64,000 bases of DNA from Bacteroidaceae bacterium (lineage in GTDB: Bacteria > Bacteroidota > Bacteroidia > Bacteroidales > Barnesiellaceae_A): assembly GCA_017410245.1 (NCBI GenBank), contig JAFQRE010000042.1, positions 136,536 to 200,535 of the forward strand. Reading direction: 5' to 3'. Each line of letters starts with the position of its first letter. Positions within the stretch are counted from its first letter, which is position 1. Below are positions 1-64,000 of this stretch, in pieces. A model generated the notes under the pieces. The model saw nothing but the letters and a program-made list of their open reading frames with translations. It did not search any database and was not told the origin of the DNA. The position numbers and the translations under genes were made by a program.

Positions 1-11
1 GTAAGGACTGT

Positions 12-530
12 ATGGGGATTGCTGTCAGTCCAGATAGACCTTATGATTGGATATTAAAACAAGTTCTTGCAAGGCTTTACAAAGCGGGGTTCAATGATTT
101 AAAGATTGATGATATCACAATCTGGACTGCTACTAGTGAAGAGATGGCCATGTATAAGAAAGGTGGTGTTAATGTTTTCAATGAAGGTTTCTGTTCTGTA
201 CGCGAGAATGGGAAAATAAAAATTTATATTCAGTCACATCACACAAAAATACATTTTGCAGGTGTATTGGCACATGAATTACTCCATGCTTGGTGTTTCC
301 AGCACGGATTATTCAATATCCCCTCACCTATTGCTGAAGGCATGTGTAATCTTGCAAGTTACTATGTATACCACTCTATAGACTTCCCGCTAGCAAGAAT
401 ATATGAAAGTATGCTCTTTGCCGATGAAGACCCTGTCTATGGAGATGGATTTAAAGCAATGTACAAATTTTATGAGGAACACGGTTGGGATGGTGTTCGC
501 TCAATCGTAATAAATTCAAATAACGAATAA
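12..530 (+). CDS. DA1-like Zn-metallopeptidase domain protein (N-terminus may lie outside the window)
   Basis: 172-aa ORF. The frame stays open back to base 3, so the true start may be upstream. AGVLAHELLHAWCFQHG...AEGMCNLASYY resembles the DA1-like peptidase signature (HEMMHAW...EG.CQ). The stop at 530 is 1 nt before the next start. Confidence 0.6.
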   Translation: MGIAVSPDRPYDWILKQVLARLYKAGFNDLKIDDITIWTATSEEMAMYKKGGVNVFNEGFCSVRENGKIKIYIQSHHTKIHFAGVLAHELLHAWCFQHGLFNIPSPIAEGMCNLASYYVYHSIDFPLARIYESMLFADEDPVYGDGFKAMYKFYEEHGWDGVRSIVINSNNE

Positions 531-531
531 T

Positions 532-1239
532 ATGGGTGTAGAAAGATTTAGAGGAGAATCCGCTCCTAACGCAGAGATGAAGTGTCTTTGTGTTTTAGTT
601 ATGGATGTATCAGGCTCAATGGAACCTTGCATTGAAGAGTTAAATGATGCACTTAGAAATTTTTTCAAAGACATTGAATATGCAAGAGGCTTGCCCGAAT
701 CAACAAAGGATCAATTAGAAATTTGCATATATGCCTTTGATGAAGAAGTAATGTTGAAGCGAAATCCTTGCTTACTTAAACCAGGTGAAGTTCCAGCTAA
801 ATTAAATCAAAGAGGAAGTACAACTGAATCAGTCGCTGCATTGCGAGCCGCTATTCAAATGGTTGAAGATCGCAAAGAGTTTTACAAAGATACAGGCCAA
901 CCATATTATAGACCGTGGATTGTGTTTATGACAGATGGTGAGCCATACCCATATAGAGAAAATGAGATTGCTGAAATCGAGGAACAGATTAGACTTGATG
1001 AAAAGGCAAAAAAATATCGTATAATGGGATTAGGTGTTGGAGAGAATATCTCAGAGAAAACCTTAAGACGACTTACAAATAATAATGCACGTAAATTAAA
1101 AGGAACTAATTTTGGTGCATTCTTCGATTGGTTAAGTAATAGTATGGGCATTATAGTTTCTTCTAAACCTGGTCAAAAAGTAGATATTTCTGCCGGTAGT
1201 GATGAATGGATGTCTAAATTTGATGATTTTGAAGTATGA
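532..1239 (+). CDS. TerY-type von Willebrand factor A (vWA) protein
   Basis: 235 aa. MIDAS motifs are present: VLVMDVSGSM (DxSxS), RGSTTE (Thr) and FMTDGEP (Asp). Size and layout fit stand-alone TerY-like vWA proteins. Confidence 0.8.
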   Translation: MGVERFRGESAPNAEMKCLCVLVMDVSGSMEPCIEELNDALRNFFKDIEYARGLPESTKDQLEICIYAFDEEVMLKRNPCLLKPGEVPAKLNQRGSTTESVAALRAAIQMVEDRKEFYKDTGQPYYRPWIVFMTDGEPYPYRENEIAEIEEQIRLDEKAKKYRIMGLGVGENISEKTLRRLTNNNARKLKGTNFGAFFDWLSNSMGIIVSSKPGQKVDISAGSDEWMSKFDDFEV

Positions 1240-2390
1240 TAAATTTAATAGAAAAGGTAACCTCCTTTTTTAAAAATCAAGTCTTTCAAAATACTCTTGA
1301 TATGGAAAAAAACAAGAGCATATCCAATGATTTTGACATAAATGGTTCTGATGTAATAGAAGATGATGTGGTGGTAACTTCAGAATCAAATAATGATAAT
1401 CCGTCCAATAATATTTCAGAAGAGGGTACTGTTAGCACCCTCTCTGAAAATGTTAAAATAGAAGAGATTCCAATAATATCGGATTCTGTGTCTAAAAATG
1501 ATATAGATGAAATTAATAAAGTTTATTTAAGTACTTTACAGTCCTGTGACAATGGTTATGTTATAGGTGCATCTATTCGTGGACGTTCGCACGAACTACA
1601 TGATACTCCATGTCAAGATTATCATATATTTGAAAAAGTTATAGACGGATGGTACATCCTAGCTGTTTCTGATGGTGCAGGCTCTGCTAAATATGCAGCT
1701 CGAGGAGCTAAAGCAAATAGTACCTTTTCAGTACGATTGGTAAAACAAATGTTGATGGAAAAACGCTGGATAGAAAACGAATATTTCCCGACAGAATTAG
1801 AATGGTATATTGAAGCTCGTGCAATATTTGAACGAATAAAACTAATTATTAGGACAAAAGTATCTGAATTGGAGGAGGAAAGTGTAGAAGCTGATTTTAA
1901 TGCTACGCTTTTGTTAGCAATAGTAACACCTAAAGGAGTTTTAACGGCTCATATTGGTGATGGCCGTATGGGATATTTGTCAGATGATGATGAATGGAAA
2001 GCGATGATGACTCCACATAAAGGAGATGAAGCCAATCAAACAATTTTTTTACAAAGTGGTTGGACGTCTCCTATGGTTCCAGCGTTTAAACTTGGTGGAA
2101 TATTTGTACCAGAAATAACTATTGTACGCGGTATGCCAAAGGCCATTGTTCTAATGAGTGATGGTTGTGAACGTGCATCATGGGAGTGCTCCATTATGGA
2201 TATTGAGAAGGGTAAGTTTGTTGATAATAATATTCCTTATAAGGGGTTTATGAATCCATTAATAGAGGCTTTAGATAGTTGTTCTCACGAAGATAGAATG
2301 CAACTCTTTGTGGATATATTGAACCATGGGACCACGGCCTGCGAGAGAGAATTAGATGATAAAACAATGTTATTAGCAGTATTCAAATGA
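1236..2390 (+). CDS. PP2C-family protein phosphatase with low-complexity N-terminal region
   Basis: 384 aa. ATGA start/stop overlap with the vWA gene. The first ~110 aa are Asn/Ser/Asp-rich. The rest carries PP2C_2-like motifs: GASIRGRSH, CQDYH, LAVSDGAGSA, HIGDGR, LMSDG. Confidence 0.75.
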   Translation: MINLIEKVTSFFKNQVFQNTLDMEKNKSISNDFDINGSDVIEDDVVVTSESNNDNPSNNISEEGTVSTLSENVKIEEIPIISDSVSKNDIDEINKVYLSTLQSCDNGYVIGASIRGRSHELHDTPCQDYHIFEKVIDGWYILAVSDGAGSAKYAARGAKANSTFSVRLVKQMLMEKRWIENEYFPTELEWYIEARAIFERIKLIIRTKVSELEEESVEADFNATLLLAIVTPKGVLTAHIGDGRMGYLSDDDEWKAMMTPHKGDEANQTIFLQSGWTSPMVPAFKLGGIFVPEITIVRGMPKAIVLMSDGCERASWECSIMDIEKGKFVDNNIPYKGFMNPLIEALDSCSHEDRMQLFVDILNHGTTACERELDDKTMLLAVFK

Positions 2391-4084
2391 TATATTATAT
2401 ACACAGACAGGGAAAAGATGTTGCGATTGAAACTGAAACTAAAGAACTAAGCAGTGGCGGACAAGGAAAAATCTATAAAATAAGTTCTCCGTATGAATTC
2501 AAGGATTATTGTGTTAAAATCTACAAAAATAAGAAGCACATAGATGAAAACAAAAATAAAATTCAATATATGATTCTTAATCAGCCGAAAAATATAGATA
2601 TGCATAATATTCGTATTTGTTGGCCTGAATACTCTCTCTATGATAATAAAGGGCAATTTGTGGGGTTTGTAATGAAGTTGGCACTTGGCTTCCCAAAAAG
2701 TAGGGATTTGAAAATTTTAAGTATCTATAGCTTTGGAAAAACTATCAAAGAAAAATATCCTGAATGTAAAGAATGGCACGATAAATTTGAATTAACCAAG
2801 TCTTCTGGAACATTGAACCGGATGAAAATGTTGCATAATTGGGCTTTAGCTGTTGAGTTAATACATGAAACGAAAAAGTATGTGATTGTAGATGTTAAGC
2901 CTGATAATGTTTTAGCTACGGCAGACGGTCGAATTTCAATTGTTGATGCAGACTCATTTCAGATTAATGATGGGGCGAATGTTTATAGAGGGCCAGTTGC
3001 AACGCCTGAATATTTCCCTAAGTTTGCCAAATATATTGAACGACAAAAACGACTTCAAACCATAGATTGTGATAATTTTGCACTAGCTGTCGCTTTTTAT
3101 AAAATTCTTATAGGAACGCATCCCTTTAGTGGTTTTAAATTAAAGCCCCCCTATAATACCGATGAATATGCAGATATTTCATCACATATTGAGGCTGAAT
3201 TGTTTGCATTTGGTAAAAAAACAGATTATATAGAATATTTATCTATAAATAATATGCATGAGCGATATAAAACTCTACCGCTTATTTTAAGAAGTATGTT
3301 TAAATCTGCATTAACAAATCAAAGTAATTTACCCATGGCTACAGAATGGAAAAATGCATTTAAACAAGTTCTGAACGGTCAAGGTGCATTTAAGCCTCAT
3401 GCAGATGTAAAGTTTAATAGTACCCCGAACTCAGAAATGAAATGTCTTTGCGTTTTAGTGTTGGATGTGTCTGGTTCGATGAAATTATGTATTAATAGTT
3501 TAAATGAAGCCCTCGATAAATTTATTCGGGATATACGTAAAGGTGTCAATGGTTTCAATGAAAGTTCGAAGGAATGTATAGAATTATCTATTATCCAATT
3601 TGATAAAGATGTGAAAGTATTGCATTACCCTTCATTAGTAGAACAAATTACCAATATCCCCATCTTAACTGTTCGTGGATTAACCACGAATACCTTGTGT
3701 GCATTGGATACAGCATTCGACGTAGTGGAAAAGAGAAAAAGAGAATATAAAGATTTAGGTATACCCTACTATAGGCCATGGATAATTTTACTTACTGATG
3801 GTAATCCGAATCCACTTAATCAAAATGAACTGAATAAATATGCTTCTAAAATTTCAAATGACATAGCTGAGTATAAATATATGCTAACGGCTATTGGTAT
3901 TGGTGAAAAGATTGATAAAAATATTTTATCAATGTTGAGTGATGGTAATTATAGTTTTATTAAACAAAATGGTTTCTCAAAATTCTTTCAATATTTAAGT
4001 GCTAGTATTAGTAACCCGGATAAGTGTTGTTCTCATGATGATTTGTTAGGAGAAATAGATGATTCTCTATCTATTATGTTGTAG
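2387..4084 (+). CDS. Hanks-type Ser/Thr protein kinase fused to a C-terminal vWA domain
   Basis: 565 aa. ATGA overlap with the PP2C gene. Kinase motifs: GGQGKIYK (G-loop), CVKIYK (beta3 Lys), VDVKPDNVL (catalytic loop), IVDADSF (DFG-like), ATPEYFP (APE-like). The C-terminal half is a second vWA domain (VLVLDVSGSM, RGLTTN, LLTDGNP), clearly paralogous to ORF 532-1239. Confidence 0.8.
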   Translation: MIYYIHRQGKDVAIETETKELSSGGQGKIYKISSPYEFKDYCVKIYKNKKHIDENKNKIQYMILNQPKNIDMHNIRICWPEYSLYDNKGQFVGFVMKLALGFPKSRDLKILSIYSFGKTIKEKYPECKEWHDKFELTKSSGTLNRMKMLHNWALAVELIHETKKYVIVDVKPDNVLATADGRISIVDADSFQINDGANVYRGPVATPEYFPKFAKYIERQKRLQTIDCDNFALAVAFYKILIGTHPFSGFKLKPPYNTDEYADISSHIEAELFAFGKKTDYIEYLSINNMHERYKTLPLILRSMFKSALTNQSNLPMATEWKNAFKQVLNGQGAFKPHADVKFNSTPNSEMKCLCVLVLDVSGSMKLCINSLNEALDKFIRDIRKGVNGFNESSKECIELSIIQFDKDVKVLHYPSLVEQITNIPILTVRGLTTNTLCALDTAFDVVEKRKREYKDLGIPYYRPWIILLTDGNPNPLNQNELNKYASKISNDIAEYKYMLTAIGIGEKIDKNILSMLSDGNYSFIKQNGFSKFFQYLSASISNPDKCCSHDDLLGEIDDSLSIML

Positions 4085-4094
4085 AATAAGATTT

Positions 4095-4259
4095 ATGAGC
4101 AAACTAAAGATTCCTGGAGTTTCATTTTCGTTGAAGCGTGCATTAGGATTGACAAAACTGAAGCAGAAGATTAGTCGCCAGACTGGAATTCCTATGAGTG
4201 AGAGCGGAATAGAGCGTAAATTAGGTAGATTGTTGTTGGATAAAATCTTTAAGAGATAA
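4095..4259 (+). CDS. small basic hypothetical protein (54 aa)
   Basis: This uses the internal ATG of the 66-aa track ORF. Product is MSKLKIPGVSFSLKRALGLTKLKQKISRQTGIPMSESGIERKLG..., Lys/Arg-rich. No family recognised. Confidence 0.35.
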   Translation: MSKLKIPGVSFSLKRALGLTKLKQKISRQTGIPMSESGIERKLGRLLLDKIFKR

Positions 4260-4268
4260 GTTCTTACT

Positions 4269-5093
4269 ATGGATTCTAAAGTAGCCATTCGAGGATTAGA
4301 TATTTCGACCATACTACATCCTGAAGACAAATCGACGATGGATACCCTGAAAAAGATTCCGGGGTTTAAGACTGTTGTTGATAGGACTGTGGGCAGTGTA
4401 ATGGAAAAATATGCTGCGGTTGAATATTCGGGAGAGGGTATCAATGTATCGGAGCAATGCCTTCCTGCTTTGAATAGTCAGATTAGGGAAGCTTGCAGAA
4501 TACTTGACATGCAGGAGATTCCAAATTGCTCTATAAACTGGTTCTACCATATTGGCTCTTTTTCTGTTGGTGAAAAGAGCAAGCGAATGGTTTTTCCATC
4601 TGGTTCAATAGATTTATTGACAGCGGAGGAACTGAATTTCTTGATAGGTCACGAACTGGGGCACATGAAGTGCGGTCATAAAACGTATCATATGTTGACT
4701 GAGGCTATGTATCGTCCGATGGTAGGCTCGGACATGGAATTTATAATGAGTTTGATTAAGATGCCTCTGCTCAATTGGTATCGAGTGTCGGATTTTACGG
4801 CTGACCGTATGGGACTTTTGTGCTGCCAAGATATTGAGGTGGCCATCAAGACTATGATAAAGATGGCCGGATTGCCCAAGAAATACCATAATCAGATTCA
4901 TATTGAGTCTTTCATTCAGCAAGCAATAGATTTCAACAAGAACCATTCCGGTTTTTTTGATGAGATGGTGAAGTATCTTTCTATTAATGCTGCTTGTATG
5001 CCTTGGTTGGTATTGAGAGCCTCTGAGTTATTGATATGGTATCAGTCGGGGGAGTATGATAGAATTTTGAATAAAAGTAAATCCATCAGATAA
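4269..5093 (+). CDS. M48-family Zn-metallopeptidase (soluble type)
   Basis: 274 aa. FLIGHELGHMKCGH is an HExxH motif in the typical M48 context (NAF-like segment, then EL..hhhHElGH). No obvious transmembrane segments. Confidence 0.7.
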   Translation: MDSKVAIRGLDISTILHPEDKSTMDTLKKIPGFKTVVDRTVGSVMEKYAAVEYSGEGINVSEQCLPALNSQIREACRILDMQEIPNCSINWFYHIGSFSVGEKSKRMVFPSGSIDLLTAEELNFLIGHELGHMKCGHKTYHMLTEAMYRPMVGSDMEFIMSLIKMPLLNWYRVSDFTADRMGLLCCQDIEVAIKTMIKMAGLPKKYHNQIHIESFIQQAIDFNKNHSGFFDEMVKYLSINAACMPWLVLRASELLIWYQSGEYDRILNKSKSIR

Positions 5094-5117
5094 AAGTTAA
5101 ACTTAATATTAGTTGTT

Positions 5118-5324
5118 ATGAATGCAAGTGTAAACAATCGGGTTAATCAGGAAAACATTCTTGCGATATTGAACAACAATGTTATCAAGGAAGAGAGTAG
5201 GAAGGAAGCTATGATAGCTATGGGACTTTCGTCTTGTCAGGTGGCTTGTATGTCATATAAATGCTGCACCGGGCATGGTAGTGGAGGAAAACACTCCCGA
5301 CATTCCTATAAGATTAAGCATTAG
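5118..5324 (+). CDS. putative RiPP precursor peptide (68 aa, Cys-containing core)
   Basis: The stop lies 2 nt before the radical SAM start. The N-terminal ~35 aa look leader-like (NQENILAILNNNVIKEESRKEAM). The C-terminal part, SSCQVACMSYKCCTGHGSGGKHSRHSYKIKH, has 4 Cys and a His/Lys-rich tail. Confidence 0.5.
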   Translation: MNASVNNRVNQENILAILNNNVIKEESRKEAMIAMGLSSCQVACMSYKCCTGHGSGGKHSRHSYKIKH

Positions 5325-5326
5325 CA

Positions 5327-6556
5327 ATGGAGATACGGACACGCTCTGGTAATATATACTCTTACAACAAACATACCGGCGAGATTCTTGGCGGTTCTAT
5401 AAGTGCGCAACTTCCTGTGTGGGATTTTGCGCCTTTTGTCTCTTTTGAGTCAATGCCGCAAGTCGATTCGTTTATCTTGGGGATAACAGAGCAATGTAAT
5501 CTTCGTTGTACTTATTGTTGCTACTCCGGGAGCTATGTTAATAAGCGGGTGCACAATATCACCTCTATGGACTCAAGGGGCATTGATGAAATTCTTGCAT
5601 TTATAGATTCATTTACAGGCAAGAGACCGATTAAATTGTTTATATACGGAGGAGAGCCTTTGCTCAACTACAACTTGGTTAAATATACTATTGAAAAATC
5701 TCGCAAACGATGGAGCAATGATGTGAGTTTTACGATCTCCACAAATGGCACGACCTTGACCAAGGAGCGCATTGATTGGTTGGTGGCTAATAATATTGTA
5801 TTGGCTCTATCTATTGATGGGACAAAACCATTTCACGATAGTTATCGAGTAGACGCACAAGGTAATGGTTCATATACGAGAGTTTATGATGCGTTGAAGT
5901 ACATCAAGACAACTTATCCAGAGTATGCAAAAGAGATGTCGTTGATTATGACCCTCGCATCGTTTGACAAGATCGTAGATATTGCGGAGGCGTGGCATAA
6001 TGATGAGATTTTACACGATATGTCACCCACAATGATGAACTCCTTAGCTCCGAATTTCAGCCAAGGTGTTGATCGGGCAGACTACGAAGAGGTGAAAGAG
6101 TTCTACGATACGTTGCTTGATACTTATGAGAAACATCAAGATTGGGTTGTATTGAGAAAGTTATTAGAGTCTTGTGTTGCATACTGGAAAGAGCGCCCAA
6201 TCTTTGAGCCGTCATCTGCTGTGCCTATGGCCACTTGCCTGCCTAATAACACAAAGTTGTACATCGATTCTAACCTTCAGATAGGTGTATGCGAAAAAAT
6301 GTCTGATAACTACCGCATAGGCAATATCAAGGACGGCATTGATTGGGTTAAGGCTAATTCAGTCGTTCGTGATTACTACAATAAGCGAGTTGAGCGTTGT
6401 AAAGATTGTTCTGCTGTTAGAATGTGCAATATGTGCTTGACAGCGATGGAGTATACAGATGAACAATGGGATATCTTGTGTCACAACGAGCTGGTATATA
6501 CTCGAGTGTTTATGTATCTGTTTTGTGAAATGGCAGAAAGAGGTTTGATAAGATGA
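5327..6556 (+). CDS. radical SAM enzyme with C-terminal SPASM-like Cys cluster (peptide-modifying maturase candidate)
   Basis: 409 aa. C57-x3-C61-x2-C64 (EQCNLRCTYCCYSG), a GGEPLL SAM-binding motif, and C-terminal Cys clusters CLPNN...GVCEKM and CKDCSAVRMCNMC. Confidence 0.85.
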   Translation: MEIRTRSGNIYSYNKHTGEILGGSISAQLPVWDFAPFVSFESMPQVDSFILGITEQCNLRCTYCCYSGSYVNKRVHNITSMDSRGIDEILAFIDSFTGKRPIKLFIYGGEPLLNYNLVKYTIEKSRKRWSNDVSFTISTNGTTLTKERIDWLVANNIVLALSIDGTKPFHDSYRVDAQGNGSYTRVYDALKYIKTTYPEYAKEMSLIMTLASFDKIVDIAEAWHNDEILHDMSPTMMNSLAPNFSQGVDRADYEEVKEFYDTLLDTYEKHQDWVVLRKLLESCVAYWKERPIFEPSSAVPMATCLPNNTKLYIDSNLQIGVCEKMSDNYRIGNIKDGIDWVKANSVVRDYYNKRVERCKDCSAVRMCNMCLTAMEYTDEQWDILCHNELVYTRVFMYLFCEMAERGLIR

Positions 6557-7047
6557 GTGTTATTCCCAATGTAAGTACAAAGCATAGTCTGCTTACTCAT
6601 GTATCAGAAGAAGATATGAGCACACTCCGAGAAATCTTCGAGGATGTCGAGACCAAAAGATTTCTTCCAGAGCTATATGAACTATTAGATGCTCCTGCAG
6701 GCTTACAAAAATTTGTTTCAACCTTTGAACTATATTCGCAGAATGGTGAAGGGTATTTGTGGGGCATTTATTGTGATGATACGTTGCTCGGATTTGTCGC
6801 AGTAATAGATTTGTCATACAATCCTTCTCTTTTTTACGCTACCCACCCGGCATATCGTTGTCATGGATATATGAAAGGTGCTATATCGGCTGTCTTAGAT
6901 TATATTGGAAAGAGAAGTCTGTGTCATAATATATCAACCGATGTGTATAAAGCGAATAGCACCTCTATACATATTCTACAACAATTAGGTTTTAGTGTTT
7001 ACAAAGAGGACTGTGATAAAGTTTATTTGTCAAAGGTACTTGCTTAG
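6553..7047 (+). CDS. GNAT-family N-acetyltransferase (RimJ/RimL-like)
   Basis: 164 aa. ATGA overlap with the radical SAM gene. GNAT-like core: LLGFVAVIDL, YRCHGYMKGAISAVLDYI, NSTSIHILQQLGF. Confidence 0.65.
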   Translation: MSVIPNVSTKHSLLTHVSEEDMSTLREIFEDVETKRFLPELYELLDAPAGLQKFVSTFELYSQNGEGYLWGIYCDDTLLGFVAVIDLSYNPSLFYATHPAYRCHGYMKGAISAVLDYIGKRSLCHNISTDVYKANSTSIHILQQLGFSVYKEDCDKVYLSKVLA

Positions 7048-7179
7048 TTTCGAGTCGTTTATTGATAAAACAATGTAGAATAGGGGTTGCTAAAGTAGTT
7101 TGAATGATAGTTTTTTGGTGAGTGTAACCGTCTATATAAGAAAAACAAAAGAAATTATAACATTATAATAATAGTTCAT

Positions 7180-7626
7180 ATGAGTAAATACAATGATTAT
7201 GGAGAATTTATGGTAGCAGTGCTTAATGAGGCTGATTATAAGTGCCATCTAAACTCTTATGGAAGTTTAGTTAAGTTGTTTGGTTTAAGTGGAACCAATG
7301 AAAAGCTGATATCAATTATAATTACAATTTTTGAGATAGGCTGGCCTGCATTTAAGGCGACTTGTGCCTTATTGATTCTTGGACCTATTGCTTTTGTTGG
7401 TGCACTTACAGCATTTATTGTAGGAGGAGTAGGAGCAATCATTGTGGCTGCTTTGGCTATTTACGGTGGAGTAAAAGCAATTCATCTTCTGTATGCCAAC
7501 AAGACAACTCCACTTAAAATATACGAAGTTGGCAAAAAGTACAAACCTCGTTTTGATGATCATATCAATGAGTACTCGTATATTGACAATCTGATTGACG
7601 AAGCTGCAAATGATTTAATAAACTAA
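7180..7626 (+). CDS. small membrane protein, Gly/Ala-rich transmembrane hairpin
   Basis: 148 aa. The hydrophobic stretch ISIIITIFEIGWPAFKATCALLILGPIAFVGALTAFIVGGVGAIIVAALAIYGG predicts 2-3 TM helices with small-xxx-small packing motifs. Confidence 0.5.
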   Translation: MSKYNDYGEFMVAVLNEADYKCHLNSYGSLVKLFGLSGTNEKLISIIITIFEIGWPAFKATCALLILGPIAFVGALTAFIVGGVGAIIVAALAIYGGVKAIHLLYANKTTPLKIYEVGKKYKPRFDDHINEYSYIDNLIDEAANDLIN

Positions 7627-7636
7627 CTCTATAATT

Positions 7637-7891
7637 ATGGCAAATATTAATTACTACAAATGCTCTCGTTGTGGAGAGATTACACGACAAATTGAAATTA
7701 GTCAGAGAGAATTGACTGCTATTGAAGGCGGTGCATGGTGGGAACAAGCTTTTTCAGCTATAAATGATATAGATGGATTATCTTTTTTATTTAGGGAGGC
7801 AGGAATCCTTCGACCATATAAATGTACTAAATGTGGACGTGTTTCTAATAGGTCATTTGGAGGAGATGACAAAGGATATCTTGCTGGATAA
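7637..7891 (+). CDS. zinc-ribbon protein (CxxC...CxxC)
   Basis: 84 aa. The pairs CSRCGE and CTKCGR lie ~55 aa apart. Confidence 0.5.
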   Translation: MANINYYKCSRCGEITRQIEISQRELTAIEGGAWWEQAFSAINDIDGLSFLFREAGILRPYKCTKCGRVSNRSFGGDDKGYLAG

Positions 7892-7912
7892 TAAAGATTA
7901 ACTAAGAACAGA

Positions 7913-8002
7913 ATGATGACTATAAATCCCCTAGGTTGTATTATTGTTGGAGTAGTTTCGGTTGTAGCGATCTATGAGGATACGAAAAAGAATGAACAAT
8001 AA
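7913..8002 (+). CDS. possible 29-aa hydrophobic micropeptide
   Basis: Hand-translated ORF, below the track cutoff: MMTINPLGCIIVGVVSVVAIYEDTKKNEQ. It has one predicted TM helix and a charged tail. There is no other support. Confidence 0.2.
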   Translation: MMTINPLGCIIVGVVSVVAIYEDTKKNEQ

Positions 8003-8114
8003 ATATTGTAGAAATTATCGATGGTTATCGTCTATTTGATAGACCCAAATGTAACACAAGGTATCTTAATCTATTAGTAATAATAAGACAAATAACTAAT
8101 TAATAATAACGATT

Positions 8115-8300
8115 ATGGGCATTATAGGAGCAATATATCATGGAATTAAAGGTGGCTATAAGCTTTTGGTTGATGATTCAGATGCAGCAAGTGAAGAATT
8201 AGACAAGGCTGTTGATAGTCTTCATAAAACCGTTGTTATCGACCCAATTGGAATTAGTGACATACCAGATATCATTGATGATATATCTGAAGAGTGCTAG
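8115..8300 (+). CDS. small acidic hypothetical protein (61 aa)
   Basis: Track ORF with a Gly-rich N-terminus (MGIIGAIYHGIKGG) and a very acidic C-terminus (DIPDIIDDISEEC). Confidence 0.35.
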   Translation: MGIIGAIYHGIKGGYKLLVDDSDAASEELDKAVDSLHKTVVIDPIGISDIPDIIDDISEEC

Positions 8301-8427
8301 ATGCAATAGTGTATCTATATACTCATCTATGCGATGATTAAAGGTAAAGATTTAATTGAGCAAAAGATCCGGGATTCTAAAAACAAGAAGTGATAGGAAG
8401 TTTTCTAAAACCTTAATATTCAAAATT

Positions 8428-8721
8428 ATGGCTTGGAATAGTTTAACAGATAGACAAAAGTCGTTAGACCGTGCTATTGAGCAGTGTGGTGTCAAGTTGG
8501 ATAATTCAGATGCCTGCCTTCGTAGGGTTATGTCTGCAATTGGTGCATCTGTATCAGAAGCTGCTTTCGTTAAGCAACGCATTGAGTTACGACTAAGAAC
8601 TGCTGCGCTACTTGATAAGACCGATGCATTTATTTCAAATACGGAGCAAATGCTTGACCGATTTGAAAAGGACGATGAAGAGTGGCGCAAACGTGCTAAA
8701 AAGCTAGGTATAAATCTTTAA
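8428..8721 (+). CDS. hypothetical protein (97 aa, helical)
   Basis: The track ORF begins at a TTG (8356). The first ATG, at 8428, gives MAWNSLTDRQKSLDRAIEQ.... No family recognised. Confidence 0.4.
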   Translation: MAWNSLTDRQKSLDRAIEQCGVKLDNSDACLRRVMSAIGASVSEAAFVKQRIELRLRTAALLDKTDAFISNTEQMLDRFEKDDEEWRKRAKKLGINL

Positions 8722-8734
8722 AAACAAAATAATT

Positions 8735-8938
8735 ATGGGTATTTTCGTAAATGACAGAGCTTGGAATCTTAAGCAGGCCAAAGATAGAAAAGAACATGGC
8801 GATTGGCATGTTAGAAAGGCTAATGAAGCGTTGAGAAGAGGTGATACTTCGGCTTATAATGACCATATGTACCGTTCAAAAATTTACTATAATGAAGCTG
8901 ATGCATATATGGCTTCTGCTAGAAAATCTACCAAATAA
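8735..8938 (+). CDS. hypothetical protein (67 aa)
   Basis: Track ORF, charged and helical, co-directional with its neighbours. Confidence 0.4.
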   Translation: MGIFVNDRAWNLKQAKDRKEHGDWHVRKANEALRRGDTSAYNDHMYRSKIYYNEADAYMASARKSTK

Positions 8939-9004
8939 TGAGTTTTATATGGCAGTTTTGAGAGGAGTGTTTAAGTTTTCTCATCTATAAGACTATATGC
9001 TACT

Positions 9005-10063
9005 ATGACTAAAGACGCGATTGATCAAATATTCGACCGAGCCCGCCACGGAGATGTCTTTGCCCAAACACTTATGGGGCAAATACTCTGCGAGGGCAAG
9101 TATGTGCAGCAAGATAGGCAGAACGGCATAGGCTGGCTTAGAGATGCAGCGCAGTGTAATTGCTTATACGCAAAGGAACTCATCAATGAGTATTTGAGTG
9201 GGCAAGTAAATGCACCTCATGGCACAACTCATGAACAAAGACCAAACTCAACTGAGGACAATACTGATGTGGATAATCTTGCAGAACTGAAATCGCTGAT
9301 TGGTCTTGAGCGTGTAAAACAAGATGTCGATTCGTTGCGTAACCTTATCAAGATTCAGGCCATGCGTAAGCAACAAGGCTTGCCCAATACTTCGGTATCG
9401 TACCACTGTGTTTTCTCGGGCAACCCCGGTACGGGTAAGACTACGGTTGCTCGCATCGTAGCCGGTATTTATAAAGAGCTTGGCATCTTGAAGAAGGGGC
9501 ACCTTGTAGAAGTAGATCGTTCGAAACTTGTTGGCGAATATGTAGGTCAAACAGCCCCTAAGACCAATAAGGTGATAGATGAGGCTCTCGATGGCGTGCT
9601 ATTTATCGATGAGGCATACACTCTCGTTGGCGAAGGAAGCGATTATGGTGCTGAGGCTATAGCTACTCTGCTCAAACGTATGGAGGACGATCGTGATCGT
9701 TTGGTTGTCATACTTGCCGGTTATACGAATGAGATAAAGGAGTTTATTGACTCCAATCCCGGGTTGCAATCTCGCTTCAATCGTTACATACAGTTTGATG
9801 ACTATTCGGCCGAGGAATTGACCGAGATTTTCAAACGCAACTTGCGCAAGTCGAGATACAAGATTAAGCGTGATGCCTTCGAGGAGTTGCAAAGTGTCAT
9901 TGAGCGTGCTGTCGCCTCACGCGACAAGAACTTCGGTAATGCACGATATGTACGCAACCTTTTTGAGAAGGTTGTTCAGAATCAGGCAAACCGCTTGGCC
10001 AGAATGGCTAGTATTGATAACGATGAGTTGAGTATAATTACTCGCGAAGATATTAACTTCTAA
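9005..10063 (+). CDS. Sel1-repeat + SpoVK/CbbX/EccA-type AAA+ ATPase
   Basis: 352 aa. The N-terminus is Sel1-like (GDVFAQTLMGQILCEGKYVQQDRQNGIGWLRDAAQ). Walker A is GNPGTGKTTVARI and Walker B is GVLFIDEAY. The segments LVGEYVGQTAPKT and RLVVILAGY are typical of the CbbX/SpoVK clade. Confidence 0.85.
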   Translation: MTKDAIDQIFDRARHGDVFAQTLMGQILCEGKYVQQDRQNGIGWLRDAAQCNCLYAKELINEYLSGQVNAPHGTTHEQRPNSTEDNTDVDNLAELKSLIGLERVKQDVDSLRNLIKIQAMRKQQGLPNTSVSYHCVFSGNPGTGKTTVARIVAGIYKELGILKKGHLVEVDRSKLVGEYVGQTAPKTNKVIDEALDGVLFIDEAYTLVGEGSDYGAEAIATLLKRMEDDRDRLVVILAGYTNEIKEFIDSNPGLQSRFNRYIQFDDYSAEELTEIFKRNLRKSRYKIKRDAFEELQSVIERAVASRDKNFGNARYVRNLFEKVVQNQANRLARMASIDNDELSIITREDINF

Positions 10064-10074
10064 CCCAGACGAAT

Positions 10075-10602
10075 ATGGACGAACTAAACAATCTTTTCGG
10101 CGGAGCCGAGCAGTTGTGGCAATATATCAAGATATATGCTGCCAAAGCCGGTCGTGAGGCTACGCGCGTAGTGTTGGAATTGTACTATGTGGTCAAATCA
10201 CCGCATACACCGGCATTGGATAAGACTCTTATCATCGCTGCGCTCGGATATCAACTTCTTCCTAATGACTTAATGAGTCGAGAAAAATATGGTTGGTTGG
10301 GTATCCTTGATAATGGAGCTGCCTTGGCATTAGCATATAATAGAGTTAAAACCCGTGTTACGCCACAAATTGAGGCGCAAGTAGATGCAATACTTGACCA
10401 GTGGTTTGGCTCGGACATACAACAGACTCAAGCTCCCATAGAGCAACCTCAAATAAATAATGACAGTAATAATGGAGGAAACAACTATTGGGAACCACAG
10501 GCCTCAACATTACCCTCTACACTCGATTCCCCTATTAATTCAAATCGTCCTAATACTCCACTGGGAGGTTATAGTGATGATGAAGATGTTGTGATTGATT
10601 GA
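10075..10602 (+). CDS. DUF1232 (YkvA)-like protein with Gln/Asn/Pro-rich tail
   Basis: 175 aa. IIAALGYQLLPNDLMSREKYGWLGILDNGAALALAY resembles the DUF1232 core (Y..sP.DliPD..p.lG.lDD). The C-terminal 60 aa are low complexity. Confidence 0.5.
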   Translation: MDELNNLFGGAEQLWQYIKIYAAKAGREATRVVLELYYVVKSPHTPALDKTLIIAALGYQLLPNDLMSREKYGWLGILDNGAALALAYNRVKTRVTPQIEAQVDAILDQWFGSDIQQTQAPIEQPQINNDSNNGGNNYWEPQASTLPSTLDSPINSNRPNTPLGGYSDDEDVVID

Positions 10603-10666
10603 TGAAGAGTGCAAGGCTTACTGAAATTCTATAATATATAACTATGGTATATAAATTATAAGTATT

Positions 10667-10828
10667 ATGAATCACTATTGTATTATAATTAAAGAAAAAG
10701 ACAGAGAAAAAGAGTGGGTTTGTCACTTGTTTAGAGAGGAGGAATTATCTGAAGAGGATATAATAAGAATTTATGGACTCAAAGATGGAAGTGTTGAATG
10801 GTATTGTATTAATAAAATGAAGGATTAA
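10667..10828 (+). CDS. possible 53-aa ORF
   Basis: Hand-translated: MNHYCIIIKEKDREKEWVCHLFREEELSEEDIIRIYGLKDGSVEWYCINKMKD. It fills an otherwise empty 300-nt gap. No other support. Confidence 0.2.
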   Translation: MNHYCIIIKEKDREKEWVCHLFREEELSEEDIIRIYGLKDGSVEWYCINKMKD

Positions 10829-10906
10829 TACAATATCCTCCTAATACTAATTGAGTGAAACTTTTAGTTCTATGTATAATAATGATATATTGGCAATTAT
10901 AACAAT

Positions 10907-11563
10907 ATGTTTAACAAATTCAGGTGTTGGTTATTCAATCATACTTCTATGAATGAGTTCCTGAAGATGAGTCAACGCTTCAAGAAGTTTGGCTTGTCGC
11001 CCAATGATGTGGAGGACGCTATTAAATCGGCGTGCGATTTCTTTCATATCCCCATGCCTTGTATGATTCAAGACCTGACCAATGTAAAGAATGGGCAGAC
11101 TATGTTTGTAAACTACAATAGAGGTAGTTATGATGATGATGTGTTGTGCTTCAATATGCAACAATTGGTCGATATGAAGGTTGATAGCAAAGAGGCATTC
11201 AGCCTTGTCATGACTCACGAGTGTGCTCATCGTGTATTGCAAAACACACAGTTCCCGGGAGTGAATAATGGCATATGGGAACATGAACTTGCAGCCGACT
11301 TTTTGATGGGCTGTCGTGCCGGACTATGGAATATGGACGAGTCTAAACTTGCAGTGGGGCTAATCCTAACCAATGGAAGCCCCACACACCCCGAAGGTAC
11401 AATAAGGGCTCTTTTTATTCGTCATGGCAAGTATAAGGCGATAGAAATGCGAAATAAATCCATACCATTGACTATTCCCAATTTGCTTAATGAATTTATG
11501 AAGTACCGACAAGAGAACTTAGAACTTATACATCAGTATCAACGAAAGTTTTATAGATTTTAA
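10907..11563 (+). CDS. putative Zn-metallopeptidase (HExxH)
   Basis: 218 aa. LVMTHECAHRVLQN is followed by EHELAADFLMG. The start codon is uncertain, with alternative Met at residues 15 and 21. Confidence 0.5.
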   Translation: MFNKFRCWLFNHTSMNEFLKMSQRFKKFGLSPNDVEDAIKSACDFFHIPMPCMIQDLTNVKNGQTMFVNYNRGSYDDDVLCFNMQQLVDMKVDSKEAFSLVMTHECAHRVLQNTQFPGVNNGIWEHELAADFLMGCRAGLWNMDESKLAVGLILTNGSPTHPEGTIRALFIRHGKYKAIEMRNKSIPLTIPNLLNEFMKYRQENLELIHQYQRKFYRF

Positions 11564-11722
11564 GAAATGGACAGAATAGACATATAGCCATAGTTTTCTC
11601 CCATTATATTCTCATATAAATAAAAATCGGCTATATTTTTATCTGTAAAAGATATTTTTAGCTCGGGTTACTACTCTATACGATAAAAGAGTTGGTAATC
11701 CGAGCTAAAAGTTTATAAAGAC

Positions 11723-13507
11723 ATGAATGCAACATTGAGCATAGGACAAAAGGTTGGAGATTTCTGCGTTGAGGAGTTTGTCAAGACTTCTTCTGATAAT
11801 CGTGGGGAGAGTTACTTCGTAAGTGACAAAGATGGACGTAAGGCGTTGATGAAGTTGTATGCTGCCGACGCCGAAAGTCACACGCTTGAGTGTGAGGTAA
11901 ATACTGTGTTGTCAATAAACTCTGCATTTGTGCCTATGGTTGCAGTCGGAGATATTGAGCATAATGGTGTTGCTTTTCGCTATATTGTTCGCGAGTATGT
12001 CGAAGGTGAACGCTTGTCGGAGATTGTTAAAGCCGGTCGTCTGTATTCGTGGGAGGAGGCTATGCCTATTATCCTGCAAGTATTGAATGCATTGAAGCAT
12101 CTTCACTCGCTAGATAAGGCGATTATTCACAATGATATTACGGCTCGTAACATTCTTATCAATGAAGAAAGGAAACAAGTCTATATCATCGGTATGGGGC
12201 ATATGTCACATCAATGCAATGGTAGGGCAACTTTTTGTACTAAAGACCTGAACAATTGGTATCGTGCTCCTGAGACCTTCAAAGGTATCTACGGTGTGAA
12301 GTCCGACATCTTCTCTGTTGGAGCTTTGTTGTATACGATGCTTGTAGGCTTCGAGCCATGGGGTGTGATTGCTGATGTATATGGCCCCGATGTGGATAAA
12401 AGTATGTTGAAACGTCTTCGCTCTATTGGTGATGAAATCATAGATGATATTCAAATTACCGATGAGCAGAAAGTGATTTTGGGTAAGATGATTGCTCTTG
12501 ATTACGATAAGCGCTATAGCTGTGTCGATGATGTCGTAAAAGGCATAATACATGGTGTTTCAAAAAAGGATCTTCAAGAGTCACCTTGGTATAGAGTGGT
12601 CAATGAAGAAGCCGATGAGGAGGCCGATGTAGAGCTTGACATAGAAGAAGATGTTGACACAGATGCAACAACAAACGGTGTAAACGGAGGCTTTGCCGAT
12701 GTAGCAGGCATGGCCGATGTGAAAAGTATGCTATATAAAGAAGTGATGTTTGTGATGCAAAATAAAGAGAAGGCCCGTAAATACCGCTTGAAAGCACCCA
12801 ATGGTGTGCTCTTCTATGGCCCTCCGGGGTGTGGTAAGACTTTCATTGCCGAAAAGTTTGCCGAGGAGTCGCATCTTAACTTTATGATGGTTAAGGCTTC
12901 TGATTTGGGTAGTATATATATTCATGGTTCTCAAGGTAAGATTGCAGAACTTTTCGATGAGGCGACTAAGAAAGCTCCAACTGTCATTTGCTTTGACGAA
13001 CTTGATGGAATGGTGCCCGATCGTACATCTATTCAGAACGAAGGTTTATCGGGAGAGGTCAATGAGTTTTTGAGTCAGCTTAATAACTGCTCGGATCGTG
13101 GCATCTTTGTGATAGGTACTTCAAATCGTCCGGAGAAGATAGATCCGGCAATACTCCGTACCGGTCGTATGGATAAGATGGTTTATATCCCTATGCCTGA
13201 TGCTGAGGCCCGCAAAGAACTCTTTAAGATTTACCTTGATGACAGATACTGTGACGAAAGTATCGATCTTGATGAGCTTGCTCAGAAAAGCGAAGGGTAT
13301 GTTGCTAGTGACATAAGTTTTATGGCAAACGAGAGTGCGCTGGAGGCGGCAATGGCTGATGTGCCTATAACTCAAGATTTGGTTCTTGGAGTGATGCGCA
13401 AAGCTCGCCGTTCGGTAACGCAAAATGACGCTGCCGACTATGAACGTATGCGTAAGAAATTTGAGCAGCAAAGCTATAGCCATGAACGCCACAGAATTGG
13501 ATATTAA
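11723..13507 (+). CDS. protein-kinase-like domain fused to classical AAA ATPase (copy 1)
   Basis: 594 aa. N-half is a eukaryotic-like kinase fold: ALMKLY, IIHNDITARNILI, YRAPE, SDIFSVGALLYTML. The DFG position reads IIGMGH. An acidic linker follows (EEADEEADVELDIEEDVDTD). C-half is a classical AAA module: Walker A GPPGCGKT, Walker B VICFDELD, sensor-1 GTSNRP, SRH/Arg finger PAILRTGRMD. Confidence 0.85.
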   Translation: MNATLSIGQKVGDFCVEEFVKTSSDNRGESYFVSDKDGRKALMKLYAADAESHTLECEVNTVLSINSAFVPMVAVGDIEHNGVAFRYIVREYVEGERLSEIVKAGRLYSWEEAMPIILQVLNALKHLHSLDKAIIHNDITARNILINEERKQVYIIGMGHMSHQCNGRATFCTKDLNNWYRAPETFKGIYGVKSDIFSVGALLYTMLVGFEPWGVIADVYGPDVDKSMLKRLRSIGDEIIDDIQITDEQKVILGKMIALDYDKRYSCVDDVVKGIIHGVSKKDLQESPWYRVVNEEADEEADVELDIEEDVDTDATTNGVNGGFADVAGMADVKSMLYKEVMFVMQNKEKARKYRLKAPNGVLFYGPPGCGKTFIAEKFAEESHLNFMMVKASDLGSIYIHGSQGKIAELFDEATKKAPTVICFDELDGMVPDRTSIQNEGLSGEVNEFLSQLNNCSDRGIFVIGTSNRPEKIDPAILRTGRMDKMVYIPMPDAEARKELFKIYLDDRYCDESIDLDELAQKSEGYVASDISFMANESALEAAMADVPITQDLVLGVMRKARRSVTQNDAADYERMRKKFEQQSYSHERHRIGY

Positions 13508-13536
13508 TATATTGTATAACTTAAATACGTGAAGAC

Positions 13537-13917
13537 ATGAAAATGATTGACAAAGTAATGAATGAGTTGCAGAAACAAGGTTTTCTGCCCCAACGTGAAG
13601 ACTTCGGTATTGCTTTCAAGTACCAAATGGCCGGTTACCTCTTTTTGGCCGATAAGACTGACGATGACTACTTCAGTCTTTATATCCCGTACTTCTTTGA
13701 GGTAGATGAGGAGAATAAAGCAGATGTGCTTGAGGCCATGAATGCTATCAATAATGACGTGAAAGTGGTAAAACTTGTGATTAATGATGGTTATGTATGG
13801 GCTTGTTTTGAAGAAAAGTTACCGGAAAATGCCAATATAGAGGACATTTTATTTTATTCTATTGTAACTTTGTACCTTTCTCGTCAGCAATTTTACGAGA
13901 AGTTGAAAGAGGTATAA
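13537..13917 (+). CDS. hypothetical protein (126 aa; faint YbjN/chaperone-like resemblance)
   Basis: Track ORF 30 nt downstream of the kinase-AAA gene. A hairpin plus T-run follows at 13955-13992. The family assignment is not secure. Confidence 0.45.
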   Translation: MKMIDKVMNELQKQGFLPQREDFGIAFKYQMAGYLFLADKTDDDYFSLYIPYFFEVDEENKADVLEAMNAINNDVKVVKLVINDGYVWACFEEKLPENANIEDILFYSIVTLYLSRQQFYEKLKEV

Positions 13918-13954
13918 CAACGATATATGTGTGTGCCTAAGGTCGGATTTCCCG

Positions 13955-13992
13955 GCTCTACCGTGTGGGTATATCTTGCAGTAGAGCTTTTT
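13955..13992 (+). terminator. possible terminator after ORF 13537-13917
   Basis: GCTCTAC (13955-13961) pairs with GTAGAGC (13981-13987), followed by T5. The loop is long (19 nt). Confidence 0.4.
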
Positions 13993-14080
13993 AAGATGAC
14001 GCCGTCTTATTTTATTATATCCCAAGTGGTGCGAGTGCCACTTGGGGGCAACTGAAAAGCAATATTAAAACATTAATAGT

Positions 14081-14482
14081 ATGAATGCAATAATTAGTTA
14101 CCATGAGATTTCGGATTTTGTAGAGAGGGAGTTTAAGGTACGTCCCAATTTTACTACTGTGGATAAAAAGACTATTGAGGTTAGTTACAAACCCAATATG
14201 TTTATGCCGGCTATAGCTGTCAAGTTTCATATTGAGGCGATGCGTCGTGATGTCATCTGTATGACATATGATTGTAGTGCTCCTACCTCTATGATGATTG
14301 CCGGTGTTGTTGCTTTTCTTGAGGAGAAGATTCCGAGTGGTATTGATGTGAACACTACCGACAAGCGTGTCAATATCTATGTGCAACGATTGAATCAATT
14401 GGAGAAGGTGCTTGAGTATGTGACATTGTCTGATATCTCTTTTGAAGACAATTCGGTCAATATTGCTCTTTCAATAGTGTAG
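14081..14482 (+). CDS. hypothetical protein (133 aa)
   Basis: Track ORF; no motif recognised. The overlapping minus-strand ORF 14015-14398 was judged spurious. Confidence 0.45.
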   Translation: MNAIISYHEISDFVEREFKVRPNFTTVDKKTIEVSYKPNMFMPAIAVKFHIEAMRRDVICMTYDCSAPTSMMIAGVVAFLEEKIPSGIDVNTTDKRVNIYVQRLNQLEKVLEYVTLSDISFEDNSVNIALSIV

Positions 14483-14560
14483 TTATCGAACTTTCAAGGC
14501 TCTGTGACTATCCTTGGAGTGTATCGGTAAGTCGTGTGTTTCATTATAAGTTTTAGTTTT

Positions 14561-15106
14561 ATGGGAATTTTAAATAAGTTATGTAAATCAATTAAGAATT
14601 GTGTGATAAGATTATTTGATAGGTCGTCGGTTAGCGAAGTAAACGAGCGAGAAACAAACTCATCAAAGCAAACGACTGAACCTACAGAATTGTCAAATGT
14701 TTTTAATGACACCCAAGACTCCATTGGTTATGTGGATTTAGGACTTCCAAGTGGTACCCTGTGGGCCGATAGTGATGTATTGGAAGAGAATATATCTGAC
14801 GATTGTTCCCTTCCTACCTATGAGCAGGCTACAGAACTGATCGAATACTGCCAATTTGAGATAATAACTATGCCTCAGGAAAACAGGGAAAGTATCAAAT
14901 ACAGTAGGGTAATAGGCCCTAATGGCAAATTCATCAGTTTCCGGTTGAATGAATATGAAGAGTATCCATTTCCTACGGTAGCTCGTTGGTGCAAAGGTGG
15001 ACCAAGACAGGGATTGCAGTATGTTCTTCTGATAAGTGAAGCAACTATTACTATTGGCGTTGCTTCAAACAAAGCTCTTTATCCATCTCGTATGGTAAGA
15101 ATCTGA
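14561..15106 (+). CDS. hypothetical protein (181 aa)
   Basis: The track ORF starts at a GTG (14534); the first ATG is at 14561 (MGILNKLCK...). It contains the VDLGLPSGTLWA segment that recurs in small Bacteroidales proteins. Confidence 0.4.
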   Translation: MGILNKLCKSIKNCVIRLFDRSSVSEVNERETNSSKQTTEPTELSNVFNDTQDSIGYVDLGLPSGTLWADSDVLEENISDDCSLPTYEQATELIEYCQFEIITMPQENRESIKYSRVIGPNGKFISFRLNEYEEYPFPTVARWCKGGPRQGLQYVLLISEATITIGVASNKALYPSRMVRI

Positions 15107-15267
15107 TAAATGCAAGGTATTGTTTATGGGGTGACAATGAATACTATAAATGAACACCTATCGTTGGCAAAGGGCATATAGTATGTCAATGTGGTTTATC
15201 TATAGTTTGATGGATTGTTTCTTTATGGTAATTGTTGTTATGTGTGTTAATGCTGTTTAATTTTCTT

Positions 15268-15294
15268 GGGTGTTATATGGTTGCTATAACACCC
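15268..15294 (-). terminator. hairpin overlapping the lrgB stop codon
   Basis: GGGTGTTATA (15268-15277) pairs with TATAACACCC (15285-15294) around a 7-nt loop. There is no clear U-run on either strand. Confidence 0.3.
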
Positions 15295-15973
15295 AATTGG
15301 TTAGTACCGATAATAGCGAAATGGCTATGCCTGTCAGCCCGATGGCGAGGCCGCTTACTGCTCCTTCAAGGGCACCAAGCTCGATGGCTCGAGAGGTGCC
15401 TATACCATGCGATGCCGACCCCAATGCAAGTCCTCGTGCTATGGGGTTGGTAATACCACATTTGTCGAGTACCCATGGGCCTATGAGGCTTCCGATAATA
15501 CCGGTAAGAAATACTACAATGGCAGTGATGGCAGGTAGTCCGCCCAATTGTTCCGATAGGGGTAGGGCGATGGGCATAGTGGCCGATTTGGGTTGGAGCG
15601 AAGCTATAAGTTTTGCATCGAGGCCAAAGAGGTGCCCCAATAGTATTACACTTGCGATGCCTATAAATGCACCTGTGATGGTGGCAATAAAAATGGTTAT
15701 TTCGCGGCCACGCAAATGTTCTATCTGTTCGTATAACAAGTATCCCAATGCTACAACCGTTGGTCCCAATAGAAAGTCGAGAAAAGCTGTGCCGGCTTGA
15801 AAAGTGGGGTAGTCTATGCCGAGAAGAAGCAAGGCTACCAACGTGAGTAGCATGCCTACAGCAACCGGGTGTAGCCAAGCCGAATGCAATCGACGGTATA
15901 ATAGGGTGCCTATATAGTAACTGCCAATAACAAGCAGTAACATAGCCGGCGTTGATTGTATTATGTTGTTCAT
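15284..15973 (-). CDS. lrgB: LrgB/CidB-family membrane protein
   Basis: 229 aa, polytopic. Its position immediately downstream of an LrgA-like gene (3-nt gap) is typical of the lrgAB arrangement. Confidence 0.8.
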   Translation of the reverse strand: MNNIIQSTPAMLLLVIGSYYIGTLLYRRLHSAWLHPVAVGMLLTLVALLLLGIDYPTFQAGTAFLDFLLGPTVVALGYLLYEQIEHLRGREITIFIATITGAFIGIASVILLGHLFGLDAKLIASLQPKSATMPIALPLSEQLGGLPAITAIVVFLTGIIGSLIGPWVLDKCGITNPIARGLALGSASHGIGTSRAIELGALEGAVSGLAIGLTGIAISLLSVLTNWVL

Positions 15974-15975
15974 TA

Positions 15976-16338
15976 TTAATTATTTGTGTCTTTCTTATTG
16001 AAGTGTTTGTCGAGATATTGTGTAATCCAGCCGGTTGTAATCAACACAAGCAGCGTACATACGATTGTAATGGTCATGATACCTACCCAATTTTGCGCTA
16101 TCAGGTCGTATTGTGCCATGATACCCACACCGGCAGGCACGAAAAGCACAGCCATATTTTGGGTGAGTGCTCGAGCTACACTTCGTACACTCTCTGGCTT
16201 AACAATACGCAAGCACAGGGCAACAAAAAGTAGTATCATACCGCACACGCTACCTGGTATAATGCCTCCAATAAGGTAGCTTATGAGGTTGCCTAACATG
16301 TAGAAGGCTAATATTATAAAAACTCCTTTAAGTATCAT
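15976..16338 (-). CDS. lrgA: CidA/LrgA-family holin-like protein
   Basis: 120 aa with 4 predicted TM helices, paired with lrgB. Confidence 0.8.
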   Translation of the reverse strand: MILKGVFIILAFYMLGNLISYLIGGIIPGSVCGMILLFVALCLRIVKPESVRSVARALTQNMAVLFVPAGVGIMAQYDLIAQNWVGIMTITIVCTLLVLITTGWITQYLDKHFNKKDTNN

Positions 16339-16417
16339 TTCTTAATTATTTGTATATCAGTTTTTAATATATCTTCACTATGTTGTGCGAATGGTTGTTT
16401 ATTGGCGTTGTTTTGCA

Positions 16418-18322
16418 CTATTCGCACTTAGAAACGTTTACTCCATCGCTTGTAACGATGTGTTCGTCGATGAGTGTGCGCAACACCTCTATAATCTCGG
16501 TGCGAGGGTAATGGCAGTGCTCGGTAATGAAGAGTATTGTGGCACTATTTTTCTTGTGAAGCAGCTGCATTATCTCGGTGCGAATGAGCGATGCGCGGTC
16601 ATTGTTGTGAGTATGGCTGCGTCGGGTACGACACACGTCACAAGTGTTACAATCGGTTGTCGGTTCTTCATCGAAATATCGTAGTAACATAGAGGCACGA
16701 CATGATGTAGCTGTGGCGTAACTTATCATATACTCAATGCGTTCTTTCATGCGTTCCTTGCGATCTTCGTATACGCTGTGCGGAATGACGATATATTTGC
16801 CCTCTACACGACGAACGGGTAGGTAGATGAATGGTGTACGCTTACGGGGGATATAATGCAATACATGCAAGCGAGAGAGCTTTAGAAGTGATTCGTAGAT
16901 GCTCTGTGAGTCTAATTCGAGGCGACTCTGCAACAGCTCCTCGTGTATCATTACATAGTCGGCAAAGAGTCCGGTGTATGAACGTAGCAGGCACTGCAAT
17001 ACACGGTCGCTTACGGGGTCGATATCGGGCAGGTCATATAGCTCATCGCGGCGCATCTCCATCATCACCCTCGATAGCGAGTTGGTTTCCTCTATAAACT
17101 CCAGTGCTCCTGCTTGAGTGAGTATTTCCAAAGCATGTAATGTCTTATTTGTTTGAGTTTTAAATGTTTGGCAGAACTTATTTAAACTAAATTCTCGCAT
17201 CTGTTCGGCCCCTTCGCCAATGGCGAAACCCAGGAAGTTGCAAGCGCGTTCGTATGTGGTGCGTATAAAATCTTTGTCGGGAAAGCTCTCGGTGACACGC
17301 TTGCGTAGTGTTGTCTTATCGCTCTTGGCATATAGTAGCACTGCGTATGAGCGTAGCCCGTCACGTCCGGCGCGTCCAGCCTCTTGGTAGTACTCCTCGG
17401 GTGAGTTGGGCATATCTATATGAACAACGAGTCTCACATCGGGTTTGTCAATACCCATGCCGAAGGCATTGGTAGCTACCATTACACGCACTTCGCCTGT
17501 TGTCCAGCGTAGTTGTCGGTCGTTTTTTTCCTCGGGTGAGAGTCCGGCATGATAGAAGGTGGCTGCTATGCCATAGTGATGCAACTCGCCAGCTATCTCG
17601 CCGGTTCGTTTACGACTGCGCACATATACGATAGCACTGCCTGGTACACGTTCCAATATGTGTATAAGTTGTTGCATTTTGTTTTCGCCCTCACGCACTA
17701 CATACGATATGTTGGGGCGAGCAAAGGTGAGGCGCAGGCGATTTGGGTTGCGCATGTGTAGTTTGTTACAGATGTCATCGGCTACATGTCGTGTGGCCGA
17801 AGCTGTGAGAGCCAGGACGGGTACGCCGGGAAGTTGTTCGCGTAAGGTGGCAATGCTCAAGTAGGAGGGACGGAAGTCGTAGCCCCATTGCGATATGCAG
17901 TGAGCCTCATCTACTACCAGTAGCGATACTTTCATCTCTCGCAGTTTGTTTTGAAACATCTCGGTAGAAAGGCGTTCGGGCGATACGTACAGAAACTTAT
18001 ATGCGCCATTGACGCAGTTTTCAAATGCTACATTACGCTCGCGACGAGTCATGCCCGAGGTTATCATAGCAGCTTTGATACCACGGCGACGCAGGTTATC
18101 TACCTGGTCTTTCATCAGCGCAATGAGTGGCGTAATGACAATGCACACGCCGTCGAGGGCCATAGCCGGTATCTGAAAGGTAAGTGATTTACCTCCGCCG
18201 GTGGCCATTAGGCCCAATGTGTCGCGTCCTGCAAGTACCGATTGTATAATCTTCTCTTGCATGGGCCTGAATGAGTCGTAGCCCCAATATTGGTGTAGTA
18301 TGTCGTGTATTTCCTTGTGCAT
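16418..18322 (-). CDS. recQ: ATP-dependent DNA helicase RecQ
   Basis: 634 aa. Contains WGYDSFRPMQ, Walker A ATGGGKS, the DEAH box VVDEAHCISQWGYDFRPSY, and the RecQ C-terminal Zn cluster CRASMLLRYF...CNTCDVC. Confidence 0.95.
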   Translation of the reverse strand: MHKEIHDILHQYWGYDSFRPMQEKIIQSVLAGRDTLGLMATGGGKSLTFQIPAMALDGVCIVITPLIALMKDQVDNLRRRGIKAAMITSGMTRRERNVAFENCVNGAYKFLYVSPERLSTEMFQNKLREMKVSLLVVDEAHCISQWGYDFRPSYLSIATLREQLPGVPVLALTASATRHVADDICNKLHMRNPNRLRLTFARPNISYVVREGENKMQQLIHILERVPGSAIVYVRSRKRTGEIAGELHHYGIAATFYHAGLSPEEKNDRQLRWTTGEVRVMVATNAFGMGIDKPDVRLVVHIDMPNSPEEYYQEAGRAGRDGLRSYAVLLYAKSDKTTLRKRVTESFPDKDFIRTTYERACNFLGFAIGEGAEQMREFSLNKFCQTFKTQTNKTLHALEILTQAGALEFIEETNSLSRVMMEMRRDELYDLPDIDPVSDRVLQCLLRSYTGLFADYVMIHEELLQSRLELDSQSIYESLLKLSRLHVLHYIPRKRTPFIYLPVRRVEGKYIVIPHSVYEDRKERMKERIEYMISYATATSCRASMLLRYFDEEPTTDCNTCDVCRTRRSHTHNNDRASLIRTEIMQLLHKKNSATILFITEHCHYPRTEIIEVLRTLIDEHIVTSDGVNVSKCE

Positions 18323-18404
18323 TTATGCCTGCTCTTAGTAGGCTGTAAAATTACAAAAATATATTATACATCACTACCTTTTGACTATTAATGTGCTGTG
18401 CAGA

Positions 18405-18442
18405 TAAAACACATCGCGCTGTCCCAGTAGGAACAGCGCGAT
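18405..18442 (-). terminator. intrinsic terminator of the rpsF-rpsR-rplI operon
   Basis: ATCGCGCTGT (18413-18422) pairs with ACAGCGCGAT (18433-18442) around a 10-nt loop. On the minus strand it is followed by GTGTTTTAT. Confidence 0.7.
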
Positions 18443-18480
18443 GGTTGTTTTGTGAAAAGTATTATTAAAAATACTGCTTA

Positions 18481-18936
18481 TTATTCGGCAACTTCTTCAG
18501 CTACAACATCAAATGCGAGCTCGACAGTAACTTCGGGGTGCAATTTGATGATAGCATTGTATGTACCAACTTCTTTGATAGTATCTTTAACGATGATTTT
18601 CTTGCGGTCGATTTCTTGACCGAGATCTGCCAAAGCTTCGGCAACCTTAGCGTTGTTAATACCACCATAGATAGTGCCATTCTCGCTTGCCTTGGCTGTG
18701 ATAACAACCTTGAGCTCGGCAACTGCGGCTGCGATAGCCTCAGCATCAGCTTTGATTTTAGCGAGTTTGTGTGCACGTTGCTTCTTGTTCTCAGCCAATA
18801 CTTTCAACGCCGAGGCAGAAGCGATTACTGCCAAACCTTGGGGGATAAGGTAGTTACGACCGTATCCGTCTTTTACAGTTACAACATCATCTTTGTAGCC
18901 GAGGCTTGCGATATCTTCTTTCAATATAACTTGCAT
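18481..18936 (-). CDS. rplI: 50S ribosomal protein L9
   Basis: 151 aa. MQVILKEDIASLGYKDDVVTVKDGYGRNYLIPQGLAV is the canonical L9 N-terminus. Confidence 0.95.
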   Translation of the reverse strand: MQVILKEDIASLGYKDDVVTVKDGYGRNYLIPQGLAVIASASALKVLAENKKQRAHKLAKIKADAEAIAAAVAELKVVITAKASENGTIYGGINNAKVAEALADLGQEIDRKKIIVKDTIKEVGTYNAIIKLHPEVTVELAFDVVAEEVAE

Positions 18937-18960
18937 GTTATTTTCCTCCTTACGTTAAAA

Positions 18961-19230
18961 TTATTTCATCATATCGGTTACATAGGGAAGCAATGCCAAG
19001 TGGCGTGCTCTTTTCACTGCTTGAGCAATGCGGCGTTGGAACTTCAACGAAGTACCGGTGATACGACGGGGAAGGATTTTGCCTTGCTCGTTCAAGAATT
19101 TCTTCAAGAACTCGGGATCTTTGTAGTCGATATACTTAATACCGTTCTTTTTGAAGCGGCAATATTTTTTCTTTTTGATATCTACCGACGCGGGAGTCAA
19201 ATATCTGATTTCCGATTGTGCTTGTGCCAT
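18961..19230 (-). CDS. rpsR: 30S ribosomal protein S18
   Basis: 89 aa, containing [45 protein letters not shown]. Confidence 0.95.
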
Positions 19231-19233
19231 GTC

Positions 19234-19596
19234 TTAGTTCTCCTTTACTTCTTCGTTAGTAGTTGTGTTTGCTTTTACACCTCTTCTCTTGATGGCGTAC
19301 TCGTGAGCAAATTTGTCTTGCTTGAATGTCAAGAAACGAATTACTCGCTCGTCGCGACGGAAGTTGATCTCGAGAGTCTTAATCAATGTGGGCTCTGCAT
19401 CAAACTCGATAAATGTGTAGAATCCGGTAGATTTCTTCTCGATGGGATAAGCCAATTTGCGCAAGCCCCACTCTTCTTTGTTGATGATTGCTGCACCATT
19501 GTCGGTGAGAATCTTCTCAAACTTTTCTACCGCTTCCTTCATCTGCTCTGCAGACAAAACGGGAGTTAAAATGAAAACGGTTTCGTAGTGATTCAT
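19234..19596 (-). CDS. rpsF: 30S ribosomal protein S6
   Basis: 120 aa starting [15 protein letters not shown]. Gene order S6-S18-L9. Confidence 0.95.
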
Positions 19597-19640
19597 ACTG
19601 TTTTTAATTATAAGTTTATTGGTTTTGCAAAATTGCGGTG

Positions 19641-19648
19641 CAAAGATA
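19641..19648 (-). promoter_or_regulatory. Bacteroidetes-type -7 promoter box (TATCTTTG) for the rpsF operon
   Basis: The minus strand reads TATCTTTG, matching TAnnTTTG, about 45 nt upstream of the rpsF ATG. Confidence 0.5.
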
Positions 19649-19856
19649 CTTATTTTTCATATACCGGGCAAATTTTTGAGCTACTATTTTTCTTCGTTGT
19701 TTATTTAATTATTAGAAAAAGAACTCTGTGTTTGTGGCAATTATGAGAAGTTTTGCTAAATTTGCACAATAGAGTTTTTATGTTGTTGTTGCATTGTGCG
19801 CATCGTTATTGCGTTATTGCACTCTTTTCACCGGCTTATTATAGGAGAGCGAAGTT

Positions 19857-20327
19857 ATGAATATACCTGAAAAAAACGAGATTGATCGTGCTTCTTGTGG
19901 AGATGTGAAGAGTAAGCATTCTATAGCACCTTCTGTGCTTGTTATTCACCCTTCGGGACAAGTCGATTTTGTGGAAGCCGATGTGTCGGTTATGTCATCT
20001 CAAGAAATGGCTCGGCTCATCGATACCTTTGGTGTCGATGCTGTACACTATTCAGGCCCGCTTGCCAATGTTACCAAAGCGTGCCAATTGGAACGGCAGG
20101 TTACAATGTATGTCGATAAGTATAGCGCGTTTAAGAGTCTCGATGATAATGCGGTAGCTACCACACTATATGGCCAATCCGATGAGGTGAGAGGTGCTGT
20201 CATTATAGCCCTGGAAGATGACAAGTACGATACCTATTCGTTTGATACCAAGGAGGATATAGAGCGTATTTTTGAGGCTATCAGTAAGATGACCGGAGGC
20301 CTTGCAAGAAGTTCGCATCATGAGTAA
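19857..20327 (+). CDS. hypothetical protein (156 aa)
   Basis: Track ORF. Its end overlaps the next gene by 8 nt. Confidence 0.5.
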   Translation: MNIPEKNEIDRASCGDVKSKHSIAPSVLVIHPSGQVDFVEADVSVMSSQEMARLIDTFGVDAVHYSGPLANVTKACQLERQVTMYVDKYSAFKSLDDNAVATTLYGQSDEVRGAVIIALEDDKYDTYSFDTKEDIERIFEAISKMTGGLARSSHHE

Positions 20328-20874
20328 TATTACAACTCAAATACTCACAGCCACGATAGCTACCCCTGTTTATGTGGACCATTATCGCGATGCCGATCGC
20401 ATAGCTACTCTATGTCGCACCTGTTCTCAGTATGGTCGCAGTTGGGGGTGTCCGCCGTTTGAGTATGATGTGTTAAGTCGGTTGCAAGCCTACAATCAAG
20501 TACTGATTGTTGCCATGAAAGTTACACCCGCGATGTCGGGCCTCACATGGAAAGAGGTGGATACTCTTCTAAGACCTCACCGAAAGGCGTTCGATGCACG
20601 ACTCTTGGTTCTTGAACAACAATATGGAGGGCTTGCCTGTCATGCGGGCAGTTGCATATCTTGTGCCGATGGCGAGTGTGCCCGTCTATGCAACAAGCCA
20701 TGTCGTCACGAGCAACTCATGCGACCCTCGCTCGAAGCCTATGGATTTGATATAGAAAAGACCATGTCGCAAATTTTCAATTTGCCACTGCAATGGCCGG
20801 CTCATAACCAATGTCCCGAATACTTAGTATATGTAGGAGCTCTATTCCACAATGCCCACGATGTTGAGTGGTAG
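20320..20874 (+). CDS. Cys-rich metal-binding protein (DUF2284-like)
   Basis: The first ATG is at 20320 (the track start 20302 is TTG). CRTCSQYGRSWGCPP plus the later CHAGSCISCADGECARLCNKPC cluster match my recollection of DUF2284. Confidence 0.55.
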   Translation: MSNITTQILTATIATPVYVDHYRDADRIATLCRTCSQYGRSWGCPPFEYDVLSRLQAYNQVLIVAMKVTPAMSGLTWKEVDTLLRPHRKAFDARLLVLEQQYGGLACHAGSCISCADGECARLCNKPCRHEQLMRPSLEAYGFDIEKTMSQIFNLPLQWPAHNQCPEYLVYVGALFHNAHDVEW

Positions 20875-20906
20875 GGGTATTGTAGCGATAGTTATATCTT
20901 CTTTCT

Positions 20907-21707
20907 CTATTTGCTCCGTAATTGCCAGAAGGCTACTGCAGCTGCGGCTGCTACGTTGAGCGAATCTACTCCATGCGCCATAGGTATGCGCGCCACATAG
21001 TCGGCATCGGCAATAACTCGGTCGGCAAGTCCATCGCCCTCAGTTCCCATGATGATTGCCAAACGAGGCTCTTTGTTGAGTGCTTCGTCGTCTATCGATA
21101 CCGAGTTGTCGCTGAGTGCCATAGCAACGGTTTTGAAGCCCAATTTGCGTAGCGAACTTATGGGAGTATCTATCCATGTCCAAGGTACCAAGAATACCGA
21201 TCCCATCGACACTCGTACTGCACGACGGTTGAGGGGGTCGCACGATGTAGGGGTGAGTAGTACGGCATCGATACCCAATGCTGCTGCCGAACGAAATATA
21301 GCACCTATGTTGGTGGTATCTACCACGCCATCTACCACTACGATGCGTCTTGCATTGCTACACACATCGGCTACCGATGGAGGATTGGGCCTGCGCATGG
21401 CACACAACACGCCTCGCGTGAGGGTGTATCCTGTGAGCGAAGCCAGCAAGTCACGCTCGCCGGTGTAGACGGGTATGTCACCACAACGAGTCACTATGTC
21501 GGCAGCATCGCCTGTGATATGCTTCTCCTCACACAGCAGTGCCAATGGCTCATATCCTGCAGCGAGTGCCACCCTTATCACTTTGGGACTTTCGGCTATA
21601 AATACACCTCGTTGAGGGTCTAATCGGTTGCGCAATTGTGCCTCGGTAAGGGTTGCAAATACCTCTACTCCGGGTTGTGTCAGTGATGTTATCTCTATAA
21701 TGGGCAT
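20907..21707 (-). CDS. TrmH/SpoU-family RNA 2'-O-methyltransferase
   Basis: 266 aa. SpoU motifs: VVVDGVVDTTNIGAIFRSAAALG, AIIMGTEGDGL, IPMAHGVDSLNVAAAAAV. Confidence 0.85.
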   Translation of the reverse strand: MPIIEITSLTQPGVEVFATLTEAQLRNRLDPQRGVFIAESPKVIRVALAAGYEPLALLCEEKHITGDAADIVTRCGDIPVYTGERDLLASLTGYTLTRGVLCAMRRPNPPSVADVCSNARRIVVVDGVVDTTNIGAIFRSAAALGIDAVLLTPTSCDPLNRRAVRVSMGSVFLVPWTWIDTPISSLRKLGFKTVAMALSDNSVSIDDEALNKEPRLAIIMGTEGDGLADRVIADADYVARIPMAHGVDSLNVAAAAAVAFWQLRSK

Positions 21708-21740
21708 GGATTATATCTATATATGGTAGCGACCATAGTT

Positions 21741-22988
21741 TTACTCAAATTTTATCGACTTGGCCGGTCGTATAAGCGCCACAATATACGAGGGGCCAAG
21801 GAGCATCAACATCGATACAACAAGGCTTGCAATGTTGAGCAAGAGTATATACCATAGATTGAGTTCTATGGGTACATAAGGTATGTAGTAGGCATCGGGG
21901 TTGAGCTTGAGTATGTGGAAGTGCTGTTGTAACAGGCATATAGTTATACCTACTACATTGCCCCATAGCAGACCACGACCTACAAGATATACTGCTACGT
22001 TGAGGAAGGTGCGTCGTATAGAACGGTTGCTTGCGCCCAATGCCTTCAGTGTACCTATCATGGAGGTATTCTCGAGTATGATGATGAGCAGTCCCGATAT
22101 CATGGTAAATCCGGCTACTGCAGCCATGAGTATGAGTATTGTCCATACATTCATGTCAAGCAGACTCAACCAACCGAAAAAGACCGGATTGAGTTGGCGA
22201 ACCGATTGGGTGTAATAGTGTGCTCCATAGAAATCGGGTTTAATCATCAATTGTTGATATAGGGCCGATGTTACCTCGTCGAGTTTGTCAAAGTTGTGTA
22301 GTCGCAACTCTATACCACTATATTGGTCGGGAGCCCAGCGGTTTATTTGTTGTATCTGTTCGGCATCGCCCAATACAAATAGGTTGTCATAGTCGGCCAA
22401 GTCGGTTTTATATATACCCACTACATTCAACTTTCGAGCACGAGCACGTTCGCCATCAACAAAATAGGCCAATACACCATCACCCACCGATAGTTGCAGT
22501 TTCGATGCAATAGGTTGCGACACAAGTATATCGGTCGAAGCGGCTGAGTCGGAGAGGTGCGGTATGACACCCTCAACTAAGTGTTGCTTGTAGAAACTCC
22601 AATCATAGTCGTTCATCACGCCTTTGAATACCACGCCCATATAGTGATTGTCGGTTTTGAATATGCCAGGTTTGGTTGCAAAGGGCTCGATGCGTGCTAC
22701 ATTGGCATTGGCTCTCAGTAGGCTGTCGATATAGGGGGAGTATTGTATGGGAGGCGTTTCGTAAGATGTGTTGCTCGAAAAAGCCGATATGCGCACATGA
22801 GAGCCGAAGCCTACAACCTTGTTGCGTATCTCGTTCTTGAAGCCTATAACAATGGCTACCGACAATATCATAACTGCCAGACCAATAGCCACACCAGCCA
22901 CCGCCAACCGTACAGCCGGTGGCGATACTTCGCGACTCTTATCCTTATCGAAATAGATGCGACGTGCTATGAATGACTCCCAACTCAT
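21741..22988 (-). CDS. ABC transporter permease, FtsX/LolE-like
   Basis: ATG at 22988 (the track start 23000 is TTG). The architecture is an N-terminal TM, a periplasmic domain and a C-terminal FtsX 3-TM bundle. FIARRIYF is a typical LolC/E start. Confidence 0.8.
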   Translation of the reverse strand: MSWESFIARRIYFDKDKSREVSPPAVRLAVAGVAIGLAVMILSVAIVIGFKNEIRNKVVGFGSHVRISAFSSNTSYETPPIQYSPYIDSLLRANANVARIEPFATKPGIFKTDNHYMGVVFKGVMNDYDWSFYKQHLVEGVIPHLSDSAASTDILVSQPIASKLQLSVGDGVLAYFVDGERARARKLNVVGIYKTDLADYDNLFVLGDAEQIQQINRWAPDQYSGIELRLHNFDKLDEVTSALYQQLMIKPDFYGAHYYTQSVRQLNPVFFGWLSLLDMNVWTILILMAAVAGFTMISGLLIIILENTSMIGTLKALGASNRSIRRTFLNVAVYLVGRGLLWGNVVGITICLLQQHFHILKLNPDAYYIPYVPIELNLWYILLLNIASLVVSMLMLLGPSYIVALIRPAKSIKFE

Positions 22989-23144
22989 AATTGCCGACAA
23001 AGTTACAGAAAAGTTTTGGATTGAGATATATTGATGTGCCCCAATGGTTGTTTCCTATGGGACGTGTTGGAGTTAAATAGATAATAAACAAGTCTCTCGC
23101 TGTGAAACTATGAAATAATCTTTGTGTTTTTGTTTTATTATTTA

Positions 23145-23152
23145 TATATTTG
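23145..23152 (+). promoter_or_regulatory. -7 promoter box TATATTTG upstream of the LRR gene
   Basis: Matches TAnnTTTG, 54 nt upstream of the ATG at 23206. Confidence 0.4.
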
Positions 23153-23205
23153 TCATTCGTTTATTTCGATAGTACTCAGATAAATAACTATAATATTCTG
23201 TTATA

Positions 23206-23382
23206 ATGAAAGCAATCTTTAGGCTATTATTCATCATGGCTTTGTCACTGACTTTTTGTTTGGCGGTTTATGCCCATGATTTTGAGGTTGATGGTATTTA
23301 CTATGAAAATACTTCTTACGGCGAAGCCGGCGTAACATATCGAGGCTCGTCAAATGCCGATTATGCAAATGTCATAGCCTGA
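23206..23382 (+). pseudogene. detached 5' fragment of the BspA-like LRR gene (signal peptide + first motif, 58 aa)
   Basis: Hand-translated: MKAIFRLLFIMALSLTFCLAVYAHDFEVDGIYYENTSYGEAGVTYRGSSNADYANVIA. It ends at TGA 23380-23382, which overlaps the ATG of the main ORF in a different frame. Confidence 0.5.
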
Positions 23383-25655
23383 TGACGGTAAACTACAATG
23401 CTGTAGATTGTAGCAAGGAGCTGGGCGATGATATATTTAAGTCATGCGGTAGCTTGACGGAGGTAAATATAGGAGATGAAGTGCTTGTGATACCGCGACG
23501 ATTGTTCTACAACTGTAGTAGTATCAATGACTTATCGATGGGTCGTAGTGTGACTGAAATTCATGATAATGCTTTTTATGGTACTTCTATTGCCAATGTA
23601 ACTCTACCCGAGACACTCATAACGATAGAGAATGGTGCTTTTGCTGCCACCAACCTCACTGAGATTACCATTCCTTGTAATGTTACAACTATAGGTAAGG
23701 CTTTCAGTGCGTGTGATAGACTCTCCACTCTCAATTATAATGCTATACATTGTACCGAGTATGCCATGAACAATACTATAGAGATACTCAATATAGGTGG
23801 TATGGTAAAAGTGTTGCCCGAAAAATTGGTGGCCGACTGTGAGAAACTTCGCAATGTGACAATACCCGAGAGTGTCACCGAAATTTCGTTTAGAGCATTC
23901 AAGGACTGTAAGGGACTTACCGAGTTAGCCATTCCGAGTAGTATTGTCAGTATAGATAGTGAGGCATTTAGAGGTTGCAGTGGATTGGAAAAAATTGTAG
24001 TTGATGAGGCTAATACAATCTATGATTCACGAAACAACTGCAACGCCATCATAGAGACTCAAACCAATAAATTGTTGATAGGTTGTAAAGAAACTATCAT
24101 TCCCGAGGATATAGTGACAATTGGCACCTGTGCCTTTGCCGATTGTACTACACTCACAGCCATAACTGTACCTAATAGCGTCACTCAGATTGATGGAAAC
24201 GCTTTTTCGGGTTGTACCGGTCTTACGGAGTTTACAATTCCTCAGAATATCAAGCAGATAAAGATTAATGCATTTCAGAATTGTTCCAATATGGCTATTC
24301 TCTATTATAATGCAGAGAGTTGCGAGGCTTCAGATGGATTTGAAAATTGTTACTTCATCAAAAAAGCATATATCGGCGACTCGGTGAAAACACTTCCTAA
24401 GTCTCTATTTGAGAAGTGTAGTGGCTTGACCGATGTGATTTTTGGAAAAAATGTTACAGAAATAGGTGCTTCGGTATTTTATCAATGTACGAGCCTAACC
24501 AATGTAGTGTTGCCCGAAGGGTTGAAAGTATTGTCAGAGCAGACATTCTATGGCTGTTCGAGTTTGCCCACAGTCATTTTGCCCGAGGGAATGACCGAAA
24601 TAGGTGTCAATGCATTTTATAAATGTACCAACCTCAAGACTATCTCTTTGCCAAGTACGCTGACCGAGTTGGGCAAAGGTGCATTCTATGAGTGTAAAAA
24701 CTTGAGTTCTATATCTTTGCCCGAAGGTATAACGACCTTGAAGTCTAAAACTTTCTATAATTGTGCAACACTGTCTGCTGTAGTGTTGCCCGGTGGACTC
24801 ACAACGATAGAAGATGCAGTATTTTATAACTCGAAGAATATGGCTGAGATAAAAATATCGGCTGCCATACCTCCTGTTATACAATCCAATACGTTCAGGA
24901 ATGTAGTTAAAACAATACCTCTGTATGTGCCCAAGGGTAGTAAGGAGGCTTACCAATCGGCTCAGTATTGGAGCGAATTTACCAATATTATAGAGATGAA
25001 TATACAGCCTGCATCGTTAATGCTCGATAGTCATGAGTTGAGCATGTATGTAGCACAACAAGCACAACTCACAGCAACAGTATTACCCGAGAGTACTTTG
25101 GTAACACCATTGTTGTGGAGCTCTTCTGATGATGCAATTGCAACGGTTGATGATGCCGGAGTTGTTACGGCTCACAAGGAGGGTAGTGCTGTTATCACTG
25201 TTGCTACTACCGATGGCAGCAATTTGTGTGACTCATGCAGGGTGACGGTCAATCCTAAATTGGTAGAAACAATAGCACTGGATAAAGAAAATGTTGTAGC
25301 TATTGTTGGCGATACAGTGACAATTACGGCAACTATCAATCCGCAAGATGCCACCGACCAAAGGTTGTTGTGGGAGGTCTCAGATGCTACCGTGGTGGAT
25401 ATGGAGATACTCACTGATGTAAGTGTGCAGGTAGTAATACTACGTGAAGGTGTTGCTACTATTACAGCCCGCACTATAGATGGCAGTAACCTCAGTGCCT
25501 GCTGCAATATAAATATATATTCGGGTATAAACAATGCTACAACCGATACACAAGAAGTTGAGTATTACGATTTGAGTGGTCGCCACGTGTTACACCCCGA
25601 GCATGGAGTGTATATAGTCAGGAGTGGCGGTGTGGTGCGCAAGGTAGTGTTGTAG
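23382..25655 (+). CDS. BspA-like leucine-rich-repeat surface protein with Big_2-like domains and T9SS C-terminal sorting domain (lacks its own signal peptide)
   Basis: 757 aa. Many ~23-aa repeats of the form IP.SVt.Ig..AF..C..L. Two Ig-like segments are present (SSSDDAIATVDDAGVVTAHKEGSAVITV; VSDATVVDM...GVATITA). The tail is EYYDLSGRHVLHPEHGVYIVRSGGVVRKVVL. Confidence 0.8.
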   Translation: MTVNYNAVDCSKELGDDIFKSCGSLTEVNIGDEVLVIPRRLFYNCSSINDLSMGRSVTEIHDNAFYGTSIANVTLPETLITIENGAFAATNLTEITIPCNVTTIGKAFSACDRLSTLNYNAIHCTEYAMNNTIEILNIGGMVKVLPEKLVADCEKLRNVTIPESVTEISFRAFKDCKGLTELAIPSSIVSIDSEAFRGCSGLEKIVVDEANTIYDSRNNCNAIIETQTNKLLIGCKETIIPEDIVTIGTCAFADCTTLTAITVPNSVTQIDGNAFSGCTGLTEFTIPQNIKQIKINAFQNCSNMAILYYNAESCEASDGFENCYFIKKAYIGDSVKTLPKSLFEKCSGLTDVIFGKNVTEIGASVFYQCTSLTNVVLPEGLKVLSEQTFYGCSSLPTVILPEGMTEIGVNAFYKCTNLKTISLPSTLTELGKGAFYECKNLSSISLPEGITTLKSKTFYNCATLSAVVLPGGLTTIEDAVFYNSKNMAEIKISAAIPPVIQSNTFRNVVKTIPLYVPKGSKEAYQSAQYWSEFTNIIEMNIQPASLMLDSHELSMYVAQQAQLTATVLPESTLVTPLLWSSSDDAIATVDDAGVVTAHKEGSAVITVATTDGSNLCDSCRVTVNPKLVETIALDKENVVAIVGDTVTITATINPQDATDQRLLWEVSDATVVDMEILTDVSVQVVILREGVATITARTIDGSNLSACCNINIYSGINNATTDTQEVEYYDLSGRHVLHPEHGVYIVRSGGVVRKVVL

Positions 25656-25667
25656 AAATGTATATAG

Positions 25668-25713
25668 AGAAAGCGAGGGTATCAACAATGCATACTTGAT
25701 ACCCTCGCTTTCT
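25668..25713. terminator. bidirectional intrinsic terminator (LRR gene / ABC-F gene)
   Basis: A perfect 18-bp stem, AGAAAGCGAGGGTATCAA / TTGATACCCTCGCTTTCT, with a 10-nt loop, followed by GTTTTATGATTTT. Confidence 0.75.
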
Positions 25714-25737
25714 GTTTTATGATTTTAGTTTGCGTTC

Positions 25738-27624
25738 TTATCCCTCAATCTCGCTCAGTTCGAGCCAACGCATGCCTTTATCATCTATTTCGGCAATGAG
25801 TTCTTCTATACGGCGCGAGTGGGCTATGAGTTGGTCGGTAGTGAGAGTTCCACTACACATCTCCTCTTCGAGGCGTGATTTCTCAGCTTCGAGTTGAGGT
25901 ATCAGAGCATCAAGTTCTTCGAGCTCCTTACGCTCCTTGAATGTGAGTCGCTTGCGCTCCGAGGATTGCTCTCGCTTGGGAGTAGGGGTGGACACAGCTT
26001 GCTTACGTCGCACTTCTTCGGCTTCTTTGCGTTCTTCTTGCAGGCGTGCATCGCGCCATATACGGTAGTCGGTGTAGTTGCCGGGAAAGTCCTTTATGCG
26101 TGCATTGCCTTGAAAAACAAGTAGATGGTCTACAACCTTGTCCATGAAATAACGGTCGTGCGACACGACAATAACACACCCCTTGAAGTTGCGCAGATAC
26201 TCCTCCAATACACTCAGTGTAGTGATGTCGAGATCGTTGGTAGGCTCATCAAGAACCAGAAAGTTTGGGTTTCGCATGAGTACGGTACAGAGATGCAGAC
26301 GGCGTTTCTCACCACCACTCAACTTATATATATAGTTGTGTTGTTTCTCAGGAGTAAACAGGAAGTGTTGTAAAAATTGGCTTGCCGATAGGCGACGTCC
26401 ATCGCCCAGCGAAATCTCCTCAGCAATCTCTCTTACAGCATCAATAACCTTCATGCCTTCCTTAAATTGCAATCCATCTTGGCTGTAGTATCCAAATCGC
26501 ACCGTCTCTCCTATATCGAAGCGTCCGCTATCGGGTGTCACTTCGCCCAAGAGCATCTTCACGAAAGTAGATTTGCCTGTGCCATTTTGTCCTATGATGC
26601 CCATCTTCTCGTATCGGGCAAAGTTGTAGTAGAAGTTGTCGAGTATCTTTATGTCATCAAAAGATTTGCTCACATATTGAGCCTCAAAAATTTTTGAACC
26701 TATATAGGTCGATTTTACATCGAGTTTCACAGGCCCCTCGTCTATGCGACGGCGAGCTTTAGCCTCCAAGTCGTAGAAGGCATCAACACGGGCTTTGGCT
26801 TTTGTGCCCCGAGCTTGGGGTTGGCGGCGCATCCAGTCGAGTTCGGTGCGCAATAGATTGCGTGCGCGTGCTGTCTCGGCATTTTGCACATCGAGTCGCT
26901 CTTGACGCTTCTCCAAGTAGTAGCTGAAATTGCCACTATAGCTATATATCGTTTGGTTGTCAATCTCTACTATCTCGTTGCACACGCGGTCGAGGAAGTA
27001 TCGGTCGTGAGTGACCATAAGCAACGTTCTATTACCTTTGTTCAAGTAGTCCTCAAGCCATTCGGTCATCTCTATGTCAAGGTGGTTGGTAGGCTCGTCG
27101 AGTATAAGTAGGTTGGGCTCGGTAATGAGTACGTTGGCCAGTGCAAGTCGTTTTATTTGACCACCCGATAGCTCGCCCACAGGTTGGTCAAAGCGAGTGA
27201 TATTGAGTTTCGACAAAATCTGTTTGGCACGTTGCTCATAGTCCCAAGCCTTGAGGCGATCCATCTGTTCGAGAGCATTCTCCAAGCGGGCGTTGTCGCC
27301 ACTCATCAAGGCTTGTTCATACTCAGCAATAACTTGCACCGTCTCGTTGGGTGAAAAGAAACAAGCCTGCAGTACAGTGAGCTCGGGAGGGTAGGAAGGA
27401 GCTTGCTCCAAGTAACCCACGCGTATTCCGTTGCGCAGTGTTACCGAGCCGCTATCATAGTCCTCCTTGCCGGCTATAATGTTGAGCAGAGTGGTTTTAC
27501 CGGCACCATTTTGCGCCACAATACCTATGCGGTCGCCCTCTCCAATACCCAGCGAAATATCGCCAAACAACAATCGGTCGCCAAACGATTTGGTCAGTTT
27601 CTCTATCTGAAGGTAGCTTATCAT
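25738..27624 (-). CDS. ABC-F family ATPase (Uup/YbiT-like)
   Basis: Start taken at the ATG at 27624 (MISYLQIEKLTKSFG). Two ABC cassettes: GQNGAGKTT/LSGGQIKR and GQNGTGKST/LSGGEKRR. No TM domain; charged coiled-coil C-terminus. Confidence 0.9.
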   Translation of the reverse strand: MISYLQIEKLTKSFGDRLLFGDISLGIGEGDRIGIVAQNGAGKTTLLNIIAGKEDYDSGSVTLRNGIRVGYLEQAPSYPPELTVLQACFFSPNETVQVIAEYEQALMSGDNARLENALEQMDRLKAWDYEQRAKQILSKLNITRFDQPVGELSGGQIKRLALANVLITEPNLLILDEPTNHLDIEMTEWLEDYLNKGNRTLLMVTHDRYFLDRVCNEIVEIDNQTIYSYSGNFSYYLEKRQERLDVQNAETARARNLLRTELDWMRRQPQARGTKAKARVDAFYDLEAKARRRIDEGPVKLDVKSTYIGSKIFEAQYVSKSFDDIKILDNFYYNFARYEKMGIIGQNGTGKSTFVKMLLGEVTPDSGRFDIGETVRFGYYSQDGLQFKEGMKVIDAVREIAEEISLGDGRRLSASQFLQHFLFTPEKQHNYIYKLSGGEKRRLHLCTVLMRNPNFLVLDEPTNDLDITTLSVLEEYLRNFKGCVIVVSHDRYFMDKVVDHLLVFQGNARIKDFPGNYTDYRIWRDARLQEERKEAEEVRRKQAVSTPTPKREQSSERKRLTFKERKELEELDALIPQLEAEKSRLEEEMCSGTLTTDQLIAHSRRIEELIAEIDDKGMRWLELSEIEG

Positions 27625-27879
27625 TGCTCTATTCTTTAATAGCGCAAATTTACAATACAATACCCACAATGCCAAATATTTTTTATATCCATCTCCTGCT
27701 TCAGGGCTGTTGTAACGTTAATATATAGGACATAGTAACTGACATTTGTGTAGTGTGTGAAGTATTTGCTTATAATTTGAAATCGCGTTGTAAGTGCCTG
27801 TAGCGAGGTTTTGTGAAATAAATGATAATATCACACAAAATAATGTTAAGATTTTGTATGAAGTAAAAATAATTTGTTG

Positions 27880-27887
27880 TACCTTTG
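27880..27887 (+). promoter_or_regulatory. -7 promoter box TACCTTTG with no downstream ORF
   Basis: Exact TAnnTTTG match inside the 615-nt intergenic region. Confidence 0.35.
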
Positions 27888-27892
27888 TACAA

Positions 27893-28091
27893 CTTTAAAA
27901 ACACATAATATTAATAAAACCAATCTAAGTTACCTATAATCTACTATTGAATTACACATTCGCTTGTATTGAATATGTAGTTGTTATAATAGTGATACAA
28001 GCGTAAATAGAAAGTCTTGTGAGAGACAGAGTGTATGTAAATGTGATTGTATATCAGCAGACATGCGTTGAGCATCTCTGCTGTTTTTTTT
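27893..28091 (+). ncRNA. candidate small RNA (~200 nt) between an orphan promoter box and a strong terminator
   Basis: No ORF longer than 3 codons starts at any ATG in this span. There is an internal 9-bp hairpin (CGCTTGTAT 27961-27969 / ATACAAGCG 27995-28003). The span ends at the terminator 28055-28091. The 5' end is a guess. Confidence 0.3.
28055..28091 (+). terminator. strong plus-strand intrinsic terminator without an upstream plus-strand CDS
   Basis: CAGCAGA-C-ATGC / GCAT-C-TCTGCTG forms a 7+4 bp stem with a 5-nt loop, followed by T8 (28084-28091). Confidence 0.7.
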
Positions 28092-28239
28092 GATATATAG
28101 GAGTACCAAAATTATCTATATCGATAGACGATGGTGAGCAAAATATTTGTAATTTTGCTGTTTAATATTTAAGTTGATAACACCTGCACACACATATATA
28201 TTTTTAACTTCTTGTATGGCAGGACGAAAATAGAGAAAG

Positions 28240-29022
28240 ATGGAAAATATAAATCTTAATGGCGCTGAAATAACCTTTGAGCGCGACAAATATATAGAGT
28301 TTGATGAAGCACTGCACCAATACTCTGTTGAGGGGCATGGTGAAATGCGTCCTGTAAGTTCAATCGTTGCTAAGTTTTTCAGAGAATTTGATGCACAATA
28401 TTGGAGCATGCGTAAGTGTAATGGTGATACTGTGGAGGCTGCCAGATTGCGCGAAGAGTGGGACTCTAAAGGTTGTATTGCAAGTCAGGTGGGAACATAT
28501 CTGCACAAGCAGATAGAGGATTTCTTGAATGGTAAACGTGATATTGACACCATGTGCGATGTGTGTTACAATGGTTGCTACAAGCAGGTGTGCACTCAGG
28601 TGGATATTACTCGCGAGTGGACTTTCTTCAAAGCATTTCATAGTGTAGTGGGATATACACCCTTCCGCACCGAGTGGCGTGTGTATGATACCGATGCCCG
28701 TATGGCGGGCACCATAGACCTTGTGTGCGCCTGTAGCGATGGTACCTACGAGATATACGATTGGAAGCGTAGCAACAAAGTCAATCCCGATGAAACTAAT
28801 CGTTGGTCGAGTGGAATAAATGGTCTCGAACACCTTACCGACACCTCATATAGTCACTATTGTTTGCAACAAAACCTATATCGCTATATGCTCGAGCGCA
28901 ACTATGGCATACGCATAAGCCGAATGAACTTGGTAGTTTTGCACCCCGATTATTCTTCTTATCGCATTGTGCCCGTGCCCCGTATGGATAGGGAAGTGGC
29001 CATTATACTATCAAAGATATAA
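28240..29022 (+). CDS. PD-(D/E)xK nuclease, RecB/Cas4-like fold (no Fe-S Cys cluster seen)
   Basis: 260 aa. Contains GTIDLVCA...YEIYDWKRS (D...D/E-x-K) and a downstream YCLQQNLYRYML (QxxxY) motif. Confidence 0.6.
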   Translation: MENINLNGAEITFERDKYIEFDEALHQYSVEGHGEMRPVSSIVAKFFREFDAQYWSMRKCNGDTVEAARLREEWDSKGCIASQVGTYLHKQIEDFLNGKRDIDTMCDVCYNGCYKQVCTQVDITREWTFFKAFHSVVGYTPFRTEWRVYDTDARMAGTIDLVCACSDGTYEIYDWKRSNKVNPDETNRWSSGINGLEHLTDTSYSHYCLQQNLYRYMLERNYGIRISRMNLVVLHPDYSSYRIVPVPRMDREVAIILSKI

Positions 29023-29053
29023 GTAATATTCTTTTCGGTTCTTAGTAATATTG

Positions 29054-29086
29054 GGCAGTAGAGGAGTAGCTCTGCTGTCCTTTTTT
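29054..29086 (+). terminator. probable terminator of the nuclease gene
   Basis: Imperfect stem GGCAGTAGAG / CTCTGCTGTCC followed by T6 (29081-29086). Confidence 0.5.
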
Positions 29087-29269
29087 GTGTCCGGCAATGA
29101 GCCGTTTAAACGTTTTGGTGTAATTGTTGTTGGTATTATATTACATTATAATATTGTATGCTGTTTTTGTTAATTAATCAAAAAAACAAACTTAAAACAT
29201 TGTAGGGTATTAGATGTTTTATATATTTGTAATCATTCTAAAATTATAAAAATAAAAAACATATATATT

Positions 29270-30040
29270 ATGAAAAATTATTTCGATCTTAAAGGACAAG
29301 TAGCTGTCGTAACCGGTGCATCGGCCGGTCTTGGGCTGCAAATGGCAAAGGCTTTTGCCAATCAAGGTGCTAACCTCGTTTTGTTGGCTCGTCGGCAAAA
29401 TCTCTTGGAGGAGAATGCCCGAGCTATCTCGCAAGAGTATGGTGTAGAGGTGTTGCCTATCGTGTGCGACATAACCATAACCGAACAGGTGCAGAATGCT
29501 GTAAAAAAGACAATGGAGCATTTTGGTCGCGTAGATATTCTCTTAAATAATGCCGGTACGGGTGCTGTAGGACCTGCTGAGGAGATTACCGACGAGCAAC
29601 TAAAGCATGAAATAGATATAGACCTTTTCGGAACATACATCTGTGCTCGTGAATTTGGCAAGGAGATGATAAATGCCCAATATGGTCGCATCATCAACAT
29701 AGCCTCTATCTACGGACTTGTAGGCAATATGATAATAGGTAGTGCGCCTTATCATGCAGCCAAAGGTGGTGTTGTCAATCTTACCCGTGCCTTGGCGGCC
29801 GAGTGGGGTAAGTATGGCATTACGGTCAATAGCATTTGCCCGGGATTTTTCTATACCGAACTTACTACCGCTACGCTCGATAGCGACTTCTTCCAAGATG
29901 TAGCTAAGCGAAGTATACCATTGGGTCGCTACGGAAAGTCGGGCGAACTCGACACCTGTGCACTCTTCCTTGCATCGCCCAATAGTACCTATGTAAACGG
30001 ACAGAACATAGCCATCGACGGCGGCTACACAGCTGTGTGA
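29270..30040 (+). CDS. SDR-family oxidoreductase (FabG / gluconate 5-dehydrogenase-like)
   Basis: 256 aa with VTGASAGLG (TGxxxGxG), NNAG and YHAAK (YxxxK). Confidence 0.9.
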   Translation: MKNYFDLKGQVAVVTGASAGLGLQMAKAFANQGANLVLLARRQNLLEENARAISQEYGVEVLPIVCDITITEQVQNAVKKTMEHFGRVDILLNNAGTGAVGPAEEITDEQLKHEIDIDLFGTYICAREFGKEMINAQYGRIINIASIYGLVGNMIIGSAPYHAAKGGVVNLTRALAAEWGKYGITVNSICPGFFYTELTTATLDSDFFQDVAKRSIPLGRYGKSGELDTCALFLASPNSTYVNGQNIAIDGGYTAV

Positions 30041-30172
30041 CAGTATTGAGAAGATAGCCAATGTGCCATATTGACATTATACAGCGTTGTTGTCGATGTT
30101 CAGATACGCTCAATGCTCTTTGCATATCTCTATCTTCTTAAATTTTAGCCATCTATGTGATTTATATCATTA

Positions 30173-30214
30173 CACCCCTAATGAGACTATATAGACATAA
30201 TTTCATTAGGGGTG
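30173..30214. terminator. hairpin between convergent SDR and regulator genes
   Basis: CACCCCTAATGA / TCATTAGGGGTG, a 12-bp stem with an 18-nt loop. Confidence 0.45.
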
Positions 30215-30260
30215 TTCCAAATAACTTTTACCTATAAGTATGTTTCTGAGATTATTATAA

Positions 30261-31796
30261 CTATATACTCAAATATGTTGCTATATCCTCAGCTTCGGGC
30301 ATTTGAAGTGTCTGGCGAATAGTACTCTTGCGCTGATACACAGTGCGAACGGATTGTTGTGTTACAACACTTATCTCTTTAGTGGAGAAGTTCGCCTTAA
30401 GAAGACAACACAACTGAATCTCCTTCTCATTTAGCGTTGTGCCAAATCTCTTAATTAACGAAGTATAGAAACCGTCATAGATATAATCGATGGTCTGATA
30501 GAGGTCGTTCCAGTTCAATAAAGAGTCCACTTCTACCTCTTGGTTAGAAATCTCTCTCATTCGTTTCAGCAATGCCAGATTTGCAGACGTAGGATTAGAG
30601 GTTGCTAATCTTATGACGCCCAACTGTTGTAACAATATCTTCTTGAAAAAACGATCATCTTTGTTATCATCTGCTACATTTGAGGATTCTGATATGAGCT
30701 TGCGAAGCGTATCTATCTCTTCCTCTTTCTCTACAAGTTTACTCTTTCTATTACGCAGATATAACAATAGCCCTATTATAGAGAGGAGCATAACAAATGT
30801 CAACACCAAAAACAGCATCTGCTCCTTCTGTTGTTGTATTGTTATCTGCATGTTCTTCTCTTCAAGCCTCCAGTTGGCCTCGCGTTTGGCGTCGGTAATC
30901 TTCTGGGCAATCATAGCCTTATCGCCAAGACCATTGACAAAAAGCCCCCATTCCTTAACATCTATATCCGAACTCTCGGCATAATCCAATATCATTTTAA
31001 CTATATGCAAATAACCGGCTCTTGACAGGTCATTGTCAAATGTTTCATTCTTGGTTGCCTGTGCTAATTCAATATAGTGGCGAGCTGTCGATAGGTCGTT
31101 GAGTTGCAAGTGATACCACGCCAATGATGCATACGACAATGCCTCCTCTGTCGCATTATTTCCTCTATCGTGTTCAAGAACCCTTTTACGAATCTCTATA
31201 GCTCGTCTTTGATTGCCTGCAGAACTGAGAATGTCGGCATATGCCGGCAGTGCAAGTTTCCACATCAGTGTAGAATCTTCGGCTGTCATGACATGAGAAA
31301 AAGCCTCTTCATAAATAGCTATTGCCCCATCTGTGTCATCATTATAAAATTTTACAACAGCTATTTCGTGTAACTCTTTGAATGATGATGGTGTCGCTTT
31401 TGCTTTTGTTCGTTTTATAAGGTGTTCTTCCATTTTCTTGTAATCGCTATCCAAAACAAGAAAGTTTAGCAATGTATATCGGCACTCATTATCATTGGGA
31501 TACTCTTCAAGATAGCGTTCCAAAATATCGTATGCCTTAGCCTTTTCTCCCGCCCACCAGTAGTGGCTGGCTACAAGTTTTGTTGCCTTCATTATCATAG
31601 TGGTATCGGTAGGCTCTTGTGCTTTATAGAACTCCAATGCCTCCGCAACCCCAACATCTTCACTCAGCGAGGCTCCCTCCATTTCGTGTTGCATTGCCAA
31701 CCTTATACTCTCATCTGCCTTTTGTTTATGGTTGTTATGTGATGAGCAAGAGACTGCCAATGAACATAGACCGAGTATAAAAATTTTTATCATCAT
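30261..31796 (-). CDS. TPR-repeat, single-TM, LuxR/GerE-type HTH transcriptional regulator
   Basis: Start placed at MMIKIFILGLCSLAVSC (lipoprotein-like signal). It has a TPR-like helical ectodomain, a TM segment (MLFLVLTFVMLLSIIGLLLYL) and a C-terminal HTH (EKEIQLCCLLKANFSTKEISVVTQQSVRTVYQRKSTIRQ). Confidence 0.7.
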   Translation of the reverse strand: MMIKIFILGLCSLAVSCSSHNNHKQKADESIRLAMQHEMEGASLSEDVGVAEALEFYKAQEPTDTTMIMKATKLVASHYWWAGEKAKAYDILERYLEEYPNDNECRYTLLNFLVLDSDYKKMEEHLIKRTKAKATPSSFKELHEIAVVKFYNDDTDGAIAIYEEAFSHVMTAEDSTLMWKLALPAYADILSSAGNQRRAIEIRKRVLEHDRGNNATEEALSYASLAWYHLQLNDLSTARHYIELAQATKNETFDNDLSRAGYLHIVKMILDYAESSDIDVKEWGLFVNGLGDKAMIAQKITDAKREANWRLEEKNMQITIQQQKEQMLFLVLTFVMLLSIIGLLLYLRNRKSKLVEKEEEIDTLRKLISESSNVADDNKDDRFFKKILLQQLGVIRLATSNPTSANLALLKRMREISNQEVEVDSLLNWNDLYQTIDYIYDGFYTSLIKRFGTTLNEKEIQLCCLLKANFSTKEISVVTQQSVRTVYQRKSTIRQTLQMPEAEDIATYLSI

Positions 31797-32048
31797 ATCC
31801 ATCTCAATGCAATAGTATGTATTCATATGCAAAATTACACCTTTTTTCGATTTATCCCATTCGATATAATGCAATCTAAAGCGCAGAATACCACAATATA
31901 AACTTTTCTTATTTCGACTGTTTGTAATTTGCAGATATTCAGTCTTTTATAAAATGAGCTGCACTCCATAAAGTCCGCGGTATAAATCAGTGATAAATAC
32001 CTTTTGAGGTACTTTTGCAGTAGAAAATAACATTTAAAAGCAACACTT

Positions 32049-34358
32049 ATGAAAAAGACTTTATTACTTATGGGGCTTGTTTTAGGACAGCTCTCGGCTT
32101 ATGCAGATCTCACAGTTAGAGGGAGAATTGTAGATGATGCAGAAGGAGTGCCACTCATTGGGGCTACTGCTACTATGTATGATGACAAAGACAATATTGT
32201 AACGGGCACAGCAACAGATGTCGAAGGTCGTTTCACTCTCAAAAATGTTAAAAATGAAAGTTGTGTGATGCTGTTTCAGTATCTTGGCTACAATGCCGAG
32301 CGAATAGAGATTACCAATCTTGACAGAGATGTGGATATGGGAGATATAAGACTGACTGTTTCTGCTGTATCATTAGATGAGGTCGTAGTAAGTGGTGATG
32401 CAGTAATTAAAAAGTCGGACAGACAGATGATACTACCCACTCAAGAGCAAAAGCGAGCAGCCACTAATGGCATTAACCTATTGCAGCAAATGCCAATATC
32501 TCGTATCTCAGTAAGTCCAATGGATAAGACTATTAAGACAACACTGGGTGAAGATGTGCAGTTGCGAATAAATGGTGTTGAAGCCACTAAAGAAGAGGTA
32601 AGCGCCATTCGCCCAACAGATGTAATACGAGTGGAATATCATGACAATCCGGGTCTAAGATACGGAGGTGCTGCTGCTGTGCTTGATTATATAGTAAGGA
32701 AGAAAGAAAATGGTGGAAACATTGCAGGAGATTTTACAAATGGAATATCGCATCTTGGGTATGGCGAGTACAATCTTTCTGCAAAGTACAATAGGAAGAA
32801 GTCTGCCATAAGTGCAGTAGCTTCGTGGCAACGACGTGACTTGGAATGGATAAGAGAGAATTATGAGGATTTTGTATATCCCGACTATACAGTTCATAAC
32901 ATAGAACTTGGAGAACCGACAAAGGTAAAGTTTGACTATTTGAACTTCGCCCTCAACTATAATAGAACTGATGAGCGCAGTGTTTTTAATATTGCACTGA
33001 GGAATAGTTATGATGATAAGCCCAATGCTGTAACAGATAGAAATAGCACCCTATATCAAGGAGATAAGATGTATAGTATTTCGGATAAACTACAACAACG
33101 TTCCTATATCCCATCGTTGGACATCTACTATCAGTTGAATTTGAAAAACGAACAACATCTATATTTCGATGTAGTAGGAACATATATCCATAGTAGCAGT
33201 AATAGACAGTATTCAATGATAGAAATCGGTACTGAGGCTAATACACCGGCAATTATCTCACAAACCAAGGGAAATAAGTATTCAATCATCGGTGAAGCTA
33301 TATATGAAAGACCTCTTGGCAAGGGTAAAATGACTGCCGGTATTAAACATACACAGGCTTATATGAATAATCTATATGATGGAAATATTAGCAGTAAAGT
33401 AAGTATGAATATTGCTGAGAGTTATCTCTTTGCAGAATATAATCAGACAATAAACAGATTTACATACACGCTTGGCATAGGAGGTATGAGGACATGGCAT
33501 CAACAGGGAGAACTTTCACAAGAGAAATATATCTTAAGGCCAACTATTACGCTCTCATACAATGCCCCAAAGAATTTCTATTTCAGATACAATGCCTATA
33601 TGTCCGGCTACTCACCATCGCTTTCGGATCTTAGCAATGTTGCTCAAGAGATAGACATCTATCAGATACGCCGGGGTAATCCTTATCTACAGAGTGTTAC
33701 CTTTGTGTCAAATAGCCTTACAGCGAGTTGGAAATGTAAGTTTGTAAGTATTGAGTTGTTCGGGCGATATAGTTATGACCATAAGCCTATTATGGAGGAG
33801 ACTCTATTTGAGGATAATAAATTTGTAAGAACAATGGCTAATCAGAAGGGGTTCCATAGGATTAATATTCAATCGACAATACAGATATATCCTTGGAAAG
33901 AACATATTATGATTAAGTTGAATCCTTATTTCAATAGATATATCAGCCAAGGAAACAATTATACACATACTCACTCTAACTTTGGGTTTAGAGGTAGCAT
34001 TGTCGGAATGTACAAGAACTGGGTTATAATGGCCGAGATGAGCACCAGCCGGCACGATCTTTGGGGTGAGACACTTAGCCGAGGTGAAGCACTGCACTCT
34101 ATTGCAGCCGGTTATAATCACGACAAGTTCAGCATACAAGGTATGATACTGAATCCATTTACAAAGCTATACGAACAAGGTGTGGAAAACCTTTCAGTAC
34201 TGGCGCCAAATAAGCAGTTGGCATATTCTACACAGCTGAGCCGGATAGTAATGCTTAATTTTTCATTTAACCTCGACTTCGGTAAGCAGAACCGTAATGG
34301 TGGAAAGAGGATAAATAATAGCGATAATGATTCAGGTATTCTGTCAGGAACGAAATAA
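32049..34358 (+). CDS. outer-membrane beta-barrel protein with N-terminal CarboxypepD_reg-like domain (TonB-dependent-receptor-like)
   Basis: 769 aa. It has a signal peptide. The segment RGRIVDDAEGVPLIGATATMY...TDVEGRFTL looks like a carboxypeptidase-regulatory-like fold. The rest is a long alternating beta-strand region. Confidence 0.7.
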   Translation: MKKTLLLMGLVLGQLSAYADLTVRGRIVDDAEGVPLIGATATMYDDKDNIVTGTATDVEGRFTLKNVKNESCVMLFQYLGYNAERIEITNLDRDVDMGDIRLTVSAVSLDEVVVSGDAVIKKSDRQMILPTQEQKRAATNGINLLQQMPISRISVSPMDKTIKTTLGEDVQLRINGVEATKEEVSAIRPTDVIRVEYHDNPGLRYGGAAAVLDYIVRKKENGGNIAGDFTNGISHLGYGEYNLSAKYNRKKSAISAVASWQRRDLEWIRENYEDFVYPDYTVHNIELGEPTKVKFDYLNFALNYNRTDERSVFNIALRNSYDDKPNAVTDRNSTLYQGDKMYSISDKLQQRSYIPSLDIYYQLNLKNEQHLYFDVVGTYIHSSSNRQYSMIEIGTEANTPAIISQTKGNKYSIIGEAIYERPLGKGKMTAGIKHTQAYMNNLYDGNISSKVSMNIAESYLFAEYNQTINRFTYTLGIGGMRTWHQQGELSQEKYILRPTITLSYNAPKNFYFRYNAYMSGYSPSLSDLSNVAQEIDIYQIRRGNPYLQSVTFVSNSLTASWKCKFVSIELFGRYSYDHKPIMEETLFEDNKFVRTMANQKGFHRINIQSTIQIYPWKEHIMIKLNPYFNRYISQGNNYTHTHSNFGFRGSIVGMYKNWVIMAEMSTSRHDLWGETLSRGEALHSIAAGYNHDKFSIQGMILNPFTKLYEQGVENLSVLAPNKQLAYSTQLSRIVMLNFSFNLDFGKQNRNGGKRINNSDNDSGILSGTK

Positions 34359-34514
34359 TCTGTTGTATATTTTCCTAAAGATAAGAAGGAAAATCCTTGC
34401 AAGACGAGTGTGATGATTTTAGACAAGGAATTACCCTTAAAGGCTGGTTGCTGTTGAGCGGTGTTGCATAATATTCGTGCTCTTTATATTATTATCAATT
34501 CTTGTAAAGACAAA

Positions 34515-34550
34515 AGAGACTGTACCGAACTATCATGCGGTACAGTCTCT
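34515..34550 (-). terminator. intrinsic terminator downstream of dnaK (shared with the convergent gene)
   Basis: AGAGACTGTACCG / CGGTACAGTCTCT, a 13-bp stem with a 10-nt loop. On the minus strand it is followed by CTTTTGTCTTT. Confidence 0.7.
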
Positions 34551-34572
34551 GTATTATAGTGCAATATGTTTA

Positions 34573-36486
34573 TTACTTCACTTCCTCAAAGTCCACATCG
34601 GTGAAGTCACCAGCACCTTTGTTGTCGTTGCCGTTTTGTGCACCGGCATTCATATCGGGTGCTTGTTGTGCACCTTGTTGTTGAGCTTGTGCGTTGTAGA
34701 GGTCTTGAGCAGCGGCTTGAAGCACGTTGTTCAACTCTTCGGTGGCAGCGTCGATAGCAGCTATATCTTGAGCCTTGTGAGCATCTTTGAGTTTGCCCAA
34801 TGCACTCTCGATGTTGCTACGCTTGTCGGCTGGGAGTTTATCGCCCATCTCTTTGAGTTGCTTCTCGGTTTGGAAAATCATGGCATCGGCATGGTTGAGT
34901 TTCTCGATGCGCTCTTTTTCCTTGGCATCAGCCTCGGCATTAGCGGCAGCCTCTTCTTTCATGCGTTGAATTTCGGCGTCGCTCAAGCCACTTGAAGCCT
35001 CAATGCGGATACTTTGCTCTTTGCCTGTGCCTTTGTCCTTGGCCGATACGTTGAGAATACCGTTGGCGTCGATGTCAAATGTAACTTCGATTTGAGGTAC
35101 GCCACGCATAGCTGCGGGTATGCCATCGAGGTGGAAGCGACCGATAGTCTTGTTGTCCTTAGCCATAGGACGCTCGCCTTGCAATACGTGTATCTCTACC
35201 GAGGGTTGGTTGTCGGCTGCTGTTGAGAAGATTTCGCTCTTGCGGGTAGGAATAGTTGTATTTGCATCGATAAGTTTGGTCATCACGCCACCCAATGTCT
35301 CGATACCGAGCGAGAGGGGAGTAACGTCGAGCAAGAGTACATCTTTTACATCACCGGCAAGTACAGCTCCTTGAATAGCAGCACCGAGGGCTACTACTTC
35401 GTCAGGGTTTACACCCTTCGAGGGAACTTTACCGAAGAATTTCTCTACGATAGCTTGTATTGCGGGGATACGAGTTGAACCACCAACAAGGATAACTTCG
35501 TCGATATCTGATGTTGACAAGCCTGCGTCTGACAAGGCTTTGCGGCAAGGCTCGATTGTGGCTTGTATGAGGCGATCGGCAAGTTGCTCAAACTTGGCAC
35601 GTGTAAGTGTCTTAACCAAGTGTTTGGGCACACCGTTCACAGGCATGATATAGGGGAGGTTTATCTCGGTAGAGGTTGTGCTTGACAACTCTATCTTAGC
35701 CTTCTCGGCAGCCTCTTTGAGACGTTGCAAGGCCATGGGGTCTTGACGGAGATCTACACCCTCTTCGCTCTTGAACTCGTCGGCAAGCCAGTCGATAATA
35801 ACGTGGTCAAAGTCATCACCACCGAGGTGAGTATCACCATTGGTCGATTTTACTTCAAATACGCCATCGCCCAACTCAAGGATAGAGATATCGAATGTAC
35901 CACCACCCAAGTCAAATACAGCAATCTTCATGTCGCGGTCGCTCTTGTCGAGACCATAAGCGAGAGCTGCTGCTGTTGGCTCATTGACAATACGACGTAC
36001 TGTAAGACCTGCAATCTCGCCGGCCTCTTTTGTGGCTTGACGTTGGGCATCGTTGAAGTATGCAGGTACGGTGATAACGGCCTCAGTTACCTCTTGACCA
36101 ATGTAGTCCTCGGCTGTCTTTTTCATCTTTTGGAGTATCATTGCCGATATCTCTTGGGGAGTGTAAAGACGACCATCAACATCTACACGGGGAGTGTTGT
36201 TGTCGCTACGTACTACCTTGTAGGGCATACGAGCTACTTCGTTTGCAACGCGGTCATAGGTTTCGCCCATAAAACGCTTAATCGAGAAGATAGTGCGTGT
36301 GGGGTTGGTGATAGCTTGACGCTTGGCGGGATCGCCCACTTTACGCTCGCCACCATCTACAAATGCTACTACCGAAGGTGTGGTGCGACGACCTTCACTG
36401 TTGGCTATTACTACAGGCTCGGTGCCTTCCATTACTGCTACACACGAGTTGGTTGTACCTAAGTCAATACCAATAATTTTTCCCAT
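34573..36486 (-). CDS. dnaK: molecular chaperone DnaK (Hsp70)
   Basis: 637 aa with [21 protein letters not shown] and the full Hsp70 layout. Confidence 0.98.
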
Positions 36487-36837
36487 AATTCTTATATTTT
36501 TATTTGTTTTTTTATTTTCGTTTTTCGTTTTCGCCCTATATCGTGGGGCTTCGACTATTATATTTCAAATCTTGTGCCAAAATTTCTTGCCATCTAATTG
36601 GTGCATATTGGCAGTTGATTATGGGCGTTGATAGTCAAAATGTGTCAGTTTTTATGCCTATTTGTCACTTTCTTTTGTTGTGCCGGGGCTATGTATGGTG
36701 TGTTGTGGGTATCGTCTCTATATCGATAATGACTATTAAGCGGTGTGAAATTTGTATTAATATTTGCTTTTTATAGGTGATGTATCCTATTTAAGCTGTA
36801 TATTTGCCATAATCTATATTCTAATACACACAAAAAC

Positions 36838-37530
36838 ATGTCGCGTTGGCTATCTATATTATTGTCTATTGTCCTGTATTCTCTATGTGTCGAGGCTCAA
36901 ACCATTACATTGTCCGATACGCTCTTTGCGATGCCCAACAATACTGAAGATATTGTGACGTTACCGACCGAACGCCCTCGCTTTACCATCGATGGAGCGC
37001 TCTTCGAGGTAGCTCCGGCTGTTAAGGTGGAAGACTATCTGACAGCTCCCGACTACTCGCACTCTTTTTTCGACTATTTCCCCGAGTTGCCATCGGAGTT
37101 TTTTCTTCATGTGCTGGTATTGCATCTGTCAAAGGTAAAAATACCCGGATTGGAGGCCGATTTGGCACGTTATAATATAATGTTGGAAAACTTCAATCGC
37201 AATCTATATGAAGGAGGTGGTTACAAAGTACCCTATGTTCCGGCGATTGTGGGCGACACACATAGCTCTACTTTTGTGACAGCCGGTGGTGGAATAGTTG
37301 TGTATTCGGGCTGCCTCGACCCCTTGGAGGCTTATCGACGCTGGGAGCAGGAACGCCGATTGTTGCGTGCTCGTAAAATAATTAATTTTCTTGAAGATGA
37401 CACACCATCGGCTATACAACGCGATGCGGCAGACAATATGCCTATCTCGCCCAATCTATTCAATATGCCCGATGATAATTACGATGTGAAAGTAAAGAAA
37501 GATGGTGATAATCCACCATACAGACCTTGA
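36838..37530 (+). CDS. secreted hypothetical protein
   Basis: 230 aa with signal peptide MSRWLSILLSIVLYSLCVEAQ. No family recognised. Confidence 0.5.
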   Translation: MSRWLSILLSIVLYSLCVEAQTITLSDTLFAMPNNTEDIVTLPTERPRFTIDGALFEVAPAVKVEDYLTAPDYSHSFFDYFPELPSEFFLHVLVLHLSKVKIPGLEADLARYNIMLENFNRNLYEGGGYKVPYVPAIVGDTHSSTFVTAGGGIVVYSGCLDPLEAYRRWEQERRLLRARKIINFLEDDTPSAIQRDAADNMPISPNLFNMPDDNYDVKVKKDGDNPPYRP

Positions 37531-37543
37531 TGATGGGGTGTGG

Positions 37544-37915
37544 CTATTCCGACACCTTTAGTATCGAAAGGGTTGCTATGGGTAGAGTGTTGTCAGATGT
37601 AATTGAATAGATGCTGCAAGCCTCTCCGGTGACAGCATTATGGGACGAAAGTATCTCATTATCTATTATTGCCTTATCTATCGTAAGCAAAGGATTGACG
37701 TTGAGTTGCTGTTGCAGTAGCGACAGGAAGTGTCCTTTGTGTGTGTCAAACTCTTTATTTACAACCAGAAGCATTCCATCGCAAAATATTGTGTTGGCCG
37801 TTTCGTTGCTGAATGGATTGATAGAGAGCAACTTGTTGCGTTGGCAAAAGACAGTGTGCAGATGATATATTGCTCCTGCGCAGTAACATTTATGTGCAAG
37901 ATAACCTTTTTTCAT
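37544..37915 (-). CDS. hypothetical protein (123 aa)
   Basis: Track ORF ending 3 nt downstream of the lipoprotein gene. No motif recognised. Confidence 0.35.
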   Translation of the reverse strand: MKKGYLAHKCYCAGAIYHLHTVFCQRNKLLSINPFSNETANTIFCDGMLLVVNKEFDTHKGHFLSLLQQQLNVNPLLTIDKAIIDNEILSSHNAVTGEACSIYSITSDNTLPIATLSILKVSE

Positions 37916-37917
37916 GC

Positions 37918-38814
37918 TTATGGCTCAGGAACTAAGTGGCGACGCACCAGCTCGCTCTTCGATTTTTTTACACTCTTCTTTTTCTCTTTCTTGGTGTTTT
38001 TGTCTTTGTCTTTGTCGCTGTTTTCGGGCATTGCATTGATGACATAGTACTCCTCCATAGGCATATTTTTCTTGTTATGTATGCGAGTAAGTTCTATGTT
38101 ATCAATGTACATTCTGTGTTTATCGTGCCGAGGTGGCATTACTACATAGCCATATACATCGTTCAAGTTGGCTAAAGAGTCGCTTTGCACTTTCAGGGTG
38201 TTCCAGCCGTTGCGCACCTCACCGTAGTTGTAGTGTATGATATGGTTGTTGTGGCGTACTGCTAAGTAAACCTTTGTATCGCTGTTTTGAGGTACATTTA
38301 TAGCGTGAAATCGCAGAGCGAAATGGTCGCGACGTTCAAAGTTCTCGTCCTTATCTATGTTGAAAGCCAATACGTTTTGACCCTTGTCCGAGTCGAAGAT
38401 ATGCCAATTTTGCTCTTTCCATATATTTACGGTATCGCCGGCATCGGTTAGTGTCTGCACATTTTCTTGAGCAATGAGTTCTTTTATTGCCTCATTTTCT
38501 TTTTTCAGCCGGTCGATAACTTGGTCGTACACGTCCATATACACGTCGAGGTTGTTGCCATACCATATCAACGATGTGTCAAAGTCGGCCTTTGTTGTGT
38601 TGTGGCGCATAAAAACAGCCTCGCGCATGGCTCGCCTTTTCTCATCGGTAGGAAACTTGCTGTGGTTGAGTGTCATTACGGCCTCGGTTTTATGTATATC
38701 TACAAGAAGATCTACCATGCGATCTTCTTCTATGACATAGTCGGGTTGGCCTTTACAGGCCGACAAAATAATTGCAAATAGCAACCCGATGGCTATGAGG
38801 CGTGTAGTTTTCAT
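37918..38814 (-). CDS. lipoprotein (DUF4296-like N-terminal region, Lys-rich tail)
   Basis: 298 aa. Lipobox LLFAIILSAC. The MVDLLVDIHKTEAV segment and its position next to lspA recall the DUF4296 lipoproteins of Bacteroidetes. Confidence 0.55.
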   Translation of the reverse strand: MKTTRLIAIGLLFAIILSACKGQPDYVIEEDRMVDLLVDIHKTEAVMTLNHSKFPTDEKRRAMREAVFMRHNTTKADFDTSLIWYGNNLDVYMDVYDQVIDRLKKENEAIKELIAQENVQTLTDAGDTVNIWKEQNWHIFDSDKGQNVLAFNIDKDENFERRDHFALRFHAINVPQNSDTKVYLAVRHNNHIIHYNYGEVRNGWNTLKVQSDSLANLNDVYGYVVMPPRHDKHRMYIDNIELTRIHNKKNMPMEEYYVINAMPENSDKDKDKNTKKEKKKSVKKSKSELVRRHLVPEP

Positions 38815-38823
38815 TGTAGTAGC

Positions 38824-39462
38824 TTATTTCTTGGTATTCTCTACAGGCTTGTTCTCTTCGCCACCAAGTTGTTTGTAATAGAAAAGCAATATGATGGCTA
38901 CTCCCACACAGATGGCCGAGTCGGCTATGTTGAAGATGGGTTGGAAGAACTCGAAGTACTCACCACCCACAAATGGTACCCAATCGGGCCAGTAGAAAGA
39001 GAATAGTGGGAAGTAGAGCATATCTACAACTCTACCATAAAAGAACGGTGCATAACCGCCACCCTCTGGGAAGATAGTAGCTACAGCAGGAGGCATGGGA
39101 GCATCGAAGATGAGTCCGTAGAACATACAATCTATGATGTTGCCTATGGCACCGGCCTCGATGAGTGCCACGCAGGCAATGAAGCCCATAGTGTATTGTG
39201 GGCGACGACAGATATACCATAATGCGTAGCCCAAAAATCCCGATGCTATGATGCGAAATATGGTAAGGAATAGTTTACTGCCCAATTCCATGCCAAAAGC
39301 TGCACCATTATTCTCGATAAATGCTATCTTAAACCAACTTGTCACATCGATGCTCTCGCCTATATACATATTGGTCTTGACGGCAATCTTTACACATTGG
39401 TCTATGAGTAATATGGCAAAAATGATAATGGTAGCCCAATGCCCGCGCGATAATCTTTTCAT
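38824..39462 (-). CDS. lspA: lipoprotein signal peptidase II
   Basis: 212 aa with FIENNGAAFGM and VVDMLYF...FNIADSAI motifs and 4 TM segments. Confidence 0.9.
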   Translation of the reverse strand: MKRLSRGHWATIIIFAILLIDQCVKIAVKTNMYIGESIDVTSWFKIAFIENNGAAFGMELGSKLFLTIFRIIASGFLGYALWYICRRPQYTMGFIACVALIEAGAIGNIIDCMFYGLIFDAPMPPAVATIFPEGGGYAPFFYGRVVDMLYFPLFSFYWPDWVPFVGGEYFEFFQPIFNIADSAICVGVAIILLFYYKQLGGEENKPVENTKK

Positions 39463-39566
39463 GTAGGTTGTTATGTGTTCGGTTTATTTTTTTCAATAAT
39501 ACTGCAACCACATACTGTCTGCATCGCAGTGATACAGGTAAGTATGTGGTTGTATGGGGTAGTGTG

Positions 39567-39947
39567 TTATTTTACACCTTTGTTCTTGGCCTCAACGCTC
39601 AGTGTAGCGTGGGGTACAGCCATCAAGCGCTCTTTGGGTATCAGCTTGCCGGTTTCGCGGCATATACCATAGGTCTTATTCTCGATGCGAATAAGCGCAG
39701 CTTGCAGGTGTTGTATAAACTTCATTTGGCGCTCTGCAAGTCGGCCGGCCTCTTCTTTCGAGAGTGTATTGGCTCCCTCTTCAAGTACCTTGAATGTAGG
39801 TGATGTATCGGTAACATCGTTGCCATCGTTATTCATGATGGCAGATTTGAGACTTTCATAGTCCTTCAATGCCTTGGCGAGTTTCATATTGATTACCTCG
39901 CGGAACTCTTCCAGTTCGGCATCTGAATAGCGTGTTTTCTCAGCCAT
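39567..39947 (-). CDS. DksA/TraR-family zinc-finger regulator
   Basis: Start at MAEKTRYSDAELEEF (ATG at 39947). It has a coiled-coil region and the C-terminus YGICRETGKLIPKERLMAVPHATLSVEAK. It lies directly downstream of ileS. Confidence 0.75.
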   Translation of the reverse strand: MAEKTRYSDAELEEFREVINMKLAKALKDYESLKSAIMNNDGNDVTDTSPTFKVLEEGANTLSKEEAGRLAERQMKFIQHLQAALIRIENKTYGICRETGKLIPKERLMAVPHATLSVEAKNKGVK

Positions 39948-40023
39948 AGTCGTTTGTTTTATAAGGTTAAATAATTTATGTAACAAATCGCTGATGTAAC
40001 GGTTCGAAAGGGTAAAGACTTTT

Positions 40024-43000
40024 TTAAGCCTTTACCACTTTAACCATCAACTTGAATGTGTCGAAATCGAGTTCGGTAACATTCTCACCGGCTTCTACAG
40101 CATCTACAGTGAAGCTCTCGGCAAGTACTTGATGTGCCATATATTCGCGATACTCGGCAATGGCGGCATCAGTCTCTTCGTTGTGTGCTATTGTTACATG
40201 TATCTTGTCGGTAATTTCAAAACCGCTTGTTTTACGTATGTTTTGTATGCGGTTGATCAACTCGCGAGCATAGCCTTCGCGACGCAACTCATCGGTGATG
40301 GTAACATCGAGGGCTACTGTGAGGCGACCTTCGTTGGCAACGAGCCAGCCGGGAATATCTTCCGACAATATCTCTACATCGGCCAATTCTACCACTGCTG
40401 CATTGCCTTCTATATCGAATGTGAAAGAACCATTCTTCTCAAATGCAAGAATATCTTCTTGACTCATCTCGGTAATGGTTGCGGCAAGTTGTTTCATCAT
40501 CTTGCCATAACGTTGTCCAAGGGCTTTGAAGTTGGGTTTCACACGTTTTACTACTACACCGGCTGCGTTATCGACAAACTTCAACTCTTTGACATTTACC
40601 TCGGCAAGGATAAGCTCTTTCATTGCCTCGATGTGGTTGCGTTGAGTTTCATCTACAACAGGTACCATCAGTGTGCTGAGGGGCTGACGTACTTTGATAT
40701 TGACCTTACGGCGCAAAGCCAATACCATTGATGTGATGTCTTGAGCAATGCGCATGCGCTCCTCCAACTCGTTGTTGGTTTCGTTTGCTGCGGGGAATTG
40801 GCTCAAGTGTACCGATTTATTGTCGCGACCTGTGGCAGTTGTAAGGTCGGTGTACAAGCGGTCGGCATAGAAGGGTGCGATAGGTGCCATGAGGCGTGCA
40901 ATTGTCTCAAGACATGTGTAGAGTGTTTGATAAGCCGAGAGCTTGTCCTCATTCATTTCGCCACCCCAGAAACGCTTGCGGTTGAGGCGAACATACCAGT
41001 TACTCAAGTTGTCGTTTACAAAGTCCGAAATGGCGCGACCGGCACGTGTAGGCTCATAGTTGGCATAGTAGCCATCTACCTCTTCTATCAATGAGTTGAG
41101 CAGTGAGATTATCCAGCGGTCGATCTCGGGACGTTGAGCTACAGGTATGATGGGCTCTGTTCCGGTGAAGCCATCTACATTGGCATAGAGAGCAAAGAAA
41201 GAGTATGTGTTGTAGAGTGTGCCGAAGAATTTACGACGCACCTCTTCTACACCTTCCAGGTCGAACTTGAGGTTGTCCCAAGGCGATGCATTGGTAATCA
41301 TATACCAACGTAGGGGGTCGGAACCATACTTCTCGATGGTCTCAAAGGGATCTACAGCATTGCCAAGACGTTTCGACATCTTGTTGCCGTTTTTATCGAG
41401 TACAAGACCGTTTGAGATAACGGCTTTATATGAGATGTTGTCAAATACCATTGTAGAGATGGCGTGCAAGGTATAGAACCAACCACGAGTTTGGTCCACG
41501 CCCTCGGCAATGAAGTTGCAGGGGAATACATCGCCTCGCTCAAATGCCTCCTTGTTCTCGAAGGGATAGTGTATCTGGGCATAGGGCATAGCACCCGAGT
41601 CGAACCATACGTCGATAAGGTCGCTTTCGCGGCGCATAGGTTTACCACTCTCCGATACGAGCATGATGTCATCGACATAAGGACGGTGCAAGTCTATCTT
41701 CTCATAGTTTTCCTTGGTATATACACCCGGCTCGAAACCACGCTCTTTATAGGGGTTGCTTGCCATCACACCGGCGGCTACAGCTTTCTCTATCTCATTG
41801 TAGAGGTGCTCTACCGACTCGATGCATATCTCTTCATCGCCCTCTTCGGTACGCCAAATGGGAAGCGGAGTACCCCAATAGCGCGAGCGGCTCAAGTTCC
41901 AGTCGTTAAGGTTTTCCAACCACTTGCCAAAGCGACCTGTACCTGTCGATTCGGGTTTCCAATTGATAGTCTTGTTGAGGGCTATCATGCGGTCTTTGGC
42001 AGCAGTAGAACGGATAAACCAGCTATCCAACGGATAGTAGAGTACGGGTTTGTCTGTTCGCCAGCAGTGAGGATAGTTGTGTACGTGTTTCTCCATCTTG
42101 AAGGCCTTTTGCTCGGCTTTCATCTTCATGCAGATATACACATCGAGGCTCTCGGCTGCCGATGCGGCTTGCTCGTCGTACTTGCCATCGATAGTAAATT
42201 GAGGATCGTAGGCATTCTTTACCCAGCGACCTTGATATTCATTATAAAGCTCCTCGTTGATGCAAGCCTTTACAAATTGCTCGTCAAGTTCGTCCATGGT
42301 ATAGAACTTACCTGTCAAATCAACCATAGGACGAGTTTCACCGCGCTTGTTGATCATGAAGAGTGAGGGAATACCCGCAGCACGTGCTACAAAAGCGTCA
42401 TCGGCACCAAAGGTGGGAGCAATGTGTACGATACCGGTACCATCTTCGGTAGTTACATAGTCACCGGCTATCACGCGGAATGCTTTGTCCGATGCCTCTT
42501 CCCAGTTGCCTTCTTCATCTACAGTAACAGGCTTAACCCAAGGCAACAATTGCTCATAGTGCATGCCTACGAGGTCGGTACCTTTGTATTCGCCTACGAC
42601 TTTGAAGGGAATGAGTTTGTCACCGGGCTTGTAGTCTTCGAGAGCCAAGCCTTCTGCTTTCTTGTTGAAGTGGCTGTAGAGTAGGGGTTTAGCCAATACT
42701 ACAGTAATCTTCTCGCCATTGTAGGCGTTGTATGTTTGCACAGCTACATACTCAATCTTGGGGCCAACGCACAATGCTGTGTTTGAGGGAAGTGTCCAAG
42801 GTGTAGTTGTCCATGCTATGAAGTAGGGTGTACCCCATTGAGCCATTTCGGGCTTGGGATCTACCATCTTGAATTGTCCTACTACGGTGAGGTCTTTTAC
42901 ATCGCGGTAGCAACCGGGTTGGTTCAACTCGTGTGAACTGAGGCCTGTACCGGCAGCAGGCGAGTAAGGCTGAATTGTGTAGCCCTTATAAAGCAAGTTC

Positions 43001-43512
43001 TTGTTATAGAGCTGTTTCAAGAGCCACCACAAAGTCTCTATATAACGATTGTCGTAGGTGATGTAGGGATCTTCCATATCAACCCAATAACCCATCTTGT
43101 GGGTAAGGTCTTCCCACTCGTGAGTATATTTCATCACGTCTTTGCGACAAGCTGCATTGTACTCTGCTACACTGATGGTTTTGCCTATATCTTCTTTGGT
43201 AATGCCCATAGCCTTCTCAACACCCAACTCAACGGGTAGTCCGTGTGTATCCCAACCGGCCTTGCGCATTACTTTGTAACCTTTCATTGTCTTGTAACGG
43301 CAGAAAATATCTTTGATAGAACGTGCCATTACGTGGTGAATACCGGGCATACCGTTGGCCGAAGGAGGACCTTCATAGAAAACGAATGAGGGGCAACCTT
43401 CGCGTGTCTCTATACTCTTACGAAAAACATCGTTTTCGTCCCATGTTTTCAATACCTCTTTATTGATGTCCGAGAGGTTAAACTTGGTATATTCGGTAAA
43501 TTTCTTACTCAT
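40024..43512 (-). CDS. ileS: isoleucine--tRNA ligase
   Basis: 1162 aa. Class I motifs PSANGMPGIHH (HIGH-type) and KMSKR, with the long type-2 IleRS architecture. Confidence 0.98.
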   Translation of the reverse strand: MSKKFTEYTKFNLSDINKEVLKTWDENDVFRKSIETREGCPSFVFYEGPPSANGMPGIHHVMARSIKDIFCRYKTMKGYKVMRKAGWDTHGLPVELGVEKAMGITKEDIGKTISVAEYNAACRKDVMKYTHEWEDLTHKMGYWVDMEDPYITYDNRYIETLWWLLKQLYNKNLLYKGYTIQPYSPAAGTGLSSHELNQPGCYRDVKDLTVVGQFKMVDPKPEMAQWGTPYFIAWTTTPWTLPSNTALCVGPKIEYVAVQTYNAYNGEKITVVLAKPLLYSHFNKKAEGLALEDYKPGDKLIPFKVVGEYKGTDLVGMHYEQLLPWVKPVTVDEEGNWEEASDKAFRVIAGDYVTTEDGTGIVHIAPTFGADDAFVARAAGIPSLFMINKRGETRPMVDLTGKFYTMDELDEQFVKACINEELYNEYQGRWVKNAYDPQFTIDGKYDEQAASAAESLDVYICMKMKAEQKAFKMEKHVHNYPHCWRTDKPVLYYPLDSWFIRSTAAKDRMIALNKTINWKPESTGTGRFGKWLENLNDWNLSRSRYWGTPLPIWRTEEGDEEICIESVEHLYNEIEKAVAAGVMASNPYKERGFEPGVYTKENYEKIDLHRPYVDDIMLVSESGKPMRRESDLIDVWFDSGAMPYAQIHYPFENKEAFERGDVFPCNFIAEGVDQTRGWFYTLHAISTMVFDNISYKAVISNGLVLDKNGNKMSKRLGNAVDPFETIEKYGSDPLRWYMITNASPWDNLKFDLEGVEEVRRKFFGTLYNTYSFFALYANVDGFTGTEPIIPVAQRPEIDRWIISLLNSLIEEVDGYYANYEPTRAGRAISDFVNDNLSNWYVRLNRKRFWGGEMNEDKLSAYQTLYTCLETIARLMAPIAPFYADRLYTDLTTATGRDNKSVHLSQFPAANETNNELEERMRIAQDITSMVLALRRKVNIKVRQPLSTLMVPVVDETQRNHIEAMKELILAEVNVKELKFVDNAAGVVVKRVKPNFKALGQRYGKMMKQLAATITEMSQEDILAFEKNGSFTFDIEGNAAVVELADVEILSEDIPGWLVANEGRLTVALDVTITDELRREGYARELINRIQNIRKTSGFEITDKIHVTIAHNEETDAAIAEYREYMAHQVLAESFTVDAVEAGENVTELDFDTFKLMVKVVKA

Positions 43513-43653
43513 ATTAGTCTGTTATTTACTCGTTCGATAAAAATATCTGCGAAGATACAAAAAAATAGTATATCTATCGCAATTGTTTTATAATTATTAC
43601 ATTTATTACTTAATTTGTTCTGTTTAAGTTGTAGCTTACGGAGTTATAGCCTT

Positions 43654-44337
43654 TCAACCTACACCTAAATCGGTGTTTTCTATGAGCACTTCTATGCGTT
43701 CGTCATCGACAAGCATCGGGTATATTTCGTTGCGAAACCACCGGGCCAATTCTACATCTTGCTTGACAGCTGTGCTGTTGTTGTTAAATACATTTACACT
43801 GGTATATTCAAAGTGTCGGCGTGCCGTAGCTATGTCGTTTACTATACGCTGGGTGCTATCACCTATGGTACAGCACAGCAGACACACACCATCGAAGTAC
43901 TTGGCCACATCTTCGGCTGTTACGTCGAGAGGAATGCCTTTGTTCCATTGTTGGCGTAACGCTCCATCGAAGCTCTCTATACCGCATCTAAACTTCACTT
44001 GTGCCGGGGCAAACTGTCGGGCAAACTCCTGCAACTTATGGCGATACATATAGTGCATCTCAAACCATATAGTCTTTATACCTTTCTCTACGACAATCTG
44101 TTGCAACAGCGATATGGTGTCGTGGTCGAGTTCTATACCCGAGCCTGAGTTGATGACATCGAGTACGCCATGCTTGCCACTTACTTGCGATAGTACCTCA
44201 CGATTGATGGTATAGGGTGTTGTACTTGTGTCGGTGTGGTAGTCGCAGAAGGTGCAACGGCCCCAGCGACAACCCGTACCTTGCAAGAGTACAAATTCAC
44301 GTGGGAACTTCTTGTCTATCTGTGCGTAACGTATCAT
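43654..44337 (-). CDS. small radical SAM protein with Cx4Cx2C cluster (Elp3/RaSEA-like subgroup?)
   Basis: 227 aa. GC23RWGRC28TFC31DY departs from the usual Cx3Cx2C spacing. There is a 4-nt overlap with the upstream YhhQ-like gene. Confidence 0.65.
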   Translation of the reverse strand: MIRYAQIDKKFPREFVLLQGTGCRWGRCTFCDYHTDTSTTPYTINREVLSQVSGKHGVLDVINSGSGIELDHDTISLLQQIVVEKGIKTIWFEMHYMYRHKLQEFARQFAPAQVKFRCGIESFDGALRQQWNKGIPLDVTAEDVAKYFDGVCLLCCTIGDSTQRIVNDIATARRHFEYTSVNVFNNNSTAVKQDVELARWFRNEIYPMLVDDERIEVLIENTDLGVG

Positions 44338-45011
44338 GGCTTGGTGGTGTGTAGATGGTTTTTAACCCAGCGTATTACGATATATGCCATAGGTGTACCC
44401 ATCGAAGCCTCTATCATGAGTTTCGATATATATTGAAATACCAGCATATACAGCAGGTCGTGCGTGCTCACAACTCCGGCAAAGGCTATCAGTACAAACG
44501 GAACAGTATCGAACAGGTAGCCTACTGCCGAGCTGCCAATGGTGCGCACCCATAGATGCTTGCCTTGCATGCGTTGTTTGATGTAGTCCATGACCCATGC
44601 ATTCGACAACTCTCCACAGAGGAAGCCTGCCAATGAGCCTAACACAATGCGAGGAACGTAGGTAAACACATTGTTATAGGCCATAGCACTATCGGCTAAG
44701 TAGTGGGGCGAGGGTAGCCACACTCCTACTTGTGTGCATACGACAAGGAGTATATTGCACACCAAGGTGAGGTATATGATGCGCTTGGAAGTGCGAAATC
44801 CCCATATCTCGGTGATTACATCGCCCAGCATATAGGCAAATGGGAAGGTTATTGTGCCGGCATCGAAGTAAAACAGGTCAAAGAGGCCTATTACTTTTAC
44901 AGCCATAATGTTCGATACGAGATACAGTGTTACAAACAACGCTGTGACAATCATCAGTGGCCAGTGATTGACTTCTCGGTTTTTTAAAGGGTTTTCCGAA
45001 ACCTTGTTCAT
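44334..45011 (-). CDS. YhhQ/VUT-family queuosine-precursor transporter
   Basis: 225 aa with 6 predicted TM segments. FPFAYMLGDVITEIWG resembles the conserved YhhQ (DUF165) motif. Confidence 0.7.
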   Translation of the reverse strand: MNKVSENPLKNREVNHWPLMIVTALFVTLYLVSNIMAVKVIGLFDLFYFDAGTITFPFAYMLGDVITEIWGFRTSKRIIYLTLVCNILLVVCTQVGVWLPSPHYLADSAMAYNNVFTYVPRIVLGSLAGFLCGELSNAWVMDYIKQRMQGKHLWVRTIGSSAVGYLFDTVPFVLIAFAGVVSTHDLLYMLVFQYISKLMIEASMGTPMAYIVIRWVKNHLHTTKP

Positions 45012-45164
45012 TGTATATCAGTTGTTTAAATTTTGTTGGCGCGATAGTATCTCCATCGCATCTGCCTTTGGTGTGGCGCAAATTTACTACATTCTTTCTA
45101 CATAGCATTATTTTGTAACCATTTTTTGTAACTTTGCAGTTGTATATACCTATACAGAGATATT

Positions 45165-46409
45165 GTGAAAGTAGTACTCATAAATCGCAGCGATATTACC
45201 GGTGGAGCGGCTGTCTTTACCTACCGGTTGATGCAGGCATTGCGCAATGCAGGTGTCGATGCCACAATGTTGGTGTGCGACAAGAAGTGTAGCGATGCAC
45301 ACGTTGTCGATTATTCACAACCCATGCTCGACCGATTTCACTTCTTGGCCGACCGGTTGCAGATATTCTGTAACAACCGATACTCCCGTAGCAATCTCTT
45401 TAAGGTCGATACTGCTTGTTGGGGGCGTGACATCAGCAATCACCCTTTGGTGCGAGAGGCCGATGTCATCATGCTCAATTGGATAAACCAAGGCGCATTG
45501 TCGTTGCGTAGCATCGAGAAGTTGTGCCTATTGGGCAAGCCTGTGATATGGACTATGCACGATATGTGGAACTGTACAGGTGTGTGCCATCATGCCTATG
45601 ACTGCAGTCGCTACAAGCAATCCTGTGGCTGTTGTCCCTACTTGTCATCATCGTCGATGGGTGACTTGTCGCATACTACATGGTGCAAGAAAAACAACCT
45701 ATACAAATTGCCCAATCTCCACTTTGTATCTGTGAGCAATTGGTTGGCCGAGAAGTGCCATGAGAGTAGTTTGTTGCATGCCAAGCCTATCTATGTTATA
45801 CCCAATACCATGCCGGTAGAGACATTTGGCTATCAGCGTATGCCCAATGCCCATTTTGATATACCCGACAATTGTGCAGTGCTTGCCATGGGTGCAGCGC
45901 GACTCGACGACCCTGTCAAGGGATTTGATATGCTCATTGATGTTACACATTATATAAAAGAGAACCTGCCACATCTTGCCCATCGCCTTCATCTCATTCT
46001 CTTTGGCGATATACGCGATGCCTCGTTGTTACAGCAGATAGCTATCCCTCATACCCATGTGGGTAGGGTAGAGCCCGATGCTGTCAATGGCATCATGCAA
46101 CATGCCGATGTGGTGCTATCTACATCGCTGTACGAGTCGTTTGGAGGTACACTTATCGAGGGTCAGGCATCGGGTTGTTTACCGGTCACCTTTGGCAACG
46201 GTGGTCAAACCGATATCGTAGATCATCGGCGAACAGGATACGTAGCCCAATACCGTTCTATTGAAGATTTTGCTCATGGTATCGAGTGGGCTGTTGATGC
46301 AGGTGTAGGTCGTTTGTTATTGCATAATGAGGTTGTAGCGCGTTTTGCACCTTCGGTTGTGGCCTGGAGGTATATCGACCTATGTAACCATTTTATCGCA
46401 ACTCTTTAA
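45165..46409 (+). CDS. glycosyltransferase, GT4-like (GT-B fold)
   Basis: 414 aa, GTG start. GGAAVF at the N-terminus and the Ex7E-type motif YESFGGTLIEGQASG. Confidence 0.8.
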   Translation: MKVVLINRSDITGGAAVFTYRLMQALRNAGVDATMLVCDKKCSDAHVVDYSQPMLDRFHFLADRLQIFCNNRYSRSNLFKVDTACWGRDISNHPLVREADVIMLNWINQGALSLRSIEKLCLLGKPVIWTMHDMWNCTGVCHHAYDCSRYKQSCGCCPYLSSSSMGDLSHTTWCKKNNLYKLPNLHFVSVSNWLAEKCHESSLLHAKPIYVIPNTMPVETFGYQRMPNAHFDIPDNCAVLAMGAARLDDPVKGFDMLIDVTHYIKENLPHLAHRLHLILFGDIRDASLLQQIAIPHTHVGRVEPDAVNGIMQHADVVLSTSLYESFGGTLIEGQASGCLPVTFGNGGQTDIVDHRRTGYVAQYRSIEDFAHGIEWAVDAGVGRLLLHNEVVARFAPSVVAWRYIDLCNHFIATL

Positions 46410-46516
46410 TTTTTTTCTATTTCTTCTTACCGATGGTGTCTGTCATTGACATCATCTCTCCTTTGGCTGTGGTGCAGTGTTATGCTACTACAATAGCTGT
46501 CAATACTTGTGTGTAT

Positions 46517-46550
46517 AAAAAAAAGCGGTGCGTCCATCGGGACGCACCGC
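46517..46550 (-). terminator. intrinsic terminator of the 2077-aa surface-protein gene
   Basis: GCGGTGCGTCC / GGACGCACCGC, an 11-bp GC-rich stem with a 4-nt loop. On the minus strand it is followed by T8 (plus-strand A8 at 46517-46524). Confidence 0.85.
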
Positions 46551-46574
46551 ACATATAGTCGGTTTTATTCTTTC

Positions 46575-49500
46575 TTATTTGTTAAGAAGAACTTTCACAC
46601 CATTGATGATGTAAATACCGTTGTTGAGACGCTCGAGGTCAGAAGCCTTCTTGGTTTGCATTACGCGATAACCATTGAGGTCGTAAACAACATAACCGTT
46701 TACAGGATCAGCTACGATACCGTTGATGCCGCTACCTGTTACTTCAATCTTGATGCGATACTCTTTTGAGTTGGGTACTGCATAGTTGGGATAGTCATAT
46801 ACGCTACCAGCCTCGATAACGAGATATACAGTGCCTTGGTTTGTAATAGGAGTAGTCAAGATGAAGCGTGCCAAGTTGTCGGGGAGCATATTGTCATCGG
46901 CATCATAGTAGCTCGATGTAGTTGTGCTCAATACCTTGCCCGACTCATCAACTACGTTGGGCATGTACAATACAGCAGCACCTGTGTTGAACTCTACAGT
47001 GATTTCGCTCAATTCTTTTACGATAGAGTTTTCAGCAGGAGTAGAACCAATTACGATGACGTCTTCAACGCTGCTGCCACCAATTGTTAACTCGATGTTG
47101 ATGTCTTTCTCCATCATAGTCTCCCAGTCGTAAGCATCAACGATAGTCTTAGCAGGAACTACGAATATGAATGTGTTAGCCTCAACAACCTTGCTATCCA
47201 AGTTGAATACAATAGTTGTTGCACCATTATCTTCGTCACCATCTTTGAGGTCAGCAGACTTAACGTTAGCAATTACTTTACCACCCTTGTCTTGGAGTGA
47301 AGCTTGCTCAAAGTAGTCGTCATAAACAACGGGTTTGTTGAATACGATAGTGATTGACTCGATAGCATCTACAGTAGCGCCATTAGCGGGATCTGATTCT
47401 ACCATAGCAGGAGCCTCCATAACAGGAGCATCTACTGTGAATGTGAGAGTAGTCTCGGCATTGAAGATAGTCTCAGTATCGAAGTCCATTACGTCACCCT
47501 CGGGGATAACGAGAGTATAGATACCATTCTCAGTTACGGGAGTGTTGAGGACATAGCGGATTTGGTTACCGGCAAGACCGGTGAATACAGCACGCAATGT
47601 ACTTACAACATTACCATGAACGTTTTGGATAGTAGCGTCAAGGTTAGAAGCATCTGCTACGGTGATACCCATGTTCCAATCTACAACGATAGACTCGAGT
47701 TTGTTTACAGTAGCACCATTGGCGGGATCAGAAGCAGTTACTGTCAAGCCTTGCTCAACACCCTCTACAGTGTAGTTCAATGCAAATTCTTTGTTGATGT
47801 TGTTGCCAAACTTAACAACGCCAGCGGGGATTGTTACAGTGTAGGCACCGGCAACAGCGTATGACTCCATACCACCGGTGTACATAGGATCAACATAGAG
47901 AACAAGCTCGTTGGCAGCACTACCGGCGCGGGCCATCATGTAGCCGGCGGGCATTGTCATACCAAAGTCGGGATCGGTCATCGAAACAACAGGAATGTTG
48001 GTTCCCATTGCGAAGTCGGGCTCGCAAACAACGATTTCGTCATACTCAGTGAAGGTAATAACAACCTCTTTGAGTTCTTTGATTGTGCTGTTGTTTTCGG
48101 GGGTAGCAGTGTAGGCTGCATCTACTTCCTCGGGAGCTACATAGTCGTTCTCGATTGTGAAGTTCAATACATACTCCTCGGTGTTGAGGTTGTTGTTGTC
48201 GTTGTTGAACTTGATACCACCGGCGGGGATAACAATGCGATAGTCACCCTTGCGGTTGAAAGGTGATGTAAAGTCTTTGCTATAGCAACCGGGATCTACG
48301 CTGAGTGTTACTGTAGTACCACTTGCAGTGGCGTCCATGTAACCGTTTGTACAATCGTTTGCTACGAGTTCATATTTGCCATTGGCATCTTTCTCATAGA
48401 ACCATATGCAAGCATACGAATTCTTAGCTTTGGCCGATTCTATGCCTTCACCGGCAAATGTTACATCAACGCTCTCGAAGCTCTCAACTACAGCACCTTC
48501 TTGCATGCTCCATGTAGCTGTGATGGCAGGAGCTGATTCACTTACTGTAAAGCTGACAGATGTAGAAGCAAGTGTTTCGCTGCCATCGGTTGTCTTCACA
48601 GTGTTTTCGGGGATAACTATTCTGTAAGATTCGGGAGCAAGTGTTTCGCTGAATTCGGCATAAATTGAAGTCTTATCTTCATTTACTGATACCATGCAAG
48701 CACCATAATTCATGCCCCATTGGTCGTAAACAACAAATTGACCTCCGCCATAAAGACCTGATACAACTTGTACCTCTTTGTTGAATTTGATTGTTATACC
48801 CTTGTCGGTATTTTCCGAGCCAACTACTGCGAGTGCTTCAGCACCTTCAATAGTAACGTTGATGATAGTCTCGGGAAGTGATTGAGAGTCATCATCGGTC
48901 TTGAACGAGTTGGCGGGAATTACAATTTGATAGTTGCCACCGTCTTTGATGGGGCTGCTGAGGAAGAACAAGAGGTTCTTAGAGAGGTAGAATTTACCCA
49001 AAGCACCTTGGTGGAAACCTGTATAGTTGGGATAATCTACACCAAATGTAGCGAGTTTTTCGCCATCACCATTCAACAAGTAGGGTTGAGCACCATTGAA
49101 CGAGTCAAGATATACGGGCTCGCTTACCTCAACTTGTACTTCATAAATATAATCTACTACTTCGCCATCGGCGGGAGTTGTCTTAACAATAGAAAGAGCA
49201 GGAGTATTTTCTTTTATTGTGAAGTTAACAACTGTCTTGGTAGAGTATTCGCTGTTGTCATCGGTAGCAAACATGTCAGCGGGAATGTTTAGATAGTATT
49301 CACCGGCTGTAGTGAATGCTTCAGAAGCGTACAAGCGTACTTTTGTTGCAAGAGGTACTGCTGCACCGAAGATGGGTTTGTGCTCACCAACGGGCTCGAG
49401 CATTTCTGCAGAGAGACTTACAACTGTTTTGTCTTCAGTATTCTTAATAGTAGCAGTCTTGTCAGCTTTCCATACGGGCTTGTTGAACTCAACAATGATT

Positions 49501-52500
49501 TCGCTTAATGACTCCAACTCAGCACCCTCGGCGAGAGTTATGCTCTTGATTTTGAGCTCTTCCTCACCTTCGATAGTCCATGTATAAGTCTTCTCGGCAT
49601 TGAGCTTGGGAGTTTGAGTCTCCATGTCGGTAATATACTCTACAACCTTTCCGGCAGGAATGGTGAGTGTGTAAGTACCGGCAGCTGTTATCTCTTCGCT
49701 GAGAGTAATAATGATTGACTCATAAATACCGTCTTCGCCTACGCGGTCGTTGGTAACAGCATTGAGGCTGTATTCTTTACCATCGGCATCGGTGAGAGTC
49801 AAGTCATTTGCTTCACCCAAGTCGGTATCGGTAATAACTTGTATATTCTTCAACGATGTTACAACACCTTCTTCGGGGTTAACGCTGAGGAACTCGATAG
49901 TAGCGGGAGCATCACCGGCGGGTACGAACTCGATGTAGTAGAAGTTCATAGAACCAACCATTGTGATAGTAGCAAGACCGGCCTCTACTTCTACTTCGTG
50001 TACAGTAAATACACCGTCTACCTTGTCAGTGGCATCGCTTACAATTTTGCCATAAAGTTCTTTGTCGTTTTGTTTAACCGAGAGTGTGCGGTCGGTTGCT
50101 GAGCTGCTGCTCGACAAAACGCCAAATACGAGCTTACCGGCAGCAGGAACGTCAGCTGTCAAGTAGTTCTTGTCGGTTTGGGCTTTGATACGTTTAGTGG
50201 CAACGTGACCGTTCGAGAATTTCTTTTCGTTTGCGTCAAAAATCCAAGGCTTAGTTGATTCTTCACCTTGCAAGAATGTGAAGATACCATCGGTAAGTGT
50301 AGGATACTCTGCACCAGCTTCATAGTCTTCGGCATTGAAGATGTAGTCGGGAGTCTCTACTGTACCACCGATAGTCCAAGTGATAGTTTGCTCCTCGATT
50401 TGCTTGCTACCCAAGTATTCAACTATCGAGCCGGCAGGGATGTTCAAGGTGTAAGTACCTTCGGCAGTGATAGCCTCTTTGAGGTCTATTTGGATTCCCA
50501 TGAAGCCAAGGTTGGCAGGCGATGTGTATTGAGCAGGATATACATTGCCTTTGGCATCGGTGATAGTCCAAGTTGAGGGAGCCATGTCAATCTCAACATC
50601 GCACATAACGATGATTTGTTTCAACTCAGTTACATTACCTTCCTCGGGAGTAACGCTCTTGATGTTGATAGCGTTGGGGTTGGTAGCTGATACGATGTAT
50701 TGATACATGATGGCTTCGTTGGGTTGAGCCTCGGCCAATACGAAATATTCGGCAGGAACAACGAGTGTATAGTAACCCTCAGTGGTTTGAGCAGCTTCGG
50801 TAGAGAGTGTAACCGATGTCTCAGTGCTTACACCGGGAGTCAAAGCGATTTGGCTTGAAGCACCTGTTGTGGGATCGGTGAAGCCCAAGAAAGGAGCTTG
50901 ACCACCGAAGAGACCGTTGATGCTGATGCCTTGCTCGCAAGAGAATGTAAAGTGTTGCAAGCTCTTGTTTACCGATTCGTTGGCAGGAGTTACTACCAAC
51001 TCGATGGGTTCAGCACCACCACCTACGGTGTAGGTGATATATTGGGTAGCTGCAGGATATGCTTGGTTCAAAGAACCGGGGCCGAGTGTTACACAACCTT
51101 TGTAGAATACGAAGTCGTAGTTACCGGCTGCGGTTATAGGTTCAGAGAGTACAAGTTCCAATGTGTTGTCATCAACTTGGTTGGCAGTAACAGTAGCAGT
51201 AACGTCCTTACCTTGTATCGATACATATTTCATGCCCGATCCTGATGCAATACCGTCGCTGCAAGTGAGGACGATTTTGTCCAACGTTTCAACTGTTGCA
51301 TTGGCTGCGGGAGTCATTTCCAATGTAGGAACGTGTTTGGCGGCAAGAGTGGGCATGAAAGTGCCTTGGTCGCCATCGGGCATAGCCCAGTTCTTGTAAT
51401 AATCGTCCCATTGAATCCAACGACCGGTCTCGTTGTTAGAGATCTTGGCTTGGCCATTTGCTTGTATTTCTACGCTCCATACACCACCTGTTGCGGGAAC
51501 TGTAGATGAGAGGTTGAACGATTTGTAAGTACCTTTGGCATAGAGGTATTGACCTTTGCTATCCTTGATGTAGTAACCACCATCGGCAGCTTCGAAAGCG
51601 AACTCGAAGAGACCGAATGCACTTACCAAACCATTGTTAACTGTAGCATCGACAGTGTAACCATAACCGTAGTCTTTGCCTTCACCATCAATGGGAAGCA
51701 TTACTGAGTTTTCACCTACAAGTACATAGTTGCCGGCAGCCACTTCGCTGACAGTTTTGTAAGCGTCCAATGTTTTGGCATACTTGATGTAGTATGTTTT
51801 TTTGAAAGTATCACCATAGATACCATCTTTCTCGGGACGAATGCTTACTACTACCGCAGTGTCCTTCTTCCATGAATACATGGGAATGTTACGGGTTTTG
51901 CCTGTACCGGTGTTAGCTTTGTTGTCGACTGTGGGAACAGTTCCATCGTAAGTTACGAGGTAGTTAACAGTGTTGTTTGCCCAGTCAGCAGTCCACTCGA
52001 TTTTACCTTGCATGTCGCTGGCAAAGATGGGAGCGGTAACAAATGAGAGCGAACCTTCGAGCTTGAAGTCGTAAGTGGCAGTAGCAACGTTACTAGCCTC
52101 TTCGCCTACATAAGCAATAGCCTTAACGGTTGTTTTGCTGTTCAACTCGATAGCGGCTTCGTAAAGAGTAGAAGTGTTGTCGGGTGTGTTACCATCGAGT
52201 GTGTAATAGATAGTAGCACCATCGGTCTCGCACTCAAGTTCTACACTAATCTTCTCACCGTAGGTATCGGGAGCTACAGAGAATGTAGGAGTAGCTACCG
52301 ATGAAGCAGCAAGAGTAGAGTAAGTAACGACAGCAGTTGCATAGCGGTTTTGTGTAGATGCACCTGTGTTATCGGCATTACGACTGGCTGTGAAAACAAC
52401 AGTCTCGGCATTGCCACTCCATGTCGCAGTGTGGTCATCAGCTGTTGATACGTTGCCGTTATCGGCTAAGAGTACACCCCATGTTCCGTTTGAGCCGGGG

Positions 52501-52808
52501 TTAAAGACAACACTTGTAATAACAGAACCGGCAGGTGCTGTTACTGTTACAGTGTTACCATCAAGAACGTCGGCAGATTTACCACCATACAGACGTATTT
52601 CTCCTGATTTGTTATAAGCCGGAGCGGTTTGAGAATTGCCCTTTGCAAATGTCATAGTGACACCATCAACCGTCATTGGGTCTTTGGCATCAATTCCGCT
52701 GATTGTTGTAGCACCATAATGTGCTGCAAAATCAAACGTCGCATCTGCAGCGTAACCGGTCAATGCGACGGCTACGAGGCACAGAATTGATAGTAAGAAT
52801 TTTTTCAT
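46575..52808 (-). CDS. giant cell-surface protein: signal peptide, CHB_HEX_C-like domain, at least 12 tandem Ig-like modules, T9SS C-terminal sorting domain
   Basis: 2077 aa. The signal peptide is MKKFLLSILCLVAVALTGYA. GATIYYTLDGNTPDNTS marks the CHB_HEX_C-like domain. Recurring module openings include TPEEGNVTELKQIIV, NPEEGVVTSLKNIQV, DPANGATVNKLESIVV, DPANGATVDAIESITIVF and TPAENSIVKELSEITVEF. The tail is YVVYDLNGYRV...GIYIINGVKVLLNK. Confidence 0.85.
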   Translation of the reverse strand: MKKFLLSILCLVAVALTGYAADATFDFAAHYGATTISGIDAKDPMTVDGVTMTFAKGNSQTAPAYNKSGEIRLYGGKSADVLDGNTVTVTAPAGSVITSVVFNPGSNGTWGVLLADNGNVSTADDHTATWSGNAETVVFTASRNADNTGASTQNRYATAVVTYSTLAASSVATPTFSVAPDTYGEKISVELECETDGATIYYTLDGNTPDNTSTLYEAAIELNSKTTVKAIAYVGEEASNVATATYDFKLEGSLSFVTAPIFASDMQGKIEWTADWANNTVNYLVTYDGTVPTVDNKANTGTGKTRNIPMYSWKKDTAVVVSIRPEKDGIYGDTFKKTYYIKYAKTLDAYKTVSEVAAGNYVLVGENSVMLPIDGEGKDYGYGYTVDATVNNGLVSAFGLFEFAFEAADGGYYIKDSKGQYLYAKGTYKSFNLSSTVPATGGVWSVEIQANGQAKISNNETGRWIQWDDYYKNWAMPDGDQGTFMPTLAAKHVPTLEMTPAANATVETLDKIVLTCSDGIASGSGMKYVSIQGKDVTATVTANQVDDNTLELVLSEPITAAGNYDFVFYKGCVTLGPGSLNQAYPAATQYITYTVGGGAEPIELVVTPANESVNKSLQHFTFSCEQGISINGLFGGQAPFLGFTDPTTGASSQIALTPGVSTETSVTLSTEAAQTTEGYYTLVVPAEYFVLAEAQPNEAIMYQYIVSATNPNAINIKSVTPEEGNVTELKQIIVMCDVEIDMAPSTWTITDAKGNVYPAQYTSPANLGFMGIQIDLKEAITAEGTYTLNIPAGSIVEYLGSKQIEEQTITWTIGGTVETPDYIFNAEDYEAGAEYPTLTDGIFTFLQGEESTKPWIFDANEKKFSNGHVATKRIKAQTDKNYLTADVPAAGKLVFGVLSSSSSATDRTLSVKQNDKELYGKIVSDATDKVDGVFTVHEVEVEAGLATITMVGSMNFYYIEFVPAGDAPATIEFLSVNPEEGVVTSLKNIQVITDTDLGEANDLTLTDADGKEYSLNAVTNDRVGEDGIYESIIITLSEEITAAGTYTLTIPAGKVVEYITDMETQTPKLNAEKTYTWTIEGEEELKIKSITLAEGAELESLSEIIVEFNKPVWKADKTATIKNTEDKTVVSLSAEMLEPVGEHKPIFGAAVPLATKVRLYASEAFTTAGEYYLNIPADMFATDDNSEYSTKTVVNFTIKENTPALSIVKTTPADGEVVDYIYEVQVEVSEPVYLDSFNGAQPYLLNGDGEKLATFGVDYPNYTGFHQGALGKFYLSKNLLFFLSSPIKDGGNYQIVIPANSFKTDDDSQSLPETIINVTIEGAEALAVVGSENTDKGITIKFNKEVQVVSGLYGGGQFVVYDQWGMNYGACMVSVNEDKTSIYAEFSETLAPESYRIVIPENTVKTTDGSETLASTSVSFTVSESAPAITATWSMQEGAVVESFESVDVTFAGEGIESAKAKNSYACIWFYEKDANGKYELVANDCTNGYMDATASGTTVTLSVDPGCYSKDFTSPFNRKGDYRIVIPAGGIKFNNDNNNLNTEEYVLNFTIENDYVAPEEVDAAYTATPENNSTIKELKEVVITFTEYDEIVVCEPDFAMGTNIPVVSMTDPDFGMTMPAGYMMARAGSAANELVLYVDPMYTGGMESYAVAGAYTVTIPAGVVKFGNNINKEFALNYTVEGVEQGLTVTASDPANGATVNKLESIVVDWNMGITVADASNLDATIQNVHGNVVSTLRAVFTGLAGNQIRYVLNTPVTENGIYTLVIPEGDVMDFDTETIFNAETTLTFTVDAPVMEAPAMVESDPANGATVDAIESITIVFNKPVVYDDYFEQASLQDKGGKVIANVKSADLKDGDEDNGATTIVFNLDSKVVEANTFIFVVPAKTIVDAYDWETMMEKDINIELTIGGSSVEDVIVIGSTPAENSIVKELSEITVEFNTGAAVLYMPNVVDESGKVLSTTTSSYYDADDNMLPDNLARFILTTPITNQGTVYLVIEAGSVYDYPNYAVPNSKEYRIKIEVTGSGINGIVADPVNGYVVYDLNGYRVMQTKKASDLERLNNGIYIINGVKVLLNK

Positions 52809-53083
52809 AAAAATTAATTATTTGGTTAGTAAAAAAAGTATTTACTTATATATGGTAAGTTTTTTCTTTAAGCATGTATTAAACTGTACATCTTGGTACA
52901 ATATTGCACAATATTCATTCGTGCAAATATAACATCTTTTTTATTAACCCTATATATAAAATGTGAAAAAAAATGTATTTGCTGTTTTTAAGCATATTTG
53001 TTGATAGAGAGGATAATTAGAACTAATAACTCAACAAAAATAGATGCAAGTTGTGACGTGTATTGCTATGCTCTTGTGGGCAT

Positions 53084-53114
53084 AAAAAAACCGACTAACC
53101 TCACGGTCGGTCGG
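53084..53114 (-). terminator. intrinsic terminator of the collagen-triplet lipoprotein gene
   Basis: CCGACTAACC / GGTCGGTCGG, a 10-bp stem with one wobble and one mismatch and a 4-nt loop. On the minus strand it is followed by T7. Confidence 0.65.
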
Positions 53115-53201
53115 CTCCTATAAAAAAACTATTCTTCTCCTATTATTATTCATAACCATCAACGGGTGTCGATGGTTCACACACCATAAAATTTTATTTA
53201 T

Positions 53202-53687
53202 TTACCACTTAAAGTTCATTCGGAAAGTACATGTAGCAGGAGGTGTTGCTGTGTAGAAGTCGCTATAGTACACATAGAATGCAATGCTATTGCGTGTGTA
53301 GTCGTACTTATACATTTCGCACCACAGCATCTCGCCATTGCCCTCATCGCTACCATAGTAGTTCTCGTAGGGCAGGGGATAGAATATCTCATCGCCATTG
53401 TTGAGGCGACCTACCAAACAACCCGATACTTCGCCCATATTTTCTACAACATATCTCAACTCCTCGGGTGCGTCATTTCCCTCAAAGAGGTACATGTAGT
53501 ATGAGTTGAGTTGGTCGGCTCCGTTTACAAGTTGCCATTGGTGCGATTGTATGGTGAAGTCGTAAACCTTCCAATTTACACCCTCGCCCGGCTCTCCTTG
53601 AGGGCCTTGTGGACCCATAGGACCCATGGGGCCTATACACGATACCATGAGCAATGCCAGAGCAATAACAGATAATACTTTTTTCAT
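53202..53687 (-). CDS. lipoprotein with a short collagen-like G-X-Y run
   Basis: Start at MKKVLSVIALALLMVSC (lipobox, ATG at 53687). It is immediately followed by GPMGPMGPQGPQGEPGEG, six G-X-Y triplets. Confidence 0.55.
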   Translation of the reverse strand: MKKVLSVIALALLMVSCIGPMGPMGPQGPQGEPGEGVNWKVYDFTIQSHQWQLVNGADQLNSYYMYLFEGNDAPEELRYVVENMGEVSGCLVGRLNNGDEIFYPLPYENYYGSDEGNGEMLWCEMYKYDYTRNSIAFYVYYSDFYTATPPATCTFRMNFKW

Positions 53688-53952
53688 ATACATATTTATA
53701 TTAGTGTTTGTCTTATTTAACAACGTAAAGTTATGAATAATTGTTGAACTATGCAATACTATGGTGCAAATATCTCATCTTATAGGTCGCGACACAGCTT
53801 TTTCTTTTATTTTTTGACGTATCGTTGTGTGGTTGGTTTAATAATGTATATATATTGTAATGTAAAAATATGTTAATCGTGCGTTATTTTGCGCTTATGG
53901 CGTGCTATGCAAACAAAATATTTTGCAAATTTGCAGTCCGAAATCACAACCT

Positions 53953-54023
53953 TGTCCTGTGGTGTAATGGTAGCACTCCAGATTCTGGCTCTGTCAGTGA
54001 GGGTTCGAATCCTTCCAGGACAA
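53953..54023 (+). tRNA. tRNA-Gln (anticodon CUG)
   Basis: Hand-folded, 71 nt. The acceptor stem is TGTCCTG/CAGGACA and the D arm is GTGT-AATGGTA-GCAC. The anticodon arm is CCAGA-TTCTGGC-TCTGT, with a 27:43 C-U mismatch. The T arm is GAGGG-TTCGAAT-CCTTC and the discriminator is A. CCA is not encoded. Confidence 0.85.
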
Positions 54024-54031
54024 CACGAAAT

Positions 54032-54070
54032 AGCCGTAACGCATTGCTTATAAATGTGTTACGGCTTTCT
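54032..54070 (+). terminator. terminator after tRNA-Gln
   Basis: AGCCGTAAC (54032-54040) pairs with GTTACGGCT (54058-54066) and the stem is extendable by 3 bp. It is followed by TTTCTCTTT. Confidence 0.55.
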
Positions 54071-54122
54071 CTTTGTAGCGTATCACACTCCTGCCATAGT
54101 TGTAGTGGTGTTACGTATAGCT

Positions 54123-54162
54123 AACGAGGGTGTGTCAAAATACTTTTTGACACACCCTCGTT
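54123..54162. terminator. 18-bp perfect hairpin downstream of purL
   Basis: AACGAGGGTGTGTCAAAA / TTTTGACACACCCTCGTT with a 4-nt loop. The A/T runs lie inside the stem. Confidence 0.55.
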
Positions 54163-54185
54163 GGGTATGGTTTTATAATGCTTTC

Positions 54186-57100
54186 TTACTTGCGGTTTTC
54201 CTCAACCCAGCGACGTGCATTTACAAATGCCTCAATCCAAGGTGTTACCTCGTCACTGAGACGACGTTCGGCGGGATAGTATGCACATTGCCAGGGGAAG
54301 ATGGCGCGCTCGAGGTGAGGCATCATGGCTAAGTGACGACCATCGGCACTGCAAATACCGGCAATTCCCTCGGGCGATCCGTTGGGGTTGGCGGGATAGG
54401 CATTGTAGTTGTAGCGTGCTATGACATTGTAGCGGTCGGTCGAGTAGGGGAACTCAAATTTGCCTTCACCGTGAGCAATCCATATACCGAGCTTGCTACC
54501 GGCAAGTGAGCGGAACATAACCGAGTTGTTCTCGGGAATAGCCAAGCTGATGAAGTTGCTCTCGAACTTGTGTGACTCGTTGTGACGCATGCGAGGTTTC
54601 TCGGCATGGTCGGGGGTGAGCAATCCGAGTTCTACCATCAATTGGCAGCCGTTGCATATACCCAGTGATAGAGTGTCGGGACGTGCATAGAAGCGCTCCA
54701 GTGTTTCGCGGGCTTGCTTGTTGTACAAGAAACCACCGGCCCAACCTTTGGCCGAGCCAAGTACGTCGCTATTAGAGAATCCACCGCAATATACTATCAT
54801 ATTCACGTCATCGAGTGTCTCACGACCGCTTATGAGGTCGGTCATGTGTACGTCTTTTACATCAAATCCGGCCAAGTATAGCGAATAGGCCATTTCACGG
54901 TCGCCGTTTACACCCTTCTCACGAATGATGGCTGCACGTACACCGGTGCGCTCGCGACGGTCGGCGCTGATACCATATTGCTCCATGCGACCGGTAAAGT
55001 CGGCGGGCAATTGTATCTCGATGGGTTGTTCTTTGTAGTTGTTGAAGCGGTTGCGGGCACACTCGTTGCCACTCTGTTTGCGGTCGAGCAGATATGACGA
55101 GGCATACCATACATCGCGCAAGTGGTCGATGATGAATTGATATTGTGCACCATTCTTTTCTATCATGATGTGGCGCTCTTCGCAAGGTTTACCTATGCGC
55201 AAGAAACCTATGCCGGCTGCTTTGAGTACCTTCTCAAACTCCTCGGGCTGGGCAGTTTGCATAACAACACCGGGATTTTCGGCAAAGAGTATCTTCACAA
55301 GGTCTTTCTCGGGAAGTGCTTCAAAGTCTATCTCCATACCGCCATCGACGTTGGCAAAGCACATTTCGAGTAATGTGGTAATGATACCACCGGCCGATAT
55401 GTCGTGACCTGCCAATACAAGGTCGCGCTTGATGAGTTCTTGCACTGCTCCGAAGGCGTTGGCAAAGTACTCGGTATCTTGTACGGTGGGGCATTCGGCT
55501 CCTACTGTACCCAATGACTGAGCGAAGGCCGAGCCACCAAGTTTGAGGGTGTCGAATGAGAAGTCGATGTAGTAGATGGCGCTGTCGGCAACATTTTGCA
55601 TAACGGGCGATACCACACGACGCACATCGCTTACCTCGGCACCGGCCGAGATGATAACTGTGCCGGGTGAGAACACTTTCTCTTTGCCATACTTTTGGGT
55701 CATAGAGAGTGAGTCCTTGCCGGTGGGTATGTTGATGCCCAATGAGCAGGCAAAGTCGCTACAAGCCTCAACAGCCTTGTACAAGCGAGCGTCTTCGCCT
55801 TCGTTCTTGCAAGGCCACATCCAGTTGGCACTGAGCGAAACGCTGTCGAGACCCTCGGCCAATGGTGCCCAAACAATATTGGTAAGTGCCTCGGCTATGG
55901 CCAGTACCGAACCGGCTGCGGGGTCGATAAGGGCTGCTTGAGGTGCATGACCTATAGATGTGGCTATACCGGCACGACCACGATAGTCGAGTGCTACCAC
56001 GCCACAGTCGCTCAAGGGGAGTTGTATCTCGCCTTGACATTGTTGGCGGGCTATCTTACCTGTTACCGAGCGGTCCACCTTATTGGTGAGCCAGTCTTTA
56101 CAAGCTACGGCTTCGAGTTGCAATACTTGCTCTACATATTCGTCTAAGTTCTTTACATCATAGTTGGCATCGATATAGCTCTCTTCTACGCTATTGTCGC
56201 GCATATATGTGCGGGGAGCTTTGCCAAACATATCTTCCATGTCGAGGTCAATGGGACGCACGCCATCGGCTTGCTCAAAGACGAAGCGGTTGTCATCGGT
56301 AGTTTCACCTACTACATACATGGGAGCACGCTCACGGTCGGCAATGCGACGTACACGCTCTATATCTTTTTGGCCTATAATCATACCCATGCGCTCTTGG
56401 CTTTCGTTACCAACAATCTCTTTGGCCGAGAGTGTGGGGTCGCCAACGGGCAGGGCACTCATATCTATTTTACCTCCGGTAGCCTCAACAAGCTCCGAGA
56501 GTGAGTTGAGGTGACCACCTGCACCATGGTCGTGGATAGAAACGATGGGGTTCTCGTCGCTCTCGGCAAGAGCGCGTATCACGTTAGATACACGTTTTTG
56601 CATCTCGGGGTTGGCACGTTGTACGGCGTTCAACTCAATGGCATTGGCATATTGTCCGGTCTCAACCGACGATACTGCGCCACCACCCATACCTATGCGG
56701 TAGTTGTCGCCACCCATTACTACAACCTTTTCGCCCGGAGTGGGTGTGCCCTTGATAGCATCGCGCATGGTACCGAAACCTACACCACCGGCAAGCATGA
56801 TTACCTTGTCGTAGGCATATTTCTTGTCGTTCTCGGCATGCTCGAATGTGAGCAACGAACCACAAATAAGGGGTTGGCCAAACTTGTTGCCAAAGTCCGA
56901 CGCTCCATTAGAAGCCTTGATAAGGATCTCCTCGGGAGTTTGATATAGCCATTTACGAGCCGCCATGGCACGCTCTTCCCAAGTGCGGCCTGCCTCGGAG
57001 CGAGGATATGATGTCATATATACTGCAGTTCCGGCAATAGGTAGAGAGGCTTTACCTCCGCCCAAGCGGTCGCGTATCTCGCCACCTGTACCTGTTGCTG

Positions 57101-57881
57101 CACCGTTGAAAGGCTCTACCGTAGTGGGGAAGTTGTGAGTCTCGGCCTTGAGCGAAATGACGGTTTTGATATCGCGTACCTCAAAGTAATCGGCTGTCTC
57201 GGGGTTGGCAGGCGCAAATTGCTCTACTACAGGACCCTCAACGAAGGCTACGTTGTCTTTGTAGGCCGAAACAAGTTTATTGGGATTGTATTCCGATGTC
57301 TTTTTGATAAGTTTGAAGAGTGAACTCTCTTTCTCTTCTCCATCTATGATAAACACGCCATTGAAGATTTTGTGGCGGCAGTGCTCCGAGTTTACTTGAG
57401 AGAAACCAAATACCTCACTATCGGTAAGCGGACGCCCCAATCGAGTGCTCAAGTCGCGCAGATAGGTTATCTCGTCGGTACTCAATGCCAAACCTTCGCT
57501 CTCGTTGTATGCCTCGATGTCTTCGATGTGTACTATGGCATCGGGCTCTTTGTTTATCTGGAATATCGTGTCGTCGATACCGTTGTAGAGGCGTTGCAAC
57601 ATCTTGTCGAAAGAGGCATTTTCGCTTGCTACGGGATAAAATTCTTCGATACGACTGATGCCTTCGATACCCATGTTCTGAGTTATCTCTACGGCATTGG
57701 TACTCCACGGAGTTATCATCTCTTTACGCGGGCCTATAAACCAACCTTCGAGGGTGGTAACGGGCAGTTGCGTAGCGTTGTCAAAGAGCCATACCAACTT
57801 GGCGCTTTCATCGGCCGTAAATACATGGTCGCTCTCAACGACTATAACATTCTGCTGGGTAGTTTTGAAAAAAAGAACCAT
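54186..57881 (-). CDS. purL: phosphoribosylformylglycinamidine synthase, single-chain large form
   Basis: 1231 aa. The synthetase body includes HNFPT and GGEIRD. The C-terminal class I amidotransferase domain has GICNGCQ and IAHGEGKF. Confidence 0.97.
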   Translation of the reverse strand: MVLFFKTTQQNVIVVESDHVFTADESAKLVWLFDNATQLPVTTLEGWFIGPRKEMITPWSTNAVEITQNMGIEGISRIEEFYPVASENASFDKMLQRLYNGIDDTIFQINKEPDAIVHIEDIEAYNESEGLALSTDEITYLRDLSTRLGRPLTDSEVFGFSQVNSEHCRHKIFNGVFIIDGEEKESSLFKLIKKTSEYNPNKLVSAYKDNVAFVEGPVVEQFAPANPETADYFEVRDIKTVISLKAETHNFPTTVEPFNGAATGTGGEIRDRLGGGKASLPIAGTAVYMTSYPRSEAGRTWEERAMAARKWLYQTPEEILIKASNGASDFGNKFGQPLICGSLLTFEHAENDKKYAYDKVIMLAGGVGFGTMRDAIKGTPTPGEKVVVMGGDNYRIGMGGGAVSSVETGQYANAIELNAVQRANPEMQKRVSNVIRALAESDENPIVSIHDHGAGGHLNSLSELVEATGGKIDMSALPVGDPTLSAKEIVGNESQERMGMIIGQKDIERVRRIADRERAPMYVVGETTDDNRFVFEQADGVRPIDLDMEDMFGKAPRTYMRDNSVEESYIDANYDVKNLDEYVEQVLQLEAVACKDWLTNKVDRSVTGKIARQQCQGEIQLPLSDCGVVALDYRGRAGIATSIGHAPQAALIDPAAGSVLAIAEALTNIVWAPLAEGLDSVSLSANWMWPCKNEGEDARLYKAVEACSDFACSLGINIPTGKDSLSMTQKYGKEKVFSPGTVIISAGAEVSDVRRVVSPVMQNVADSAIYYIDFSFDTLKLGGSAFAQSLGTVGAECPTVQDTEYFANAFGAVQELIKRDLVLAGHDISAGGIITTLLEMCFANVDGGMEIDFEALPEKDLVKILFAENPGVVMQTAQPEEFEKVLKAAGIGFLRIGKPCEERHIMIEKNGAQYQFIIDHLRDVWYASSYLLDRKQSGNECARNRFNNYKEQPIEIQLPADFTGRMEQYGISADRRERTGVRAAIIREKGVNGDREMAYSLYLAGFDVKDVHMTDLISGRETLDDVNMIVYCGGFSNSDVLGSAKGWAGGFLYNKQARETLERFYARPDTLSLGICNGCQLMVELGLLTPDHAEKPRMRHNESHKFESNFISLAIPENNSVMFRSLAGSKLGIWIAHGEGKFEFPYSTDRYNVIARYNYNAYPANPNGSPEGIAGICSADGRHLAMMPHLERAIFPWQCAYYPAERRLSDEVTPWIEAFVNARRWVEENRK

Positions 57882-58029
57882 TATGTGTTGTGTTTAAGAA
57901 TTGTCAATTTTCACAGGCATTTCTAAATAGCCTGCTTTATCAGTGCAAAAATAATGAAAAATAGCTTTAATACAAACTATTTCGGCTTAACATTTTCGGC
58001 TTTTATGCAAAGATTGTACAATGAGCCGT

Positions 58030-59400
58030 TTATATGGCTTCTCGCGACGATTGTTCCTCTCTTTTGTCTCTTCTCAGGTATATCCACAATGCGGCTATTG
58101 CAACAAAAAATGCTATGGCATCGGACAAGGGTAGGCTGCCCCATACACCGTCTATACCCATGATGCTCGGTAGTATGAGTAGCGAGGGTATGAGGAAGAT
58201 GAGCTGGCGCGAAAGCGATAGGAATATAGATACCTTGGCCTTGCCTATCGACTGGAAGAAGTTGGATATAACTATCTGTGCACCAATGAGACAGAAGGCC
58301 ATGCATGAAATTTTTAGTCCATTGGCCGACATCTCAATAAGGGTATTGTCGGTAGTGAATAGGCGCACAACAGGGTAGGGTATGAGTTGTGCCATGACAA
58401 AGCCCAACGATGTGACGATGGTGCCGGCTACAATGCCATAGATAAGTGTGCGATGCACACGCGCTGTTTGTCGAGCACCGTAGTTATAGCCGATGATGGG
58501 TTGCATACCTTGTGTTATACCCATGGCGGTCATGGCAAATAGCATGAGTATGCGGTTGGTAATACCATATGCACCTACAGCCAGGTCGCCTCCATACTCG
58601 ATAAATGAGCGGTTGATGATGATAACGACCAAGCAACTGCAGGCGTTCATCAAGAACGGCGAAAGTCCTATCGAGAAAATACGTCCTACTATAGAGGCTT
58701 TCAGGCGGTTATATCGTGAGTCGAAGTGAACAAAACTATTCTTGTTGATGAAGTGTATGAGTACCCACACCAAGCCTATCATTTGCGATGCAAGTGTGGC
58801 TAATGCGGCTCCGCGTATGCCCCAATCAAATACAAATATAAATATAGGGGCTATGATGACATTGGCTATCACCGATATGATAGACGAGAACATAGCCTTG
58901 GTAGGATAGCCGGTAGAGCGCATCACATTGTTGAGGCCTATAAACAAGTAGGCTACCGGTGTGCCAATGAGTATCACTTGCATAAACTCGCGGGCGTATG
59001 GCAGTGTGTCGTTGCTTGCACCAAAGAACATGAGAATGGGATCGAGAAATATCAGCGATATACCACCAAAGCATATAGAACTGATGAGGCATAGCCACAC
59101 AACGTTATGCAGTGTTTCGGTGGCTCGTTGTGTGTCGCGTTGGCCCAAAAATATAGAACTGATGGTAGCTCCACCTATACCCACAAGGTTGCAGAATGCG
59201 ATAACAAGATTCATCAACGGAAATGTTACCGCCAAGCCGGCTATAGCCCATGCACCCACACCTTGACCTATAAATATACTGTCGATGATGTGGTATAACG
59301 AACTCACTGTCATTGCTATAATGGCAGGAATGGAGTATTGTATGAGCAACTTGCCTATAGGAGCAGTGCCTAAAATCTGGGGTGATTGTTTATCGGTCAT
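58030..59400 (-). CDS. MATE-family efflux transporter
   Basis: 456 aa with 12 predicted TM helices and a typical MATE N-terminus (PIGKLLIQYSIPAIIAM). Confidence 0.9.
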   Translation of the reverse strand: MTDKQSPQILGTAPIGKLLIQYSIPAIIAMTVSSLYHIIDSIFIGQGVGAWAIAGLAVTFPLMNLVIAFCNLVGIGGATISSIFLGQRDTQRATETLHNVVWLCLISSICFGGISLIFLDPILMFFGASNDTLPYAREFMQVILIGTPVAYLFIGLNNVMRSTGYPTKAMFSSIISVIANVIIAPIFIFVFDWGIRGAALATLASQMIGLVWVLIHFINKNSFVHFDSRYNRLKASIVGRIFSIGLSPFLMNACSCLVVIIINRSFIEYGGDLAVGAYGITNRILMLFAMTAMGITQGMQPIIGYNYGARQTARVHRTLIYGIVAGTIVTSLGFVMAQLIPYPVVRLFTTDNTLIEMSANGLKISCMAFCLIGAQIVISNFFQSIGKAKVSIFLSLSRQLIFLIPSLLILPSIMGIDGVWGSLPLSDAIAFFVAIAALWIYLRRDKREEQSSREAI

Positions 59401-59467
59401 ATTTATCTAACAAATAACAATGCAAAATTAGTTATTCTAACGCAATAACAATGCTATTTGTCAATAA

Positions 59468-60202
59468 TTATTCCATGAGAGGCTCGTTGGGCAGGGCCGA
59501 TGCTATGCTATTATATGACTCCTTCATGAGCGACTCAAGGTTATACTTGCCTTCGGCCGGTGGCATGATAGGCTTGTGAATGGTGAGTGTCACCTTGCCC
59601 GGGTGTACATTGAAGCCACCGCGTGGAAGCAATCGGAACGCCCCGTCGATAGTAAGGGGTACTACCGGTAGCGAAAACTCCTCGGCCAATGTAAACGCTC
59701 CTCGCTTGAATGGGTTCATGTGGCCATCTTTACATCGTGTTCCCTCGGGAAATACCACCAAGGACATACCTCCCTGCAAAGTCTTTTCGGCATGTTGCAT
59801 GGTCTTGCGGATAGATGCCTTAGATGAGCGATCGACCATGATATGGCCTGCATACTCACATGCAGTACCCACAAAAGGTATCTTCTTGAGCGATTTTTTC
59901 ATCATCCACTTGAAGTTGTGTCCTAAATAGCCGTAAATGAGGAAAATATCGAATGCGCCTTGATGATTGGCTACAAAGACATAGGAAGTCTTGGAGTCAA
60001 TATTTTCGTGTCCTCGTATTTCGGTGCGAATAAGCAAGATGGCACAGAAACATCTTGCCCATATCATGGGTGGATAGTATCCCCAAAAGTCACGATTGCC
60101 TATGGCACAACCTATAATCGTAATAAGGGCTATCAAGATAGTGAGTACGATGAGAATGGGCAGCGCTATGAGCCATTGATATAAAATGTATAGAAATCGC
60201 AT
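59468..60202 (-). CDS. plsC: 1-acyl-sn-glycerol-3-phosphate acyltransferase
   Basis: 244 aa with an N-terminal TM segment, NHQGAFD (HX4D) and VFPEGTR motifs. Confidence 0.85.
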   Translation of the reverse strand: MRFLYILYQWLIALPILIVLTILIALITIIGCAIGNRDFWGYYPPMIWARCFCAILLIRTEIRGHENIDSKTSYVFVANHQGAFDIFLIYGYLGHNFKWMMKKSLKKIPFVGTACEYAGHIMVDRSSKASIRKTMQHAEKTLQGGMSLVVFPEGTRCKDGHMNPFKRGAFTLAEEFSLPVVPLTIDGAFRLLPRGGFNVHPGKVTLTIHKPIMPPAEGKYNLESLMKESYNSIASALPNEPLME

Positions 60203-60228
60203 AGTTTTGATAATTGTAATCTAACAAA

Positions 60229-60840
60229 TCAGAAAGTGATACCTATTCGTATCGATACACCATGAATAGCGCACTCGTTATAGTTGGCAAAAGGTACCAC
60301 CTGAGTATAATTATACCCAACGATTGCATGTGTCTTGAGACGACGTGTTTGCCATAGGTTGAAACCAATACCGGCCGAGGCATACCACCCGGTATTGTGA
60401 GTATCGCTGCTCAATTCATTGATAGACATACCCACTTTCAGGTCTCCAAAGCAGAGCGAACGTCCCTCCTTGAAGTTGCAACGGAATAGGGCATAGATAG
60501 GAATAAATGTGCGTCCATGTGCAAAAGAGGGGTGCAAACCTATACCCATACCCAGTACCTGGATAACACCCTTGCGATAGCCGGCATAAATGTCTATATT
60601 GTATTGACTGCTCTCGGTCGAGCTAAAGTCCATCATGGCTCCGGCCTCTACACCAAAAGCAAAGGGCCTTGTAGGGCCTTCAGCAATAGGTTTTACAGCG
60701 CTATTGTCGGTAGCTACATCGGTGCGTGGCAGTCCGCTTGTCTTGTTTTCGCGTAGTTCTATACCTTGTGCCATCGCGGAGACTGCTCCCAGCACATATA
60801 TTGCCAAAACTAAAAGACCGTTTTTTAAAATCCTGTTCAT
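60229..60840 (-). CDS. small outer-membrane beta-barrel protein
   Basis: 203 aa. Signal peptide ...GAVSAMAQ, alternating beta-strand pattern and a C-terminal Phe (IRIGITF). Confidence 0.6.
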   Translation of the reverse strand: MNRILKNGLLVLAIYVLGAVSAMAQGIELRENKTSGLPRTDVATDNSAVKPIAEGPTRPFAFGVEAGAMMDFSSTESSQYNIDIYAGYRKGVIQVLGMGIGLHPSFAHGRTFIPIYALFRCNFKEGRSLCFGDLKVGMSINELSSDTHNTGWYASAGIGFNLWQTRRLKTHAIVGYNYTQVVPFANYNECAIHGVSIRIGITF

Positions 60841-61045
60841 AATGTCTCAATATAATTTAACAGCGAATTTAGTTATTTCTTGCTTATAAACAAAGGTTAT
60901 AAAGGTTAAGAAATTAAAATCGCATAATAAACACCAATAAAAAGATAGAAAAATTTTTTTTGAGCATCTATGTTTTTGCTTAGTACATGCAAGTACTTGT
61001 GCAAAATGGTAAAAAAGATTGTGCAACCCCCAAAAGACGATTGAG

Positions 61046-62827
61046 ATGAAAAAAGAAGCAACACTATCGGTAGGAGCCAAAGTAAATGGTTATAGAGTTA
61101 TTGGTTTTTTGAAGTCCGATGCACATGGCGTAGAAAGCTATCGTGTGAGAGATAAAAATAATAACCGAGCAATTCTGCGTTTGTATGCAGACGATGTGGC
61201 GAGTGTAACACTTGAGTATATTCATCGCGATTTGTTTGCCGATGAGTTGGGCCCCTTTGCGCAAGTATTAGCCTCGGGTGTAAAGACGGTAAATAAGCGT
61301 AAATATCGCTATGTCGTACGTTCGATAGTTCTGGGACGACCTATTGCACGATGTTTGGAAGCAAAAAAGAAGTATAATTGGCTCGAAGTACGCGACATTA
61401 CTTATCGCATACTCATGGCATTGAAATACCTGCATGGGCAGAAACGTTCCATCATTCACAACAACATCAAGAGCAGCAGTGTCTTGATAGAGAGTTACGA
61501 TGATGACTTCAAGTCGGTGTATCTCTTGGGTACATCGCAATTCTCATATAGTGGTACACAAAATGCTTTGTCCGACACTTCTATTAGAAATCTGCTTTGT
61601 CGCGCTCCCGAAGCTTATGACGGTATATGCAACGAGCGTACCGATATTTTTATGGTAGGCTCGTTGATGATAGATATGTTGTTGGGTATGGAGAAACCTT
61701 TACCCGACAATCTTGGTGAAGGCGAAAAGTATAAAAAGTTCTTTGTCAATTACTTCAGAACTCTCTATAACAGCACAATGGTGGCCTTTTTGCCTCTCAC
61801 CGATGCACAGAAGAGTTTTGTGCTGAAGATGGTGGCCTTCAAGCCCGAAGATCGTTTCCAAACGGTTGATGAGGTGTTGGAAAGTTTAATTCAATGCGGA
61901 AATGAAGTCGCTCCCAATGTTATTGAGGAAGACGATATAACATTGCCCGATATTAGCGATGTTACCGACTCAATAGCCTTGCAGTGTAGCCCAAAACGTG
62001 GAGGCTTGAACGATGTGGCCGGTATGGAAGAACTGAAGCAAGTGTTGCAGAACAATGTGCTCTATGTGTTGCAAAACCCCGACATTGCTGATAAATATGG
62101 CCTTACCATTCCCAATGGTATGTTGCTGTATGGGCCTCCCGGGTGTGGAAAAACCTTTATAGCCGAAAAGTTTGCCGAGGAGGCCGACCTTAATTTTGTC
62201 AAGGTGAAGTCGTCCGACATTGGCAGTGCATATCTGCATGAGACGCAACACAAGATAGCCGAACTCTTTGAGGAAGCCGAGGAGAATGCTCCTACAATAC
62301 TTTTCTTCGATGAGTTTGATGGAATAGCTCCCCGCCGTTCGGGGTTGAATTGCGAGCATATTTCGAGCGAGGTCAATGAACTCTTGTGTCAGCTCAACAA
62401 TTGTTCCGATAGAGGAATATTTGTTATAGTTGCAACCAACTATCCCGAGCGTATCGACCCTGCTATATTGCGCACCGGTCGCATTGATAAAATGGTATAT
62501 GTGCCCTTGCCCGATGCCGAGGCTCGTAAGGAAATTTTCCGATTGAGTCTTTATGGTCGCTATTGTGACGATGATATAGACTATGCCCTTCTTGCTGCCA
62601 AAAGTGAGGGATATGTGGCAAGTGACATCAAATATATTGTGACGGAAAGTGCTTTGGACGCTGCTCGATTGGGTGTGCCTATTTCGCAACAACATATACT
62701 GGAAAAGTTGGAAGTAATTTTTCCTTCGGTTTCAAGTGATGTAGTTGAGCAATATGAGCGACTACGTAAGGAGATGCAACCGCAAAGAGCTTGTACAGCT
62801 AAGTCGCATATAGGATATGTGGCTTAG
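61046..62827 (+). CDS. degenerate kinase-like (pseudokinase) domain fused to classical AAA ATPase (copy 2)
   Basis: Start at the ATG at 61046 (MKKEATLSVGAKVNGY); the track start is TTG. It has the same architecture as 11723-13507. The kinase-fold landmarks are degenerate: AILRLY, IIHNNIKSSSVLI, LLGTSQFS, CRAPEAY. The AAA module is intact: GPPGCGKT, ILFFDEFD, ATNYPE, PAILRTGRID. Confidence 0.85.
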   Translation: MKKEATLSVGAKVNGYRVIGFLKSDAHGVESYRVRDKNNNRAILRLYADDVASVTLEYIHRDLFADELGPFAQVLASGVKTVNKRKYRYVVRSIVLGRPIARCLEAKKKYNWLEVRDITYRILMALKYLHGQKRSIIHNNIKSSSVLIESYDDDFKSVYLLGTSQFSYSGTQNALSDTSIRNLLCRAPEAYDGICNERTDIFMVGSLMIDMLLGMEKPLPDNLGEGEKYKKFFVNYFRTLYNSTMVAFLPLTDAQKSFVLKMVAFKPEDRFQTVDEVLESLIQCGNEVAPNVIEEDDITLPDISDVTDSIALQCSPKRGGLNDVAGMEELKQVLQNNVLYVLQNPDIADKYGLTIPNGMLLYGPPGCGKTFIAEKFAEEADLNFVKVKSSDIGSAYLHETQHKIAELFEEAEENAPTILFFDEFDGIAPRRSGLNCEHISSEVNELLCQLNNCSDRGIFVIVATNYPERIDPAILRTGRIDKMVYVPLPDAEARKEIFRLSLYGRYCDDDIDYALLAAKSEGYVASDIKYIVTESALDAARLGVPISQQHILEKLEVIFPSVSSDVVEQYERLRKEMQPQRACTAKSHIGYVA

Positions 62828-62844
62828 TATTTCTATAACTATTA

Positions 62845-63507
62845 ATGAGTTTTGTAATGATATATAACCCTGTTGTGAAGGATTGGGAAAAGCGATTGAA
62901 TGATGCTATTATGAATGTAACATTAAAACATAGAGGCAATAGTAATGAGGAGATGCTATACAAGGCATTACCCTTGCTGATACACGATAAAAAAGTGTAC
63001 CGCGTAAAAGAGTTGGGCGAGAACATCGCTGTAGTACAGCAACTTATATGGGGGTGGTGGAAGCATCGCTATTTGGTAGATAACTATCATTGTCGTGCCT
63101 ATGAGATTATGGACGAGAGCATGGATTTTGTGCACTTTACTCACGATGATATTGATTGGGCAAGTATTGAACAACTGCCCGATTGTGCCAAGTTGCGAGC
63201 GAGGGAGTTGTCGGCTCAATTTCCTACCTTTGTGAGGCCGTTCAAAAATGGAGTGGCAGAAGTTGGGTGGCAACTCAATCCCGATGGCCGTTACTATATG
63301 GACGAAGACAGTTATGGTATGACTTCTGACGTAGAGATTACTGTTTATGGTTTCATAGATGCACGAATGAATGTGTTAGTGAAGTTTCGGTATATTGGCA
63401 AAGACTATGGTCGCTTGCAAGATATGCGACATGAAGCCGAGAGCATATTGAGAAGCAGAACAATCAAATGTTGTGACGAAGGCGGTAAACATGACAAAGA
63501 ATATTAA
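62845..63507 (+). CDS. hypothetical protein (220 aa) downstream of kinase-like-AAA copy 2
   Basis: Track ORF, 17 nt after the preceding stop. Trp-rich (LIWGWWKHRY). No family recognised. Confidence 0.5.
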   Translation: MSFVMIYNPVVKDWEKRLNDAIMNVTLKHRGNSNEEMLYKALPLLIHDKKVYRVKELGENIAVVQQLIWGWWKHRYLVDNYHCRAYEIMDESMDFVHFTHDDIDWASIEQLPDCAKLRARELSAQFPTFVRPFKNGVAEVGWQLNPDGRYYMDEDSYGMTSDVEITVYGFIDARMNVLVKFRYIGKDYGRLQDMRHEAESILRSRTIKCCDEGGKHDKEY

Positions 63508-63586
63508 AATAACCCACCCGGCGAGGTGAATTAAGCATTGAGTTAAAGCCTGTCGAGAGTGGAATGAGAAGAAGTAATACCCATAA

Positions 63587-63654
63587 TGCGTAAAAATAAC
63601 GCAATTTATTTGGTGGTTTAAAAAACTCTATTTATTTTTGCGTAAAAATAACGC
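63587..63654 (+). repeat. exact 16-nt direct repeat TGCGTAAAAATAACGC (x2) upstream of the NUDIX gene
   Basis: Copies lie at 63587-63602 and 63639-63654, starts 52 nt apart. Each copy has inverted ends (GCGT...ACGC). The second copy ends 8 nt before the ATG. Confidence 0.8.
63633..63640 (+). promoter_or_regulatory. -7 promoter box TATTTTTG for the NUDIX gene
   Basis: Matches TAnnTTTG. It abuts and overlaps repeat copy 2 by 2 nt. Confidence 0.4.
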
Positions 63655-63662
63655 GTTAAAGT

Positions 63663-64000
63663 ATGAGCGAGCAGAAATTTTGTTATAAATATCCGCACCC
63701 TTCAGTTACAGCCGATTGTGTGATTTTCGGTTTTGACGGTGTAAGTATTAAGGTATTGTTGATTCAGCGTGGCATTGAGCCATTCAAGGGCAAATGGGCT
63801 TTCCCTGGTGGTTTTATGAAGATTGACGAGACTGCCGAGGCGTGTGCCAAGCGTGAGTTGGAGGAGGAAACAGGGCTTAAAAATGCTTCTGTTGAGCAGT
63901 TCTACACCTTCTCAGATGTAAACCGAGACCCTCGTGAACGAGTAATAACCGTGGCGCACTATGCCTTGGTAAAACTCTCAGAGGTTAAAGGTGGCGATGA
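63663..64000 (+). CDS. NUDIX hydrolase (3' end outside the window; ADP-ribose pyrophosphatase / NrtR-like N-terminal domain)
   Basis: NUDIX box GKWAFPGGFMKIDETAEACAKRELEEETGL (GX5EX7REUXEEXGU). The ORF runs to the window edge. Confidence 0.85.
   Translation, partial: MSEQKFCYKYPHPSVTADCVIFGFDGVSIKVLLIQRGIEPFKGKWAFPGGFMKIDETAEACAKRELEEETGLKNASVEQFYTFSDVNRDPRERVITVAHYALVKLSEVKGGD

Follow-up and report, generated by a model that had tools for sequence, protein, structure and literature searches.

A probable two-gene queuine salvage module, transporter QPTR and radical SAM enzyme QueL, in gut Bacteroidales

Results

The QPTR and radical SAM genes overlap by four nucleotides

The stretch of DNA analysed here (the window, 64,000 nucleotides) comes from a Bacteroidaceae bacterium whose genome assembly (G000) has a size of 2.53 Mb and is 99.3% complete; G and L numbers are our own designations of genomes and loci. 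As listed in Table 1, two genes lie in tandem on the minus strand of the window, the first encoding a transporter of the QPTR (YhhQ/COG1738) type and the second a radical SAM protein, which is assigned to QueL below. The second gene starts with an ATG at 44337-44335 that lies over the TGA of the first (44336-44334), and the resulting ATGA overlap of the two reading frames is consistent with translational coupling. Both open reading frames, their overlap and a Cx4Cx2C motif instead of Cx3Cx2C had been described in the initial annotation. Coordinates, strand, ATGA and the motif CRWGRCTFC at C23/C28/C31 all agree with our own reading, in which residues 22-33 of the radical SAM protein are GCRWGRCTFCDY with the spacing C23-x4-C28-x2-C31.

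Table 1. Features of the QPTR-QueL locus in window coordinates
Feature	Position	Strand	Remarks
Candidate Bacteroidetes-type -7 box TAAATTTG	45079..45086	minus	upstream of QPTR, 68 nt from its start codon
QPTR (YhhQ/COG1738) gene	44334..45011	minus	225 aa; ORF contains FPFAYMLGDVITEIWG
ATGA stop/start overlap QPTR-QueL	44334..44337	minus	direct sequence reading
QueL radical SAM gene	43654..44337	minus	227-aa ORF
Cx4Cx2C codons, C23-R-W-G-R-C28-T-F-C31	44245..44271	minus	holds the radical SAM [4Fe-4S] cluster
ileS, DksA/TraR-type zinc-finger gene, lspA	38824-43512	minus	downstream of QueL; ileS 1162 aa

The profile searches bear out the earlier recognition of the transporter as a YhhQ/VUT-family protein. 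Pfam Vut_1 matched it with 152.9 bits (cutoff 27.2; E 1.1e-44) over profile positions 1-152 of 152, and TIGR00697 with 115.7 bits (cutoff 50.95). It is a member of the same family (COG1738, PF02592) as E. coli YhhQ and C. trachomatis CT140, with no ECF energising components. It differs from E. coli YhhQ, however, in falling far under the E. coli-type equivalog model NF008406 (50 vs 252 bits). QPTR is single-copy in the window genome.

Upstream of the pair, TAAATTTG is the only minus-strand match of the pattern TANNTTTG between the QPTR start and a divergent GT4 glycosyltransferase gene. The pattern occurs 88 times in the window (55 +/- 7 expected), and the box is a putative promoter element by its match to the consensus. 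No Rfam family, and hence no known preQ1 riboswitch, matched 43000-46000 at E <= 1; control by a preQ1-I element as in C. difficile is therefore absent here. The genes downstream of QueL show the classical ileS-lspA order with the DksA-like gene in between, an arrangement that stands beside QueL only in same-genus relatives. The minus strand showed no terminator between QueL and ileS, and transcripts from QueL may therefore read through into ileS and on to the DksA-like gene and lspA.

The radical SAM protein is assigned to the QueL family

A phmmer search against the PDB with the 227-aa protein gave 6P78_A ('Queuine lyase') as the sole significant match (E 8.6e-46, 159 bits, residues 1-227 vs 23-250), while every other PDB sequence had E >= 0.39. 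6P78 is the queuine lyase of Clostridium spiroforme in complex with SAM and queuine. Its cluster motif, CIWGKCSFC, has a spacing identical to that of the window protein. The AlphaFold2 model of the window protein, for which the input alignment comprised 37 diverse homologues, reached a pLDDT of 97.2, and its best Foldseek match was again 6P78 (TM 0.95/0.94, rmsd 1.4 A, 231 columns, 38% identity). The remaining radical SAM structures, Elp3 among them (TMq 0.54-0.61), gave TMq values of at most 0.61.

The QueL family counts 330 representatives (50% clustering, 1.84 billion proteins). Residues E14, L18, C23, C28, C31 and K133 are invariant in 37 diverse full-length family members, and the window protein carries all of them; C23, C28 and C31 are also invariant in 10 Bacteroidales QueL sequences. 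On the strength of the full-length match to 6P78, the fold and the complete set of invariant residues, the radical SAM protein is, as judged from sequence and model, a member of the QueL family and an orthologue of the characterised queuine lyase. It would be expected to share the activity of clostridial QueL, namely the SAM-dependent conversion of queuine to preQ1. Full-length homology, fold, the Cx4Cx2C motif, transporter linkage and a salvage genotype, the latter two of which are presented below, were all found.

Four more cysteines, C118, C152, C155 and C156 (in KFRCGIESF and GVCLLCCT), are invariant in the 10 Bacteroidales sequences. Among them, only C152 is shared by 6P78; C118, C155 and C156 are absent from it and occur in just a few other family representatives. 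An auxiliary Fe-S site formed by these four residues was considered and rejected as unsupported, because the extra cysteines, although Bacteroidales-wide, are not invariant in the 37 family representatives.

RaSEA is the archaeal archaeosine-forming radical SAM enzyme, which acts with its partner ArcS on preQ0-lysine in tRNA. The initial annotation had pointed to a kinship of the window protein with Elp3 and RaSEA and had proposed an enzyme acting on an imported 7-deazaguanine base, or on 7-deazaguanine within tRNA or DNA. An enzyme of the RaSEA/Elp3 kind that modifies preQ0 or another 7-deazaguanine in tRNA or DNA, e.g. to an archaeosine-like product, is favoured by two results: the RaSEA model TIGR01210 is the only NCBIfam match of the protein (E 1e-6), and Elp3 is among its distant structural matches. 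However, the TIGR01210 match reaches 28.2 bits (cutoff 212.15) and covers protein residues 15-136 only (model positions 17-153 of 313), and the match to QueL is stronger by about 40 orders of magnitude. RaSEA has about 310 aa, whereas the window protein is a 227-aa homologue of a small-molecule lyase, with a minimal radical SAM core and without a nucleic-acid-binding domain. Moreover, preQ0 synthesis is impossible in the window genome and its TGT is of the tRNA preQ1 type, as described in the next section. The membership test effectively refutes an RaSEA-like enzyme, which we regard as very unlikely here, and the assignment to QueL is retained.

What stands of the kinship with Elp3 and RaSEA is a distant sequence relation in the N-terminal half of the radical SAM core, and not membership of the RaSEA family. 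Similarly, the part of the earlier proposal that concerned 7-deazaguanine metabolism and an imported free base held, but the enzyme turned out to be an already characterised one. The modification of 7-deazaguanine within tRNA or DNA had to be given up for an orthologue of QueL (6P78) that misses the RaSEA cutoff. Because the enzyme, its structure and the pathway were published in 2019, the presumed novelty of the enzyme does not hold. The protein had also been said not to be QueE, in line with the NCBIfam scan, where no QueE model matched it at E <= 0.1. A profile assignment to an unrelated radical SAM family, named in the initial annotation as an outcome that would speak against its proposal, was not obtained from NCBIfam, the sole match being the weak one to RaSEA, and the fold match is to QueL (TM 0.95). 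In Table S6 of PMC11130926, QueL is placed under the Elp3/MiaB/NifB-like core domain IPR006638.

Neither Pfam nor NCBIfam holds a QueL-specific model, and QueL is for this reason recorded as a 'hypothetical protein' or as a sub-threshold radical SAM protein. Pfam Radical_SAM scored 17 bits on the window protein, below threshold, and the homologues in public database records are named only 'hypothetical protein'.

The genome has the genotype of indirect queuine salvage

An inventory of the que and tgt genes had been recommended in the initial annotation. Profile searches of the genome detected a preQ1-type tgt, two copies of queA, and queG, and queC, queD, queE, queF and queH were not found. 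For queC, there were just short PP-loop N-terminal partial matches in unrelated ATPases. Neither queD nor queH had a match in the genome; for queE, TIGR03365 found nothing genome-wide, while the B. thetaiotaomicron QueE was detected as a control; and the lone sub-threshold genome match for queF was FolE. The IU-nucleoside hydrolase family, which includes QueK, was likewise without a match in the genome. A Qng1 profile search returned zero matches in any genome, the control included.

The TGT pocket motifs of the window genome are DEC and GGLAVGE. According to PMC11570991, GGLAVG marks the preQ1-inserting type of TGT and GG[LS][AS]G the queuine-inserting type; by its motifs, the TGT of this genome is of the canonical preQ1-specific type. 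The genome thus needs preQ1, has no synthesis of it and cannot directly insert queuine, which is just the situation that QueL resolves. This gene set matches the genotype published as 'indirect queuine salvage'.

The two QueA paralogues differ in form. One (G000:C27:56345-57382, L006) is canonical, with 346 aa and 424 bits; the other (G000:C12:39387-40568, L007) has 453 aa with an N-terminal extension and insertions and scores 323 bits. Two QueA copies are also listed in Bacteroidales rows of Dataset S1 (PMC11130926), and their presence seems to be common in Bacteroidales.

QPTR stands upstream of QueL in relatives

QueL was detected in 11 of the 14 species genomes of the window's family (one genus), in 3 of 201 genomes from an even sample of the order, and in 1 of 401 genomes from a phylum sample, that one being the window's own. 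A scan for relatives with a search pattern built from a 9-sequence alignment, taking one genome per species, gave 537 relatives, and the best 80 of the 537 loci were analysed. Among these 80, 79 are from Bacteroidales gut MAGs or isolates or are without a taxon label, and one is labelled Fibrobacter sp. This last locus, L102 (JAAYXQ010000135.1), is a 2.1-kb contig of a MAG, with 58% and 61% identity to the window proteins; its label could reflect a binning error or horizontal transfer.

In the sampled relatives, QPTR was directly upstream of QueL on the same strand at 13 of 13 loci. Among the best 80 of 537, the same order and strand were seen at 77 species loci, with a distance of at most 60 nt in 68. 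Of the 90 loci with QPTR upstream, 72 have a QPTR-QueL junction of -8 to +17 nt according to a stop-codon scan; a few outlying values are artefacts of the scan, as confirmed for L083. The flanks (ileS and the GT4 glycosyltransferase gene) are shared with the closest relatives only. Because 13/13 and 77/80 loci keep QPTR upstream, the pairing is not due to chance. The initial annotation had taken a lack of conserved linkage to yhhQ as a result that would count against its proposal; the linkage is there in both sets of loci.

These counts also bear on the possibility that the two genes are adjacent by accident and that the radical SAM gene encodes an unrelated activating enzyme or maturase. The sub-threshold Pfam score (17 bits) and the 'hypothetical protein' records would allow such a reading, but the linkage to QPTR is kept (77 of the best 80 of 537) while the flanks vary, the distribution of QueL complements that of de novo synthesis, and the fold is identical to that of QueL. 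The conserved linkage and the fold already refute accidental adjacency, which we consider extremely improbable, and we hold to a QueL enzyme coupled to its transporter.

In three Bacteroidales MAGs (L069:2442-4973, L082:2353-4926 and L040:2219-4973), QPTR and QueL are split by an insertion of 2.6-2.8 kb. The insert encodes a GH43 + Laminin_G_3 protein in two of them, and a T9SS-sorting-tail protein plus a 746-aa protein without Pfam match in the third. Alternative partners of QueL were sought where QPTR is missing or distant and were dismissed, the intervening genes (GH43, T9SS-tail) being unrelated. Candidates for natural QPTR-QueL fusions were discarded too: the one in L083 proved on direct translation to have a TAA stop and is an artefact, and the long matches P0207 and P0158 are without a Vut_1 domain.

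All six QueL-positive genomes tested (G000, G204, G208, G209, G088 and G168) are without QueC. The first four have PP-loop fragments only and no full-length QueC; G088 and G168 belong to other families and also lack it. Four QueL-negative genomes were tested, and three of them have a full-length QueC, among them G104 and G212 of the same genus (both 99% complete), where it scores about 250 bits. Every QueL-positive genome whose TGT was read has GGLAVGE. QueL and the de novo pathway are mutually exclusive among the tested genomes, within one genus too; as these genomes are related, the exclusion is to be read as a pattern, not as a statistical test.

QueL-linked QPTRs and their likely substrate

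Identity to the window QPTR is 61-85% for the QPTRs linked to QueL. In the congeners G104 and G212, which use de novo synthesis, the QPTR gene stands at another locus and adjoins an SDR dehydrogenase gene, and the identity of its product to the window QPTR is only about 32%. In the order sample, QPTR identity to the window protein is bimodal: 70-71% in two QueL-positive genomes, 53-55% in G180 and G181, which are without QueL, and at most 37% in the rest. Such values support the placement of the QueL-linked QPTRs in a clade of their own.

The solitary QPTR gene of G180 (L108:3030-3722 on G180:C8) is flanked by a GATase-like gene and dprA, and its product is 55% identical to the window QPTR. 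G180 has neither QueL nor QueC, and its TGT (L111) has the Val-retaining motif GGVAVGE in place of GGLAVGE; we regard this genome as that of a probable preQ1 salvager. Since a related QPTR occurs there together with a GGVAVGE TGT and without QueL and QueC, the clade of the window QPTR may also carry preQ1.

QPTR substrates are described as varying, from preQ0/preQ1 in E. coli to queuine in C. trachomatis (PMC11130926). Similarity networks were the only means of separating QPTR types in PMC11570991, and there were exceptions; the paper gives no known sequence signature for the substrate. Given that QPTR specificity is known to vary and that the window QPTR is coupled to QueL, it would most naturally carry queuine rather than, or besides, preQ1.

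The module could also comprise a QueL-family enzyme and work on something other than free exogenous queuine: QPTR would import only preQ1 or preQ0 and QueL would recycle queuine from tRNA turnover, or QueL would cleave epoxyqueuine or nucleoside Q. This would accord with a QPTR specificity that is not readable from sequence (PMC11570991), with the window-like QPTR of G180 that has no QueL, and with an identity of just 38% to the characterised enzyme. Internal recycling needs a Q nucleosidase, however, and there is no QueK in the genome; the Qng1 search was empty as well, which is a weak test as its control was empty too. Further, the coupling of transporter and lyase at 77 of 80 loci (best 80 of 537) makes most sense if the transporter supplies the lyase with its substrate, and the modelled structure is a near-perfect match to queuine-bound 6P78 (TM 0.95). 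A substrate other than imported queuine is improbable in our estimate, and queuine import followed by cleavage remains the preferred reading.

Discussion

The queuine lyase QueL was reportedly described by Yuan et al. in 2019 (PNAS 116:19126). Papers citing that work present it as an enzyme of the radical SAM type that turns the queuine base back into preQ1, so that a canonical bacterial TGT can use salvaged queuine, which is known as 'indirect salvage' (PMC11130926, PMC11570991, PMC11477304, PMC12632869). In the genome studied here, QPTR and QueL very probably form a two-gene queuine salvage module that leads from queuine import and cleavage to preQ1, through TGT and QueA/QueG, to Q-tRNA. The QPTR permease would import a queuosine precursor, most likely the free base queuine, from the gut environment. 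The co-translated QueL, using SAM and the [4Fe-4S] cluster bound by Cx4Cx2C, would then cut the cyclopentenediol group from queuine and release preQ1. This preQ1 would be put at position 34 of tRNAs with GUN anticodons by the preQ1-specific TGT and completed to queuosine by QueA and then QueG. As the organism cannot make preQ1, the module would be its route to Q-tRNA.

Compared with clostridial QueL (C. difficile CD1684; 6P78), the window protein shows the same minimal core of about 230 aa, the Cx4Cx2C motif, full-length homology and the fold. In both cases, the gene lies beside a transporter for a Q precursor, in genomes without queDECF and with a preQ1-type TGT, QueA, and QueG or QueH. The window protein is only 38% identical, however, and its host belongs to Bacteroidota as opposed to Bacillota. 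In C. difficile, the operon queK-qrtT-queL stands behind a preQ1-I riboswitch (PMC11477304). The window system differs from it in that the partner of QueL is the secondary transporter QPTR/YhhQ instead of the ECF S-component QrtT, QueK is missing both next to the pair and from the genome, no ECF component stands at the pair, and a preQ1 riboswitch was undetected at 43000-46000.

The presence of QueL and QPTR over gut and oral genomes is tabulated in Datasets S1 and S2 of PMC11130926. What is added here to the papers citing Yuan et al. 2019 is modest: the host lineage (small-genome gut Bacteroidales), a QPTR partner without QueK, and a QPTR clade of its own. A known pathway is thus placed in a new host lineage, and the knowledge of the enzyme or the pathway itself is unchanged. 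There is nevertheless a practical side for annotation. Genomes that rely on this salvage will look incomplete and be misclassified by automated metabolic reconstructions, a gap that a dedicated QueL model would fix.

Gut Bacteroidales are typically queuosine producers. The small-genome lineage examined here appears, from its gene content, to have swapped de novo synthesis for the compact QPTR-QueL cassette, which would therefore make it a consumer of queuine. Animals depend on diet and microbiota for the micronutrient queuine, as they cannot make it themselves, and knowing which gut bacteria make it and which use it shapes models of host-microbiome competition, as discussed in PMC11130926.

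It is more tentative, and in our estimate falls a little short of an even chance, that the QPTRs linked to QueL in gut Bacteroidales form a transporter clade apart whose specificity has shifted to queuine. Queuine-transporting QPTRs are documented in intracellular pathogens, namely C. trachomatis and partly Bartonella. If the proposal is true, the shift to queuine transport would have taken place in free-living gut commensals and not in intracellular pathogens, and a two-gene cassette, free of both riboswitch and nucleosidase, would replace the whole preQ1 pathway. Such commensals would then compete directly with their host for free queuine.

Follow-up and report, generated by a model that had tools for sequence, protein, structure and literature searches.

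The ARG-centric systems described by Iyer, Burroughs, Anantharaman & Aravind (2022, Viruses 14:1977, PMC9503650, section 3.8) are predicted, on computational grounds only, to reverse phage ADP-ribosylation. The taxa named in that survey are actinobacteria, planctomycetes, and proteobacteria, without Bacteroidales; its components include no kinase-AAA+ fusion, and the term "AAA+" appears nowhere in the paper. Here we analyze a fusion gene of this kind, copy 2, from a Bacteroidaceae bacterium. It lies close to the end of a 64,000-nucleotide stretch of DNA, analyzed as a whole and called the window (Table 1), which also contains a paralog, copy 1. Directly after the 220-aa ORF that follows copy 2, the published ARG-centric core, a Nudix-HTH gene with an ARG-rhodanese-type (DSP-PTPase) phosphatase gene, is matched, and related loci add vWA, NADAR, 5′-nucleotidase, and TY-Chap1 genes, all named in PMC9503650. 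The copy 2 locus differs in that no vWA, SseB, or TY-Chap chaperone gene was found there.

The two halves of the copy 2 protein resemble components of other systems. The best PADLOC match of the AAA half is IetA of IetAS (E = 8e-35, profile positions 102–318 of 374), and both are classical-clade AAA+ modules in defense contexts. However, the score with the NCBIfam model IteA_antiphage is 110 bits (cutoff 510), a kinase-like domain is absent from IetA, and no IetS protease gene is present at 59–64 kb of the window or in L002, a locus of the same species. Among solved structures and NCBIfam models, those of Cdc48/p97/VAT and PAN come closest to the AAA module, and a conserved C-terminal hydrophobic or aromatic tail, present in both groups, recalls peptidase-docking motifs, suggesting that it may act in docking. 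Yet CDC48 (TIGR01243) is matched at only 204.9 bits (cutoff 802.65), there is one AAA module rather than two and no N-domain, and the family tail, a phi-G-F/Y motif whose distance from the end varies, falls short of a strict HbYX motif. Bacteroidota are not known to have a 20S proteasome; the only peptidase gene seen adjoining family members is that of ClpP.

PADLOC kinase profiles of PD-T4-6, MADS (MAD6), and Mokosh (MkoA) match the kinase-like half (copy 1, mad6, E = 7e-31; copy 2, MkoA, E = 1.5e-16, and PD-T4-6, E = 8e-13). These matches span the kinase domain only, however, and those systems have no fused AAA+ module; copy 2 has lost the catalytic K, D, and N, the whole family is without the DFG Asp, and the NCBIfam model of MAD6 gives 31 bits, with its cutoff at 460. 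The resemblance to McsB and ClpC-ClpP is one of working only: kinase activity coupled to an AAA+ unfoldase, with ClpP adjoining in some loci. A phi-G-F/L tripeptide in the family recalls the IGF loop of ClpX, but is located on the C-terminal tail and not on a loop, and neither McsB nor ClpC/ClpX is related to the family in sequence.

Table 1. Features of the window around the two fusion genes, numbered from its first nucleotide
Feature	Position	Strand	Length	Remarks
Copy 1, kinase-AAA+ fusion gene	11723–13507	+	594 aa	K, HND, and N retained
TY-Chap1/YbjN-like chaperone gene after copy 1	13537–13917	+	126 aa	Weak Pfam YbjN match
PlsC-type acyltransferase gene	59468–60202	−		Left boundary
OMP_b-brl-like beta-barrel protein gene	60229–60840	−	203 aa	Divergent from copy 2
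Copy 2, predicted pseudokinase-AAA+ fusion gene	61046–62827	+	593 aa	ORF; Pfam Pkinase, AAA, and AAA_lid_3
Copy 2, kinase-like domain	61046–61990	+		beta3 K to R, HxD D to N, catalytic N to S (family alignment and residue census)
Copy 2, linker, single classical-clade AAA+ module, and C-terminal HIGYVA tail	61991–62827	+		
Hairpin, 14-bp stem	62798–62828	+		Overlaps copy 2 stop codon; terminator-like scan; weak T-run
220-aa ORF, conserved "WQLNPDG" domain	62845–63507	+	220 aa	Alternative starts 62857 and 62911
Two copies of TGCGTAAAAATAACGC, 52 nt apart	63587–63654			Just 5′ of Nudix-HTH gene; candidate operator pair
Nudix-HTH regulator gene (NrtR-type), 5′ part	63663–64000	+		Window ends inside gene

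Copy 2 Joins a Predicted Pseudokinase to an Intact AAA+ Module

The four ORFs named in the first-pass annotation, copies 1 and 2 and the gene after each, all exist as claimed. For copy 2, an alternative TTG start at 61019 would give 602 aa, and gene callers elsewhere chose this codon or one further upstream (601–615 aa); the ATG at 61046 aligns with the N termini of homologs. The protein matches Pfam Pkinase (PF00069; 46.5 bits, cutoff 31.7, residues 80–278) and Pfam AAA (PF00004; 121.8 bits), and its AAA+ module gives partial NCBIfam matches to CDC48, PAN, and FtsH.

The residues of an active kinase (beta3 Lys, HRD Asp, catalytic-loop Asn, and DFG Asp) read R, N, S, and G in copy 2, which marks it as a predicted pseudokinase with a catalytically dead kinase half; phosphorylation by the canonical mechanism is impossible for it. 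The individual motifs had been reported before and were all seen: the beta3 Arg (AILRLY), the catalytic loop HNNIKSSS, and the retained fold landmarks CRAPEAY, which preserves the APE motif, and TDIFMVGSLM. The ATPase motifs are intact (Walker A GPPGCGKT, Walker B FFDEFD, sensor-1 ATN, and Arg fingers RTGRID), and a motif census agreed with the earlier description of a degenerate kinase half beside a conserved ATPase. The aromatic-hydrophobic-Gly motif of pore-loop 1 is required for substrate threading. Copy 2 has GSAYLHE at this site, compared with GSIYIHG in the family (Gly in 108 of 111); the Tyr is retained and the Gly is replaced by Glu, a substitution that may hamper threading.

A residue census, made on an alignment of 111 family homologs, gave K in 110, D in 100, N in 104, and G at the DFG position in 110. 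Three catalytic landmarks had been considered lost from copy 2. The losses of K, D, and N stand and are all that set copy 2 apart, but the missing DFG Asp is a family trait and not a mark of decay; the DFG position of copy 1 reads IIGMGH. Nor is the state of the catalytic loop unique to copy 2. An HNN or HNY loop and replacement of N by S or T are common to a small subclade, whose other marks are LLG[ST]S and a changed pore loop, and copy 2 groups with its members P0005, P0009, and P0027 in 100 of 100 bootstraps. The degenerate catalytic state is retained in the full-length proteins P0005, P0009, P0027, P0241, and P0243, which points to a stable pseudokinase form and not to decay.

Copy 2 is the most diverged family member in both domains. 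Its mean identity to the family is 30% in the kinase domain (family mean 52%) and 57% in the AAA domain (family mean 75%), an unusual divergence of both halves and not of the kinase half alone. In a representative library of 1.84 billion proteins, the kinase-like domain of copy 2 finds only six representatives at E ≤ 1e-30. The ORF is unbroken in every displayed contig of the species (L001 and L002–L009; 22 contigs read, from several samples), and pN/pS is ∼0.3 in both domains, with few substitutions. From these data and the invariant ATPase motifs we conclude that copy 2 is still a working gene.

Copies 1 and 2 Fall in Different Clades of a Bacteroidota-Wide Family

BLASTP aligned copies 1 and 2 over their full length (43% identity, E = 2e-156). 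They are, as proposed, true two-domain paralogs, each with a single Cdc48-D2/PAN/FtsH-type AAA+ module behind a protein-kinase-like domain and each matching Pfam Pkinase, AAA (PF00004), and AAA_lid_3. An earlier hand count of 43 identities in 62 positions from the Walker A loop proved exact; identity between the AAA modules is 58%, their interface motifs are the same, and PDB matches of the copy 1 module are p97 D2 and VAT. The two copies were recovered as sisters in 0 of 100 bootstraps, with copy 1 in another clade. Tree and bootstraps rule out copy 2 as a recent duplicate of copy 1; of the origins suggested before, duplication or independent acquisition, the latter is the better fit. Copy 1 is 71% identical to the L268 protein, and the island around it includes a vWA/PP2C/kinase-vWA triad.

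The family is Bacteroidota-wide and combines an atypical protein-kinase-like domain with a single AAA+ module of the Cdc48-D2/PAN type and a conserved C-terminal tail. Its thousands of homologs (∼8,000) are called only "AAA family ATPase" in the sources; it has no PADLOC entry and no NCBIfam equivalog, and a literature search found no described kinase-AAA fusion or Hsp70/TerB/kinase-AAA system. Most of the 45 family proteins listed keep the tail, [RK]-[IV]-G-[FY], which reads xGL in the three full-length proteins that have ClpP adjacent (L017–L019). Among 2.9 million viral contigs, a full-length fusion was present on only 3–4 and a homolog of the 220-aa protein on one; given this near absence, a phage origin was rejected.

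Copy 2 Marks the 5′ Edge of an ADP-Ribose Island

The flanks of copy 2 are as first reported, with the OMP and plsC genes on the minus strand and a Nudix gene starting at 63663. The view that copy 2 lies between housekeeping genes was mistaken, as the Nudix gene encodes an NrtR-type regulator and is followed by ARG and DSP-PTPase domains. Its product is 99% identical (tblastn) to the Nudix protein of L002, which matches Pfam NUDIX and NrtR_WHD (8806–9498). The gene order in L002 is copy 2, 220-aa ORF, Nudix-HTH, p345, ARG + rhodanese-type phosphatase + ARG, p136, p471, p193, and DUF1232. The 847-aa ARG protein matches ADP_ribosyl_GH with E = 1e-92 (10620–13163), and PTP-SAK, Tc-R-P, and DSPc matches fall within it; p345, p136, p471, and p193 have no family match. 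No ADP-ribosyltransferase or sirtuin gene is annotated in the 16.6 kb of L002, beyond which the island extends.

In ARG-centric systems, which are without a genomically coupled ADP-ribosyltransferase or sirtuin, ARG occurs together with a one-component regulator (Nudix-HTH or WYL) and is coupled to a rhodanese-phosphatase-superfamily domain; L002 has both combinations. Of the linked peptide-binding chaperones of such systems (vWA, SseB, TY-Chap1–3), none was found at the copy 2 locus: an HMM of nine TY-Chap1 partner proteins had no match near copy 2 or in L002, and no vWA gene was found in L002. We conclude that copy 2 sits at the 5′ edge of a NAD/ADP-ribose-centered conflict island, predicted to be anti-phage. 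By its gene content, the island after the 220-aa ORF, headed by the Nudix-HTH gene, is a predicted ARG-centric system of the published type.

The paired palindromes (Table 1) lie between the 220-aa ORF and the Nudix gene, and the same palindrome type precedes p136 in L002 and an NMNAT-NADAR gene in L051. No such palindrome is present upstream of copy 2, and co-regulation of copy 2 by the Nudix regulator was rejected on this ground; copy 2 is probably outside the Nudix regulon.

On the left side, a metagenome scan anchored on plsC yielded 80 loci, of which only L096 and L097 were close enough for comparison. In these nearest relatives synteny ends at plsC/OMP, and copy 2, the 220-aa gene, and the Nudix gene are all missing from the site. 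The comparison does not establish the clean two-gene indel that had been envisaged. Neither flanking direct repeats nor a GC shift was found around copy 2. Copy 2 orthologs at 50%–90% identity were found nowhere, although plsC orthologs exist at 81%, 77%, and 66%.

The 220-aa Protein Belongs to a Mostly Solitary Family

The 220-aa protein has 388 homologs and no Pfam family. Its actual start is uncertain, because the homologs begin only at Met23 (62911). Searches of Pfam (to E = 10), NCBIfam, PADLOC, and PDB sequences returned a single match, 16 residues long and WG-repeat-like (E = 0.02). The AF2 model has a pLDDT of 83, and Foldseek found no significant match to it in PDB or BFVD. The TY-Chap1 HMM matched neither this protein, which was accordingly dropped as a recognizable TY chaperone, nor the N terminus of the 478-aa protein of L186.

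Within the species the 220-aa ORF always follows copy 2 on the same strand, at a gap of 17–83 nt, and the two are probably co-transcribed. The 220-aa family is found in Bacteroidales, mostly solitary (alone in four unrelated contexts), and none of its members turned up in those loci of class I and class II, defined below, that were fetched from genomes. Outside the species the association does recur: in the divergent locus L186, a pseudokinase-AAA gene directly precedes a gene for a p220-domain protein, with an ARG gene present. The case named in the first-pass annotation as refuting its view, that the 220-aa ORF never co-occurs with such fusions, is therefore not what is seen. The partner swap put forward there is half right: the 126-aa TY-Chap1 protein is the true family partner, and the 220-aa family is usually solitary.

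Family Members Occupy Variable, Conflict-Type Neighborhoods

The usual partner of the family is the ∼126-aa TY-Chap1 chaperone, sometimes together with ClpP. Homologs of the 126-aa protein adjoin fusion genes in at least 10 loci, and the one from L017 reaches the cutoff of Pfam TY-Chap1 (PF22551). We defined class I by a TY-Chap1 gene immediately adjoining the fusion gene on either side; this arrangement is present at copy 1, L015–L020, L025, and L268 and absent at copy 2. Class II was defined by an Hsp70-like gene upstream and a TerB gene downstream, with a coiled-coil gene; the operon (Hsp70-like/coiled-coil/kinase-AAA/TerB) occurs in 24 loci and is likewise absent at copy 2. The sole Hsp70 match in the window is a DnaK-like ORF at 34573–36486, and the surroundings of copy 2 contain no gene for TY-Chap1, ClpP, Hsp70, or TerB. 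ClpP genes adjoin the fusion gene in L017–L019 and L037.

Of the 16 class I loci examined, 8 are flanked by NAD/ADP-ribose genes (counted as Nudix-HTH, ARG, rhodanese-type phosphatase, SIR2, and NADAR), co-occurrences that are not fully independent because many class I loci belong to Bacteroidales of gut and rumen that are related to one another. As a control, the 80 plsC-centered loci (1.0 Mb) gave no match to such genes, and the class II loci (n = 24, 0.41 Mb) gave one weak ARG match only. Arrangements beside class I members differ between loci, and the expectation of variable, conflict-type neighborhoods was borne out by the neighboring genes. L020 carries TY-Chap1, Nudix-HTH, vWA, ARG, and PIF1 helicase genes; L051, two TY-Chap1 and two NADAR genes, p471, ARG, and a Nudix gene (89% identical); L269/L270 (one locus in two records), DUF697, two SIR2 genes, rhodanese-type phosphatase, WG repeats, DUF1232, Nudix-HTH, and NADAR; and L271, the fusion gene, a 126-aa ORF, DUF1232, WG repeats, ARG, and a NADAR-like gene, all on one strand. 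In L183, P0005 occurs with Nudix, ARG, vWA, and WG repeats, a case that may be inherited synteny because its Nudix protein is 86% identical to that of the copy 2 species. In L268 the contig end carries only a weak phosphatase-like fragment, and L015 has vWA, WG repeats, p471, p193, and DUF697 and is without NAD/ADP-ribose enzymes.

Proposed Role of Copy 2 and Competing Explanations

Copy 2 is a kinase-dead family member at the edge of the ARG island, and we infer with moderate confidence that its product is probably an ATP-driven protein remodeler accessory to that island. It would form a hexameric remodeler or unfoldase in which the dead kinase-like domain is a binding or sensing module rather than an enzyme, and it would act on proteins handled by the island, such as ADP-ribosylated host proteins or phage proteins. 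Substrates may be handed to ClpP via the C-terminal tail, and the 220-aa protein could fill the adaptor place that TY-Chap1 holds beside canonical members such as copy 1. A tentative and less likely generalization is that kinase-AAA+ fusions form an unrecognized class of ATP-driven unfoldases in bacterial immunity. Their kinase-like domain, active or dead, would recognize modified (e.g., ADP-ribosylated) or phage-derived proteins, the ring would extract or unfold them, and the phi-G-F/Y tail would lead them to ClpP, with TY-Chap1 or "WQLNPDG" proteins as interchangeable adaptors and the copy 2 subclade as a variant in which a pseudokinase sensor is tied to ARG/Nudix islands.

The close spacing and constant company of copy 2 and the 220-aa ORF on one strand, the same adjacency in L186, the lack of a Nudix-type operator upstream of copy 2, and the lack of intermediate copy 2 orthologs where plsC has them would also be expected of a self-contained two-gene diversifying conflict system with a conserved ATPase, a fast-evolving sensor, and an exchanged partner, inserted as a unit between housekeeping genes and independent of its neighbors, the model that follows from the first-pass annotation. 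We consider this unlikely: the downstream genes are not housekeeping genes, the Nudix gene is likewise missing at the site in relatives, direct repeats and a GC anomaly are absent, and members of the p220 family, which stand alone in four unrelated contexts, are missing from the remaining class I and class II loci examined. Still less probable is that copy 2 is an orphaned, decaying paralog whose TY-Chap1 partner and kinase chemistry are gone, a gene without any function in its own right and with neighbors that are there by coincidence. Loss of K, D, and N, the altered pore loop, the divergence of both domains, and the absence of every canonical partner fit such decay, but none of the contigs seen, which come from several samples, has a broken ORF, pN/pS is low, Walker A/B, sensor-1, and Arg fingers are untouched, and five full-length proteins share the degenerate state.

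A comparably slight chance is given to copy 2 as a regulatory pseudo-enzyme subunit of copy 1, acting in mixed hexamers or by competition for TY-Chap1 or substrates, so that one system would occupy two loci. Both genes do lie in one 64-kb window, their AAA modules share interface motifs, and copy 2 has no chaperone partner of its own; against this, the copies belong to different well-supported clades, and the short contigs of P0005 and P0009 show no second family member. The least credible account is ordinary proteostasis or signaling, in which the family, copy 2 included, would be a ClpP- or Hsp70-linked unfoldase under phosphorylation control with no role in conflict. It can draw on the ClpP, Hsp70-like, and TerB neighbors, on the Cdc48/PAN/FtsH type of the AAA module, and on the near absence of the family from viral contigs. 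It is at odds with the patchy distribution and the absence of copy 2 orthologs from close relatives, with neighbors that include Nudix-HTH, ARG, SIR2, NADAR, vWA, HNH, PIF1 helicase, and a Rep3/ParA replicon, and with the triad-bearing island around copy 1.

If the proposed link of copy 2 to the ARG island is true, ARG-centric islands gain an ATP-driven protein-remodeling arm in gut and rumen Bacteroidales, and a large kinase-AAA family obtains its first functional frame. The active-looking (copy 1) and kinase-dead (copy 2) forms in one genome would then provide a comparison set for the kinase chemistry. For annotation, the Nudix gene at this locus is a conflict-island regulator that is tempting to misread as a housekeeping gene.

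Copy 2 has lost three kinase landmarks and keeps its ATPase motifs

The two kinase-like + AAA+ fusion proteins of the window, copy 2 and its paralog copy 1, align end to end with 43% identity (BLASTP, E 2e-156), and each matches Pfam Pkinase, AAA (PF00004), and AAA_lid_3. The common two-domain layout described in the first-pass annotation is therefore confirmed; a recount of its hand alignment from the Walker A loop gave exactly the same 43 identities in 62 positions. The AAA half belongs to the classical clade: its top NCBIfam models are CDC48, PAN, and FtsH, each far under cutoff, and its closest solved structures are p97 D2 and VAT. Matches in PADLOC were partial and at the domain level only (IetA for the ATPase half; mad6, PD-T4-6, and MkoA for the kinase half). 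The family gave 7929 matches at E ≤ 1e-5, the best being proteins of 590-630 aa from Bacteroidales metagenomes. "AAA family ATPase" is the sole name given to them by any source, and no paper describing a kinase-AAA fusion family was found in the literature.

Catalytic residues were compared in an alignment of 111 non-self homologs. The β3 Lys, present in 110/111 and in copy 1, is R in copy 2; the HxD Asp (100/111 and copy 1) is N, and the distal Asn (104/111 and copy 1) is S. These three substitutions had been correctly noted from the sequence, but the additional loss proposed at the "DFG" position is a trait of the family, with Gly in 110 of 111 homologs as well as in copy 1 (IIGMGH) and copy 2. 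Walker A, Walker B, sensor-1, and the Arg fingers of copy 2 are unchanged; the pore loop, GSIYIHG and otherwise invariant in the family, reads GSAYLHE. Mean identity to the family is 30% for the copy 2 kinase domain (family mean, 52%) and 57% for its AAA domain (family mean, 75%), making copy 2 an outlier in both halves alike. A hairpin at the end of the copy 2 gene, followed by a weak T-run, could modulate read-through into p220, the 220-aa ORF 3′ of it.

Coordinates of the features described
Feature	Sequence	Position	Strand	Description
Copy 2 ORF	window	61046-62827	+	593 aa from ATG; 602 aa if started at TTG 61019
p220 ORF	window	62845-63507	+	220 aa; gap to copy 2, 17 nt
Hairpin	window	62798-62828		14-bp stem; covers copy 2 final codons and stop codon
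TGCGTAAAAATAACGC, two copies	window	63587-63602, 63639-63654		immediately 5′ of Nudix gene
Copy 1 ORF	window	11723-13507		594 aa
Copy 1 partner ORF	window	13537-13917		126 aa
Triad, vWA protein	window	532-1239
Triad, PP2C phosphatase	window	1236-2390
Triad, kinase + vWA protein	window	2387-4084
Triad flanks	window	12-530, 4269-7047		DA1-like metallopeptidase fragment, M48 peptidase, radical SAM enzyme, GNAT
Genes directly 5′ of copy 1	window	9005-11563		SpoVK/CbbX/EccA-type AAA+ (352 aa), DUF1232 (175 aa), 218-aa protein
GCGT-W5-TW-ACGC sites	L002	8783-8797, 13280-13294
GCGT-W5-TW-ACGC site	L051	10127-10141
ClpP paralog gene	L017	11787-12386		beside fusion
ClpP paralog gene	L018	2152-2793		beside fusion
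ClpP paralog gene	L019	11840-12442		beside fusion
ClpP paralog gene	L037	~11628-12200		beside fusion
Class II operon, example	L030	5033-12290
P0002	L267	1756-4284		842 aa
Copy 2 clade relative	L183	5380-6922		conserved divergent gene; ECF-sigma-like and possible anti-sigma genes
Copy 2 clade relative	L185	741-1136		conserved divergent gene

Copy 2 belongs to a separate clade

In a neighbor-joining tree (100 bootstraps), copy 2 clustered with the homologs P0005, P0009, and P0027, and copy 1 with P0003, P0016, and P0019, in 100/100 replicates each; the two copies were paired as sisters in none (0/100). HNN or HNY, an N-to-S/T change, LLG[ST]S, and an altered pore loop are common to the copy 2 clade. 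A search of a library of 1.84 billion representatives with the copy 2 kinase-like domain returned only six relatives at E ≤ 1e-30. Two of them, P0005 and P0241, also have the full degenerate pattern, and a third, P0243, has most of it yet keeps the family pore loop. P0001, found in the representative search, is 100% identical to this domain (E 2e-204). The copy 2 clade looks like a stable pseudokinase lineage rather than a one-off decay. The gene is intact in every same-species contig seen, and pN/pS is ~0.3 in each of the two domains, a figure underlain by very few substitutions. No copy 2 orthologs of 50%-90% identity were found in the homolog search, unlike the adjoining plsC, with orthologs at 81%, 77%, and 66%.

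Relatives in the clade (L183, L185) carry a conserved divergent gene of 129-131 aa, and the genes directly upstream of the fusion in L183 encode a 219-aa ECF-sigma-like protein and a 108-aa possible anti-sigma protein; neither the divergent gene nor this pair is present at the copy 2 locus.

Copy 2 lies at the edge of an ADP-ribose island

The first-pass annotation took copy 2 and p220 to be an insertion between housekeeping genes. L002, a contig of the same species that runs beyond the window end, shows the genes 3′ of p220: an NrtR-type Nudix-HTH regulator, a 345-aa protein, an 847-aa protein with two ADP-ribosylglycohydrolase (ARG) regions flanking a DSP-PTPase ("PTP-SAK") domain, then p136, p471, and p193, and, last listed, a DUF1232 protein. 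The neighbors on this side are hence a Nudix-HTH/ARG island and not housekeeping genes. They form the core of the "ARG-centric systems" for which Iyer et al. (PMC9503650, section 3.8) predicted a role against phage ADP-ribosylation.

At the same site in the closest relative found (L096; plsC 81%, MatE 86%, and purL 94% identical), a P-type ATPase and a RelA/SpoT gene occupy the place of the OMP, copy 2, p220, and Nudix genes; L097 (plsC 77%) retains OMP-plsC and nothing else. Copy 2 and p220 are indeed absent at that site in both, but because the whole island is missing there as well, the comparison does not single out a two-gene indel. The copy 2 region has no GC shift and no flanking repeats.

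Palindromes of the TGCGTAAAAATAACGC type found 5′ of the Nudix gene recur before p136 in L002 and before an NMNAT-NADAR gene in L051; none is present upstream of copy 2. GCGT-W5-TW-ACGC palindromes, which across two species precede the Nudix-HTH gene and further operons of the island, are candidate operators for the NrtR-like regulator.

Fusion genes occur in two classes of neighborhood

When one genome per species was scanned, full-length fusions spanned Bacteroidota (Bacteroidales, Flavobacteriales, Sphingobacteriales, and Cytophagales) and were also present in a Legionella MAG and one genome of Flexilinea. Class I neighborhoods are those of gut and rumen Bacteroidales, copy 1 among them. 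The class I fusion gene is directly adjoined by that of a ~126-aa protein homologous to the copy 1 partner, whose relatives match Pfam TY-Chap1 (PF22551), the L017 protein attaining the gathering score; TY-Chap1 was originally defined in Iyer et al. (PMC9503650). In four loci a ClpP paralog gene lies beside the fusion. Class II is monophyletic (100/100 bootstraps) and has a five-gene operon in the order ~500 aa, ~300 aa coiled-coil, ~840 aa Hsp70-like, fusion, ~165 aa TerB. This operon (L021-L049) is conserved in ~24 genomes of Flavobacteriia, Sphingobacteriia, Cytophagia, and Bacteroidales, plus the Legionella MAG; it is absent from PADLOC, and no published description was found. The copy 2 locus has no TY-Chap1, ClpP, Hsp70-like, coiled-coil, or TerB partner.

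In the majority of the 45 family proteins listed, the C terminus consists of [RK]-[IV]-G-[FY] followed by 0-4 residues. The IGF/IGY tail is replaced by xGL in L017-L019, whose fusions are the three full-length ones that neighbor a ClpP gene. We infer that the family tail is a candidate peptidase-docking motif. A further homolog, P0002, has a kinase-like domain without any HxD, followed by two tandem AAA modules; its operon also encodes an HNH protein and contains five unknown genes.

NAD/ADP-ribose genes recur beside class I members

Counting Nudix-HTH, ARG, rhodanese-type phosphatase, SIR2, or NADAR, we found NAD/ADP-ribose genes, in differing arrangements, at 8 class I loci out of 16 examined, the copy 2 locus included. 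Three more loci (L015, L050, and L052) have island genes of no assigned function but none for a NAD/ADP-ribose enzyme.

Genes beside class I members
Locus	Neighbors
L020	TY-Chap1, Nudix-HTH, vWA/p136, ARG, PIF1 helicase
L051	TY-Chap1 x2, p471-like, NADAR/5′-nucleotidase, NMNAT-NADAR, Nudix (89%), p136, ARG
L183 (P0005, copy 2 clade)	within ≤4 kb: Nudix (86%), ARG, vWA, WG repeats
L269/L270 (one locus, two records)	DUF697, SIR2 x2, rhodanese-type phosphatase, WG repeats, PP2C, DUF1232, Nudix-HTH, NADAR; near Rep3/ParA replicon
L271 (single strand)	fusion, 126 aa, DUF1232, 144 aa, WG repeats, ARG, NADAR-like
L186	pseudokinase-AAA, p220-domain protein, ARG
L268	only a weak phosphatase-like fragment, at contig end
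L015	vWA, WG repeats, p471-like (46%), p193-like, DUF697; no NAD/ADP-ribose enzyme
L050, L052	DUF1232; no NAD/ADP-ribose enzyme

The same tblastn queries gave no match in 80 plsC-anchored control loci (1.0 Mb) and one weak ARG match in 24 class II loci (0.41 Mb). Being phylogenetically related, the class I loci are not independent trials; their varied gene orders argue for repeated association over frozen synteny.

On sequence grounds, copy 2 is best read as a member of an undescribed kinase-AAA+ family, kinase-dead and probably ATPase-competent, that sits on the margin of an ARG/Nudix island. It would likely act as an ATP-driven remodeler or unfoldase accessory to the island, with p220 in what may be an adaptor position beside it. 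The original observation stands with the corrections described, and its interpretation as a diversifying conflict system is supported in part.

The p220 domain is a facultative member of the network

The p220 family comprises ~388 proteins, corresponds to no Pfam family, and has a highly conserved core (WWK.RY ... WQLNPDGRYYMDEDGYGMT ... YGFID). Since homologs begin at p220 Met23, the actual start could be 62911. AF2 gave a confident model (pLDDT 83, pTM 0.79), for which PDB and BFVD returned no match. Elsewhere the gene is solitary, and the genomes concerned show it in four unrelated contexts: flanked by serA-like and kdsA-like genes, within operons of unknown genes, as the C-terminal part of a 310-aa protein 3′ of a p471-like gene, and with a TonB-dependent receptor gene on one side and mutS2 on the other. 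It was not found in the remaining class I and class II loci examined. In the viral collection the domain occurs on a single contig, L186, where a 487-aa pseudokinase-AAA (C terminus RRRIGFQ) is followed by a 478-aa protein whose final 150 residues are a p220 domain (48% identity), four intervening genes, a second p220-domain copy (170 aa), and an ARG gene. Given the solitary contexts, the absence from other family loci, and L186, the p220 domain belongs to the same gene network as a facultative member; it is no general partner of the fusion.

Copy 1 surroundings

The first ~15 kb of the window, with copy 1 within, looks like a conflict island. It includes a TerY-P-like triad with its flanking genes, and the 218-aa protein encoded upstream of copy 1 has an HExxH motif (MTHECAH). 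The DUF1232 protein encoded there has homologs, at 42-45% identity, in the copy 2 island (L002) as well as in L050, L052, L269, and L271.
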